Source: Betaproteobacteria bacterium | Lineage (GTDB): Bacteria > Pseudomonadota > Gammaproteobacteria > Burkholderiales > SG8-39 | Direction of reading: 5' to 3' | DNA length: 34,696 bases | NCBI GenBank assembly: GCA_005884335.1 | Contig: VBCJ01000004.1 | Coordinates: 480-35,175, forward strand | In this document: positions 1-34,696 of the stretch, one piece after another | Numbering within the stretch: the first letter of the stretch is position 1 | Layout of the letters: each line of letters starts with the position of its first letter | Notes under the pieces: model-generated | The model's database searches: none | Told to the model about the DNA's origin: nothing | What the model saw: only the letters and a program-made list of their open reading frames with translations | Program-made: the position numbers and the translations under genes

Positions 1-531
1 TGGGCGAAAAGCAATCCGGGCAGGCTCAACTTCGCCACAGCCGGCGTCGGGACGCTGCCGCACCTTACCTATGAATTGTTCAAGATGGAAACCGGGATCC
101 AGGCGCTCAACGTCCCCTATGCCGGCGGAGCGCCGGCGCTCACGGCAGTGATCGCGGGACAAGCCGACGTCCTTTTCGACCTGGTGCGCACCCGGGTGAA
201 GAGCGGCGAGGTGCGCGCCCTGGCCATCACCGGTACGAGCCGCGACGCGGATCTGCCCGGCATTCCGACGCTCGCCGAGAGCGGCTATCCCGCCGTGACA
301 TCGACCTCCGGGACGGGAATAGTCGCTCCCGCGGGAATCCCCAGGGAAATCGTCGCGCTGCTCAATTCGAAGCTCAACGAGCTGATCGAGCGCCCGGACA
401 CTCAAGGCAAGATGAAGGCCTTCGGCCTCGTGCCCCGGAGCGGCCCGCCGGAGGAATTCGGCGCGTGGGCGGCCCAGGAACGGGAGCGATGGACCCGCGT
501 CGTGAAGCAGTCCGGCGCCAAGGTGGACTGA
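1..531 (+). CDS. Bug/TctC-family tripartite tricarboxylate transporter substrate-binding protein (5'-truncated by window edge)
   Basis: Frame 1 is open from base 1 (WAKSNPGRLNFATAGVGTLPHLTYELFKMETG...), so the Met at 76 in the ORF track is internal. The C-terminal half is typical of Bug periplasmic binding proteins (YAGGAPALTAVIAGQADV, EEFGAWAAQERERWTRVVKQSGAKVD). Stop at 529-531. Confidence 0.85.
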   Translation, partial: WAKSNPGRLNFATAGVGTLPHLTYELFKMETGIQALNVPYAGGAPALTAVIAGQADVLFDLVRTRVKSGEVRALAITGTSRDADLPGIPTLAESGYPAVTSTSGTGIVAPAGIPREIVALLNSKLNELIERPDTQGKMKAFGLVPRSGPPEEFGAWAAQERERWTRVVKQSGAKVD

Positions 532-533
532 AC

Positions 534-1541
534 ATGGCGCGCGTCGCCGCCGCGTTCGGTTCCTCCCACAGCGTCATGCTTGCGGCCGAGCTGCAGGACT
601 GGCTGAGAGGATTTCGTCAAAGCGACCTTCGCATGAAGTACTACGATCGCGAAGGCAAGCCGCGCTCCTATGCCGACGTGCTTGCCGGCGCGCCCTCTGA
701 CATTGCGCAGCTGATCACCGACGAGGCGATCACGCGACGTTTCGACGAGGTGCAGGACGCGATGGAGCACCTCAAAGCCGGGATCGCCTCGGCGGAGCTC
801 GACGTCCTGATCATCGTCGGCGACGATCAGCACGAGCTTTTCCAGGACCTGCACATGCCGTCGATCGGCATCTATTACGGCGAGAGCATCCGCAATGCCG
901 GCCGGGCCAGCGCCAAACGCTTCAGCTGGCCGGAAGAGTGGTACAACCGCGCGCAGATGCACCGCTTCGAAGAGGAAGGAGACATCGACTATCCCTGCCA
1001 CCGGCCTCTTGCGCTCGCGCTCATCGAGGGCCTGATCGAGCGCGAGTTCGACGTTGCGGCGGTCGCGGGGCTAGCCGGCGACCAGCACGAGGGCCACGCC
1101 TATTCGTTCGTGCACCGAGGGTACCTCAAGGGCAACGGCACGCGGATGCTGCCCGTCGTTCCGATTTTCCTCAACACCTACAATCCGCCCAACCCACCGC
1201 TGCCAAAACGCTGTGTACGGCTCGGCAAATCGCTGAAGGAGCTGATCGAGAGCTATCCCGAGGACCTAAAGGTCGGCTTGCTTGCCTCCGGGGGCCTCAG
1301 CCATTTCGTCGTCGAGGAGGATCTGGACCGCGCGATCATCGAGGCATTGCGGAGGAAGGACCTGGATTTCCTCGCCGGCCTCGATCCTCGCCGGTTGAAG
1401 GCGGGGAGCTCGGAGATACGCAACTGGATCGTCGTGGCGAGCGCCGCGACCGACCTCGACTTGAGGTGGATTTCCTACACGCCCTCATATCGCACTCCGG
1501 CCGGAACGGGAATCGGGCTCGCCTTTGCAAGATGGGGTTGA
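534..1541 (+). CDS. Class III (LigB-type) extradiol ring-cleavage dioxygenase, catalytic subunit family, about 335 aa
   Basis: ATG at 534, 2 nt after the Bug stop, gives MARVAAAFGSSHSVM, the usual LigB-family N-terminus. It has the conserved His-containing stretches GDDQHE and ASGGLSHF. The ORF-track start at 465 would overlap the upstream gene and is rejected. Confidence 0.8.
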   Translation: MARVAAAFGSSHSVMLAAELQDWLRGFRQSDLRMKYYDREGKPRSYADVLAGAPSDIAQLITDEAITRRFDEVQDAMEHLKAGIASAELDVLIIVGDDQHELFQDLHMPSIGIYYGESIRNAGRASAKRFSWPEEWYNRAQMHRFEEEGDIDYPCHRPLALALIEGLIEREFDVAAVAGLAGDQHEGHAYSFVHRGYLKGNGTRMLPVVPIFLNTYNPPNPPLPKRCVRLGKSLKELIESYPEDLKVGLLASGGLSHFVVEEDLDRAIIEALRRKDLDFLAGLDPRRLKAGSSEIRNWIVVASAATDLDLRWISYTPSYRTPAGTGIGLAFARWG

Positions 1542-1557
1542 TGCGAAGCCGAGTTGA

Positions 1558-2721
1558 ATGATGCAGAGCGCCGAGCCGCCTTTCCGCGCCGACCAGGTCG
1601 GGAGCCTGCTGCGCGTGCCGGAGCTTCGCGCGGCTCACGAAAAAGCCCTGCAGGGACAGGTCGGCGCGGCGGCGCTCCACGAACTGCAGGACCGCTGCAT
1701 TCGAGACATCATCCGGTTTCAGGAACGCGTGGGGCTCCACGCGATCACCGACGGCGAGTACCGGCGCAGCTCGTTTCACGCCGATTTCATAGAGAAGCTC
1801 GCCGGAGCGAGGGCCGCCGGGCGCCTCGACCTCAAGGATGCGGAGAGCGGCCTGGACGAGAAGCGAACGCTGACCGGGAAGCGAACGCTGACCGGGAAGC
1901 GATTTGCACCGCGCGCTTTCACGATCGTCGGCAAGCTGCGCCACACGCAGCCGATCGAGGTCGAAAACTTCAGGTTCGTGAAAGCGAACACGACGCGCAC
2001 CGCCAAGCAGACGATACCGTCGCCCACCATGCTGCTGCGCGGCGGCCGCGCGGCAGTGAGCTACGAGGCGTACCCGGACCTCCAGGAGTTCTACGCCGAC
2101 ATCGCGGAGGTCTACCGGGAAGAGCTCAGGCAGCTCGGCGAAGCCGGTTGCCGTTATGTGCAACTCGACGACACGAACTTTGCTTTTCTCTGCGACCCGA
2201 AGCTCGCCGATGCTTTCCGCCGGGACGGGTACGAGCCGGATGAAATGCCCGAGCGCTTCGCAAACCTGATCAATTCGGTCATCGCAGGCCGGCCCCCCGG
2301 GATGGTGGCTTGCATCCATCTGTGCCGGGGCAATTCCGCGGGCCAATGGGCGGCCGAAGGCGGCTACGAGCCCGTAGCCGATGTCCTGCTCAACCAGGTC
2401 GACGTGGACGCGTACTTTCTCGAATACGACGATGAACGCTCGGGCGACTTCGCGCCGCTGCGTTTTTTCCCGAGGCATTCGCGCAAGAGAATCGTGCTCG
2501 GGCTGGTAAGCACCAAATTGCCGGCGCTCGAATCCAAAGACGCACTCAAACGGCGCATCGAAGCAGCGGCGAAATTCGTGCCGCTGGAGAATCTGTGCCT
2601 CAGCCCGCAGTGCGGCTTCGCGAGCACCTATCGCGGGAACCCGGTCTCGGAGGAAGTGCAGCGGCGCAAACTGGAGCGAGTGGTCGAGGTGGCGACCGAG
2701 GTGTGGGGTGGCGCGCGATGA
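1558..2721 (+). CDS. Cobalamin-independent methionine synthase (MetE C-terminal domain / YxjG-like) family protein, 387 aa
   Basis: The N-terminus PPFRADQVGSLLRVPELRAA is typical of single-domain MetE-like proteins. Zn-ligand motifs are retained (ACIHLCRGN = His-x-Cys; LSPQCGFAS = Cys). It lies 16 nt downstream of the LigB-like gene. Confidence 0.8.
   Translation: MMQSAEPPFRADQVGSLLRVPELRAAHEKALQGQVGAAALHELQDRCIRDIIRFQERVGLHAITDGEYRRSSFHADFIEKLAGARAAGRLDLKDAESGLDEKRTLTGKRTLTGKRFAPRAFTIVGKLRHTQPIEVENFRFVKANTTRTAKQTIPSPTMLLRGGRAAVSYEAYPDLQEFYADIAEVYREELRQLGEAGCRYVQLDDTNFAFLCDPKLADAFRRDGYEPDEMPERFANLINSVIAGRPPGMVACIHLCRGNSAGQWAAEGGYEPVADVLLNQVDVDAYFLEYDDERSGDFAPLRFFPRHSRKRIVLGLVSTKLPALESKDALKRRIEAAAKFVPLENLCLSPQCGFASTYRGNPVSEEVQRRKLERVVEVATEVWGGAR
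1861..1902. repeat. Perfect 18-bp tandem duplication (2.3 copies) inside the MetE-like CDS
   Basis: aagcgaacgctgaccggg occurs at 1861-1878 and again at 1879-1896, followed by aagcga. It is in frame and encodes KRTLTG-KRTLTG-KR. Confidence 0.97.
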
Positions 2722-2922
2722 GGCATTTTCGAAAGTGCATTAAGGTGCAACGAGTTATCGGTAAGGCTTCAGGAAGAACATTCACTCGACGGGAAAGCGA
2801 TCCGTCTCGCGCAGCAAGTTTCAACAAGGAAACTTCCGATTTCGTGAGCGCCGCGCTTCTTTACTGACCGCCTCGCTCGTAGTAAGTTTACGTCCCCGGG
2901 GAGATCACAAGAAGATTTTCAC

Positions 2923-3972
2923 ATGACGGTCGAACGCCCAGGCGCCGTGGTCCAGCCGCGTCGTCTTTCTTCCGGCGCGGAGGAGAGCGCACGTCTTTCG
3001 GCCCTGCGCAGCTATTGCGTGCTCGAAACCGGGCGCGAGGCCCGCTTCGACGACCTGACTTGCCTCGCGTCGACCATCTGCGAGACACCGGTATCCCTGG
3101 TAAGTCTGGTGGATACGAACCGTCTGTTCTTCAAATCGGCCCACGGTATGGACCTCCGCGAGGTGCCTTACCCGGATTTTTTCTGCGGCCATGCCATTCG
3201 CCAGCGCGACCTCTTCGTCGTCCGCGACGCAAACGAGGATCCGCGCTTTGCAAAGCACCCCCTGGTGGTCGATTCGCCGCGCGTGCGCTTCTACGCCGGA
3301 GCGCCTCTGGTCACGCCGGAGGATTACAGGCTGGGGACGCTGTGCGTGATCGATTTCGTTCCCCGGGAGCTGCAGCCGAAGCAGCTCGAGATGCTGCGCA
3401 TCCTCGGGCGGCAGGTGATGTGCCAGCTGGATCTGAATTTACAGGCGATGCGCGACCCGCTCACCGGCTTGTACAATCGCCGCCAGCTCGAGGAAGCCCT
3501 GCACCGCGAAGTCCTGCGCGCGCGTCGACTCGGAGGAACGGTCGGCGTCATGGCGATCGACGTGGATCATTTCAAGCGGGTCAACGACACGCTGGGCCAC
3601 GAAGTCGGCGACCGCGCCTTGAGGGGGATCGCGGAGGAATTGGCCTCCTGCGTGCGCGAGGAAGACATCGCCTGTCGGGCCGGCGGGGAGGAATTCGTCA
3701 TCATCCTTCCCGGGACGGGGAAAACGGCATTGCGCACGCGTGCGGAGGCCGTGCGCCGGACCATCGAGCGGGCGCAAATTCCCGCAGGGGACGGAACGCT
3801 CAAGCTGACCGTCTCGATAGGGCTTGCCAGCTTTCCCTCCTACGGCGATAGCGGGCAGGCCGTGCTGCGAGCCGCTGATGTGGCGCTCTACAAGGCCAAG
3901 GCAGCCGGGCGAAACCGGGTGACCCTGTGCACGCCGAGCAGCGCGCGTAGTTCGCCGGCCCAAGTCGCTTGA
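2923..3972 (+). CDS. GAF-domain sensor diguanylate cyclase (GGDEF domain, GGEEF active site)
   Basis: The N-terminal half resembles GAF (FCGHAIRQRDLFVVRDANEDPRFAKHPLV, FYAGAPLVTPEDYRLGTLCVID). The C-terminal half has RDPLTGLYNRRQLEE, DVDHFKRVNDTLGHEVGD and GGEEF. Confidence 0.9.
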   Translation: MTVERPGAVVQPRRLSSGAEESARLSALRSYCVLETGREARFDDLTCLASTICETPVSLVSLVDTNRLFFKSAHGMDLREVPYPDFFCGHAIRQRDLFVVRDANEDPRFAKHPLVVDSPRVRFYAGAPLVTPEDYRLGTLCVIDFVPRELQPKQLEMLRILGRQVMCQLDLNLQAMRDPLTGLYNRRQLEEALHREVLRARRLGGTVGVMAIDVDHFKRVNDTLGHEVGDRALRGIAEELASCVREEDIACRAGGEEFVIILPGTGKTALRTRAEAVRRTIERAQIPAGDGTLKLTVSIGLASFPSYGDSGQAVLRAADVALYKAKAAGRNRVTLCTPSSARSSPAQVA

Positions 3973-4002
3973 CAGTCTAGTTTCGAATCCCTGATACCGA
4001 AC

Positions 4003-4040
4003 GCCGCGGGTCATTGCCCCGCGGCTTTGGGTGCATTTTT
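4003..4040 (+). terminator. Putative intrinsic terminator after the diguanylate cyclase gene
   Basis: An 8-bp GC stem, gccgcggg (4003-4010) pairing with cccgcggc (4018-4025), has a 7-nt loop. It is followed by tttgggtgcattttt. It starts 31 nt after the stop codon. Confidence 0.5.
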
Positions 4041-4063
4041 GAGGCAGTCCGGAAGGCAGACCG

Positions 4064-6358
4064 ATGAGTGCGGGTTTCAAGGGCCGGCGCGAGGATCTGA
4101 GGCTGGTCACGGGGCAGGGCAAATATACGTCGGACTGGAATCTTCCCGGCCAGCTCTACGGCTCGTTCCTGCGCTCCGACCGGGCGCATGCGGAAATCGT
4201 CTCGGTCGACACAGCGCCCGCGCTGGCGTCCTCCGGCGTGGTCGCGGTGCTTACGGGCGCCGACACGGCCAGGGCCGGCTTCAAATCCACGCCGCAGCTC
4301 GCGCGCTACCCAGGCCGCGGCGGCGCGACCATCAAGGTCCCGCACCGCGATGGGCTCGCCAACGGACGCGTACGCTTTGTCGGCCAGGAAGTCGCGCTGG
4401 TAGTGGCGAAGACGGCACTCGCCGCACAGGATGCCGCCGAGAAAATCGAGGTCGAGTACCGCGATCTGCCCGCGGTGGTCGACGCGGAGGAGGCGCTCGC
4501 GCCGGGGGCCGAGCAGCTCTATCCGGAGATTCCCGGCAATCTCTGCTTCGATTACGAGTACGGTGATGAGGCGAAGACCGACGAAGCCTTTGCGCAGGCC
4601 GCTCACGTCACGCGCATCGTTCTGGACAGCCAGCGCATGGTCGGAAATCCGATGGAACCCAAGGCCTGTCTCGCCGCGTACGACGCGGAGGCCGGCCGGT
4701 ACGATCTGTATGTGAGCTCGCAAGGCCTTTCGCTCATGCGGGGAAGCGCGAGCGGCATCACCGGCATTCCCGCGGAGAAGATCGGGGTGCATGCGCACGA
4801 CGTGGGCGGAGGCTTCGGCATTCGCTCGGACGCGTATGCAGAGTACTGCGTGGCGATGCTGGCGGCGAAGACGCTCGGGAAACCCGTGAAGTGGACCTCG
4901 TCGCGCTCGGAAACCTTCGTGTCCGACTATCACGGGCGCGCGGCAAAGCTGACCGGCGAGCTTGCGCTCGACAAGGAAGGGCGTTTCCTCGCGATCCGCA
5001 TCAACTGGATCGTGAATACGGGTGCCTACCTTTCCACTCCGGGCCCGCTCATCAACACGCTGCCTCCCGGCCTTCACGCGATCAATCTTTATCGCATCCC
5101 GGTCATGTACGGCCGCCACCGGCTCGGCGTGACCAACACGACACCCACCACCGCTTACCGCGGCGCGGGCCGGCCCAACGTCTGCTATCTCGCCGAGCGG
5201 CTGGTCGAGGAGGCCGCCCGCGAGATGAAGATCGACCGCCTGGAGCTGCGCCGGCGCAACCTGATCCCGAAGGAGGCGTTCCCGTATCAGACGCCGCACC
5301 CTCATTCGGTATACGACAGCGGGGATCCGCACGGTCTGGTGGACGAAGCGGTGAAACAGGCCGAATGGAAAACCTTCGATGCGCGCCGCGCGCAGTCGAA
5401 GAAGCGCGGAAAGCTGCGCGGCATCGGCTGCGGGGTATTCATCGAGCCCGCGGGGGCGGGCGGGGCGCCGAAGGAAGAGGCGATGATCAAGTTCGGCGAA
5501 TCCGGCAATGCGCTCCTATTTGTCCTGGCCGGCCCGTCCGGACAGGGGCACGAGACGGTGTACCCGGAGGTCGTGGGCGAAGCGCTCGGCATGGATCCGG
5601 AAAAGATCACGCTACGGGCAAGCGACCCGGACGGGCCGCGCCTCGTCGGCGAGGGCACGATCGGCTCGCGCTCGATGATGGCGCACGGCGGAGCGCTCCT
5701 GGTGGCGGCGCGCGAGGTGGTTCGCAAAGGCACCGCGCTCGCCGCAAAGGACCTGGAAGTCGCGCCGGACGATCTGGAATTCGCGAAGGGCCGCTACCGC
5801 GTGAAAGGCACCGATGTCTCGATCGGAATGGAGGACCTCGCGAAGAAATACGGGAGCGCTCTCGACTCGGGCGGCGAGATCCCGCTGCCGCGCTCCTTTC
5901 CCAGCGGCGCACACGTGGCCGAGGTCGAGATCGACCCTGAGACGGGCGTCGTCGAAATCCTGCGCTACACCGCGGTGGACGATTGCGGTCGGATCATCAA
6001 TCACGTCTTGCTCGACGGCCAGTTGCACGGCGGCATCGCGCAGGGCATCGGGCAGGTCATGGGCGAGCATGCGATCTACGACCCGGCCTCGGGCCAACTT
6101 CTCAACGGCACGTTCATGGATTACGAAATGCCGCGTGCCGATGGCATGCCCGAGATCCGGCTCTACGACCGTTCGATCCCGTCGCCCGGCAATCCGCTCG
6201 GCGTAAAAGGCGCGGGCGAAGCGGGCACGACCGGCGCCGTACCGACCGTCGCGAACGCGGTGATCGACGCGCTGCGGCCGCTCGGTATCCATCACCTGGA
6301 TTTTCCCTATACGCCGGACCGCGTCTGGCACGCGATCCGGGCGACCAGAAGCCGCTGA
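4064..6358 (+). CDS. Xanthine dehydrogenase/aldehyde oxidase-family molybdopterin-binding large subunit (form-II CoxL-like)
   Basis: 764 aa. The N-terminus GRREDLRLVTGQGKYTSD is typical of CoxL. The active-site loop reads AYRGAGR (5153-5173), which is the form-II signature rather than the form-I AYxCSFR. GGAAGG lies 8 nt upstream of the ATG. Confidence 0.9.
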   Translation: MSAGFKGRREDLRLVTGQGKYTSDWNLPGQLYGSFLRSDRAHAEIVSVDTAPALASSGVVAVLTGADTARAGFKSTPQLARYPGRGGATIKVPHRDGLANGRVRFVGQEVALVVAKTALAAQDAAEKIEVEYRDLPAVVDAEEALAPGAEQLYPEIPGNLCFDYEYGDEAKTDEAFAQAAHVTRIVLDSQRMVGNPMEPKACLAAYDAEAGRYDLYVSSQGLSLMRGSASGITGIPAEKIGVHAHDVGGGFGIRSDAYAEYCVAMLAAKTLGKPVKWTSSRSETFVSDYHGRAAKLTGELALDKEGRFLAIRINWIVNTGAYLSTPGPLINTLPPGLHAINLYRIPVMYGRHRLGVTNTTPTTAYRGAGRPNVCYLAERLVEEAAREMKIDRLELRRRNLIPKEAFPYQTPHPHSVYDSGDPHGLVDEAVKQAEWKTFDARRAQSKKRGKLRGIGCGVFIEPAGAGGAPKEEAMIKFGESGNALLFVLAGPSGQGHETVYPEVVGEALGMDPEKITLRASDPDGPRLVGEGTIGSRSMMAHGGALLVAAREVVRKGTALAAKDLEVAPDDLEFAKGRYRVKGTDVSIGMEDLAKKYGSALDSGGEIPLPRSFPSGAHVAEVEIDPETGVVEILRYTAVDDCGRIINHVLLDGQLHGGIAQGIGQVMGEHAIYDPASGQLLNGTFMDYEMPRADGMPEIRLYDRSIPSPGNPLGVKGAGEAGTTGAVPTVANAVIDALRPLGIHHLDFPYTPDRVWHAIRATRSR

Positions 6359-6392
6359 GAAGCTCCCGCGCCTTCTCGCCAGCGCGACTCCC

Positions 6393-7172
6393 TCAGGCGT
6401 TCTCGAGCAGGATCCGGACGACGCTCTGCGGATCGGTGATCATGCAGTCATGGCCGGTCTCGAGCTCGTAGAACCTCCAGGCCGGATCGCCGCGGAGACG
6501 CTCGGCGAACTGGTCGAACGAACCGGTGGGCGGGTTGGTACAGTGAACATAAGTGCGCGGCAGGCTCGCGCCGCCGTTCCCGGTGAAATGCACCGGCTGG
6601 GCGAAGGTGCGGTACGACTGTCGCATCTCGTGGCGCGTGACCCAGGCGACGTCCTGCGGCTCGGTCACTCCGAAAATCGCCAGCGGCAGCGGATCGACGA
6701 ATCCACCTATCTGGCCTTGATTGATCAGCGCGCGGCGATCCGGATGCAGGTAGTCGAGCAGGCATTTTCCGTTTTCGGGCAGGAAAGCATCCAGATACAC
6801 GACGCGGCGCAGTCGTGAGGCCGCTCGGTCGGCGACGCCGGTGACGACCATTCCGCCATAGCTGTGCCCGACCAGAACGACCTTGGCCAGCTCCTCGGCT
6901 TCGAGGAGATTGACGACGTCGGCGATGTGCGTGGCGAGATCGATCGCCGGGTTTGCAAGATGCGCGCGCTCGCCGAGGCCGGTCAGAGTGGGGGCGTAGA
7001 CCTCGTGTCCGGCCGCCCGCAGGGCCGGCACCACCTTCTTCCAGCACCAGCCGCCGTGCCAGGCGCCATGCACCAGCACGTAAGTGGATTTGCGCCGCGG
7101 GGCGCGGGTGCGCGAGGCCCGCTTGGCGCGATGCTTCACGATTTTCGAGCGCGGCAGGTCACTAGCGCCCAC
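6393..7172 (-). CDS. Alpha/beta hydrolase, SABP2 / methylesterase (MES)-like family
   Basis: YVLVHGAWHGGWCWKKVVPALRAAGHEV and the nucleophile elbow VGHSYGG are present. The start is uncertain. The longest ORF begins at GTG 7172 and overlaps the phoA stop by 11 nt. In-frame GTGs at 7139, 7079 and 7073 are alternatives, and 7079 would give the family-typical M-LVHGAWHG N-terminus. Confidence 0.8.
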   Translation of the reverse strand: MGASDLPRSKIVKHRAKRASRTRAPRRKSTYVLVHGAWHGGWCWKKVVPALRAAGHEVYAPTLTGLGERAHLANPAIDLATHIADVVNLLEAEELAKVVLVGHSYGGMVVTGVADRAASRLRRVVYLDAFLPENGKCLLDYLHPDRRALINQGQIGGFVDPLPLAIFGVTEPQDVAWVTRHEMRQSYRTFAQPVHFTGNGGASLPRTYVHCTNPPTGSFDQFAERLRGDPAWRFYELETGHDCMITDPQSVVRILLENA

Positions 7173-8556
7173 CGATCAGGCGGTGCAGATGGCGCCCGAA
7201 ATCGGTGTTGTCTTGATAGCCCTTGAACAGGTCCGCACCCGGCCCGATCGCGCCCACCGCCACCGGCTCCGTGGTGTGTCCCGCAGTCCCCCAGTAGAAG
7301 CCCGTCTGGCGCGCCACCATGCGCCCGAGCGCATTTTGCGTGGCGTAGCTGAAGTTCCGGTCGAGCTGGCTCTGATTCATGATCGCCTCGCGCAGGTCGG
7401 CGTCGAGCTGGAAGCCGGGAAAATGCTGCGCGATCAGCTTGTCGAGGGCTTCGGGGGACGGCTTCCGGCCCAGGCCCCTGGCCGCGGCCCCGAGCGATAT
7501 CGTGATGCGCTCGAGCATTTCCACGTTTGCGATCCCGGTGTAGACGCGGGCGTCTCCGGCGGCGCCGCGACGCGCGTAGGTCGCCGACAGGCCGCCGGTT
7601 TCGTGATCGCCGGTGACGATGACGAGCGTATCGTTCGGCGCCTTGCTGCGGAAATCGAGCGCCAGCTTCAGCGCCTCGTCGAAGGCCCACAGGGCGCGCA
7701 TCACGCCGGCGGCGTCGTTGTAGTGACCGGCGGTATCGGTATTCTCGTTTTCGACGAACAACACGAAGCCGTTCGGGCTCGCGGCCGACAGCGCATCGAG
7801 CGCCGCCTTTGCCATCTCGGCCATGGACGGTTCCTTGGCTGGGTCGCGGTCGACCTCGAAGGCCATGTCCTCGTCGGCGAACAGCCCGAGCAACTTCGCT
7901 CCCTTGGCATTCTTCAATTCGCGCGTGTCGCGCACGATCCGGTAGCCCTTCTGCGCGAATGCCGCGACCATGTCCTTGCCGTCGGCGCGCTTGCCGCCCG
8001 GTACGCTCTTCGGCAGAAAGTAATCGCGCCCGCCGCCGAGGAGCACGTCGGGCTCCATGGCGAGATACTGGTCGACGATCGACTGCGACTCCCTGCGGTC
8101 TTTGGCGTGCACGGAAAACGCCGCGGGCGAAGCGTCGTAAATTTCCGCCGTGGTCACCAGGCCTATCTTCTTGCCCGCCGATTTCGCCGCCTCCATGACC
8201 GTGCGGTGCGCCTTCCCGGCCGGCGTCATCGAGACCGCGGAATTGTCGACCTTGACGCCGGTAGACATCGCCGAGGCCGCCGCGGCGGAATCGGTGACGA
8301 ACGCGTCGAGCGGATCGGTCGAGAGCAGGCCGAAGGCCCCGTCCTTGAACACCACGTCGGTGGCGGCGAACGACTGCTTGCGCAGCACGCGCGCGGAATA
8401 CCTGCCGAGTTCCCACTGAGTGGCCGCGACGCCGTCGGCGAACAGGATGATGATGTTTTTCGGCCTTGCGGCGCCTTCGGCGCCGGCCACCCTGTCGACG
8501 CCCCAGGCGAATGTCAGCAGTACGACGACGAGCAACCAGGATCGCTGCGTTCTCAT
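7162..8556 (-). CDS. phoA: PhoA-family alkaline phosphatase, secreted
   Basis: The internal ATG at 8556 gives the signal peptide MRTQRSWLLVVVLLTFAWGVDRVAGAEG. The active-site motif TDSAAAASAMSTGVK and the metal motif TGDHETGG are present. The 601-aa ORF-track version extends upstream through the preceding gene and is rejected. Confidence 0.9.
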   Translation of the reverse strand: MRTQRSWLLVVVLLTFAWGVDRVAGAEGAARPKNIIILFADGVAATQWELGRYSARVLRKQSFAATDVVFKDGAFGLLSTDPLDAFVTDSAAAASAMSTGVKVDNSAVSMTPAGKAHRTVMEAAKSAGKKIGLVTTAEIYDASPAAFSVHAKDRRESQSIVDQYLAMEPDVLLGGGRDYFLPKSVPGGKRADGKDMVAAFAQKGYRIVRDTRELKNAKGAKLLGLFADEDMAFEVDRDPAKEPSMAEMAKAALDALSAASPNGFVLFVENENTDTAGHYNDAAGVMRALWAFDEALKLALDFRSKAPNDTLVIVTGDHETGGLSATYARRGAAGDARVYTGIANVEMLERITISLGAAARGLGRKPSPEALDKLIAQHFPGFQLDADLREAIMNQSQLDRNFSYATQNALGRMVARQTGFYWGTAGHTTEPVAVGAIGPGADLFKGYQDNTDFGRHLHRLIGGR

Positions 8557-9575
8557 AGTCCGACCTCTCTGCGCACGAGCGCGGCCCCCGCGGCGAGGGC
8601 CTTCAGCTTGCCCAGCGCGACCTCGCGCGCGAGCGGCACCATGCCGCAGTTGGTGCAAGGATAGAGCCTTTCCGGCGGCACGAATCTCATTGCCGAGCGG
8701 ATCGTCGCCGCGACTTGCTCGGGCTTCTCGACGGTGTCGTTCGCGACGTCGATGGCGCCGACGAGGACGTCCTTGCCTTTGAGAAGCGCGAGCAACTCGA
8801 GCGGAACGTGCGAACTCGCGCACTCGAGCGAGACCTGGGCGATCTTCGATCGGGCGAGCAGAGGAAAGGTGGACTCGTATTGCCGCCACTCGGAGCCGAG
8901 GGTCTTCTTCCAGTCGATGTTCGCCTTGATTCCATAGCCATAGCAGATGTGCACCGCGGTCTTGCATTTAAGGCCCGCCGCGGCCGCTTCCAGCGCCGCT
9001 ATGCCCCAGGCGGCGACTTCGTCCATGTAGACGTTGAAGGCCGGCTCGTCGAACTGGATCACGTCGGCGCCGGCCCGCTCGAGCTCGCTCGCCTCCTGGT
9101 TGAGGATCGCTGCGAATTCGCGCGCGAGCTTCTCGCGGTTGCGGTAGTGGTTGTCGTAGAGCGTGTCCACCATCGTCATCGGACCGGGGAGGGAGAGCTT
9201 GATCGGGCGCTTCGTCTGCCCCCGGAGGAAGCGAAGGTCCTCGACGAACACCGGTTTGCCGCGCCCCACGGGTCCCACCACCACCGGCACGTCCGCGTCG
9301 TAGCGATTGCGGATGCGCACGGTGCGCCTGTGCTCGAAATCGACGCCCTTCAAGCTCTCGATGAACGTCGTAACGAAGTGCCTTCGTGTCTGCTCGCCGT
9401 CTGTGACGATATCGATGCCTGCGGCTTCCTGGTCGGCGAGCAGCAGGCGCATGGCATCGCGCTTGCCTTCCTCGAGGAGATCCCCTTCGAGGAGCCACGG
9501 CGCCCAGAGCTTTTTCGGCTCGGCGAGCCAGCCCGGCTTGGGAAGACTGCCGGCGATGGTAGTTTGCAGCAGCAA
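8553..9575 (-). CDS. Short (core) cobalamin-independent methionine synthase-family protein (Meth_synt_2-like), 340 aa
   Basis: The TTG start gives (M)LLQTTIAGSLPKPGWL, typical of about 340-aa single-barrel MetE homologues. Zn motifs AVHICYGYG and PCTNCGM are present. Its stop overlaps the phoA ATG as ATGA (8553-8556). Confidence 0.8.
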   Translation of the reverse strand: MLLQTTIAGSLPKPGWLAEPKKLWAPWLLEGDLLEEGKRDAMRLLLADQEAAGIDIVTDGEQTRRHFVTTFIESLKGVDFEHRRTVRIRNRYDADVPVVVGPVGRGKPVFVEDLRFLRGQTKRPIKLSLPGPMTMVDTLYDNHYRNREKLAREFAAILNQEASELERAGADVIQFDEPAFNVYMDEVAAWGIAALEAAAAGLKCKTAVHICYGYGIKANIDWKKTLGSEWRQYESTFPLLARSKIAQVSLECASSHVPLELLALLKGKDVLVGAIDVANDTVEKPEQVAATIRSAMRFVPPERLYPCTNCGMVPLAREVALGKLKALAAGAALVRREVGL

Positions 9576-9579
9576 GGGC

Positions 9580-10416
9580 CTACGCGCGCGAAGCGACGTC
9601 CCACGAAGCGAAGCCGCAGCCGACGTACACCTCGGGACAGTTGCAGTAGCCGATCAGCTCGAAGCCACGCTTGCCTGCGGCACCGTGTGCCGCGACCCAA
9701 TTGCGGATCTCGGCCGCGCCGTTACCGATGGTGGGCAGGCGCTCGTTCAGGAAGTCGATCAAAGGGCGCTCGTCGCCCTTCTCGAAGTGGCGGATGCATT
9801 CCCGGTCGAACGGCTCGTCGATTTCGCCCATCGTGGGCTCCCCGATCGAGTGGCTCAGGCCCCCGGTGGCGAGGAGCGCCACGCGGATGTCTTCGGGGTA
9901 GGTGCGCACGGCTTCGGCGAGCATCGTTCCCCATTGCAGGCAGCGCCGCACGCTCGGATACGGCGGCTCCAGATCGTTGATGATGATGGGGACGATGGGC
10001 GGCAGCGGGTCGAGCCCGCCCCTCCACAGCGGAATGCAGAAGCCGTGGTCGAGTGTCAGGTGGTGCGACACCGAGGGCTCGAAGTCGCGCTCGAGCGCGG
10101 TTTGCAGGATGTGATTCGCGAGCTTCGGATGTCCGGCGATCTTCTTGAAGGGGCAGTCCTTCATCCACGGCTCGGCGGGGCCTTCGTGCTCCTCGCCCAT
10201 GCCGACGCAGATGCTCGGAAGGTTGTTGATGAAGAAATTCACCCAGTGGTCGGGGGCGATCTCGATCAGCACGTCGGGCTTGGCGGCCTTGATGCGTCTG
10301 CCGAGCTCGGTCAGCGAGCTCGTGAGTTCCCGCTGATTCGCCGGTTTGACGTCTTTCCAGCCGCGGATGATGAGCGGGGCATGACTCGAGGCGAACACTC
10401 CGGCCAGCTTAGCCAT
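9580..10416 (-). CDS. Class III extradiol dioxygenase beta (LigB-type catalytic) subunit, 278 aa
   Basis: MAKLAGVFASSHAPLI, IAPDHWVNFF and ATGGLSHSIG are present. It lies directly downstream of a LigA-like small subunit gene and overlaps it by 8 nt. Confidence 0.85.
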   Translation of the reverse strand: MAKLAGVFASSHAPLIIRGWKDVKPANQRELTSSLTELGRRIKAAKPDVLIEIAPDHWVNFFINNLPSICVGMGEEHEGPAEPWMKDCPFKKIAGHPKLANHILQTALERDFEPSVSHHLTLDHGFCIPLWRGGLDPLPPIVPIIINDLEPPYPSVRRCLQWGTMLAEAVRTYPEDIRVALLATGGLSHSIGEPTMGEIDEPFDRECIRHFEKGDERPLIDFLNERLPTIGNGAAEIRNWVAAHGAAGKRGFELIGYCNCPEVYVGCGFASWDVASRA

Positions 10417-10690
10417 GGCTCGATCTCGCCGCGGCGTCGGCCCCGGCGGTTCTCACTTTTTTCAGGAAATCCGCTTCGGACATTCCGGAGACCACGAAAT
10501 AGAACCGGAGCAGGTAAGGGTTGACTCGCGACGCGAGGAAGGCTACGTCGTCGCGCTCGACCGCGGTCCGCACTTCGGGCTTCAGCGGATAGCGGTCGAG
10601 AATCTTCTTCCGGTTGGCGCGGTACTCGTCGCCGAGCACCGGGGAGCTCTGAAGATCGAAGAAGAGCTTGCTCAGCCAATAGTCTCTCAT
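10409..10690 (-). CDS. LigA-like small (alpha) subunit of a LigAB-type extradiol dioxygenase, 93 aa
   Basis: The small protein MRDYWLSKLFFDLQSSPVLGDEYRANRKKILDRYPLKPEVRTAVERDDVAFLASRVNPYLLRFYF matches the LigA / aromatic-ring-opening dioxygenase small-subunit pattern. It sits immediately 5' of the LigB gene. Confidence 0.75.
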   Translation of the reverse strand: MRDYWLSKLFFDLQSSPVLGDEYRANRKKILDRYPLKPEVRTAVERDDVAFLASRVNPYLLRFYFVVSGMSEADFLKKVRTAGADAAARSSHG

Positions 10691-10716
10691 GGCGCTATTT
10701 TGCCATGAGCGCGGCG

Positions 10717-11460
10717 CTACTGTTTCGTCCCCCGATCCCGGGTGAGAGGCACGAACCTCACCGGCAGGGTGCGCCTCGTCGTCGTGCGGCCGTCGGATTG
10801 TTTTTCCACGAGCAGGAGATGCTGCACGTCCGATGATCCGCCCACCGGGATCACCATTCGTCCGCCGGGCTTGAGCTGGTCGATCAGCGGCTGCGGTACC
10901 GCCGCGGGCGCCGCTGTGACGATGATGGCGTCGAAGGGCGCGGCGGCGGGCCAGCCTCCGTAGCCGTCGCCGATGCGCACGTCGACGTTCCGGTAACCCA
11001 GCTCGCCGAGAAGCTGCAACGCCCGTTTTCCGAGCGGCGCGACGATCTCGATCGTGTAGACTTTCGCGACGAGTTCAGCGAGCACCGCCGCCTGGTAACC
11101 CGAGCCCGTTCCGACCTCGAGCACGGTATCCGTCGGCTTGGGATCGAGCAAATCGGTCATCAGCGCGACGATGTAGGGCTGCGAGATCGTCTGGCCCTCG
11201 CCGATCGGCAGCGGGCGATTCTCGTAGGCGAGATTGTCCTGCGAGGCGGGGACGAAGCGGTGGCGCGGGACTTTCCCCATGGCCGCCATCACCGCGTCGC
11301 TGAATATCGGTCGCCCGGTTTCAGCGCCGGTTTCACGCGCCATCGCGGCTATTTCCGCGACCATTCGCGCGCGGGCCGCTGCGCGCTGATCCTGGGCGTC
11401 AGAGGGTTGGGAGTGGGTCACTGCGAGCAGGAAAAGCGCGGAGAGCAGGACGGCCGGCAT
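10717..11460 (-). CDS. pcm: Protein-L-isoaspartate(D-aspartate) O-methyltransferase family protein with hydrophobic N-terminal extension
   Basis: VPRHRFVP, GEGQTISQPYIVALMTDLL and the SAM motif VLEVGTGSGYQAAVLA are present. The N-terminus MPAVLLSALFLLAVTHSQPSDAQ looks like a signal or anchor. An alternative internal start at 11364 (MVAEIAAM) would give a canonical cytoplasmic protein. Confidence 0.85.
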   Translation of the reverse strand: MPAVLLSALFLLAVTHSQPSDAQDQRAAARARMVAEIAAMARETGAETGRPIFSDAVMAAMGKVPRHRFVPASQDNLAYENRPLPIGEGQTISQPYIVALMTDLLDPKPTDTVLEVGTGSGYQAAVLAELVAKVYTIEIVAPLGKRALQLLGELGYRNVDVRIGDGYGGWPAAAPFDAIIVTAAPAAVPQPLIDQLKPGGRMVIPVGGSSDVQHLLLVEKQSDGRTTTRRTLPVRFVPLTRDRGTKQ

Positions 11461-11473
11461 GGCGCGCCCGAGT

Positions 11474-12169
11474 TCAGGCGACCACCAGGGTGGTCAGGCG
11501 CTGCGGATCGGCAAGCAGATCCGCGCTCGGACCGCTGTAGGCGATGCGGCCGCGGTTGAGCACGAGCGCGCTTTGCGTGACTCCGAGTGCAACTTTGGCG
11601 TGCTGCTCGACCAGCACGACCGCAAGCGAGTCCTCGTTGATCAGGCGCTGCAAGGCCTGGAGCAGGACCTCGACGATGATGGGCGCGAGCCCTTCGAGAG
11701 GCTCGTCCATGAGCAGCAAGGTCGGGTTGCCCATCAGCGCTCGCCCGATCGCGAGCATCTGCTGCTCGCCGCCCGAGATCTGGTTGCCCCAGTGCCCGCG
11801 CCGCTCGGCGAGCTTCGGAAAGAGATCGTAGACGCGTGCCAGCGTCCAGCGGCCGGGGCGCGTGGCGACGGTGAGGTTCTCCTCGACCGAGAGGGAAGGG
11901 AAGATGTCGCGCGTCTGCGGCACGAGGCCCACGCCCAGCCGGCAGCGTTCGTAGACGGGCAGCCCCGCGATCGGCTTGCCTTGGTATTCGATGCTTCCCG
12001 CGTGAAAAGTCGTGTGACCCATGATGGTCGCGAGGAGCGTAGTCTTGCCGACGCCGTTCCGTCCCAGTACCGCAAGGGCGCCGCGCTCCGGCAGCTCGAA
12101 CGCGATGTCTTCGAGGACCACGGTTTCGCCGTAACCGGCGCGCACGTCGCGCAGGCTGAGCTCAGCCAT
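11474..12169 (-). CDS. livF: Branched-chain amino acid (HAAT-family) ABC transporter ATP-binding protein LivF-type
   Basis: MAELSLRDVRAGYG, Walker A GRNGVGKTT, signature ISGGEQQML and LLLMDEP are present. It overlaps the livG stop by 8 nt. Confidence 0.9.
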   Translation of the reverse strand: MAELSLRDVRAGYGETVVLEDIAFELPERGALAVLGRNGVGKTTLLATIMGHTTFHAGSIEYQGKPIAGLPVYERCRLGVGLVPQTRDIFPSLSVEENLTVATRPGRWTLARVYDLFPKLAERRGHWGNQISGGEQQMLAIGRALMGNPTLLLMDEPLEGLAPIIVEVLLQALQRLINEDSLAVVLVEQHAKVALGVTQSALVLNRGRIAYSGPSADLLADPQRLTTLVVA

Positions 12170-12917
12170 GATGCTGCTCTCCGAGATAAACCTGATGCAC
12201 CCGCCGGTCTTTTGCGATCTCCTCCGGCGGCCCCTCGACCAGCACCTCGCCCTGCACCATGACGGTGATGCGCCGCGCGAAGCGAAACACGAGGTCCATG
12301 TCGTGCTCGATGATCAGGATGGCAATATGCTTGGGCAGATTGTCGAGCACTTGCAGGATGCGATGCGATTCGAGCGAGGGCACGCCCGCTGCCGGCTCGT
12401 CGAGCAGCAGAACGCGCGGTTTCAGCCCGAGCGCGATCGCGATCTCGACGAGGCGCTGCTTGCCGTAGGGCAGGTCGACGATGCGAACGCTCGCGTCCTC
12501 GGCGAGCCCGAGCGTGGCGAGCAGGTCCATGCTCTCGGCGCACACATCGGCATGTGTGCTTGCCGCACGCAGCATGCGCCGCGCGACGCCGCGGCGCTCC
12601 GCCACCGCCAGCGCCACGTTGTCGATCACGGCGAGGCGGCGGAACAGCGCATTGATCTGGAAGGTCCGGCCGAGCCCGCGCTTCACCCGCTTCGCCTGTC
12701 CCATGGCGGTGATGTCCTCCCCGCCCAGCACGATCCTGCCGGAGGACGGCGGCAGCGCCCCGGTGAGCATGTTGACGAAGGTGGTTTTTCCGGCGCCGTT
12801 CGGACCGATCAAGGCATGGCGTGCGCCGGTCTCCAGCCGGAAATTGATGTCGTCCGCCACGGTGAGCGCGCCGAAGCTCTTGCACAAGCCGCGCGTTTCG
12901 AGAGCGGCGGCGCTCAC
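12162..12917 (-). CDS. livG: HAAT-family ABC transporter ATP-binding protein LivG-type
   Basis: The GTG at 12917 gives VSAAALETRGLCKSFGALTV, Walker A GPNGAGKTT and LLLDEPAAG. The GTG overlaps the livM stop as GTGA. The 563-aa ORF-track version is a spurious upstream extension. Confidence 0.88.
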   Translation of the reverse strand: MSAAALETRGLCKSFGALTVADDINFRLETGARHALIGPNGAGKTTFVNMLTGALPPSSGRIVLGGEDITAMGQAKRVKRGLGRTFQINALFRRLAVIDNVALAVAERRGVARRMLRAASTHADVCAESMDLLATLGLAEDASVRIVDLPYGKQRLVEIAIALGLKPRVLLLDEPAAGVPSLESHRILQVLDNLPKHIAILIIEHDMDLVFRFARRITVMVQGEVLVEGPPEEIAKDRRVHQVYLGEQHHG

Positions 12918-13798
12918 GGCCTGCCCCGCAGTTTCACGAGCGCCCCATCGAGGATGCCGAGGATACCACCGCGGGCGAACATCACCACGAGCACGAGCAT
13001 CGTCCCGATGCCGAAGTACCAGTACTCCGGAAATTGCTTGGCGAGAAAATCCTGCGCGATCAGATACACGACCGGCCCGACGAACGCGCCGTAGATGCGT
13101 CCGACTCCGCCCAGGATCAGCATCACCAGCAGCTCGCCGGCGGACTCGAAGGAGAGCACGTTCAGCCCGACGAACTGATTGGTCTGGGTGATCAGGCCTC
13201 CGGCGGCACCGGCGATCGTGGCCGAGAGCGTGTAGACCAGCACCAGGCGCCAATAGACCGGCGCGCCGATCGCGTGCATGCGCAGGCTGTTTTCGCGCAC
13301 CCCGGTGAGCGAAGTCCCGAACGGCGAATAGATCATTTTTCTCACCAGCCACCATCCGAGGAGCAGCACGAGAAGGCAATAGAGATAAGCGGTCTTGCCG
13401 AAGATATCGAACCTGAACAAGCCCAGAATGGGCGCAACGACGACGCCGGAAAGGCCGTCCGCGCCACCGGTGAGCGTGGTTGCCTTGTTGGCGATCTCCA
13501 GAAGAACGGAGGCCGCGCCGAGCTGCACCACTGGATCGCCGATTCCCGCTTTCGCGGCGAGGATCCCCGCGACGTAGGCGCCCAGGCCGAAATAGGCGCT
13601 GTGGCCGAGCGTGATGATTCCCGCATACCCGACGATCAGATCGAGCGACAGGGCGTAGAGAATGTAGATCAGGATTCGCGCCCCGAGGGAAAGATACTCG
13701 GGCAGCGCGAAGAAGGCCACGATGGCGACGATCCACGGAAGGGACTCGATCCAGCGGATGCGGGGATCCGCGCTGTAGCCTCCTGCGTGGGCGCTCAC
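12914..13798 (-). CDS. livM: HAAT-family ABC transporter permease LivM-type
   Basis: The GTG at 13798 gives VSAHAGGYSADPRIRWIESLPWIVAIVAFFALPEYLS. The protein is hydrophobic and multi-spanning, with LDLIVGYAGIITLGHSAYFGLGAY. It overlaps the livH stop as GTGA. Confidence 0.85.
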   Translation of the reverse strand: MSAHAGGYSADPRIRWIESLPWIVAIVAFFALPEYLSLGARILIYILYALSLDLIVGYAGIITLGHSAYFGLGAYVAGILAAKAGIGDPVVQLGAASVLLEIANKATTLTGGADGLSGVVVAPILGLFRFDIFGKTAYLYCLLVLLLGWWLVRKMIYSPFGTSLTGVRENSLRMHAIGAPVYWRLVLVYTLSATIAGAAGGLITQTNQFVGLNVLSFESAGELLVMLILGGVGRIYGAFVGPVVYLIAQDFLAKQFPEYWYFGIGTMLVLVVMFARGGILGILDGALVKLRGRP

Positions 13799-14670
13799 GC
13801 GTGCCGCCCGAACAGCCCGGAGGGCCGCCACAGCAGGATAGCGATCGTGGCAACGTAGATGGGGAAAGCGCCGTATTGCGGCAGCCAATACTTGCAAGCG
13901 GTGTCGGCGATTCCGATCAGGAGCGCCGCGACGAACGGCCCGCGCAGGCTTCCCAGGCCTCCCACCGAGACCACGACCAGAAAATACACGAGGTTTTCGA
14001 ACGGATAGGAAGGCTGGATCGCGATGATCTCCGCGCCGAGCCCGCCGCCGAGTCCCGCGAGTCCGCTGCCGAGCGCGAAGGTGAGCGTGAACAGGCGCTT
14101 GGTGTTGATTCCGACCGACTGCGCCATGGCGCGGTTGTCCACCGTGGCGCGTACCATGGCCCCCCAGCGCGTGCGCTCGACGCCGAACCACAAGAGCGCC
14201 ACCATGACCGCGCTGAAGACGATGATGAACACCCGGTAAGCCGGGAAATCGCGGCCGAGGAGCGGAAACTGGCCCTTCAGATAATCGGGCAGCGCGACCG
14301 GCTGCTGCAGCGTTCCGTAGATGAAGCGCGCGACGGCGACCGCGATGAAGATCAGGCCGATGGTGAAGAGCACCTGCTCGAGGTCGCTCGCTGCATAGAG
14401 TCTCGAGTACAGGAGCCGCTCGAGGACCACGCTGGCGGCCGCAACAAAAGCGAAGGCGAGCACGAGCGCCAGCGGAAAGGGCACGCCGAAGCGCGAGATC
14501 GCAGTGGTCAGGACGTAACCGCCCGCCATGGCGAACACTCCATGCGCGAGGTTGGCGAAGCCCATCAGGCCCATGGTGACCGACAAGCCGACCGAGATCA
14601 CGTACAGGATCATGCCCAGGGCGGCGCCGTGAAAGGCGACGCTGACGAGCGATGCGAAGAAAGCCTCCAA
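13795..14670 (-). CDS. livH: HAAT-family ABC transporter permease LivH-type
   Basis: The TTG start at 14670 is preceded by GGGAGGG 4 nt upstream. The sequence (M)EAFFASLVSVAFHGAALGMILYVISVGLSVTMGLMGFANLAHGVF is typical of LivH. Confidence 0.88.
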   Translation of the reverse strand: MEAFFASLVSVAFHGAALGMILYVISVGLSVTMGLMGFANLAHGVFAMAGGYVLTTAISRFGVPFPLALVLAFAFVAAASVVLERLLYSRLYAASDLEQVLFTIGLIFIAVAVARFIYGTLQQPVALPDYLKGQFPLLGRDFPAYRVFIIVFSAVMVALLWFGVERTRWGAMVRATVDNRAMAQSVGINTKRLFTLTFALGSGLAGLGGGLGAEIIAIQPSYPFENLVYFLVVVSVGGLGSLRGPFVAALLIGIADTACKYWLPQYGAFPIYVATIAILLWRPSGLFGRHA

Positions 14671-14691
14671 ACGTCCCTCCCGGGTTTGCGG

Positions 14692-15657
14692 CTAATCCAC
14701 CTTGACGCCGACGTCTCTCACCAGCTTTCCGTACTTCTCGTAATCGCGCCGGATCAAGGCCGCGAATTCCGCAGCCGTGGTCACGTAGGCCTCGAGTCCC
14801 CCCGCGGCGTTGAGCCTGCTCCTTGTTTCAGTCTCGGCGAGCACCTTGTTGACCTCGGCGTGGAGCTTGGCGAGCACGGCTTCGGGCGTTCCTGCGGCCG
14901 CAAACAAGCCCAGCCAGATCGTGACCTCGTAGCCGGGGTAGAACTCGGAAATGGTCGGCAAGTCGGGAAAGAGCGCCGAGCGCTGCGAGCCCGTCACCGC
15001 AAGGGCACGCAGCCTGCCCGCCTTGATCTGAGGAGCGCTCGAGGTGCCGGAAAACATCGCGGCCACCTCGCCTGCGACGGTTGCCGTTGCGGCAGGAGTG
15101 CCACCCTTGTAAGGCACGTGTATGAGGTCGATGCTCGCGCGCTGCTTGAGCATTTCCATGGCCAGCTGGTGGATGCTGCCGTTGCCCCCCGAGGCGTACG
15201 CGAGCGGCGGGCGGGCTTGGCGCGCGTGCTCGACGAATTCTCTGAAATTCTTGACCGGAACGGAAGGGTTGACGGACAGCACCCATTGATTCGATACGAC
15301 CGATGCAACCGGCGCAAGGTCTTTGAGGGGATCCGTCTGCATCTCCTTGTACAAATGCGGGTTGATGGTGATCATGCTGTCGGCGAGCAGCGCCAGCGTG
15401 TAGCCATCGGGGGTGGAGTTTGCGACGAGATCCATCGCGATGTTGCCGTTCGAGCCCGGTCGGTTTTCCACGACCACCGGCTGGCCGGCCCACTCGGAGA
15501 GCCGCTGTCCGATGACCCGCGCCGAAATATCGGGTGCGCCCCCCGGCGGAATCGGCACGATCAGCTTGATCGGCCGCAATGGGTATTGCGCCCACGAAGC
15601 GACCGAGAACAAGGCCGCGAATGCGAGCGCAGTGAAACGCCTGGGAGCTGTCCTCAT
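14692..15657 (-). CDS. Bug/TctC-family tripartite tricarboxylate transporter substrate-binding protein, full length with signal peptide
   Basis: The signal peptide is MRTAPRRFTALAFAALFSVASWAQ. Bug hallmarks are present: PIKLIVPIPPGGAPDISARVIGQRL, VVVENRPGSNGNIA and VPYKGGTPAATA. Its stop lies 21 nt upstream of the livH start. Confidence 0.9.
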   Translation of the reverse strand: MRTAPRRFTALAFAALFSVASWAQYPLRPIKLIVPIPPGGAPDISARVIGQRLSEWAGQPVVVENRPGSNGNIAMDLVANSTPDGYTLALLADSMITINPHLYKEMQTDPLKDLAPVASVVSNQWVLSVNPSVPVKNFREFVEHARQARPPLAYASGGNGSIHQLAMEMLKQRASIDLIHVPYKGGTPAATATVAGEVAAMFSGTSSAPQIKAGRLRALAVTGSQRSALFPDLPTISEFYPGYEVTIWLGLFAAAGTPEAVLAKLHAEVNKVLAETETRSRLNAAGGLEAYVTTAAEFAALIRRDYEKYGKLVRDVGVKVD

Positions 15658-15716
15658 GCTGTCTCCTCAATGTCCAGCCTGCGATGCTATGATATTCGAC
15701 GCCCCGGTAAAACGAC

Positions 15717-16922
15717 ATGTTCCTCGAACATCGCCTAGAACGGCTGATCGCGAAGCTCAGACGGACCGCAGCCATCCCGCTGCGCCTCGAGCTGTGGAAC
15801 GGCCGCGCCTACGATCTCGCCAGCGAGCCCAAGGTGAAAATCGGCGTGACTAGCCCGTCGGCCCTTCGCTTCCTGGTGTCCCCCGACCTGATGAAGCTCG
15901 GCAAGGCCTACGTGGAAGGTTACCTGCGAGTCGAAGGGCCGATCCTGGAGGTGTTCCGGGTGGCGGAAAGCTTCGCTCGAGGCGCCGCTTCCGGCGGGCG
16001 CAAAGGATTGCGGCGTGTTTGGCGCCACAACCGCAAGCGCGATCGCGACGCCATTCAGTACCACTACGACGTCTCGAACGACTTCTATTCGCTGTGGCTG
16101 GATCGGAACATGGTGTATTCCTGCGCCTATTTCCGGAGCGAGAGCGATTCCCTGGAGCTCGCTCAGGAGCAAAAGCTCGATCACATCCTCAACAAGCTTC
16201 TGGTCCAGCCGGGCGAGCGGTTTCTGGACATCGGCTGCGGCTGGGGTGCGCTCGTCCTTCGCGCGGCGAAGAAATACGGCGCCCGGGCGACCGGCGTCAC
16301 GCTCAGCCGAAACCAGTACGAATTTGCCTCGCAGCGGATTCGGGAGGAGGGGCTCGAGGGCCGCTGCGAGGTGCGCCTGCAGGACTATCGCGATGTTTCG
16401 GGCGAGGGTGTTTTCGACAAGATCGCGAGCGTCGGCATGTTCGAGCATGTGGGTCTGCGCCATCTCAAGGCCTATTTCGCGAAAATCCGCTCGCTGCTGG
16501 CCGAGGGCGGGCTCGTCATGAATCACGGCATCACCGCGAGCGATCCCGATAATCGCTGGGTGGGGCTGGGTGCGGGGCAATTCATCAACCACTACGTGTT
16601 CCCTCATGGGGAGCTCCCGCATCTTTCACTCGTGCTTCGCGAGATGGCGCGCGCGGGACTCGAGGTTGCGGACGCCGAGTCGCTGCGGCGTCATTACGCG
16701 CGTACTTGCCTCGAGTGGGCCAAGCGCCTGGAACAAAACCGGGAGCAGGCGATCGCGGCCGCAGGGGACAAGCGTTACCGCATCTGGCAGATCTATCTCG
16801 CCGGCTGCGCGCACGGCTTCGAAAACGAGTGGATTAACGTCTACCAGGTGCTCGCCCGGAAGGAAGGCGCAGCGTCCAATCCGCTGCCGCTCACCCGTGA
16901 TTACATGTATCGCGCGGGCTGA
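15717..16922 (+). CDS. cfa: Cyclopropane-fatty-acyl-phospholipid synthase family SAM-dependent methyltransferase
   Basis: IQYHYDVSNDFYSLWLDRNMVYSCAYF, the SAM motif LDIGCGWGAL and SVGMFEHVG are present. Confidence 0.9.
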   Translation: MFLEHRLERLIAKLRRTAAIPLRLELWNGRAYDLASEPKVKIGVTSPSALRFLVSPDLMKLGKAYVEGYLRVEGPILEVFRVAESFARGAASGGRKGLRRVWRHNRKRDRDAIQYHYDVSNDFYSLWLDRNMVYSCAYFRSESDSLELAQEQKLDHILNKLLVQPGERFLDIGCGWGALVLRAAKKYGARATGVTLSRNQYEFASQRIREEGLEGRCEVRLQDYRDVSGEGVFDKIASVGMFEHVGLRHLKAYFAKIRSLLAEGGLVMNHGITASDPDNRWVGLGAGQFINHYVFPHGELPHLSLVLREMARAGLEVADAESLRRHYARTCLEWAKRLEQNREQAIAAAGDKRYRIWQIYLAGCAHGFENEWINVYQVLARKEGAASNPLPLTRDYMYRAG

Positions 16923-16940
16923 TTCGCACCCGCACGGTAT

Positions 16941-17483
16941 TCAGTGAAGCGCGGCGGACCCCCGGGTGCGGAGCAGTTTGTCGATCGCCTCGCGCACCGC
17001 CTCCAAGTGCGGGTTGACGCGCAGCGCGGCGTCGAAGGCGAAGAGCGCACTGTCGGTATCTCCGAGCGAGAGGCAGATTTGCGCGAAACCGCAGATCGCG
17101 CCGTAGTGGCGGGGCTCGAGCTCCAGCGTGCGGTGGATGTTGATCACGCTTTCCTCGTCCCTGCTTTGCATGTAATAGAGCGTGGCACGCTTGTTCCAGG
17201 CTTCGGCGAAATCCGGGTGAGTGGCGACGAGCCTCGCCAGGATGCCCTCGGCCGCCGGGAAATCGAGTGCGGTGAGGGCGCGTGTCGCCCGCTCCAGGTC
17301 GAACGCCGCCGCGGAATCCCGGTAGGCCATCCACAGCCTCCAGATCTCGTCTTCGATGCGCTCGGCGCGTCCGCCGCTCGCGTCGCCGAGCGAGCGGAAC
17401 AAGCCGTCCAGGCGTTCGGGCAGCCGTGGCGAAGGGCGCCGCCGGTCGCCCGTGACGATCAATTTGAGCGTGTCTGCGTACAT
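16941..17483 (-). CDS. Tetratricopeptide-repeat (TPR) protein, 180 aa
   Basis: TPR-like helices are present (HPDFAEAWNKRATLYYMQSRDEESVINIHRTLELEPRHYGAICGFAQICLSLGDTDSALFAFDAALRVNP). The ATG lies 1 nt after the dnaE2 TGA (TGAtATG). Confidence 0.75.
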   Translation of the reverse strand: MYADTLKLIVTGDRRRPSPRLPERLDGLFRSLGDASGGRAERIEDEIWRLWMAYRDSAAAFDLERATRALTALDFPAAEGILARLVATHPDFAEAWNKRATLYYMQSRDEESVINIHRTLELEPRHYGAICGFAQICLSLGDTDSALFAFDAALRVNPHLEAVREAIDKLLRTRGSAALH

Positions 17484-17484
17484 A

Positions 17485-20400
17485 TCAATGAAAATCCCGC
17501 GACGGCGCGGCGAGCTTCCCCAGAAGGGTGCTGTGGTCCGTCAGCCGCCTGGCTACAAGATGCATCACTTCTCCTTCGCGTTCAAGCACCCCTTCGACGC
17601 CCATCAGGCGCGCACCGAGCAGCTCGCGCCGCTGGCGCTCGATGAGATGCGGCCAGACGATGACATTAACATAGCCGGTCTCGTCCTCGAGCGTTACAAA
17701 TACCGTTCCCGAGGCGGTGCTCGGGCGCTGGCGACCGGTGACGATGCCCGCCGCCCGCGCCCGAGTGCCGCCGGGAAGCAGTTTCAGTTCATCGGCGGTG
17801 GCAAAGCGCAGGCGCGCGAGGTGCGCCCGCAGCAGCGCGAGCGGATGGCGTCCCAGAGTGAGACCGGTGCTCGCGTAGTCAGCCACGAGATTCTCTCCCT
17901 CGGTTGGAGTCGGCAAAACCGCCGGAGTTTCCGCAACCGGCGCATCACGCAAGATGTGCGCGCCGGTTTCGATTCCGGCGACCTGCCAGTAGGCGTGGCG
18001 GCGATGGCCGGAGAGCGACTCGAACGCACCGGCAGCCGCCAGACACTTCAGGTCGCGGCGGTCGAGTTCGGCGCGGCGGGCAAGATTTTCGACACTGTCG
18101 AACGGTTGGTTTTTCCGTGCCGCGACGATGCGCTCTGCGCCGGCTTGCGACAGGCCCTGCACCAGGCGGAAGCCCAGGCGGACCGCCGGGTTTCCATCTG
18201 TCCCGAGTTCCAACGTGCACCCCCAATCACTTGACAGCGCATCCACCGGGCGCACCTCGACGCCGTGGCGGCGCGCATCCTGCACGAGTTGCGAAGGCGT
18301 GTAGAAACCCATCGGCTGGCTGTTCAAGAGCGCGGCGAGAAACGCCGCAGGGTGATAGCGCTTGATCCAGGCCGAGCTGTAGGCGATCAGCGCGAAGCTC
18401 GCCGAGTGCGATTCCGGAAAACCGTATTCCCCGAAACCGAGAATCTGGCTGTAGATACGCTCGGCGAATTCCCGAGTGTAGTGTCGTTCCAGCATTCCGT
18501 TTATCAGCGGCTCGCGAAAGCGCTCGATGTCGCCGTTGCGCCGCCAAGAGGCCATGGATCGGCGCAGCTGGTCGGCCTTTCCAGGGGTGAAGCCGGCTGC
18601 GACCACGGCGAGCTGCATGACCTGCTCCTGGAAAATCGGCACGCCGAGCGTGCGCTCCAACACTGATTTCACCGCGTCGCTCGGATACTCCACCGACTCG
18701 ATACCGTCCCGCCGCCGCAAGTAGGGATGCACCATGTCGCCCTGGATCGGTCCCGGGCGCACGATCGCGATCTCGATCACGAGGTCGTAGAAGTCCTTCG
18801 GCTTCAGCCGCGGCAGCATGCTCATCTGCGCCCGCGACTCGATCTGGAACACGCCGATGGTGTCCGCGTGCCGGATCATCTCGTACACCATCGGGTCCTC
18901 GGCGGGGATGTCGGCAACGGCCAGAGGTTGCCCGCGCCAGGCGCCGATCAGATCGAGAGAGCGCCGAATGGCTGACAGCATGCCGAGTGCAAGAACATCC
19001 ACTTTCAGGAGCCCGAGCGCGTCGAGGTCGTCCTTGTCCCACTCGATGACGCTGCGGTCCTTCATCGCAGCGTTCTCGATCGGCACCAGGCGCTCGAGGG
19101 GCCCTCGCGAGATGACGAAGCCGCCGACGTGCTGGGACAGATGCCGCGGGAATCCGAGGAGGGCGAGGGCAAGCTTGATCGTCCGCTGGATTATCGGGCT
19201 CGCCGGATCGAGCCCCGCCTCGAGAATGCGCTGGGGAAGCGAGCTCCTGTCGTCCCACCAGGCGAGGTTCTTCGCCAGCCGGTCGACCTGATCCAGATCG
19301 AGACCGAGCGCCTTGCCGACATCGCGCAGCGCGCTCTTCGGCCGGTAGGTGATGAGGGTAGCCGCGATCGCGGCGCGGTCGCGGCCGTACTTGCCGTAGA
19401 CGTACTGGATGACTTCCTCGCGCCGATCGTGCTCGAAGTCGACGTCGATATCGGGCGGCTCGTGGCGCTCCTTCGAGACGAAGCGCTCGAACAGCCCGTT
19501 CATGCGCGCTGGATCGATCTCGGTGATGCCGAGCGCGTAGCAGACGGCGGAGTTCGCCGCCGAGCCGCGTCCCTGGCAAAGGATTTTTTTCGCGCGCGCG
19601 AATTCGACCACGTCGTAGACGGTGAGAAAGAAAGGTTCGTATTTGAGCTCGGCGATGAGCGCGAGCTCGTGCTCGATCAGCTTGCGTATCTCCTCCGGAG
19701 CACCGTTCGGGAAGCGCCACCCCAGCCCCTTCTCGGTCAGCTTGCGCAGATGACTCGAAGGAGTTTCGCCGGTGGGGACGAGCTCCTCGGGATATTCGTA
19801 ACGCAGTTCATCCAGAGAAAATTTGCAGCGCTCGGCGACGCGCACGGTTTCTTCGAGCAGCTCCGGCGGATAGATCCGCGCCAGGCGCGAGAGCAATCTC
19901 AGATGCCGCTCGGCGTTGGGGTAAAGCGCGTGGCCGCAGGCTCGCACGGTCGTGCGCAGGCGGATGGCGGTCAACGTGTCCTGCAACGCCTTTCGCGAGC
20001 GCACGTGCATGTGCACATCGCCCGCCGCAGCTAGCGGCAGGCCCGAGACCTTGCCCAGCTGGCGCAACCCGGCGAGGCGCGCATGGTCATCCGGTCCCTG
20101 CAGCAGCTCCGCCGCGATCCAGGCACGGCCGGCGAAGCGCTCGGCGACGAACCGCGCGTGCTCGGCGTCGTACCTTCCGCGCGGAGCCAGCAGAACGAGG
20201 CAGCCGGGCAGTCCGCCCTCCAGATCGTCCCGACAGAGCGAATAGCCGCCTTTCTTCGTCCTGCGCCGGCCGCGGGTGATGAGCTGGGACAGATTGCCGT
20301 AGCCTTCGCGGCCGGTGGCAAGCAGTACCAGGCTGGGACCGTCTTGCAGCCGTATCTCCGAGCCGATGACCAGAGGCAGGCCGACGTCTTTCGCCGCGAC

Positions 20401-20568
20401 ATGCGCCCGCACCACGCCGGCGAGCGAGCACTCGTCGGTGAGCGCGAGCGCCCGGTAGCCGAGCGCCGCGGCGCGCTTCACCAGCTCTTCCGGATGCGAA
20501 GCGCCGCGAAGAAAAGTGAAGTTGGAAAGGCAGTGCAGCTCAGCGTAGGCGGGGAGGGGGGAATACAT
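17485..20568 (-). CDS. dnaE2: Error-prone DNA polymerase DnaE2 (ImuC)
   Basis: The internal ATG at 20568 gives MYSPLPAYAELHCLSNFTFLRGASHPEELV, the PHP-domain N-terminus of DnaE2, for about 1027 aa. It follows imuB by 4 nt. The 1141-aa ORF-track start runs into imuB and is rejected. Confidence 0.93.
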   Translation of the reverse strand: MYSPLPAYAELHCLSNFTFLRGASHPEELVKRAAALGYRALALTDECSLAGVVRAHVAAKDVGLPLVIGSEIRLQDGPSLVLLATGREGYGNLSQLITRGRRRTKKGGYSLCRDDLEGGLPGCLVLLAPRGRYDAEHARFVAERFAGRAWIAAELLQGPDDHARLAGLRQLGKVSGLPLAAAGDVHMHVRSRKALQDTLTAIRLRTTVRACGHALYPNAERHLRLLSRLARIYPPELLEETVRVAERCKFSLDELRYEYPEELVPTGETPSSHLRKLTEKGLGWRFPNGAPEEIRKLIEHELALIAELKYEPFFLTVYDVVEFARAKKILCQGRGSAANSAVCYALGITEIDPARMNGLFERFVSKERHEPPDIDVDFEHDRREEVIQYVYGKYGRDRAAIAATLITYRPKSALRDVGKALGLDLDQVDRLAKNLAWWDDRSSLPQRILEAGLDPASPIIQRTIKLALALLGFPRHLSQHVGGFVISRGPLERLVPIENAAMKDRSVIEWDKDDLDALGLLKVDVLALGMLSAIRRSLDLIGAWRGQPLAVADIPAEDPMVYEMIRHADTIGVFQIESRAQMSMLPRLKPKDFYDLVIEIAIVRPGPIQGDMVHPYLRRRDGIESVEYPSDAVKSVLERTLGVPIFQEQVMQLAVVAAGFTPGKADQLRRSMASWRRNGDIERFREPLINGMLERHYTREFAERIYSQILGFGEYGFPESHSASFALIAYSSAWIKRYHPAAFLAALLNSQPMGFYTPSQLVQDARRHGVEVRPVDALSSDWGCTLELGTDGNPAVRLGFRLVQGLSQAGAERIVAARKNQPFDSVENLARRAELDRRDLKCLAAAGAFESLSGHRRHAYWQVAGIETGAHILRDAPVAETPAVLPTPTEGENLVADYASTGLTLGRHPLALLRAHLARLRFATADELKLLPGGTRARAAGIVTGRQRPSTASGTVFVTLEDETGYVNVIVWPHLIERQRRELLGARLMGVEGVLEREGEVMHLVARRLTDHSTLLGKLAAPSRDFH

Positions 20569-20572
20569 GGCT

Positions 20573-21994
20573 TCAGGCGAAAACGCCGTGCAGATACCAT
20601 CCTCCTTCGCCGCGCCACTCGCGATAGATCCACACGAGCGCTTCGCTCTGTGTTCGGGCGACGAAGTAATCGCGGGCGACATCGTCGCCGTCCCACCAGC
20701 CGGACTCGATGCGCTCCGGGCCGGCGAGCAGCTCGAGCGGCCCTTTGTGGTGAGGCACTGCACCGATCTCCGCAATCCGTTTCGGGCGGTCAAGCAGCCA
20801 AAACGGGCGTTCGCCGAAGTCCAGATGCAATTGCTTGGAATCCAGCTCGCCGGCGAAGACTGCGCGTTCGGGGCGGTGCTCCGCCCGCAGGACAAGTCCA
20901 TATACGGCATCGGCGCCGAGCCGTGCGCGCAGCCGCTCGACCAGGTGCTCCCATTGGCCCGGCGGCTTGCCTTGCTCGAACCTCAACCCGAGGTTGTGAC
21001 CGGCGAGCGGCACCACGTCGTCGGCTCGCAACGAGATTTCGCGCACCGGCTCGGCAAGCGTGAAATTGAAGAGCCGCTCGCGCAGGAGCAGTATGAAATG
21101 CTCGGCGTCGCGGGAAGGCGCGACCAGGCCGATCGCGATTTCGGTGGCGGCCTTGTCGCGGTGCCTGAGACTGAGGACGAAGCGCTGCACGCCGCCCGAA
21201 CGCGCGGCGAGGAACCCGGCGAGCTGGATGATCAGCCGCCTCGCGGCGAAGAGCAGCGCCTCGGCTTGGGTGACATCGGCGGGAAGCGAGAGTGCCGCCC
21301 CGAACCGAGCCGGCGGGACGAAAAAATTCCGCGGATCGGAAAGCCGCCCGAGCGCGCGGTCCAGCTCGGCTAGAGGTCCCTGCCCGAAGCGCCGCGCGAT
21401 GCCTTCGCGCGGCAGCGCGCGCAGCTCGCCGAGCGTGCGCACGCCGATCGCCTCGAACGCCGCCAGCGCTTCGTCGTTGCAGCGCAGAACCTCCAGGGGC
21501 AGTGCGGCCAGCACCGGCTCGAGTTCAGCGCTCTCGCCGATAAATTGCTGCTTTCCGGCCCAGGCGAGCCAGAAAGCCGCGCGCGGCGTGGGGGCGCCAG
21601 CGAGCACAGAGCTCCAGCCCATTTCTGCCAACCCCCGGCGCAGGCGCCCGAGAAGCGATTCCAGGCCTCCGAAGAGCTTCAAGCTGCCCGAGACTTCGAG
21701 CAGCACGCCGTCGGGAAATTCGAGCGCCACGCCCGGTGCGAATTGCGCCGCCCACCCTGCCACCCCGAGCAGCGCTTCGGTTTCCGTCGCCGGGTCGCGC
21801 GGCGCAACGCGCAAGGCGGGAGCGAGAGCGAGCGCCGCCTGAACGGCCATGCCGGCGCGAACGCCGCGTGCGAAGGCCTTGCGGTCGCAGGCGAAAACGC
21901 AGTGTCGCTCTTCGACCGCGAAAGGCTCAGGCGTGGACGAGCCGCGCAGAAAAATCTCGAGCGGCAGCCGGGGCAGCCGGATGGCGATCCACAT
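20573..21994 (-). CDS. imuB: ImuB, Y-family DNA polymerase-like protein of the mutasome
   Basis: MWIAIRLPRLPLEIF is the characteristic ImuB N-terminus. The gene sits between imuA and dnaE2. Confidence 0.88.
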   Translation of the reverse strand: MWIAIRLPRLPLEIFLRGSSTPEPFAVEERHCVFACDRKAFARGVRAGMAVQAALALAPALRVAPRDPATETEALLGVAGWAAQFAPGVALEFPDGVLLEVSGSLKLFGGLESLLGRLRRGLAEMGWSSVLAGAPTPRAAFWLAWAGKQQFIGESAELEPVLAALPLEVLRCNDEALAAFEAIGVRTLGELRALPREGIARRFGQGPLAELDRALGRLSDPRNFFVPPARFGAALSLPADVTQAEALLFAARRLIIQLAGFLAARSGGVQRFVLSLRHRDKAATEIAIGLVAPSRDAEHFILLLRERLFNFTLAEPVREISLRADDVVPLAGHNLGLRFEQGKPPGQWEHLVERLRARLGADAVYGLVLRAEHRPERAVFAGELDSKQLHLDFGERPFWLLDRPKRIAEIGAVPHHKGPLELLAGPERIESGWWDGDDVARDYFVARTQSEALVWIYREWRGEGGWYLHGVFA

Positions 21995-22646
21995 GATGGT
22001 TTTTGCCGCGCACGGCGGGCGGCATCGGCGGCAGCAGGATGGGCTGAGCGAGGGGGGCGCCGCGGCGCTTGAGCACGCGTACCGCTAGGCCGCCGTCGCT
22101 CGTGCCGAGCGCGATCCGCAGCGGGGCGGGAGAAGACTCGCTGGCAGCCTCCGGGACCCGGAACAGAAAAGCAGGTGCGCGGCCGCCTTCGGCAGCGATC
22201 TGCAGGCGCCTCAGCTCGGCGTACTTCGCGCCTTGAGGCCAGGCGAGCACCGCGCCGCAGGCGTTCGAGGCAAGCGCCTGCTCGGCCGCCCAGAGCGTTT
22301 CTTTCGGCGAGGCAGTGCGCACGATGACGAGGTTCGCGACATCGATTCCCGCCGCGGCGAGCGCCGGCGCGTAGGGCAGGTGAGGCGGCGCGATCCAGAC
22401 GAGCCGCAATCCGCGCTTGGACAGTCCGGCAAGCGCAGGTCCAAGCAAGCGCAGCTCGCCGATGCCTTCGTGCGCAGGCAATATCTCGGTCAGCGCTCCG
22501 GCAGGCCAGCCCCTGCCGGGAAGCTCGGCGTCAAGCCCGGGAAATCCACATGGAATGGTCGGCGCGCCGGCCCGGCTCAGACTGTCGCCGCGCCAGATGT
22601 CGGGACGATCGAGCAGGACGGCGAAAGAGAAAGGCATGCTCGCCAT
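21927..22646 (-). CDS. imuA: ImuA, RecA/SulA-like SOS mutagenesis protein
   Basis: DIWRGDSL, GFPGLDAELPGRGWPAGALTEIL and LVWIAPPHLPYAPALAAAG are present. Its 3' end overlaps the imuB start by 68 nt. Confidence 0.82.
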   Translation of the reverse strand: MASMPFSFAVLLDRPDIWRGDSLSRAGAPTIPCGFPGLDAELPGRGWPAGALTEILPAHEGIGELRLLGPALAGLSKRGLRLVWIAPPHLPYAPALAAAGIDVANLVIVRTASPKETLWAAEQALASNACGAVLAWPQGAKYAELRRLQIAAEGGRAPAFLFRVPEAASESSPAPLRIALGTSDGGLAVRVLKRRGAPLAQPILLPPMPPAVRGKNHHVDRHPAAPAAARDFSARLVHA

Positions 22647-22673
22647 GGAATCGCGCCTGCGGGAAAGCGAGCG

Positions 22674-23273
22674 TCAAAGAGGTCTGCGGATCACGCCGAC
22701 GCCGAGGCCTTCGATTGCAAAATCGTCCTCGCGCAGATCGACGACGAGGGTCTTGAACTCGGGATTCTCCGGGACCAGTTCGACGGTGTTGCCGCGGCGG
22801 CGCAGGCGCTTCACCGTGACCTCGTCGTGCACCCGCGCCACCACGATCTGGCCCGAGCGCGCCTCGCGCGTGCGGTGCACGGCGAGCAGGTCGCCGTCGA
22901 AAATGCCTGCATCGCGCATGCTCATGCCGCGGACTTTCAGCAGGTAGTCGGCGCGCGGCTGGAACAAGGCGGGATCGACCTGGCAGCGCCGCTCGACATG
23001 CTCCTCGGCGAGAAGTGGGCTGCCTGCGGCGACGCGGCCGATGAGCGGCAGCCCGAGGCCCTCGGTAAGTCGGATGCCGCGCGAAGCACCCGGAGTCAGC
23101 TCGATCGCGCCTTTCCTCTCCAGCATGCGCAGATGCTCTTCGGCGGCGTTGGGCGAGCTGTAGCGGAATGCGTTCGAGATCTCGATCCGGGTAGGCGGGA
23201 AGCCGGTCTTCTGGATGGCTTTGCGGACGAAGTTGAGGATTTTCTGCTGCTTGGGGGTGAGTTCTTCGGTCAT
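22674..23273 (-). CDS. lexA: LexA repressor (S24 peptidase)
   Basis: There is a winged-helix N-terminus ([28 protein letters not shown]). The Ala-Gly cleavage site (GRVAAGSP), catalytic Ser (GMSMRDAGI) and Lys (VTVKRL) are present. Confidence 0.95.
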
Positions 23274-23286
23274 GGGACCTCCGTAT

Positions 23287-23302
23287 CTGTATTTATATAC
23301 AG
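23287..23302. promoter_or_regulatory. SOS box (LexA operator), CTGT-N8-ACAG
   Basis: ctgtatttatatacag is a perfect match to the beta/gammaproteobacterial CTGT-N8-ACAG palindrome. It lies 14 nt upstream of the lexA ATG and overlaps the predicted -10. Confidence 0.9.
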
Positions 23303-23320
23303 TCTTTGCCCGCTTGGCAA
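23292..23320 (-). promoter_or_regulatory. Putative sigma70 promoter of lexA-imuA-imuB-dnaE2
   Basis: On the minus strand the -35 is TTGCCA (complement of 23315-23320), the spacer is 17 nt, and the -10 is TATAAA (complement of 23292-23297). A GGAGG Shine-Dalgarno (complement of 23278-23282) lies 4 nt before the ATG. Confidence 0.55.
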
Positions 23321-23326
23321 GGGGCG

Positions 23327-23332
23327 TATAAT
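23327..23332 (+). promoter_or_regulatory. Putative -10 element (TATAAT) for the small DUF3460-like gene
   Basis: A perfect TATAAT ends 9 nt before the ATG at 23342, and no Shine-Dalgarno lies between them. A weak -35 (tttgcc, 23305-23310) sits at 16-nt spacing, directly beside the SOS box. Confidence 0.35.
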
Positions 23333-23341
23333 CCGCAACCC

Positions 23342-23533
23342 ATGGCGCAACCCTACGAATCCGATCTCACCCGAATGATCCGCGAGCTGCTCCAGGAGAA
23401 GCCGCACATCGTCCAGGAGCAAAAAAAGGGGCGGGCGCTGTGGTGGGACAAAAAGCTCGACCCCGAGGAGCTGAAGCGCACCCGGGAATCGAGCGTCAAG
23501 CAGCAAGCCTACGTCTATCAAAACAAGGTCTGA
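23342..23533 (+). CDS. Small conserved hypothetical protein (DUF3460-like), 63 aa
   Basis: [63 protein letters not shown] resembles the about 60-aa betaproteobacterial family with the WWD motif. I chose the internal Met because the upstream 12 codons overlap the promoter region. Confidence 0.6.
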
Positions 23534-23618
23534 TTCCCGCCTCCAGGCGTTCGCAGCGGCTATTGCGGCCTGTGTCGCGCTTTGCGGCTGCACTCCACCC
23601 CGTGGTTCCGCCTTCAGC

Positions 23619-24236
23619 ATGGAATCCCCGCCGCTCCCGGCGGACCCGCTGCTGGCGTCGGCCCTCGTCGGGCGCGGTGACAGCCTCGATGAGCGGGAGC
23701 GAATCGCCGAGCTCAACCAGAAACGGGATTGGGACGGGCTATTGCGCTATGCCGAGGAGCGGCAGCGCCGCGATCCCGAAGGCTCCGATTGGGGGGTGAT
23801 CGCCGCCTACGCTTGGGTGCGCCGCGGCGATTATCCGAAGGCGACCTCGGCACTCTCGCGGGTCATTCAACGCAACCCGGAGGACATCGGTGCCTGGAAC
23901 CTGCTTGGGGAGTCCCAGCGTCAGGCAGGGCAGCCGGGTCAGGCAGTTCGCACCCTGGAACGGGCGAGCGCCATAGGCCGGACCTCCTTTGCGACGTTCT
24001 TCCTTCTTGGAGAGGCCTATCGCGATATCAATCGGCTCGACCGCGCGATCACTGCGTATCGGGAGGCCGCGCGCCTGGAGCCGGAATTCGCCCGCGCCTG
24101 GTTCGAACTGGGGGCTGCCGGTATTCGGCTTGGAGAGCGGGATGAAGTCCGGGGTGTCCTGGAGCGCCTGGAAAGGCTCGATCCGCTGCTGGCAGAAGAG
24201 CTCAAGAGGCGCTTGGAAGGCAGGCGGAGTCCCTGA
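23619..24236 (+). CDS. TPR-repeat protein, 205 aa (the true N-terminus may lie upstream)
   Basis: TPR helices are present (PEDIGAWNLLGESQRQAGQPGQAVRTLERA, FFLLGEAYRDINRLDRAITAYREAARLEPEFARAWFELG). The same frame is open upstream to 23475 and there encodes a lipoprotein-like signal with no canonical start codon. Confidence 0.7.
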   Translation: MESPPLPADPLLASALVGRGDSLDERERIAELNQKRDWDGLLRYAEERQRRDPEGSDWGVIAAYAWVRRGDYPKATSALSRVIQRNPEDIGAWNLLGESQRQAGQPGQAVRTLERASAIGRTSFATFFLLGEAYRDINRLDRAITAYREAARLEPEFARAWFELGAAGIRLGERDEVRGVLERLERLDPLLAEELKRRLEGRRSP

Positions 24237-24312
24237 CCTCTGTAGCGCCGGTTTGTCGCATATGTATATTATGTTAAATTAGGCACAGGCTCAAAGGTAC
24301 TTAAGGTCACTT

Positions 24313-25116
24313 CTAGGATCGCCTTCCCGCTCCTTTGAAAAGCCTGAAAAAGTTTCCCGTGGTGGCGGCCGCCAGCTCGCTCAGCTGGATGCCTCGGAGG
24401 CGGGCCACTTCCTCCGCCACATAACGGACCAGAGCGGGTCGATTGGTTTTCCCCCGGTGAGGGACGGGGGCGAGATAGGGGGAATCGGTCTCGACGAGCA
24501 AGCGCTCGAGAGGGATCGCGCGCGCCACGTCCTTCAAGGCCCCCGCGTTCTTGAAGGTCACGATGCCCGAGAACGAAATATGGAATCCCAGTGCAATGGC
24601 CGCGTCGGCCACGGCCCGGGACTCGGTAAAACAGTGCATCACCCCCCCTACTTCGGCCGCCCCCTCTTCCCGCATGATGGCGAGCGTGTCCTCGGCAGCT
24701 TGGCGCGTATGGATAACGAGAGGCTTCCGGCATTCGCGCGCGGCGCGTATGTGGGCCCGAAAGCGCTCGCGCTGCCACTCGAGATCGCCGCTCACGCGGT
24801 AGTAATCGAGCCCGGTCTCGCCGATCGCGACGATCCGCGGGTGGCGTGCGAGCTCGACCAGCCGCAGCGGATCCACCTCAGCGCGATCTTCATGGTCCGG
24901 ATGCACGCCGACGGTCGCGAAGAAATTATCGTAAGCCTCGGCAAGCGCCAGCACCTTGGGAAACCCGGCGAAATTGACGCTGATGCACAGGGCGTGCGTC
25001 ACGCCGTTCGCGCGCATCTCTTGCCGCACTTCGTCCATCTTGCCGTCGAATTCCGGAAAATCCAGATGGCAGTGTGAATCGACCCATCCCGGAGCCGGAC
25101 CCGTTTTCTCGTTCAC
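24313..25116 (-). CDS. TatD-family metal-dependent hydrolase (YcfH-like position downstream of holB)
   Basis: WVDSHCHLDFPEF, GVHPDHED, AIGETGLDY, VIHTR and LVETDSPYLAP are present. The GTG start overlaps the holB stop as GTGA. Confidence 0.9.
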   Translation of the reverse strand: MNEKTGPAPGWVDSHCHLDFPEFDGKMDEVRQEMRANGVTHALCISVNFAGFPKVLALAEAYDNFFATVGVHPDHEDRAEVDPLRLVELARHPRIVAIGETGLDYYRVSGDLEWQRERFRAHIRAARECRKPLVIHTRQAAEDTLAIMREEGAAEVGGVMHCFTESRAVADAAIALGFHISFSGIVTFKNAGALKDVARAIPLERLLVETDSPYLAPVPHRGKTNRPALVRYVAEEVARLRGIQLSELAAATTGNFFRLFKGAGRRS

Positions 25117-26105
25117 GGCCGACCGACCAGCCGCTGATACTGCAGCAGGAGGTCCTCAACAAACAGCTTGGCGTTGAGCGGGTGCCGGGCGAGCTCCCGG
25201 GCTTGCGCCAGCCGGCGCAGGTAAGCGGCGAGTTCCGCAGGGTCGCAGTGACGTGCCGTATCTGAAATCACTCCTTCATGGTTCGGGCTATACCGTACAC
25301 GGCCTGCGACTCGGGCGAGCAGCAGATCGTAGCTCCAGCGCTGCAGCCATCCAACCAAGTCCCACAGCGGAACGCGCAGAACCGTTTCGGCGAGCGCAAT
25401 CGGATCGAAGCCCGGATTTCCAAGATTCTCGATGAAGCGCAGGCGATCCGCGTCCGTGTCGGCGGCTTTGAGCGCGAGAAGCGGCGCACCTCCAGCGCCG
25501 GCCAGTGTCGCCTCGGGTTGCCTCAAGCCCTGCTCCTTCAGCCAGCGCAGGACCGGATCTGAGGGCGGGAACGGCAACGCGAACTTCAGGCAGCGGCTTC
25601 GCACCGTCGCGAGCAAGCGCTCGGGCTGGGTGGTGACGAGAAGGAAAACTGTGGCGGGCGGGGGCCCTTCGAGGTTTTTCAGCAACGCGTTTTGCGTATT
25701 TGCGTTCATTGCTTCCGCGGGGTAGATCAGGATGACGCGCAGACCACCCCGATGCGTCCCGACCGCGAGGAAATCGGCGAGCTCGCGTGCCTGCTCGATA
25801 CGGATCTGCTCGCTGCGCCTTTTCGAGGGTTCTGCGCCCTCCTCGCGGGATTCGGGCGCCATGCTCTCGGGCACGATCAGCCGGAAATCGGGGTGATTGC
25901 CAAGCGAAAACCAGTTGCAAGCGTGGCAGGTCCCGCATGCGCGCTGGTCCGGCTGGGGCCGCTCGCACAGCAGCGATTGCGCGCACGCATGAGCGAATTC
26001 GAATTCGCCCAGGCCCTCCCCGCTCTGTATCAGGATCGCGTGGGGCAGTCGCTCTCGCAGCCGGGTCCAAGCCTTCCAGGGCTGTTCTTGCCAGTCAAAT
26101 ATCAT
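25113..26105 (-). CDS. holB: DNA polymerase III delta-prime subunit
   Basis: LPHAILIQSGEGLGEFEFA and the Zn-module cysteines CGTCHACNWF are present. It has the conserved position after tmk. Confidence 0.88.
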   Translation of the reverse strand: MIFDWQEQPWKAWTRLRERLPHAILIQSGEGLGEFEFAHACAQSLLCERPQPDQRACGTCHACNWFSLGNHPDFRLIVPESMAPESREEGAEPSKRRSEQIRIEQARELADFLAVGTHRGGLRVILIYPAEAMNANTQNALLKNLEGPPPATVFLLVTTQPERLLATVRSRCLKFALPFPPSDPVLRWLKEQGLRQPEATLAGAGGAPLLALKAADTDADRLRFIENLGNPGFDPIALAETVLRVPLWDLVGWLQRWSYDLLLARVAGRVRYSPNHEGVISDTARHCDPAELAAYLRRLAQARELARHPLNAKLFVEDLLLQYQRLVGRP

Positions 26106-26108
26106 GGT

Positions 26109-26717
26109 TCAACATATAGTTGAGACTATATCCTCAACATCTTTCTTAACTTCGGAAGGCGACCTCCCGCACTGGATCACTCTCATCCGGCGAGGTTCTG
26201 CCGCGACGCGCTCAAGATACTCCGCCCGCACGCGCTCGAAGAAGGCCTGACTCTCGAGCTCGAAACGATCGCCTCGCTCCTTCGCAAGGCGCGCGAGCGC
26301 GACCTCGACCGGAGCGTCGAAAACGAGGGTCAGGTCGGGCTGCAGCCCGGCGTGGACCCAACGCTCGAGCGCCGCGATCCGATCCCTCGCCATTCCTCGC
26401 CCCGCGCCTTGATACGCATAGGTCGCGTCGGTGAAGCGTTCAGAAACGACCCAGCGCCCCGCGGCGAGGGCGGGCGCAATCACTTGCGCGATATGCTCGC
26501 GGCGCGCGGCAAACATCAAAAGGGCCTCGGTGTCGATATTCATCGTATGGGAGAGCAGGAGCGCGCGCAATTTCTCGCCCAGCGGCGTACCGCCCGGCTC
26601 GCGGGTGACTACGATGTCTTTTCCGCGCGCGCGCAGGAAATCGGCGATGCCGCCGACGTGCGTGCTCTTACCTGCACCGTCGATGCCTTCCAGGGTGATG
26701 AACTTGCCGCGGCTCAT
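26109..26717 (-). CDS. tmk: Thymidylate kinase
   Basis: The internal ATG at 26717 gives [19 protein letters not shown] (P-loop), [14 protein letters not shown] and DRF. The ATG overlaps the mltG stop as ATGA. The 871-aa ORF-track version is spurious. Confidence 0.93.
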
Positions 26718-27730
26718 CGACCCGCACGCCGGCGGGCGCCGGGCATTTGATATTTGGCGACCGCGCGGTTGTGCTCGACGAGCGTGCGGGAGAATTCGCT
26801 CGTTCCATCCCCGCGGGACACGAAATACAGCGCGTCGGTCTGGGCGGGATGCATCACGGCCGCGAGCGAGGCGAGTCCCGGCATCGCGATCGGATGCGGC
26901 GGCAGACCCCGCCGCGTATAGGTGTTGAAGGGCGTGTCCGTCACGAGGTCCTTCTTGCGCAGGTTGCCGTCGAATCGCTCGCCCATGCCGTAGATCACGC
27001 TCGGATCGGTCTGCAGCTTCATCCCGAGGCGCAGGCGGTTGGCGAATACCGCCGCGATCATCGCGCGGTCGCCCGCGCGCCCGGTCTCCTTTTCGACGAG
27101 TGAAGCGAGGATAAGCGCTTCGTACGGATCTGTCACCGGCAAATCCGGGGCACGCTCGGCCCAGGCGGACTCGAGCTGCTTTTTCATTGCGCCGCGCGCG
27201 CGCGCGAGCACGGCGAGATCGCTGGCACCCTTGGCGAACACGTAGGTATCGGGAAAGAACATTCCTTCCGGAAGCACCCCTGGGGCACCGAGCTTCGCCA
27301 TGATCTGCGCCTCGGAGAGGCTTGCCGAATCGTGCTTCAGGTCGACGTGCGCATTCAATGCCTCGCGCATCTGGCGAAAATTCCAGCCTTCGACAAAGAG
27401 AATTTCCGCCTGCGCGTATTCCCCGCGCGTGATCTTGCGAACCAGCAGGAGCGGCGTCAGCCCGGCTGACACCTGGTAGCTGCCGGCCTTGACCTCGGCG
27501 CTGGCGCCGTTGGCCCGCGCCAGCAGAACAAATTTCCATTCCGGCATGGACAGCCCCGCTTCGATGATCTGGCGCGTTGCGCCCCGCAGCGTGCTGCCCG
27601 GACGGATCGAGAATTCCACGGTCGGCGCGGCGAGCTCGATCGGCGAAAGAGCGAACCCGAGTATCCAACCGCAGAATCCGAGCACGGCCGCGGAGGCGAG
27701 CAAGAGAGATAGTTTCAGTCGAAACAGCAT
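26714..27730 (-). CDS. mltG: Endolytic murein transglycosylase MltG (YceG-like)
   Basis: There is an N-terminal transmembrane helix. [24 protein letters not shown] and PPHPIAMPG motifs are present. It has the conserved position upstream of tmk. Confidence 0.9.
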
Positions 27731-27797
27731 CGAATCGGTCAGGAACGTCGGGCTTGACTACGCTCGTATAATAAACGCTAAACCACAGGATCAGCAG

Positions 27798-28784
27798 ATG
27801 AGTGTGCCGTTGCAAATCGCTGAAGCGGGCCAAGCGGATCCCGATCTCGCCGCGGCTCGATCGGGGAGCGTCCTTGCCCTGCTCGGCCACTTGGGCGTCC
27901 TCCAATTCAGCGGCGAGGACGCGGAAGCCTTCTTGCAGGGACAGCTCAGCTGCGATGTGGCGGCCGTCGGTTTGCGATCGGGCACGTACGGCGCCTATTG
28001 CTCCCCCAAGGGCAGGATGCTCGCGAATTTTCTGCTCTGGCGCGAAGAGGCCGGCTTCCATATGGCTCTGTCGCGGGACATCGCCTCTTCCATCCAAAAG
28101 CGCATTTCGAAGTTCGTGCTCCGCGCGAAAGTGAAGGTCTCGGATGCCTCGGACACGATCGTGATGGCGGGCGCAGCGGGGCCGAAGGCCGGACAGGCGC
28201 TGAGCAAGGTGTTCCCCGATTTCCCGAACGGGCCGAACGAGGTATCCCGTCAACCGGATGCCGGCACGGTCATCAAACTGAAGGACGGCAGATTCCTCCT
28301 TTCCTTGACGCCTTCGAGCGCAGCCGCTCTGCGGCAGCAGCTTGCGAATATTCTCGTTCCCGTGGGCGCGCACGCGTGGCGCTGGCTCGATATTCGCAAC
28401 GGCGTGCCCCTGGTGACCGCGGCGACGCAGGACCAGCTCGTTCCGCAGATGGCGAACTTCGAGCTTCTCGGCGGAATCAGCTTCGACAAGGGCTGCTACA
28501 CCGGGCAGGAGGTGGTCGCGCGCATGCAGCACCTGGGCAAACTCAAGCGCCGCATGTTCCTCGCCAACATTGCCGCTCAGGTCGAGGCGGGCGATCCTCT
28601 CTACAGCGAAGACCTCGGCGATCAGGCGAGCGGGATCGTGGTCAACGCAGAAGTCTCGCCCGACGGCGGTTACGACCTGCTTGCGGCTGTGCAGACCGCG
28701 AGTCGTGAAGGCTCGGCTGTGCATCTGAAGTCCCTCGGCGGACCCGTGCTTCGCTTCCTCCCCCTCCCCTACGCCCCCGGGTGA
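27798..28784 (+). CDS. ygfZ: Folate-binding Fe-S cluster repair / tRNA-modification protein YgfZ family
   Basis: The ATG at 27798 gives [45 protein letters not shown] and the signature [13 protein letters not shown] are present. The ORF-track start at 27489 is antisense to mltG and is rejected. Confidence 0.88.
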
Positions 28785-29065
28785 AGCTCAACTTCTACAT
28801 CTACTATCGCGTGCCCGCGCAAAATGCCGATCGAGCGCGTGCGGCAGTGAATGCGCTGCAGCGCGAGCTCTCCGACAACGCGGGCGTCGGCGGGCGGCTC
28901 CTGCGGCGCCGTGACGATGAGACCACCTGGATGGAGATCTACGAAAACGTTCAGGACGGGGCGCGTTTCGAAGCGGAGCTCGCCAAGCTGGTCGAGCGCC
29001 ACGGCCTCGCCGCGCTGCTCGTCCCAGGGTCGTCCCGGAAGCAGGAAGTGTTTCGCGCCTTCTAG
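28781..29065 (+). CDS. DUF4936-like small protein, 94 aa
   Basis: The GTG start overlaps the ygfZ TGA as GTGA. (M)[26 protein letters not shown] and WMEIYENV are typical of this betaproteobacterial family. Confidence 0.65.
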
Positions 29066-29070
29066 ACCTT

Positions 29071-29904
29071 ATGTGCCTGATCGTACTCGCATGGCGGACC
29101 CACCCCGGGTACCGGCTGATCGTTGCCGCAAACCGCGACGAGTATTTCGGGCGGCCGGCTGCGCCCGCCGGGTTCTGGGACGATCATGCGAACGTCCTCG
29201 CCGGGCGCGATCTCGAGGCCGGTGGCACTTGGCTCGGCATAACCCTGGATGGGCGATTCGCCGCGCTCACGAACTACCGAAATCCCGCGGACAAGAAAAC
29301 CGGCGCGCCGTCCCGCGGCTCGCTGGTGAGCGATTTCCTGACAGGGAAAATGGCTCCACTGGAATACCTTCAGGGGGTCGAGCAGCGTGCGATGAGCTAT
29401 AACGGCTTCAGCCTTCTCGTCGGGGATGCGGCGTCGCTCTTCTTTTTTTCCAATCGCGGCGGCCCCATCACGCGCGTGGAACCGGGTATTCACGGCCTTT
29501 CGAACCATCTGCTGGATACGCCGTGGCCCAAGATCGAGAAGGCCAAAGCGAGGCTCGCGGAGCAGCTTGGAGGCCCGTTCGATTTCCAAGCCGCGTTCCG
29601 GCTTCTCGACGATACGCAACGCGCCTCAAGCGGGGAGCTTCCCAGCACCGGGGTGAGCTTGGAGGTCGAGGAAAGGTTGTCGGCGATCCGCATTCTTGCC
29701 GTCGGCGGATACGGGACGCGGTGCTCGACGGCCTTGTGCTTCAGCGAAGACGGAAGGATCGAGTTCCACGAGCGCAGCTACACTGAAGAGGGCGGCGTGA
29801 GCGGCACGGTCAGCTATCGGCTCACCCTCGCGCGGGGAAAAGCTCGAGCGTCATCTCGACGTGCGGAATCTCCGCCTCCAAAAACTCCCCTCCCCGCTCG
29901 TTGA
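29071..29904 (+). CDS. NRDE-family protein (DUF833 / TANGO2-like)
   Basis: MCLIVLAWRTHPGYRLIVAANRDEYFGRP contains the eponymous NRDE motif. GGTWLG and TNYRNP are present. The last 83 nt overlap the convergent GNAT gene. Confidence 0.85.
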   Translation: MCLIVLAWRTHPGYRLIVAANRDEYFGRPAAPAGFWDDHANVLAGRDLEAGGTWLGITLDGRFAALTNYRNPADKKTGAPSRGSLVSDFLTGKMAPLEYLQGVEQRAMSYNGFSLLVGDAASLFFFSNRGGPITRVEPGIHGLSNHLLDTPWPKIEKAKARLAEQLGGPFDFQAAFRLLDDTQRASSGELPSTGVSLEVEERLSAIRILAVGGYGTRCSTALCFSEDGRIEFHERSYTEEGGVSGTVSYRLTLARGKARASSRRAESPPPKTPLPAR

Positions 29905-30265
29905 ATCCGAAGCGTCGGTAAAACCCCGCCGCGTGGGTCTGCGCGTGCAGCGTAATGTGACGTATCGAGCGCTTGCGGGCCTGCTCGAGCAGCGCCTCCA
30001 GGAGCGCGGTGCCCACCCCGCGCCTGCGCCATTCGCCGAGGACCGCCATCCGGCCGATCCTGCCGTCGGGCAGCAGCCGGGCCGTTCCGATCGCTTGTCC
30101 CTTGCTGTCGCGAGCGACTGCGTGATCGCTGCCTTCGTCCCATTCGTCCCATTCGAGCTCGAGCGGGACCTTCTGTTCCGCGACGAACACCTGTTCTCGA
30201 ACCGGGCGCGCCAGCGGCCGCGCCTTGTCCCATGCGAGGATGCTGATCGTGAAAGTTGCTCTCAT
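29822..30265 (-). CDS. GNAT-family N-acetyltransferase
   Basis: The acetyl-CoA motif RRRGVGTALLEALLEQA is present, followed by AAGFYRRFGF. I prefer the ATG at 30265 over the TTG one codon upstream at 30268. Confidence 0.85.
   Translation of the reverse strand: MRATFTISILAWDKARPLARPVREQVFVAEQKVPLELEWDEWDEGSDHAVARDSKGQAIGTARLLPDGRIGRMAVLGEWRRRGVGTALLEALLEQARKRSIRHITLHAQTHAAGFYRRFGFNERGGEFLEAEIPHVEMTLELFPARG
30134..30155. repeat. 9-bp tandem duplication (2.4 copies) inside the GNAT CDS
   Basis: ttcgtccca occurs at 30134-30142 and again at 30143-30151, followed by ttcg. On the coding strand it encodes EWD-EWD-E. Confidence 0.9.
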
Positions 30266-30275
30266 CAACGACCAG

Positions 30276-30281
30276 TATAAT
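30276..30281 (+). promoter_or_regulatory. Putative -10 element (TATAAT) in the 23-bp GNAT/aldolase divergent spacer
   Basis: A perfect TATAAT ends 7 nt before the ATG at 30289, with no Shine-Dalgarno. This geometry fits a leaderless transcript. Confidence 0.4.
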
Positions 30282-30288
30282 TGTTGTC

Positions 30289-32259
30289 ATGCGAAGTCTG
30301 TGGAACGACCAGGAAGCAAAACAGTTCCAAGGCGACCTGGGCCTGCGCGTCTACACCTCGCGGCTGCTCGGCCGCGATAAGTCCCTGGTGCTGCACGGTG
30401 GCGGCAACACTTCGGTCAAGATCCGCGAGAAAAACCTGTTCGGCGAGCAAGAAACGATCCTCTACGTCAAAGGCAGCGGCTGGGATCTGGAAACGATCGA
30501 GCCGCAGGGCTTTTCGCCGGTGCTCCTCGCGCACGTGCTGCGACTCGCGGAATTACCGTCACTGTCGGATCCCGAGATGGTCAATCAGCTGGTCACGCAT
30601 ATGCTCGACGCCTCGGCTCCGGCGCCTTCCATCGAGACCATCCTGCACGGGCTCATGCCCCAGAAGTTCGTGGACCATACGCATGCCGACGCCGTGCTTT
30701 CGGTGAGCAATACCCGGGACGGAGACAAGCGCATCCGCGAGGTCTACGGAAATCGCTGCGTCGTCATTCCCTACCTCATGCCGGGCTTCGATCTCGCCCA
30801 GTATTGCGCGAGGGAATTCAAGCGCCAGGGCACGCCCGAGACGGTGGGAATGGTCCTGCTCAATCACGGGATCTTCTCCTTCGGCGAGAACGCGCGCGAG
30901 GCCTACGAGCGCATGATCGAGCTGGTGACGCTCGCCGAAAAGTACCTCGAATCCAGGCGCGCGTGGTCGATCGCTCTGAAGTCCTCTCCGCGTTCCGCGC
31001 CCGGCGCCGCCGCGCAGGCCGGATTGCGCCGCCGGCTCTGCGACGCCGCGGGAGCGCCGCTCATCGTGCGCACCGTGACGAATGAGCGCACGCTCGGCTT
31101 TGCGGCGCATCCGGAGCTCGCGCGCATCTCGCAGAAGGGGCCGGCGACGCCCGACCACGTCATCCGCACCAAGCGCACGCCGATGCTGGGCAGCGACGTC
31201 GCGGGATACGCCGAGGGGTACCGCCGCTACTTCGACGAGCATGCTCCCCGCGCCAAGGAGCCCAAGACCATTCTCGATCCGGCGCCGCGAGTCGTGCTCG
31301 ATCCCGCCTTCGGCCTTGCTGCGGCGGGAAGAACTGCGAAGGATGCCGCGATCGTCGCCGAAATCTACGACCATACGATCGACGTCATCCTCCGCGGCGA
31401 GGCGCTCGGCGGGTTCCAGGCCCTGCCCGCGAAGGACGTCTTCGACGTCGAGTACTGGGACCTCGAGCAGGCCAAGCTCAAGAAAGGCGGCAAGGCCCTG
31501 CCGTTCGCCGGCGAGATCGCGCTCGTCACCGGGGCCGCTTCCGGGATCGGCAAGGCGGCGGTCGCGGCGTTTCTCGCGCGCGGCGCGGCGGTGGTCGGGC
31601 TCGACTTGGATGCGAAGATCGAATCGCTCCACAGCCGCGGCGATTTTCTCGGGATGAGCTGCGACGTCACCGACGAGACGCAGGTGCGTTCTGCCCTCGA
31701 GAAGGCGGTGCTCGCTTTCGGCGGGCTGGACATGCTCGTGCTGAACGCCGGCATTTTCCCGGCGAGCCGCAAGATCGCCGATTTGCCCATCGCAGAGTGG
31801 CGCAAGGCGATGAACGTCAACCTCGATGCGAACCTGCTCCTGATGCGCACCTGCCACCCGCTTCTGAAACTTGCTCCCCGCGGCGGGCGCGTGGTGGTCA
31901 TCGGCTCGAAAAACGTTCCCGCGCCGGGTCCGGGGGCATCGGCCTACTCGGCTTCGAAGGCCGCGCTGAACCAGCTTGCGCGCGTCGCGGCGCTCGAATG
32001 GGGCGCGGACGGAATACGCATCAACACCGTGCACCCGAACGCGGTGTTCGATACCGGCCTGTGGACCGAAGAGGTGCTCGGCCAGCGGGCCAAGCAGTAC
32101 GCGATGACCGTAGAAGAATACAAGACCAACAACGTGCTCAAGACCCAGGTAGGCAGCCGCGACGTCGCGGAGCTGGCGGCGGAGATGTGCGGGGCGCTTT
32201 TCGCCAAGACCACCGGCGCCCAGGTACCGGTCGACGGCGGCAATGAGCGCGTCATCTGA
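30289..32259 (+). CDS. Bifunctional class II aldolase/adducin-domain + short-chain dehydrogenase/reductase fusion protein, about 656 aa
   Basis: The N-terminal half has LHGGGNTSVK and the His cluster VDHTHAD of class II aldolases. The C-terminal half has the SDR Rossmann motif VTGAASGIGKA and catalytic YSASKAA. I chose the ATG at 30289 (MRSLWNDQEAKQF) over the ORF-track start at 30256, which overlaps the GNAT gene. Confidence 0.88.
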   Translation: MRSLWNDQEAKQFQGDLGLRVYTSRLLGRDKSLVLHGGGNTSVKIREKNLFGEQETILYVKGSGWDLETIEPQGFSPVLLAHVLRLAELPSLSDPEMVNQLVTHMLDASAPAPSIETILHGLMPQKFVDHTHADAVLSVSNTRDGDKRIREVYGNRCVVIPYLMPGFDLAQYCAREFKRQGTPETVGMVLLNHGIFSFGENAREAYERMIELVTLAEKYLESRRAWSIALKSSPRSAPGAAAQAGLRRRLCDAAGAPLIVRTVTNERTLGFAAHPELARISQKGPATPDHVIRTKRTPMLGSDVAGYAEGYRRYFDEHAPRAKEPKTILDPAPRVVLDPAFGLAAAGRTAKDAAIVAEIYDHTIDVILRGEALGGFQALPAKDVFDVEYWDLEQAKLKKGGKALPFAGEIALVTGAASGIGKAAVAAFLARGAAVVGLDLDAKIESLHSRGDFLGMSCDVTDETQVRSALEKAVLAFGGLDMLVLNAGIFPASRKIADLPIAEWRKAMNVNLDANLLLMRTCHPLLKLAPRGGRVVVIGSKNVPAPGPGASAYSASKAALNQLARVAALEWGADGIRINTVHPNAVFDTGLWTEEVLGQRAKQYAMTVEEYKTNNVLKTQVGSRDVAELAAEMCGALFAKTTGAQVPVDGGNERVI

Positions 32260-33304
32260 AGCGAACCCTGTCGAGACCCTGCGCTGGGACGGGCGGCGGC
32301 TCGAGCTGATCGACCAGCGTGCCCTCCCCGCGCGCCTCGAATACGTGAGCTGCGCGAACGCGGCCGAAGTTGCCGAGGCCATTCGGTCGATGGTGGTGCG
32401 CGGCGCTCCGGCGATCGGCTGCGCCGCGGCCTTCGGCGTGGCGCTCGAAGCGAGGCGCCAGGAGGATTGCCCGCGCGCCGAGTTCGACATCGCGATGGAA
32501 ACCGCGTTCAGGAATCTCGCCGCGAGCCGGCCGACCGCGGTGAATCTCTTCTGGGCCCTCGACCGGATGCGCGCGGCGCTCGGCGCAGGGACTCGGGACG
32601 ATCCAAGGTCGGCGGCAGGGAGATTGGCCGACGCGGCGCTCGCGCTCTTCAACGCAGACCTCGAAACCAACCGCGCCATAGGGCGCGCGGGCGCCGCTCT
32701 CGTGCCCGGCGGCGCGCGCGTCCTCACCCATTGCAACACCGGATCCCTCGCCACGGCCGGCCACGGCACTGCGCTCGGCGTGATCCGCACGGCGCGCGAC
32801 CAGGGCAAGCGTATCTCTGTGATCGCGAGCGAGACCCGTCCCTATCTCCAGGGCGCGCGCCTCACCGCCTGGGAAATGATCCGGGAGAAGATTCCCGTCA
32901 CGCTCATCACCGACAACACGGCCGGACACCTGATGCGCCTCGGAAAAATAGACCTCGTGCTGGTCGGCGCGGACCGCATCGCCGCGAACGGAGACGTGGC
33001 CAACAAGATCGGCACGTATACGCTTGCCGTGCTCGCCGAGCGCCACCGCATTCCCTTCTACGTCGCGGCGCCCCTTTCCAGCATCGACACCTCGGCTGCA
33101 GACGGAAGCGCAATCCCCATCGAGGAGCGCAGCGCCTCGGAAGTCACCGGCTACGCGGGCATGCGGTGGGCGCCCGAGGGCGTCAGCGTCGCCAACCCCG
33201 CCTTCGACATCACCCCCGCGGAGCTGGTGAGCGGGCTTTTCACCGAGAAGGGCGCCGTGACGCGGCCTGACGCGCGCAAGATCCGTGCGTTGTTTCCGGG
33301 TTGA
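32243..33304 (+). CDS. mtnA: S-methyl-5-thioribose-1-phosphate isomerase (eIF-2B-like family)
   Basis: LRWDGRRLELIDQRALP, VVRGAPAIGCAAAFG, THCNTGSLAT and GADRIAANGDVANKIGTY are present. The start overlaps the aldolase-SDR gene by 17 nt. Confidence 0.9.
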   Translation: MSASSEANPVETLRWDGRRLELIDQRALPARLEYVSCANAAEVAEAIRSMVVRGAPAIGCAAAFGVALEARRQEDCPRAEFDIAMETAFRNLAASRPTAVNLFWALDRMRAALGAGTRDDPRSAAGRLADAALALFNADLETNRAIGRAGAALVPGGARVLTHCNTGSLATAGHGTALGVIRTARDQGKRISVIASETRPYLQGARLTAWEMIREKIPVTLITDNTAGHLMRLGKIDLVLVGADRIAANGDVANKIGTYTLAVLAERHRIPFYVAAPLSSIDTSAADGSAIPIEERSASEVTGYAGMRWAPEGVSVANPAFDITPAELVSGLFTEKGAVTRPDARKIRALFPG

Positions 33305-33327
33305 CATGAGCCTGCCGCTCGCACGCT

Positions 33328-34245
33328 CTAGGGACCCTCGACTTTCACGCCCTTGGCGCGCAGCATCGCGATGACGCTGTCGGGCCCCACGAGGTGGGCC
33401 GCGCCGACAACGATCATGTAGATGCGCCCGTCCGCGATCATCCTTTCTATCTGCGGCAGCCACTTTTCGTGGCGGTCCTTGAGAATGCGCCTGCGCAGCA
33501 CGGGGAAATCGTCGAGGCCGACATTGAGAGCCCTCTCCAGCGCCGCAAGATCGCCTTTGCGATAGGCGGCCAGCATGTCCCCGAGCATTTTCGGCATCTC
33601 GCGAACTTGCCGGAGGGTCACCGTCAGAAGCGCGATTTCCTGCTCACGCGTGAGGTCGGCGAAGACCCTGAGCTGAGACTCGTTCGTCTCCAGCGAGGTC
33701 AGGCCTTTGCCGCTTGCCTTCGCCCACGTGATGACCTGCTGTTCCACGCCCTTGTTCGGGTCGAAGCCCTGGCTGATGGCGAATTGCACCCCCAAGGTCA
33801 GCGCGGCCAGCCAGGGCCTCAAAGGCGCAAGACTGGGTGGCGGTATTCGGAGGTCGGTCGCCGCTCTCTCAAGCTCGGTGCGACTGCTTCCGGGCAAGAC
33901 GCTGGGTAGCGTCTGCCCAGGCGGGAGAAGGCCGTATTTCGCGATCAAGGCCTGCGAGGCCTGCGGGTCTCGCTGCCCGGCGAAGTCGGTCTCGAAGACC
34001 GCGACTGCGGCCCCGTTCAACGCGCTCTCGACGGCGGGGGTTCGCCATTTCACGTCGGCGGGGAGCAGATGGAACGATCCGAACAGAAAAACCCTCCCCT
34101 TCGGGCCATCGACCCTCCAGAGCGCCGGCGCATCGGCTCGCGCCGCGGCATCCCGCGTCGCAACCGGCGAGAGCGCAAGGCTCAGCGCCGCAAGACTTGC
34201 CCCGATCGCAGCGACAAGGCCGCGTAGCCCTTCAGGAAGCTTCAT
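33328..34245 (-). CDS. TraB/GumN-family protein with signal peptide
   Basis: The signal is MKLPEGLRGLVAAIGASLAALSLALSP. LWRVDGPKGRVFLFGSFHLLP and VVGAAHLVGPDSV are typical of TraB/GumN. Confidence 0.8.
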   Translation of the reverse strand: MKLPEGLRGLVAAIGASLAALSLALSPVATRDAAARADAPALWRVDGPKGRVFLFGSFHLLPADVKWRTPAVESALNGAAVAVFETDFAGQRDPQASQALIAKYGLLPPGQTLPSVLPGSSRTELERAATDLRIPPPSLAPLRPWLAALTLGVQFAISQGFDPNKGVEQQVITWAKASGKGLTSLETNESQLRVFADLTREQEIALLTVTLRQVREMPKMLGDMLAAYRKGDLAALERALNVGLDDFPVLRRRILKDRHEKWLPQIERMIADGRIYMIVVGAAHLVGPDSVIAMLRAKGVKVEGP

Positions 34246-34285
34246 GTGTTGCGCGGGACGGGCATCCGCCCGCCCCGGTACGGCG

Positions 34286-34696
34286 TTACACGAGCTTGAC
34301 GTTCTTCAACGGCAAACTCCGCACCGGCTTCCCGGTCGCGGCGAAGATCGCGTTGAGCACCGCGGGCGTCACCACGCAGATGGTCGGCTCGCCGACTCCG
34401 CCCCAGAAGTCCTGAGTCGGCACGATCACCGTCTCGACTTTCGGCATTTCGGCGAGCCGCAGGAGCGGGTAAGTGTGGAAGTTCAGCTCCACCATGCGCC
34501 CGTTCTGCACCGTGCACTCGCCGTAGAGCGCCGCGCTCAAGCCGTACACGACCGAGCCTTCGACCTGGGCCGCGATCTGATCGGGATTGACCGCGTGGCC
34601 GCAATTGAGCGCGAGCACCATGCGGTGGATCTTGAGCTTGCCTTCGCCGCTCACCGAGACCTCGGCGACCGCCGCCGAGTAGCTGCCGTAACCCAT
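34286..34696 (-). CDS. Molybdopterin-dependent oxidoreductase beta subunit (IorB / aldehyde dehydrogenase large-subunit-like), C-terminal fragment
   Basis: The frame is open to the window edge. CGHAVNPDQIAAQVEGSVVYGLSAALYGE and FWGGVGEPTICVVTPAVLNAIFAATGKPVRSLPL are typical of the C-terminal end of IorB-type subunits. The 5' part lies outside the window. Confidence 0.8.
   Translation of the reverse strand: MGYGSYSAAVAEVSVSGEGKLKIHRMVLALNCGHAVNPDQIAAQVEGSVVYGLSAALYGECTVQNGRMVELNFHTYPLLRLAEMPKVETVIVPTQDFWGGVGEPTICVVTPAVLNAIFAATGKPVRSLPLKNVKLV

Follow-up and report, generated by a model that had tools for sequence, protein, structure and literature searches.

The two gene cassettes described here, each of which pairs a LigB-type extradiol dioxygenase with a core MetE-like zinc methyltransferase, are parts of one conserved block of about 17 kb from a clade of uncultured soil Burkholderiales. 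The MetE-like enzyme of cassette B is, judged from its sequence, a methionine synthase of the MesD type, and ligAB sits directly upstream of its gene, in the position normally held by mesX. Within the window, the whole stretch of 34,696 nucleotides analysed, this lineage-specific block covers positions 1-15657 (Table 1). Its gene content hints, without proving, that methyl groups of lignin-type aromatics are passed to homocysteine. The explanation we favour, with a probability of roughly 0.35, is a methyl salvage side branch in which both enzymes would make methionine with an aromatic-derived methyl group while the block meta-cleaves aromatics.

One block with two dioxygenase-methyltransferase pairs

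Cassette A consists of a TctC gene, a single-chain LigB-type dioxygenase of 335 aa and a YxjG/PRK06520-type MetE-like protein of 387 aa, and cassette B of a LigA-like protein, a LigB and a core MetE-like protein of 340 aa. Profile matches bear out the gene content, positions and families given in a preliminary description of this DNA, with the LigA-like match falling below cutoff. That description was also right that the cassettes draw on different subfamilies: proteins of A and B share only 20-30% identity, with about 29% for the two LigB proteins and 20.7% for the two MetE-like proteins. It had argued further that the same pairing was assembled twice, but this overstates their independence. 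One syntenic block carries both cassettes jointly in at least 24 species-level genomes, so the argument from repeated assembly fails. Each LigB/MetE-like adjacency arose essentially once, inside one lineage; for LigAB-MesD there is a single origin with nested loss, and LigAB orthologues with 80-85% identity occur without MesD (L031, L032, L039/L093). Of about 20 syntenic relatives, 8 have no MetE-like A. Outside the block, adjacency to LigB is found in 2 of 80 A-family loci and in none of 8 canonical MesD loci, and is thus no general property of either the A-type or the MesD family. This very rarity means that two pairs within 10.7 kb are not a chance occurrence, but they amount to one or two evolutionary events and not to two statistical replicates.

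Table 1. Features of the conserved block (positions in the window).
Feature	Positions	Strand	Profile match	Remark
TctC/Bug-family periplasmic solute-binding protein, C-terminal part	1..531	+	PF03401, 118 bits	partial
Single-chain class III (LigB-type) extradiol dioxygenase	534..1541	+	PF02900, 41 bits	335 aa
YxjG/PRK06520-type core MetE-like zinc methyltransferase (Meth_synt_2)	1558..2721	+	NF005085	387 aa
GAF-GGDEF protein	2923..3972	+	PF00990, PF01590	conserved block member, syntenic in related loci
Molybdenum hydroxylase large subunit (aldehyde oxidase / xanthine dehydrogenase family)	4064..6358	+	PF02738, PF20256, PF01315	solitary
Alpha/beta hydrolase, SABP2 / polyneuridine-aldehyde-esterase / hydroxynitrile-lyase type	6393..7172	-	PF12697	operon's last gene
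Alkaline-phosphatase-family protein	7162..8556	-	PF00245, 275 bits	signal peptide
MesD-like core methionine synthase (Meth_synt_2)	8553..9575	-	NF006589	340 aa
LigB catalytic subunit	9580..10416	-	PF02900, 116 bits	278 aa
LigA-like small subunit	10409..10690	-	PF07746, 20.6 bits (below cutoff)	93 aa
PCMT-family SAM-dependent carboxyl O-methyltransferase	10717..11460	-	PF01135, 209 bits	
livH, livM, livG, livF (Liv/Urt-type ABC transporter)	11474..14670	-	PF00005 and TIGR03409-like	boundaries placed by homology to L191
TctC/Bug solute-binding protein	14692..15657	-	PF03401, 235 bits	full-length; operon's first gene

Cassette B belongs to a minus-strand operon of 10 genes with consecutive gaps of at most 26 nt. 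The proposal that it is fed from an upstream Bug gene stands insofar as that TctC gene heads the same tightly packed operon, but it lies 4 kb upstream of ligA, with livH, livM, livG, livF and the PCMT gene between. The PCMT protein scores 239 bits against NF001453 (cutoff 188), has a signal-peptide-like N-terminus, and is encoded next to LigAB in two gene orders. At the other end of the cassette, the start of the alkaline-phosphatase-family gene abuts the mesD stop, and only some relatives have this gene. The hydrolase that closes the operon is a candidate methylesterase: among solved structures it comes closest to methyl-ester hydrolases and hydroxynitrile lyases, and not to the C-C hydrolases that act on meta-cleavage products. 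In several arrangements the molybdenum hydroxylase gene is conserved in the neighbourhood of LigAB, and no NCBIfam model matches its product at or above cutoff. The TctC gene of cassette A has full-length syntenic counterparts in loci L102 and L110. Neither a SAM nor a B12 riboswitch occurs.

Dioxygenases and methyltransferases of the two cassettes

Both dioxygenases share the LigB fold and iron-ligand motifs with LigAB, DesZ and DesB of the protocatechuate-4,5 and gallate pathways (Sphingobium SYK-6, Novosphingobium), and LigB and DesB are their best solved relatives. They are nevertheless only 20-30% identical to these enzymes and fall below every NCBIfam equivalog cutoff. The usual downstream genes ligC, ligI, ligJ and ligK are not in the window, where the neighbours are instead PCMT, MesD, the esterase and the molybdenum hydroxylase. 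In the dioxygenase of cassette A the PF02900 match is confined to residues 200-301, while the predicted structure (pLDDT 82.6) gives full-length Foldseek matches to the gallate dioxygenase DesB (E 6e-16) and to LigB (E 1e-14); the motifs SSH12, DDQH100, GGLSH257 and SSE294 are invariant among 22 homologues. JGI labels its homologues '3-O-methylgallate 3,4-dioxygenase'. The pair of this dioxygenase and MetE-like A (72% and 73% identity) recurs in an unrelated setting, in the order Amidohydro_2, LigB-like, Zn-ADH, MetE-like, and more distant homologues of the dioxygenase lie in classical PCA-4,5 clusters without a MetE-like gene. In the LigB of cassette B, His12, His57, His124, His189 and Glu236 align with active-site residues of LigB and DesB. 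Its start overlaps the ligA-like gene by 8 nt, and in most of 80 related loci LigB is immediately preceded by a LigA-like match. The ligB stop and mesD start are 4 nt apart in the window and overlap by 4 nt in relatives; this adjacency is retained in 24 species-level genomes, with flanking genes gained and lost around the pair.

The MesD-like enzyme scores 591 bits against NF006589, an NCBIfam methionine-synthase equivalog (cutoff 392), and 532 bits against PDB 3RPD, is 70-71% identical to 8 MesX-linked MesD proteins, and has the zinc ligands, homocysteine triad and MesD-specific insert intact. Like MesD of the oxygen-dependent, folate- and B12-independent MesD/MesX methionine synthase (Price, Deutschbauer and Arkin 2021, PMC7857596), it is a single-barrel core MetE whose gene directly follows that of an oxygen-using enzyme, but here the upstream enzyme is a two-subunit LigAB extradiol dioxygenase and not DUF1852/MesX, with which LigAB shares no sequence similarity (hhalign probability 0.1). 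In canonical loci mesX precedes mesD by about 30 nt (8 of 8 checked), and MesD homologues above 390 bits reportedly almost always adjoin DUF1852; among more than 40 loci related to cassette B, none has MesX within about 8 kb. Canonical MesD proteins are mutually 84-95% identical, which sets the MesD-like enzyme apart as a distinct clade, and 21 positions invariant in them are replaced in the cassette B clade. MesD requires oxygen and a donor-forming partner, as yet unknown (PMC7857596), and has been shown to be independent of MetF and 5-methyl-THF; in E. coli growing on glucose, canonical MesD/MesX functions with no aromatics supplied. Neither the MesD type of the enzyme nor the placement of ligAB figured in the preliminary description.

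MetE-like A scores 384 bits against NF005085 (cutoff 313) and 302 bits over its full length against PDB 1YPX. It keeps all zinc and homocysteine-binding residues of the YxjG/YxjH-type 'cobalamin-independent methionine synthase II' (1YPX; PRK06520, PRK06233), and of the 104 A-type family members compared, nearly all retain S16, E67, D204, H254, C256, E289 and C352. What distinguishes it from YxjG/YxjH is that its orthologues (at least 73% identity) are linked to a LigB-type dioxygenase. Members of the wider family abound in Firmicutes and enterics, where their contexts are non-aromatic, whereas a soil-metagenome subset belongs to pca, van-like, pobA-like and gal operons. These arrangements are several and unrelated: pcaC-H-G-B-metE-like in L141 and L180, metE-like-pcaHG in L148, vanAB-like genes divergent from the A-type gene in L119, L122, L127 and L132, pobA-like genes nearby in L150 and L189, and galBCD on a Pantoea plasmid. 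Across 80 loci, 17 aromatic-catabolism genes lie less than 3 kb from the MetE-like gene and none at 3-6 kb, and none of the 80 A-family loci has a Cys/Met PLP-enzyme neighbour. The idea that dioxygenase and MetE-like enzyme work together gains from this enrichment, but adjacency to LigB itself is not family-wide.

Proposed methyl salvage and competing explanations

The zinc-ligand motifs that the preliminary description had recognized are present in both MetE-like proteins, and both also keep the Ser/Glu/Asp triad that binds homocysteine, which makes methylation of a thiol, probably homocysteine, from a non-folate donor reasonable. From these features and the gene neighbourhoods we infer substrates, methyl donor and coupling as follows. 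The block would import and meta-cleave gallate- or protocatechuate-type aromatic acids, probably methoxylated, and two unrelated homocysteine-binding zinc methyltransferases, apparently co-transcribed with the dioxygenases, would convert homocysteine to methionine with a methyl group that the aromatic substrate supplies. As proposed earlier, this group could come straight from the aryl methyl ether. With the dioxygenase first in the gene order, we favour as donor a methyl ester formed by extradiol cleavage beside a methoxy group, as in the established conversion of 3-O-methylgallate to the methyl ester CHMOD by LigAB (PMC8091115); alternatively, such an ester would be hydrolysed by the SABP2-type esterase. 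We counted in favour of this explanation the conserved residues, the ligB-mesD coupling, the second context of cassette A, the aromatic neighbours, the absence of MesX nearby, CHMOD, the esterase type and the oxygen need of MesD. Given the MesD identity of the cassette B enzyme, the non-independence of the cassettes, the rarity of LigB adjacency, the aromatic contexts of the A family and the kept residues, a transfer of methyl groups from methoxylated aromatics to homocysteine as a salvage reaction is plausible but unproven for cassette A, and more tentative for B.

The single origin of each adjacency, the loss of MetE-like A from 8 of about 20 relatives, the close LigAB orthologues without adjacent MesD, and the wider families without LigB adjacency (2 of 80 A-family loci) count against methyl salvage, and they favour the absence of any metabolic coupling, an explanation that we hold to be as probable as methyl salvage. 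Both MetE-like genes would then serve ordinary methionine synthesis as chance neighbours within a lineage-specific block, one as a MesD with MesX encoded elsewhere and the other as a YxjG-type paralogue that takes its methyl from whatever donor this type normally uses. The MesD-like enzyme passes the methionine-synthase equivalog cutoff and keeps every functional residue of the MesD family, which also weighs against methyl salvage, and in L073 an A-type gene adjoins a Cys/Met PLP enzyme, apart from the nearby LigAB. We likewise counted against methyl salvage the PCA-4,5 homologues without MetE-like genes, the non-aromatic A-type contexts and the independence of MesD/MesX from aromatics. Evidence against chance neighbourhood comes from a ligB-mesD stop/start coupling held in 24 species genomes despite changing neighbours, from a whole cassette B clade that lacks the DUF1852 neighbour reported for nearly all MesD homologues above 390 bits, from the enrichment of A-type genes directly beside aromatic genes in several unrelated arrangements, and from the absence of SAM and B12 riboswitches.

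Known aryl O-demethylases include the THF-dependent LigM/DesA, the Rieske-type VanAB, the P450 system GcoAB and the corrinoid-dependent methyltransferase I systems of anaerobes. These have the same net function, removal of the methyl of an aromatic methoxy group, that the preliminary description had assigned to the MetE-like enzymes, yet neither cassette encodes a folate-binding, Rieske, P450 or corrinoid component, and a zinc-activated thiol as acceptor has no precedent in the literature searched, where we also found no report of a MetE-family enzyme demethylating aryl ethers or methyl esters. Taken literally, with these enzymes as the main demethylases feeding catechol or gallate to the adjacent dioxygenase, that proposal seems quite unlikely to us. 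It shares its context with methyl salvage, funnelling enzymes are typical extras of pca operons (L141, L148, L180), and in L148 the MetE-like gene lies upstream of pcaHG. But the gene order in the window puts the dioxygenase before the methyltransferase, 8 of about 20 relatives manage without the methyltransferase gene, and its function would be redundant with that of the divergent vanAB-like genes of four loci. Moreover, the triad, which binds an alpha-amino acid, implies homocysteine as a stoichiometric acceptor; since it must be regenerated, probably only a low flux is feasible, and bulk catabolic demethylation would not be sustainable. A methyl salvage side branch, as opposed to the main demethylation route, fits this better.

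An aromatic-operon context could also arise without new chemistry if LigM/DesA-type O-demethylases encoded elsewhere supplied 5-methyl-THF and the MetE-like enzymes moved its methyl to homocysteine, so regenerating THF during growth on methoxylated aromatics. Aromatic O-demethylation in Sphingobium and Novosphingobium is THF-dependent (PMC8091115) and the homocysteine-binding residues are kept; but MesD works without MetF or 5-methyl-THF, and neither the genes of the window scanned with Pfam nor the scanned or Pfam-annotated neighbours in related loci include a GCV_T/LigM-type gene, and we consider this recycling unlikely. Very improbable, finally, is that the MetE-like proteins transfer no methyl group and instead, for example, decarboxylate or hydrate the intermediates of ring cleavage, in the manner of uroporphyrinogen decarboxylase from the same clan. 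Meth_synt_2 is indeed related to URO-D and one neighbouring paralogue (L047) matches both models, but the full set of zinc ligands and the triad that binds homocysteine show little or no variation.

A MesD-like protein with a dioxygenase in the mesX position

The most interesting element of the window, which the preliminary description had not remarked on, is a MesD-like clade in which a dioxygenase stands at the place of MesX (DUF1852, PF08908), the usual gene partner of MesD. The methyl donor of MesD is an open question in the field, the known needs being MesX and oxygen only, and a MesD-like clade with another oxygen-using enzyme in the mesX position provides a testable second entry to that question. 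The protein belongs to cassette B, and an ORF map together with Pfam and NCBIfam bears out the positions first proposed for the genes of both cassettes, as collected in the table.

Genes of cassettes A and B and neighbouring genes discussed in the text
Feature	Position	Strand	Remark
TctC, partial	1-531	+	cassette A; Pfam/NCBIfam
LigB-like A, 335 aa	534-1541	+	cassette A; Pfam/NCBIfam
MetE-like A, Meth_synt_2, 387 aa	1558-2721	+	cassette A; Pfam/NCBIfam
Molybdenum hydroxylase large subunit	4064-6358	+	
MesD-like, Meth_synt_2, 340 aa	9575-8553	-	cassette B; Pfam/NCBIfam
LigB	10416-9580	-	cassette B; Pfam/NCBIfam
LigA-like ORF	10690-10409	-	cassette B; Pfam score below cutoff
PCMT	10717-11460	-	
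CfaB-like cyclopropane fatty acid synthase	15717-16922	+	score below NCBIfam cutoff
Bifunctional class II aldolase/short-chain dehydrogenase, adjoining MtnA	30256-33304	+	

Cassette B lies in a tightly packed 10-gene operon (tctC-livH-livM-livG-livF-pcm-ligA-ligB-mesD-phoA-like-esterase) with intergenic gaps of at most 26 nt, and its Bug gene is the first of the operon and does not adjoin ligA. An Rfam search gave no methionine- or B12-responsive riboswitch. The source lineage is uncultured soil Burkholderiales, and related MAGs are labelled Betaproteobacteria or Burkholderiales.

PF01717 covers residues 4-327 of the MesD-like protein, a single barrel in which Pfam gave no significant match to Meth_synt_1, the MetE N-terminal folate domain. 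It passes the NCBIfam cutoff for PRK09121 'methionine synthase' (591 vs 392 bits). The published limits for MesD, relative to ACIAD3523, are 390 bits or more by BLASTP (~55% identity) or 560 bits or more by phmmer (~72% identity) (PMC7857596). The window protein scores 461 bits by tblastn (70.6% identity) against an A. baumannii orthologue encoded beside DUF1852 and 532 bits by phmmer against Shewanella MesD (PDB 3RPD), which puts it past the loose limit and slightly short of the strict one, with the A. baumannii orthologue and 3RPD, not ACIAD3523, as references. Its alignment with 3RPD conserves GSLPKP, DGEQTR, FDEPAF, VHICYGYGIKAN, SLEC and CTNCG; the zinc ligands His/Cys/Glu/Cys, the homocysteine-binding Ser/Glu/Asp and a MesD-specific insert with a conserved Tyr are all intact.

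MesD homologues scoring above 390 bits almost always adjoin DUF1852 (Price et al. 2021, PMC7857596), and in all eight canonical loci that we compared, taken from plasmids and chromids of alpha- and gammaproteobacteria, mesX lies ~30 nt upstream of mesD. That position in the window is filled by ligA-ligB. The eight canonical proteins share 84-95% identity among themselves but only 70-71% with the window protein. Of the positions invariant in the canonical set, 21 carry another residue in at least 90% of the 23 LigAB-linked copies, two of them immediately after the DEP homocysteine-binding motif. Because of this identity level, the clade-specific residues and the presence of ligAB in the mesX position, we regard the LigAB-linked proteins as a MesD-like clade of their own that lacks an adjoining mesX. 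A homologue search with the window protein did not reach the 70-85% range, its best 120 matches all being syntenic and at least 86% identical. In L040 and L047, two of the numbered related loci from other genomes and metagenomes, the MesD-like gene has a divergent EamA-family transporter gene beside it, at the place taken in canonical loci by mesX and often a LysR regulator.

Two candidate connections between the partners were set aside. Kinship of MesX with LigB is rejected by an hhalign probability of 0.1; the PDB contains no relative of MesX. A 514-aa database protein (P0307) joins LigB residues 1-195 to a MesD-like part starting at about residue 22; since essential residues of both parts are missing, it probably stems from a deletion or from chimeric assembly and does not represent a genuine fusion.

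Conservation of the two pairings

A scan with a LigB alignment, taking one genome per species, gave 299 relatives, of which the best 80 (59-100% identity) were analysed. Among these a LigA-like gene accompanies LigB almost everywhere, and a MesD-like gene lies directly downstream of LigAB in one clade only (LigB at least 79% identical, 24 species genomes). Three members nested inside that clade have LigAB in another gene context and without MesD (L031, L032 and L039, the last in the same place as L093). In the sister clade, seven loci have a MesD-like gene (66-67% identical) at a distance of 3-6 kb, and in seven further loci ligB is followed by a PCMT-like gene. The MesD-like homologues at least 86% identical among the best 120 matches all fall within the same block, by which we mean the conserved gene set of an uncultured soil Burkholderiales clade that holds both cassettes. 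The LigAB-MesD adjacency is thus stable and coupled at stop and start codons, yet from these comparisons it has one evolutionary origin. Meth_synt_2 genes in L073 and in L042/L057 were considered as independent LigAB partners and rejected, as LigD or periplasmic stress genes lie between or the gene is on the opposite strand; one of them adjoins a Cys/Met PLP enzyme.

Cassette A could be followed in ~20 syntenic loci of sufficient extent. LigB-like A, GGDEF, molybdenum hydroxylase, MesD-like and LigAB genes are constant there, and MetE-like A is present in ~12 and absent in eight (L015, L018, L020, L028, L038, L104, L108, L109). The LigB-like A/MetE-like A pair (72% and 73% identity) recurs in a different setting in L105-107, with Amidohydro_2, LigB-like, Zn-ADH and MetE-like genes. 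The preliminary description held that one functional pairing had been assembled twice from different subfamilies. Two dioxygenase/MetE-like pairs of different subfamilies do stand in one conserved block, and these are old paralogues (dioxygenases ~29% identical, MetE-like proteins 20.7% identical); the argument from repeated assembly is weaker than it was put, both cassettes being parts of one syntenic block and not two independent assemblies.

Other neighbours recur as well. No neighbour of this LigAB clade is conserved more widely than PCMT, a SAM-dependent carboxyl O-methyltransferase whose window copy has a signal-peptide-like N-terminus. In the window clade its gene is upstream of ligA; in the sister clade (L042, L045, L046, L057, L059, L067, L074) it comes downstream of ligB, and in L057 it overlaps the ligB stop. 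The molybdenum hydroxylase large subunit is solitary, with no small-subunit genes found beside it, and recurs beside LigAB in varied gene orders (the L047 group, L094, L108). The gene for the SAM-dependent CfaB-like enzyme runs divergently from the cassette B operon, and many relatives have it in synteny.

The dioxygenases and the wider YxjG/PRK06520 family

The cassette B dioxygenase was compared with LigAB-type enzymes, which have the LigB fold, iron ligands His12/His61/Glu242, catalytic His195 and a separate small LigA subunit. His12, His57, His189 and Glu236 of its LigB correspond in alignment to active-site residues of LigB and DesB, and a conserved LigA-like ORF overlaps the start of ligB. 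These features are those of a LigAB-type class III extradiol dioxygenase, and we class it as one. For LigB-like A the Pfam match is limited to residues 200-301, and the predicted structure (pLDDT 82.6, pTM 0.88) can be matched along its entire length to DesB gallate dioxygenase and to LigB, its best structural matches (DesB, E 6e-16; LigB, target-normalised TM-score 0.75). Its iron-ligand motifs do not vary among 22 homologues; with the modelled fold on one polypeptide, it is predicted to be a single-chain DesB/DesZ-like class III extradiol dioxygenase. Neither protein reaches the NCBIfam equivalogs for protocatechuate 4,5-dioxygenase or gallate dioxygenase (best 133 bits for cassette B and 58 bits for LigB-like A, cutoff 290). 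Homologues of LigB-like A carry the automatic JGI name 3-O-methylgallate 3,4-dioxygenase (DesZ), LigB-like A itself reaching no NCBIfam cutoff, and its distant homologues from cultured bacteria (28-39% identical) sit in protocatechuate-4,5-type clusters without a MetE-like gene.

MetE-like A belongs to the YxjG/PRK06520 family, a large family automatically annotated as methionine synthase for which we found no established function in the literature. It scores 383.7 bits against NF005085 (PRK06520; cutoff 313) and 302 bits against Listeria 1YPX, of YxjG/YxjH type, over residues 7-385. A variable loop of the window copy (~1840-1880) carries an in-frame six-residue tandem duplication (KRTLTG-KRTLTG) that is absent in the L102 and L105 orthologues.

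In a metagenome scan of this A-type family (80 loci, 44-82% identity), a LigB gene was nearby in 2/80 and a Cys/Met PLP-enzyme neighbour in 0/80. Aromatic-catabolism genes numbered 17 within 3 kb of the MetE-like genes (294 kb searched) vs 0 at 3-6 kb (165 kb). Several unrelated arrangements put such genes directly beside metE-like: the gene order is pcaC-H-G-B-metE-like in L141 and L180 and metE-like-pcaHG in L148; vanA/vanB-like genes are divergent from metE-like in L119, L122, L127 and L132, and pobA-like flavoprotein genes adjoin it in L150 and L189. A Pantoea plasmid carries galB-galC-galD-oxidoreductase-metE-like. The repeated occurrence in operons of protocatechuate, gallate and vanillate type suggests that a link between lignin-aromatic catabolism and methionine or methyl metabolism in soil bacteria has gone unrecognised. 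The family is also common, in other contexts, in enterics and Firmicutes, which dominate the plasmid collection searched for A-type genes. Tandem arrays of 2-4 paralogues occur as well (L136, L139, L147, L152, L156, L169, L173-L175, L183), in most loci followed by a short-chain dehydrogenase, and L169 adds an acyl-CoA dehydrogenase and a family III CoA-transferase; such arrays suggest a multi-substrate system. Because of these enteric, Firmicutes and array contexts, the aromatic link concerns a subset of the A-type family.

Possible origins of the methyl group

We speculate that LigAB replaced MesX as the oxygen-dependent partner of MesD, that extradiol cleavage beside a methoxy group turns an inert aryl methyl ether into a reactive methyl ester, and that MesD, and likewise the YxjG-type protein after LigB-like A, pass the methyl group to zinc-activated homocysteine; lignin methoxyl groups would thereby yield methionine directly, with neither folate nor B12 involved. 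We consider this an unlikely reading, with a probability of about 15%. Our main, broader reading is that both MetE-like enzymes may methylate homocysteine with a methyl group originating from a methoxylated aromatic. The donor might be the aryl methyl ether itself, although we favour the methyl ester from ring cleavage, which would also account for the oxygen requirement. LigAB cleaves 3-O-methylgallate to such a methyl ester, CHMOD, which is then de-esterified or cyclised (PMC8091115). The last gene of the cassette B operon encodes an alpha/beta hydrolase whose nearest solved relatives are SABP2 and polyneuridine-aldehyde esterase (PNAE), both methyl-ester hydrolases, and hydroxynitrile lyases. 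A role as C-C hydrolase on meta-cleavage products was rejected, since the nearest structures are of these SABP2, PNAE and hydroxynitrile-lyase types instead. An ancestral LigAB-esterase pair was likewise rejected: in L093, LigAB is followed by another alpha/beta hydrolase, of arylesterase type, which is not an orthologue of the window esterase.

As probable as this main reading, in our weighting, is that dioxygenases and MetE-like enzymes are not coupled and that MesX is encoded elsewhere in the genome. A tblastn search with two MesX queries (E <= 1e-3) found no MesX in the window, nor in any of the 80 related loci L011-L090, and the rest of the window has no DUF1852 gene. Recycling of THF is less likely than either. 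We also rate as less likely that the MetE-like proteins serve functions other than methyl transfer. The same seven zinc- and homocysteine-binding residues as in the MesD-like protein are kept in MetE-like A and in nearly all of 104 family members.

The preliminary description had proposed that both MetE-like enzymes strip methyl groups from methoxy-aromatics onto a thiol, preparing substrates for the dioxygenases. Our literature search found no precedent for a MetE-type O-demethylase. Part of this idea stands for cassette A, through the association of the A-type family with aromatic catabolism; we claim no such support for cassette B. Because homocysteine, we infer, would not be regenerable at catabolic flux, and because relatives can do without the genes, the data agree better with a side branch for methyl salvage than with a main route of demethylation. 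If methyl transfer from an aryl ether or a ring-cleavage methyl ester to a thiol proves true, it would be a fourth route beside the folate-, oxygenase- and corrinoid-dependent ones, with bearing on lignin valorisation and on the cycling of methyl groups and sulfur in soil. Should it not be borne out, a useful correction remains, namely that the two cassettes are one syntenic block.

Elsewhere in the window, the bifunctional class II aldolase/short-chain dehydrogenase (NF006196, 1073 bits) adjoins MtnA, S-methyl-5-thioribose-1-phosphate isomerase (TIGR00512, 438 bits). The two resemble the gene pair of the methylthioadenosine 'DHAP shunt', and would thus be a second piece of methionine/methylthio metabolism in the window.

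Follow-up and report, generated by a model that had tools for sequence, protein, structure and literature searches.

The locus examined here raises the question of whether eleven closely packed genes on one strand, which join a transporter to enzymes of ring cleavage and of methyl and phosphate chemistry, form a single pathway. The window, as we call the whole stretch of 34,696 nt that was analyzed, had been given an initial annotation in which the array was proposed to be a dedicated uptake-plus-catabolism unit for a methylated and/or phosphorylated aromatic substrate.

Gene layout and junctions

Rechecking of the ORFs recovered eleven minus-strand reading frames running from 15657 down to 6393 without internal stops, and the array, its coordinates and all junction distances matched the initial annotation exactly. 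The family labels were also borne out by Pfam, NCBIfam and PDB matches, with LigA weak at 20.6 bits. The features are as follows.

15658..15716, no strand: divergent intergenic region of 59 nt separating the bug and cfa starts
14692..15657, minus strand: Bug/TctC-family periplasmic binding protein with a signal peptide (Pfam TctC, 234.6 bits)
13795..14670, minus strand: HAAT-family ABC permease, LivH/UrtB-like (BPD_transp_2, 132.7 bits; NCBIfam UrtB, 193 bits, below cut-off)
12914..13798, minus strand: HAAT-family ABC permease, LivM/UrtC-like (BPD_transp_2; GTG start overlapping the livH stop as GTGA)
12162..12917, minus strand: ABC ATPase, LivG/UrtD-like (Pfam ABC_tran and BCA_ABC_TP_C; UrtD, 204 bits)
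11474..12169, minus strand: ABC ATPase, LivF/UrtE-like (ABC_tran)
10717..11460, minus strand: protein-L-isoaspartate O-methyltransferase, PIMT (NCBIfam NF001453, 238.9 bits with the cut-off at 188; PCMT, 209 bits)
10409..10690, minus strand: LigA-like small subunit with an 8-nt overlap into ligB (Pfam LigA, a weak match of 20.6 bits, under the gathering score of 25.3)
9580..10416, minus strand: LigB-type class III extradiol dioxygenase catalytic subunit (Pfam LigB, 115.9 bits)
9573..9582, minus strand: junction of the ligB stop (TAG) and the mesD start (TTG), with a 4-nt spacer and no Shine-Dalgarno motif
8553..9575, minus strand: MesD-family methionine synthase of the core, folate-independent type (NCBIfam NF006589, 591 bits with the cut-off at 392; Meth_synt_2, 108 bits)
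7162..8556, minus strand: secreted PhoA-type alkaline phosphatase (Pfam Alk_phosphatase, 276.8 bits; signal peptide MRTQRSWLLVVVLLTFAWG...)
6393..7172, minus strand: SABP2/hydroxynitrile-lyase-family alpha/beta hydrolase, esterase-like (Pfam Abhydrolase_6, 87.7 bits)

From bug to the hydrolase, the junctions measured 21, -4 (GTGA), -4 (GTGA), -8, 13, 26, -8, 4, -4 (ATGA) and -11 nt. Several hydrolase starts had been offered for the last of these, and it was the long form (GTG at 7172, 11-nt overlap) that was supported, with tblastn matches to six relatives beginning at residue 3-5. The only non-coding space upstream of the array able to hold a promoter is the 59-nt bug/cfa region (15658..15716), and GAGGAG, a strong Shine-Dalgarno motif, lies ahead of the bug ATG; no sigma-70-like promoter or consensus was found in the array or in this region. 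As annotated initially, neither a terminator signal nor a regulator gene was found inside the array, with six terminator-like hairpins observed versus 5.9 expected from shuffles and none at the array junctions.

The array genes share one direction and are almost certainly transcribed together. Same-strand junctions outside the array measured 1 nt (TPR/DnaE2), 4 nt (DnaE2/ImuB), 27 nt (ImuA/LexA), -4 nt (LexA/unknown), -4 nt (TatD/HolB), 3 nt (HolB/Tmk) and -4 nt (Tmk/MltG). Unrelated genes of the window are thus packed equally tightly, and therefore packing alone is no argument for a single pathway.

Conserved core and variable periphery

Core and accessory genes were distinguished in 26 syntenic loci using tblastn maps, Pfam scans of inserted genes and gene calls. 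Only livHMGF-ligA-ligB-mesD was constant across these relatives; Bug, PIMT, a phosphatase (PhoA or PafA) and the esterase come and go, lying at the ends of the core except for pcm, which stands between core blocks. The bug gene was missing in four relatives (L019, L035, L008 and L025), as was the PIMT gene between livF and ligA in four (L007 and L094-L096). Downstream of mesD the slot is variable: PhoA occurred in the window, L011, L013 and L018 alone, PafA (PF01663) took its place in L004, L007, L008, L009, L021 and L023, a PF01663 gene did so in L091/L092, and no phosphatase followed mesD in L014, L019, L020 and L094-L096. The hydrolase, whose best full-length PDB match was SABP2 (1Y7H, 68 bits), also occupies a variable slot, being located directly after mesD in L002, L003, L005, L006 and L010 and absent from L008, L009, L014 and L018-L023. 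To judge by gene content, the core can do without Bug, PIMT, the secreted phosphatase and the SABP2-like esterase, which are additions to it.

Signal peptides were found on PhoA and Bug and on none of LigAB, MesD and the esterase, and PIMT carries a hydrophobic N-terminal extension of ~45 residues (MPAVLLSALFLLAV...) which may be a further one. PhoA and Bug, and possibly PIMT, would therefore reside in a different compartment from LigAB and MesD. Nothing in the analysis of the window and its relatives pointed to a phosphorylated aromatic substrate, and that part of the original proposal was not supported.

The adjacency was kept only within one syntenic lineage, where the unrelated flanks cfa and xdh are kept too, so that conservation of the core may reflect inheritance and not selection. 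L088 keeps the ABC-pcm-ligA-ligB-mesD-hydrolase block whole next to a different downstream flank. The neighborhood comparison proposed in the initial annotation thus found the order retained within the lineage and the blocks separate outside it, the latter an outcome which that annotation had itself named as counting against a single unit: 57 mesD genes (74-79% identity) stand alone, and ligAB homologues (66-80% identity) occur in unrelated contexts without MesD. Because LigAB and MesD are found apart in these more distant genomes, a functional link between them is something we infer.

With respect to the importer, the nearest NCBIfam models were UrtBCDE, not LivHMGF, all scoring under their cut-offs, and the livH-like permease was 86-97% identical across the syntenic loci. 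The best PDB matches of Bug were Bug27, BugE and the terephthalate-binding protein, a non-specific result, and the window ORFs scanned included no TctA or TctB. Five relatives (L009, L023, L035, L025 and L007) carry a Peripla_BP_6 binding protein gene directly 5' of livH; this gene is missing in the window and at least eight relatives, and most loci lacking it have a TctC-family (TTT-type) binding protein gene directly before livH instead. The relatives' Peripla_BP_6 protein matched 4EY3/4EYG/4EYK (E = 1.7e-115), 4F06 (1.2e-103) and 4EVS (7e-102), which Michalska et al. (2012) reportedly described as proteins of Rhodopseudomonas palustris that bind benzoate derivatives. RPA0985 binds 4-hydroxybenzoate (PMC3223731). 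These sequence comparisons support assignment of the transporter to an aromatic-acid system, whose substrates, because of the binding protein found in relatives, would be lignin-type hydroxy- and methoxybenzoates.

The dioxygenase and the methionine synthase

Alignments to 1B4U_B and 3WKU demonstrated that LigB keeps its iron and catalytic residues (equivalents of His12, His61, His195 and Glu242). Overall similarity was low, at 93.6 bits against 1B4U_B and 80.2 bits against 3WKU_A, and LigB scored under every NCBIfam equivalog cut-off. The AlphaFold2 model of the LigA-like protein was all-helical (pLDDT 81), and its best Foldseek matches, both with E > 1, were DesB gallate dioxygenase (TMq 0.51), which has a C-terminal LigA-like domain, and LigA 1BOU_A (TMq 0.45). 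The LigA-like ORF (66-86% identity) was always just 5' of ligB, with the 8-nt overlap in L084, L085 and L089 and a position 41 nt upstream in L086/L087.

The MetE-like protein had been annotated as an alkyl transferase. An uncharacterised alkyl transferase was ruled out in favor of a MesD-family methionine synthase, given the NF006589 score and the match to PDB 3RPD (E = 4e-159, ~70% identity), which is MesD (PMC7857596). The Zn and homocysteine ligand positions were invariant across 84 sequences. The MesD/MesX methionine synthase depends on oxygen but needs neither folate nor B12 (Price, Deutschbauer & Arkin 2021, PMC7857596), and canonical MesD requires MesX, encoded immediately upstream (PMC7857596). 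This mesX-mesD layout was found in L082 and L083, with a gap of 21-26 nt. The window and 80 related genome loci, taken with their 10-kb flanks, contained no MesX homologue (PF08908/DUF1852), and in this lineage ligAB occupies the usual mesX position. LigAB and MesX had no detectable relationship (hhalign probability 0.3%), and no flavin reductase gene lies beside the window mesD. No residue positions separated LigAB-linked from stand-alone MesD, so that MesD is without visible adaptation to LigAB.

The start sites of the two groups differed: LigAB-linked mesD began with TTG in 21/24 cases with an SD-like motif in 1/24, and stand-alone mesD with ATG in 52/57 with such a motif in 28/57. MesD is thus predicted to be made by termination-reinitiation coupled to LigB translation, with 9573..9582 as the putative coupling site.

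A second pair of these families is present in the window, as follows.

76-531: TctC gene upstream of the second pair
534-1541, plus strand: LigB-like gene of this second, unrelated pair, downstream of the TctC gene
1558-2721, plus strand: Meth_synt_2 of PRK06520/YxjG type, paired with the second LigB-like gene (pair spanning 534..2721)

The pair is conserved in the same synteny in L091-L096, and the window holds two independent LigB/Meth_synt_2 pairs <9 kb apart. LigB and Meth_synt_2 are families with few copies per genome. At the distant locus L089, LigB-family and Meth_synt_2-family genes were again co-localised.

Competing explanations and known systems

We consider it slightly better than an even chance that the eleven genes of this uncultured soil Burkholderiales form a mosaic operon, probably polycistronic and specific to its lineage, and not an eleven-step pathway. 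Counted in favor of this view are, besides the gene identities and the core seen in the syntenic loci, the block kept together in L088, the relatives' binding protein, the lack of a nearby MesX, the start-site signature of linked mesD and the recurrence of LigB/Meth_synt_2 pairs. Its most interesting part would be a dioxygenase whose translation appears tied to a partner-less MesD-type methionine synthase. The importer would take up lignin-type benzoates, LigAB would open a catecholic ring using O2, and MesD would methylate homocysteine to methionine. The link between LigAB and MesD that we prefer, a speculative one, would be the methyl group of a methoxy-aromatic substrate: its direct transfer could leave LigAB with a catechol, or it could come from a methyl ester made by ring cleavage of a methoxycatechol; by either route LigAB would provide the O2-dependent step, the role of MesX in canonical MesD systems. 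Counted against this reading are the restriction of the synteny to one lineage with conserved flanks, the stand-alone mesD and ligAB genes, the absence of a residue marking LigAB-linked MesD, the tight junctions all through the window, and the lack in the window of a cognate Peripla_BP_6 protein and of downstream meta-cleavage genes; in addition, MesX may be encoded at another site in these genomes.

Incidental juxtaposition is possible but somewhat doubtful; here independent modules would be co-transcribed through tight packing, and a housekeeping mesD would have drifted into translational dependence on ligB. Equally tight spacing of unrelated genes elsewhere (mltG-tmk-holB-tatD and dnaE2-TPR), separation of LigAB and MesD outside the lineage, the absence of a residue discriminating the two MesD groups, and the gain and loss of accessory genes all agree with it. 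However, a housekeeping mesD has lost its ATG start and ribosome-binding site in this clade (TTG 21/24; SD-like 1/24), the block persists in L088 despite a different flank, and two independent LigB/Meth_synt_2 pairs within 9 kb, together with L089, are unlikely for few-copy families. That all eleven genes serve one uptake-plus-catabolism unit, with PIMT, the esterase and the MetE-like protein handling methyl groups and PhoA phosphate, we regard as improbable. Co-directionality and tight junctions, a related binding protein of aromatic-acid type, the intact LigB active site, a phosphatase directly after mesD in about 12 of ~26 relatives (PhoA 3, PafA/PF01663 8) and the esterase travelling with the block in L088 speak for such a unit, but PIMT passes a protein-repair equivalog cut-off and is deleted in four relatives, PhoA is found in only 3 of ~26, the esterase is absent in about half and Bug in four, PhoA and Bug are secreted while LigAB, MesD and the esterase lack a signal peptide, the MetE-like protein shares 70% identity with a bona fide methionine synthase and keeps its homocysteine-binding residues, and no downstream ring-cleavage pathway genes are present. 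Of the dedicated unit first proposed, co-direction, the aromatic-acid importer, the LigB active site and the ligAB-mesD linkage were upheld, and the single eleven-gene pathway was not.

Similar to LigAB (1B4U/1BOU) and DesB (3WKU) of Sphingobium sp. SYK-6, the array has a small subunit and a LigB subunit with the Fe(II) ligands and catalytic His, and its location beside an aromatic-acid importer was counted as a further likeness; it differs from SYK-6 LigAB in that its small subunit resembles LigA weakly, and no ligC, ligI, ligJ or ligK follows ligAB. The four-gene permease/ATPase architecture is common to HAAT importers for lignin-derived benzoates (R. palustris HbaE/RPA0668, RPA0985 and RPD_1586-type), whereas the window has no Peripla_BP_6 gene. 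The mltG-tmk-holB-tatD cluster of the same window (24313-27730) is, like the array, co-directional with stop/start overlaps and unrelated biochemistry; it is conserved in many proteobacteria, whereas the array is limited to one lineage with a variable periphery. Like canonical MesD, the window MesD is a core Meth_synt_2 enzyme of ~340 residues without the folate-binding domain, is ~70% identical to MesD of Shewanella (3RPD), Acinetobacter and Sinorhizobium, and has identical Zn ligands, homocysteine ligands and MesD-specific Tyr. The LigAB-linked MesDs form a sister group of their own, with 69-74% identity to the canonical MesDs, which share 87-88% identity with one another. In both arrangements mesD is directly preceded, on its own strand, by the gene of an O2-using enzyme, but while canonical mesD follows mesX after a 21-26-nt gap, the window mesD appears to be translationally coupled to ligB.

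A MesD-family protein and its genomic neighbourhood

The product of 8553-9575 (minus strand), called a short MetE-like protein in the initial annotation, is a 340-aa MesD-family protein made up of a single Meth_synt_2 domain (Pfam PF01717, residues 4-327) without an N-terminal folate-binding domain. It scored 591 bits against NCBIfam NF006589 (cut-off 392), 532 bits against PDB 3RPD (phmmer, E = 4e-159, about 70% identity across the full length) and 435 bits against Acinetobacter baumannii MesD (tblastn, 70.6% identity). 3RPD is the MesD of Shewanella sp. W3-18-1 (PMC7857596). That paper takes 390 BLASTp bits to ACIAD3523, or about 55% identity, as its operational MesD threshold; here A. baumannii MesD stood in for ACIAD3523 in the comparison, and the phmmer score of the window protein falls under the paper's stricter threshold of 560 bits.

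Alignment of canonical MesDs (three included), LigAB-linked MesDs (mesD directly after ligB) and stand-alone MesDs (without that neighbour) showed S10, E61, D176, H209, C211, Y212, Y214, E251, C307 and C310 to be invariant in 84/84 sequences. Knowledge of MetE was also used in assigning Zn-ligand and homocysteine-binding roles to the window positions. The roles themselves (Zn ligands; homocysteine-binding Ser, Glu and Asp; MesD-specific Tyr) were drawn from PMC7857596. Because the Zn and homocysteine positions are invariant, homocysteine methyltransferase, in other words methionine synthase, is the best reading of this protein. Price et al. 2021 (PMC7857596) describe MesD as a fourth family among the folate-independent "core" methionine synthases; it requires oxygen and MesX (DUF1852) and neither 5-methyl-THF nor cobalamin. 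That paper left open what donates the methyl group to MesD and which chemistry MesX carries out, and our literature search found no later paper resolving the donor or the MesX reaction.

In the canonical layout, which a Sinorhizobium plasmid and an Acinetobacter record both show, mesX lies 21-26 nt upstream of mesD. This adjacency was looked for at the window mesD and was not found: with two MesX queries of 73% mutual identity, tblastn found no MesX (DUF1852, PF08908) in the window or in 80 species-representative genome loci with 10-kb flanks around a MesD homologue. Identity is 74-99% within the window's MesD clade, 69-74% between it and canonical MesDs, and 87-88% among the canonical MesDs. 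Nine positions separate the two groups; the clade is a distinct sister group of the canonical MesDs. No residue telling LigAB-linked from stand-alone MesD was found among the 84 sequences. Stand-alone mesD genes numbered 57, all outside the LigAB-linked lineage and 74-79% identical to that of the window; in two annotated loci (L027, L047) their neighbours were a divergent 2-hydroxyacid dehydrogenase gene and a sugar-type ABC system. With sampling of 80 species-level genomes and thousands of metagenome proteins, this appears to be a new and large MesD sister clade of uncultured soil Burkholderiales without a mesX neighbour within 10 kb.

On the Sinorhizobium medicae plasmid (L082, canonical layout), three cobalamin riboswitches (1355-1966 and 6845-7057) flank the LysR-mesX-mesD region, which fits B12-repressed expression of a B12-independent route.

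Packing, conserved core and variable genes of the array

All eleven minus-strand open reading frames of the array (15657-6393: bug, livH, livM, livG, livF, pcm, ligA, ligB, mesD, phoA, hydrolase) were found and were free of internal stops, and profile searches bore out every family label previously given to them. The junctions, in that order, were a 21-nt gap, two GTGA overlaps, an 8-nt overlap, gaps of 13 and 26 nt, an 8-nt overlap, a 4-nt gap, an ATGA overlap and an 11-nt overlap, the last corresponding to the long form of the hydrolase (GTG at 7172), which was backed by alignments of relatives beginning at residues 3-5. The initial annotation had found no terminator-like hairpin inside the array; in a scan of the window, terminator-like and promoter-like signals never rose above shuffled background. 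Riboswitches or other RNA elements were detected neither in the window nor in four stand-alone mesD loci; the cobalamin riboswitches of the Sinorhizobium plasmid were the sole riboswitches detected. Same-strand junctions outside the array measured 1 nt (TPR-DnaE2), 4 nt (DnaE2-ImuB), 27 nt (ImuA-LexA), 3 nt (HolB-Tmk) and -4 nt (LexA-unknown, TatD-HolB and Tmk-MltG). Array packing is nothing unusual for this DNA, in which tight or overlapping junctions also link functionally unrelated genes.

Other genes of the window were as follows:
15717-16922, plus strand: cfa (cyclopropane-fatty-acyl-phospholipid synthase), divergent from the array, 59 nt between start codons
16941-23273, minus strand: SOS mutagenesis cassette lexA-imuA-imuB-dnaE2, then a TPR protein gene after a 1-nt gap
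27489-28784, plus strand: open reading frame with a weak GCV_T folate-binding aminomethyltransferase domain (53 bits), divergent from mltG
30256-33304, plus strand: fused class II aldolase (MtnB-like)-SDR protein, then an IF-2B/MtnA-like isomerase, 17-nt overlap

A 148-aa open reading frame, its function unknown, shares 4 nt with the start of lexA. Shared stress regulation of cfa, pcm and the phosphatase is conceivable, because in E. coli cfa, pcm and the alkaline phosphatase gene count among the stationary-phase or starvation genes. The product of 27489-28784 could be YgfZ-like; the O-demethylases LigM and DesA belong to the same superfamily as the GCV_T aminomethyltransferase domain. The genes at 30256-33304, about 20 kb from mesD, are possible methionine-salvage genes.

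Neighbourhoods were mapped with tblastn and with the gene calls supplied by the collection, because shadow open reading frames in this 65% G+C DNA confounded both all-against-all clustering of stop-to-stop frames around stand-alone mesD and a GC3-based gene caller. Maps of the eleven proteins placed the ligA-ligB-mesD arrangement in 26 loci, all of them in a single lineage of Burkholderiales MAGs from soil and groundwater; there the flanks are syntenic too, with cfa on one side and a convergent gene for a xanthine-dehydrogenase-type Mo subunit (xdh) on the other. Wherever the contig reached, livHMGF-ligA-ligB-mesD was constant, in this one syntenic lineage only; one locus (L088) kept ABC-pcm-ligA-ligB-mesD-hydrolase with a different downstream flank. 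The Bug gene was present in the window and in L005, L006, L009, L010, L015, L016, L020 and L023, and absent from L008, L019, L025 and L035, while pcm was found in most loci and was missing from L007 and L094-L096. What lay between mesD and xdh differed from genome to genome, as listed below.

Content of the mesD-xdh slot in the window and in the genome loci compared (L-numbers)
phoA and hydrolase: window only
Hydrolase alone: L002, L003, L005, L006, L010
PafA-type phosphatase and hydrolase: L004, L007
PafA-type phosphatase alone: L008, L009, L021, L023
Phosphatase assigned to PF01663 (Phosphodiest) only: L091, L092
phoA alone: L018 (phoA also in L011 and L013, where contigs end)
TonB-dependent receptor: L025
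Amidohydro_2, canonical LigB (282 bits) and LigC-like GFO_IDH_MocA/OxRdtase_C oxidoreductase: L016, 9203-12381
Empty: L014, L019, L020, L094-L096

The slot genes of L016 may be described as a fragment resembling a protocatechuate 4,5-cleavage pathway. A secreted phosphatase of either of two families was found at one position:
Window, 7162-8556, minus strand: PhoA (PF00245)
L004, 6374-8059: PafA-like (PF01663)
L008, 11091-12788: PafA-like (PF01663)
L009, 11023-12687: PafA-like (PF01663)
L091, 8530-10182: PF01663 family

Both PhoA and PafA-like genes lie within a few nt downstream of mesD, with no promoter space of their own. With respect to the remaining accessory products, PIMT passed its NCBIfam equivalog cut-offs (NF001453, 238.9 vs 188; TIGR00080, 204.6 vs 159) and carries an atypical N-terminal hydrophobic extension, and the alpha/beta hydrolase had SABP2 as its best full-length solved relative.

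The initial annotation had proposed a single uptake-plus-catabolism unit of eleven genes for a methylated and/or phosphorylated aromatic, and had named separate occurrence of its blocks as an outcome that would speak against it. The set did not co-occur in independent genomes, only livHMGF-ligAB-mesD being constant and this in one lineage, and the neighbourhood search found the blocks separate outside that lineage (57 stand-alone mesD genes; ligAB without MesD). The results support a setting of aromatic uptake and ring cleavage and a close unit of ligAB and mesD, but not an eleven-gene pathway for a methylated or phosphorylated aromatic. The combination is no described pathway; every component is of a known family, the whole is mostly a mosaic, and for this genome the array in itself is nothing out of the ordinary.

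Importer and ring-cleavage proteins

The importer is of the HAAT family, with two BPD_transp_2 permeases and LivG-like and LivF-like ATPases; the nearest NCBIfam models for its subunits were UrtBCDE, every score lying under the cut-off. No cognate Peripla_BP_6 binding protein was found by tblastn across the whole window. In relatives this gene lies directly before livH:
L009, 3508-4719: Peripla_BP_6
L023, 3545-4753: Peripla_BP_6
L035, 1567-2796: Peripla_BP_6
L025, about 3362-4480: Peripla_BP_6
L007, 3-596: Peripla_BP_6

In the window, the 21-nt gap between bug and livH (14671-14691) corresponds to this position. Peripla_BP_6 was also absent from at least eight other loci, leaving an ABC importer without a cis binding protein, and loci lacking it mostly carried a TTT-type Bug gene directly before livH. 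The array encodes TctC (Bug), and none of the window ORFs scanned matched TctA or TctB, the membrane subunits of a tripartite tricarboxylate transporter (TTT); PDB matches were unspecific as to the Bug ligand.

In a PDB search the relatives' Peripla_BP_6 matched 4EY3/4EYG/4EYK (E = 1.7e-115), 4F06 and 4EVS, Rhodopseudomonas palustris binding proteins for benzoate derivatives. These R. palustris proteins were reportedly crystallised with 4-hydroxybenzoate, vanillate or protocatechuate (Michalska et al. 2012, J Mol Biol 423:555). RPA0985 binds 4-hydroxybenzoate (PMC3223731, PMC6079105). Because of the matches in relatives, the array transporter is taken to be of the aromatic-acid type.

LigB matched Pfam PF02900 with 115.9 bits. 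Aligned to 1B4U_B and 3WKU, it keeps the 2-His-1-carboxylate Fe(II) site (counterparts of His12, His61 and Glu242) and the catalytic His195; the columns H12, H57, H189 and E236 were invariant across 14 homologues, and identity within the lineage was 81-99%. The protein looks active and, to judge from its sequence, is under purifying selection. It remained under all three NCBIfam equivalog cut-offs (NF009912, 96.7 vs 837; NF009904, 102.6 vs 412; NF009910, 94.8 vs 291), the equivalogs tested being protocatechuate 4,5-dioxygenase, gallate dioxygenase and MhpB. The 93-residue reading frame assigned to LigA matched PF07746 weakly (20.6 bits; gathering score 25.3), and PDB sequence searches with the single sequence or a 9-sequence profile gave no match. 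Its model is helical, with the LigA-like parts of DesB and LigAB as best, non-significant Foldseek matches (E > 1, TMq 0.45-0.51). The frame is always just upstream of ligB, which it overlaps by 8 nt in most loci, and its identity as LigA is plausible.

Outside the lineage, ligA-ligB pairs 66-80% identical to those of the array occur without MesD among amidohydrolase, formamidase, cupin, TctC and Mo-hydroxylase genes. In L084-L087 and L089 the module adjoins genes for amidohydrolases, formamidase, a kynurenine-formamidase-like cyclase, Amidohydro_2, RidA and Mo-hydroxylase. These neighbours hint at N-substituted or heteroaromatic analogues of catechol as possible substrates of this ligA-ligB subfamily.

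A second string combining the same two families lies about 6 kb from the first:
76-531, plus strand: C-terminal part of TctC
534-1541, plus strand: LigB-like protein
1558-2721, plus strand: Meth_synt_2 protein

Its proteins are 23-30% identical to the first pair, the LigB being divergent, and its Meth_synt_2 protein, 23% identical to MesD, is of another subfamily (NCBIfam PRK06520, PDB 1YPX/YxjG type). L091-L096 share the 2-nt and 16-nt junctions of the string and have a RidA gene in front of it. In a distant locus (L089) a Meth_synt_2 gene, its product 49% identical to the second type, was found with TctC, a flavin hydroxylase and LigB, next to TctC-ligA-ligB. LigB-family and Meth_synt_2-family genes thus co-localise again, independently of the first pair.

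The ligB-mesD junction and a possible methyl source

LigAB-linked mesD had a TTG start in 21/24 genomes, placed 4-10 nt past the ligB stop or overlapping it, and a Shine-Dalgarno-like motif in only 1/24. In contrast, stand-alone mesD had an ATG start in 52 of the 57 genes, and GGAG, GAGG or AGGA at the proper distance in 28 of them. MesD synthesis in the LigAB-linked lineage has therefore very probably become dependent on translation of LigB.

A candidate LigB and Meth_synt_2 fusion, P0067, annotated with both domains, joins LigB residues 1-194 to MesD from about residue 22. It was rejected as Rosetta-stone evidence because it probably reflects a deletion or a chimeric assembly instead of a fusion existing in nature, and is without the homocysteine-binding Ser.

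From knowledge of the families, the importer would bring in lignin monomers of the hydroxy/methoxybenzoate type, LigAB would open the catecholic ring using O2 and MesD would methylate homocysteine, while PhoA, Bug and possibly PIMT would be periplasmic, optional passengers. Speculatively, MesD and LigAB may be coupled because the methyl group comes from the methoxy-aromatic. By one speculative route, MesD would demethylate vanillate or 3-O-methylgallate to a catechol, which LigAB would then remove; by another, cleavage of a methoxycatechol ring would give a methyl ester, and the methyl would be passed to homocysteine. The latter would echo the oxygen requirement of MesD/MesX.

A fuller version would have LigAB taking over the role of MesX: translational coupling would keep this O2-dependent partner at a constant ratio to MesD, LigAB would make or unmask a methyl donor for methionine synthesis independent of folate and B12, with methoxylated lignin monomers taken up by the importer as the source, and LigB-type and Meth_synt_2 proteins would be a recurrent two-enzyme module. 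We consider this version unlikely. Against a functional link between LigAB and MesD, no residue separates linked from stand-alone MesD, LigAB and MesD are usually apart, and the shared gene order may reflect nothing more than common descent. MesX might also be encoded elsewhere in these genomes, and LigB is without homology to MesX: a relationship of the two was rejected at an hhalign probability of 0.3%, and sequence search found no PDB relative of MesX.

The MesD clade without a mesX neighbour, and its LigAB-coupled sub-lineage beside a hydroxy/methoxybenzoate-type importer, provide concrete, testable candidates for an alternative methyl source, and the coupling of LigAB and MesD makes the question of the MesD methyl source experimentally approachable. 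If the link were confirmed, lignin-monomer turnover would be tied directly to methionine synthesis; if it is absent, the finding still cautions that tight overlapping junctions do not define pathways in this genome.

Among MesD homologues above about 55% identity, DUF1852 is nearly always adjacent, and MesX is present in 395 of 399 proteomes having MesD (PMC7857596). The neighbourhoods of the window's clade, free of DUF1852/MesX, contrast with this near-universal mesX-mesD adjacency, and the lineage in which a LigAB dioxygenase occupies the mesX position, very probably translationally coupled to mesD, appears to be new.
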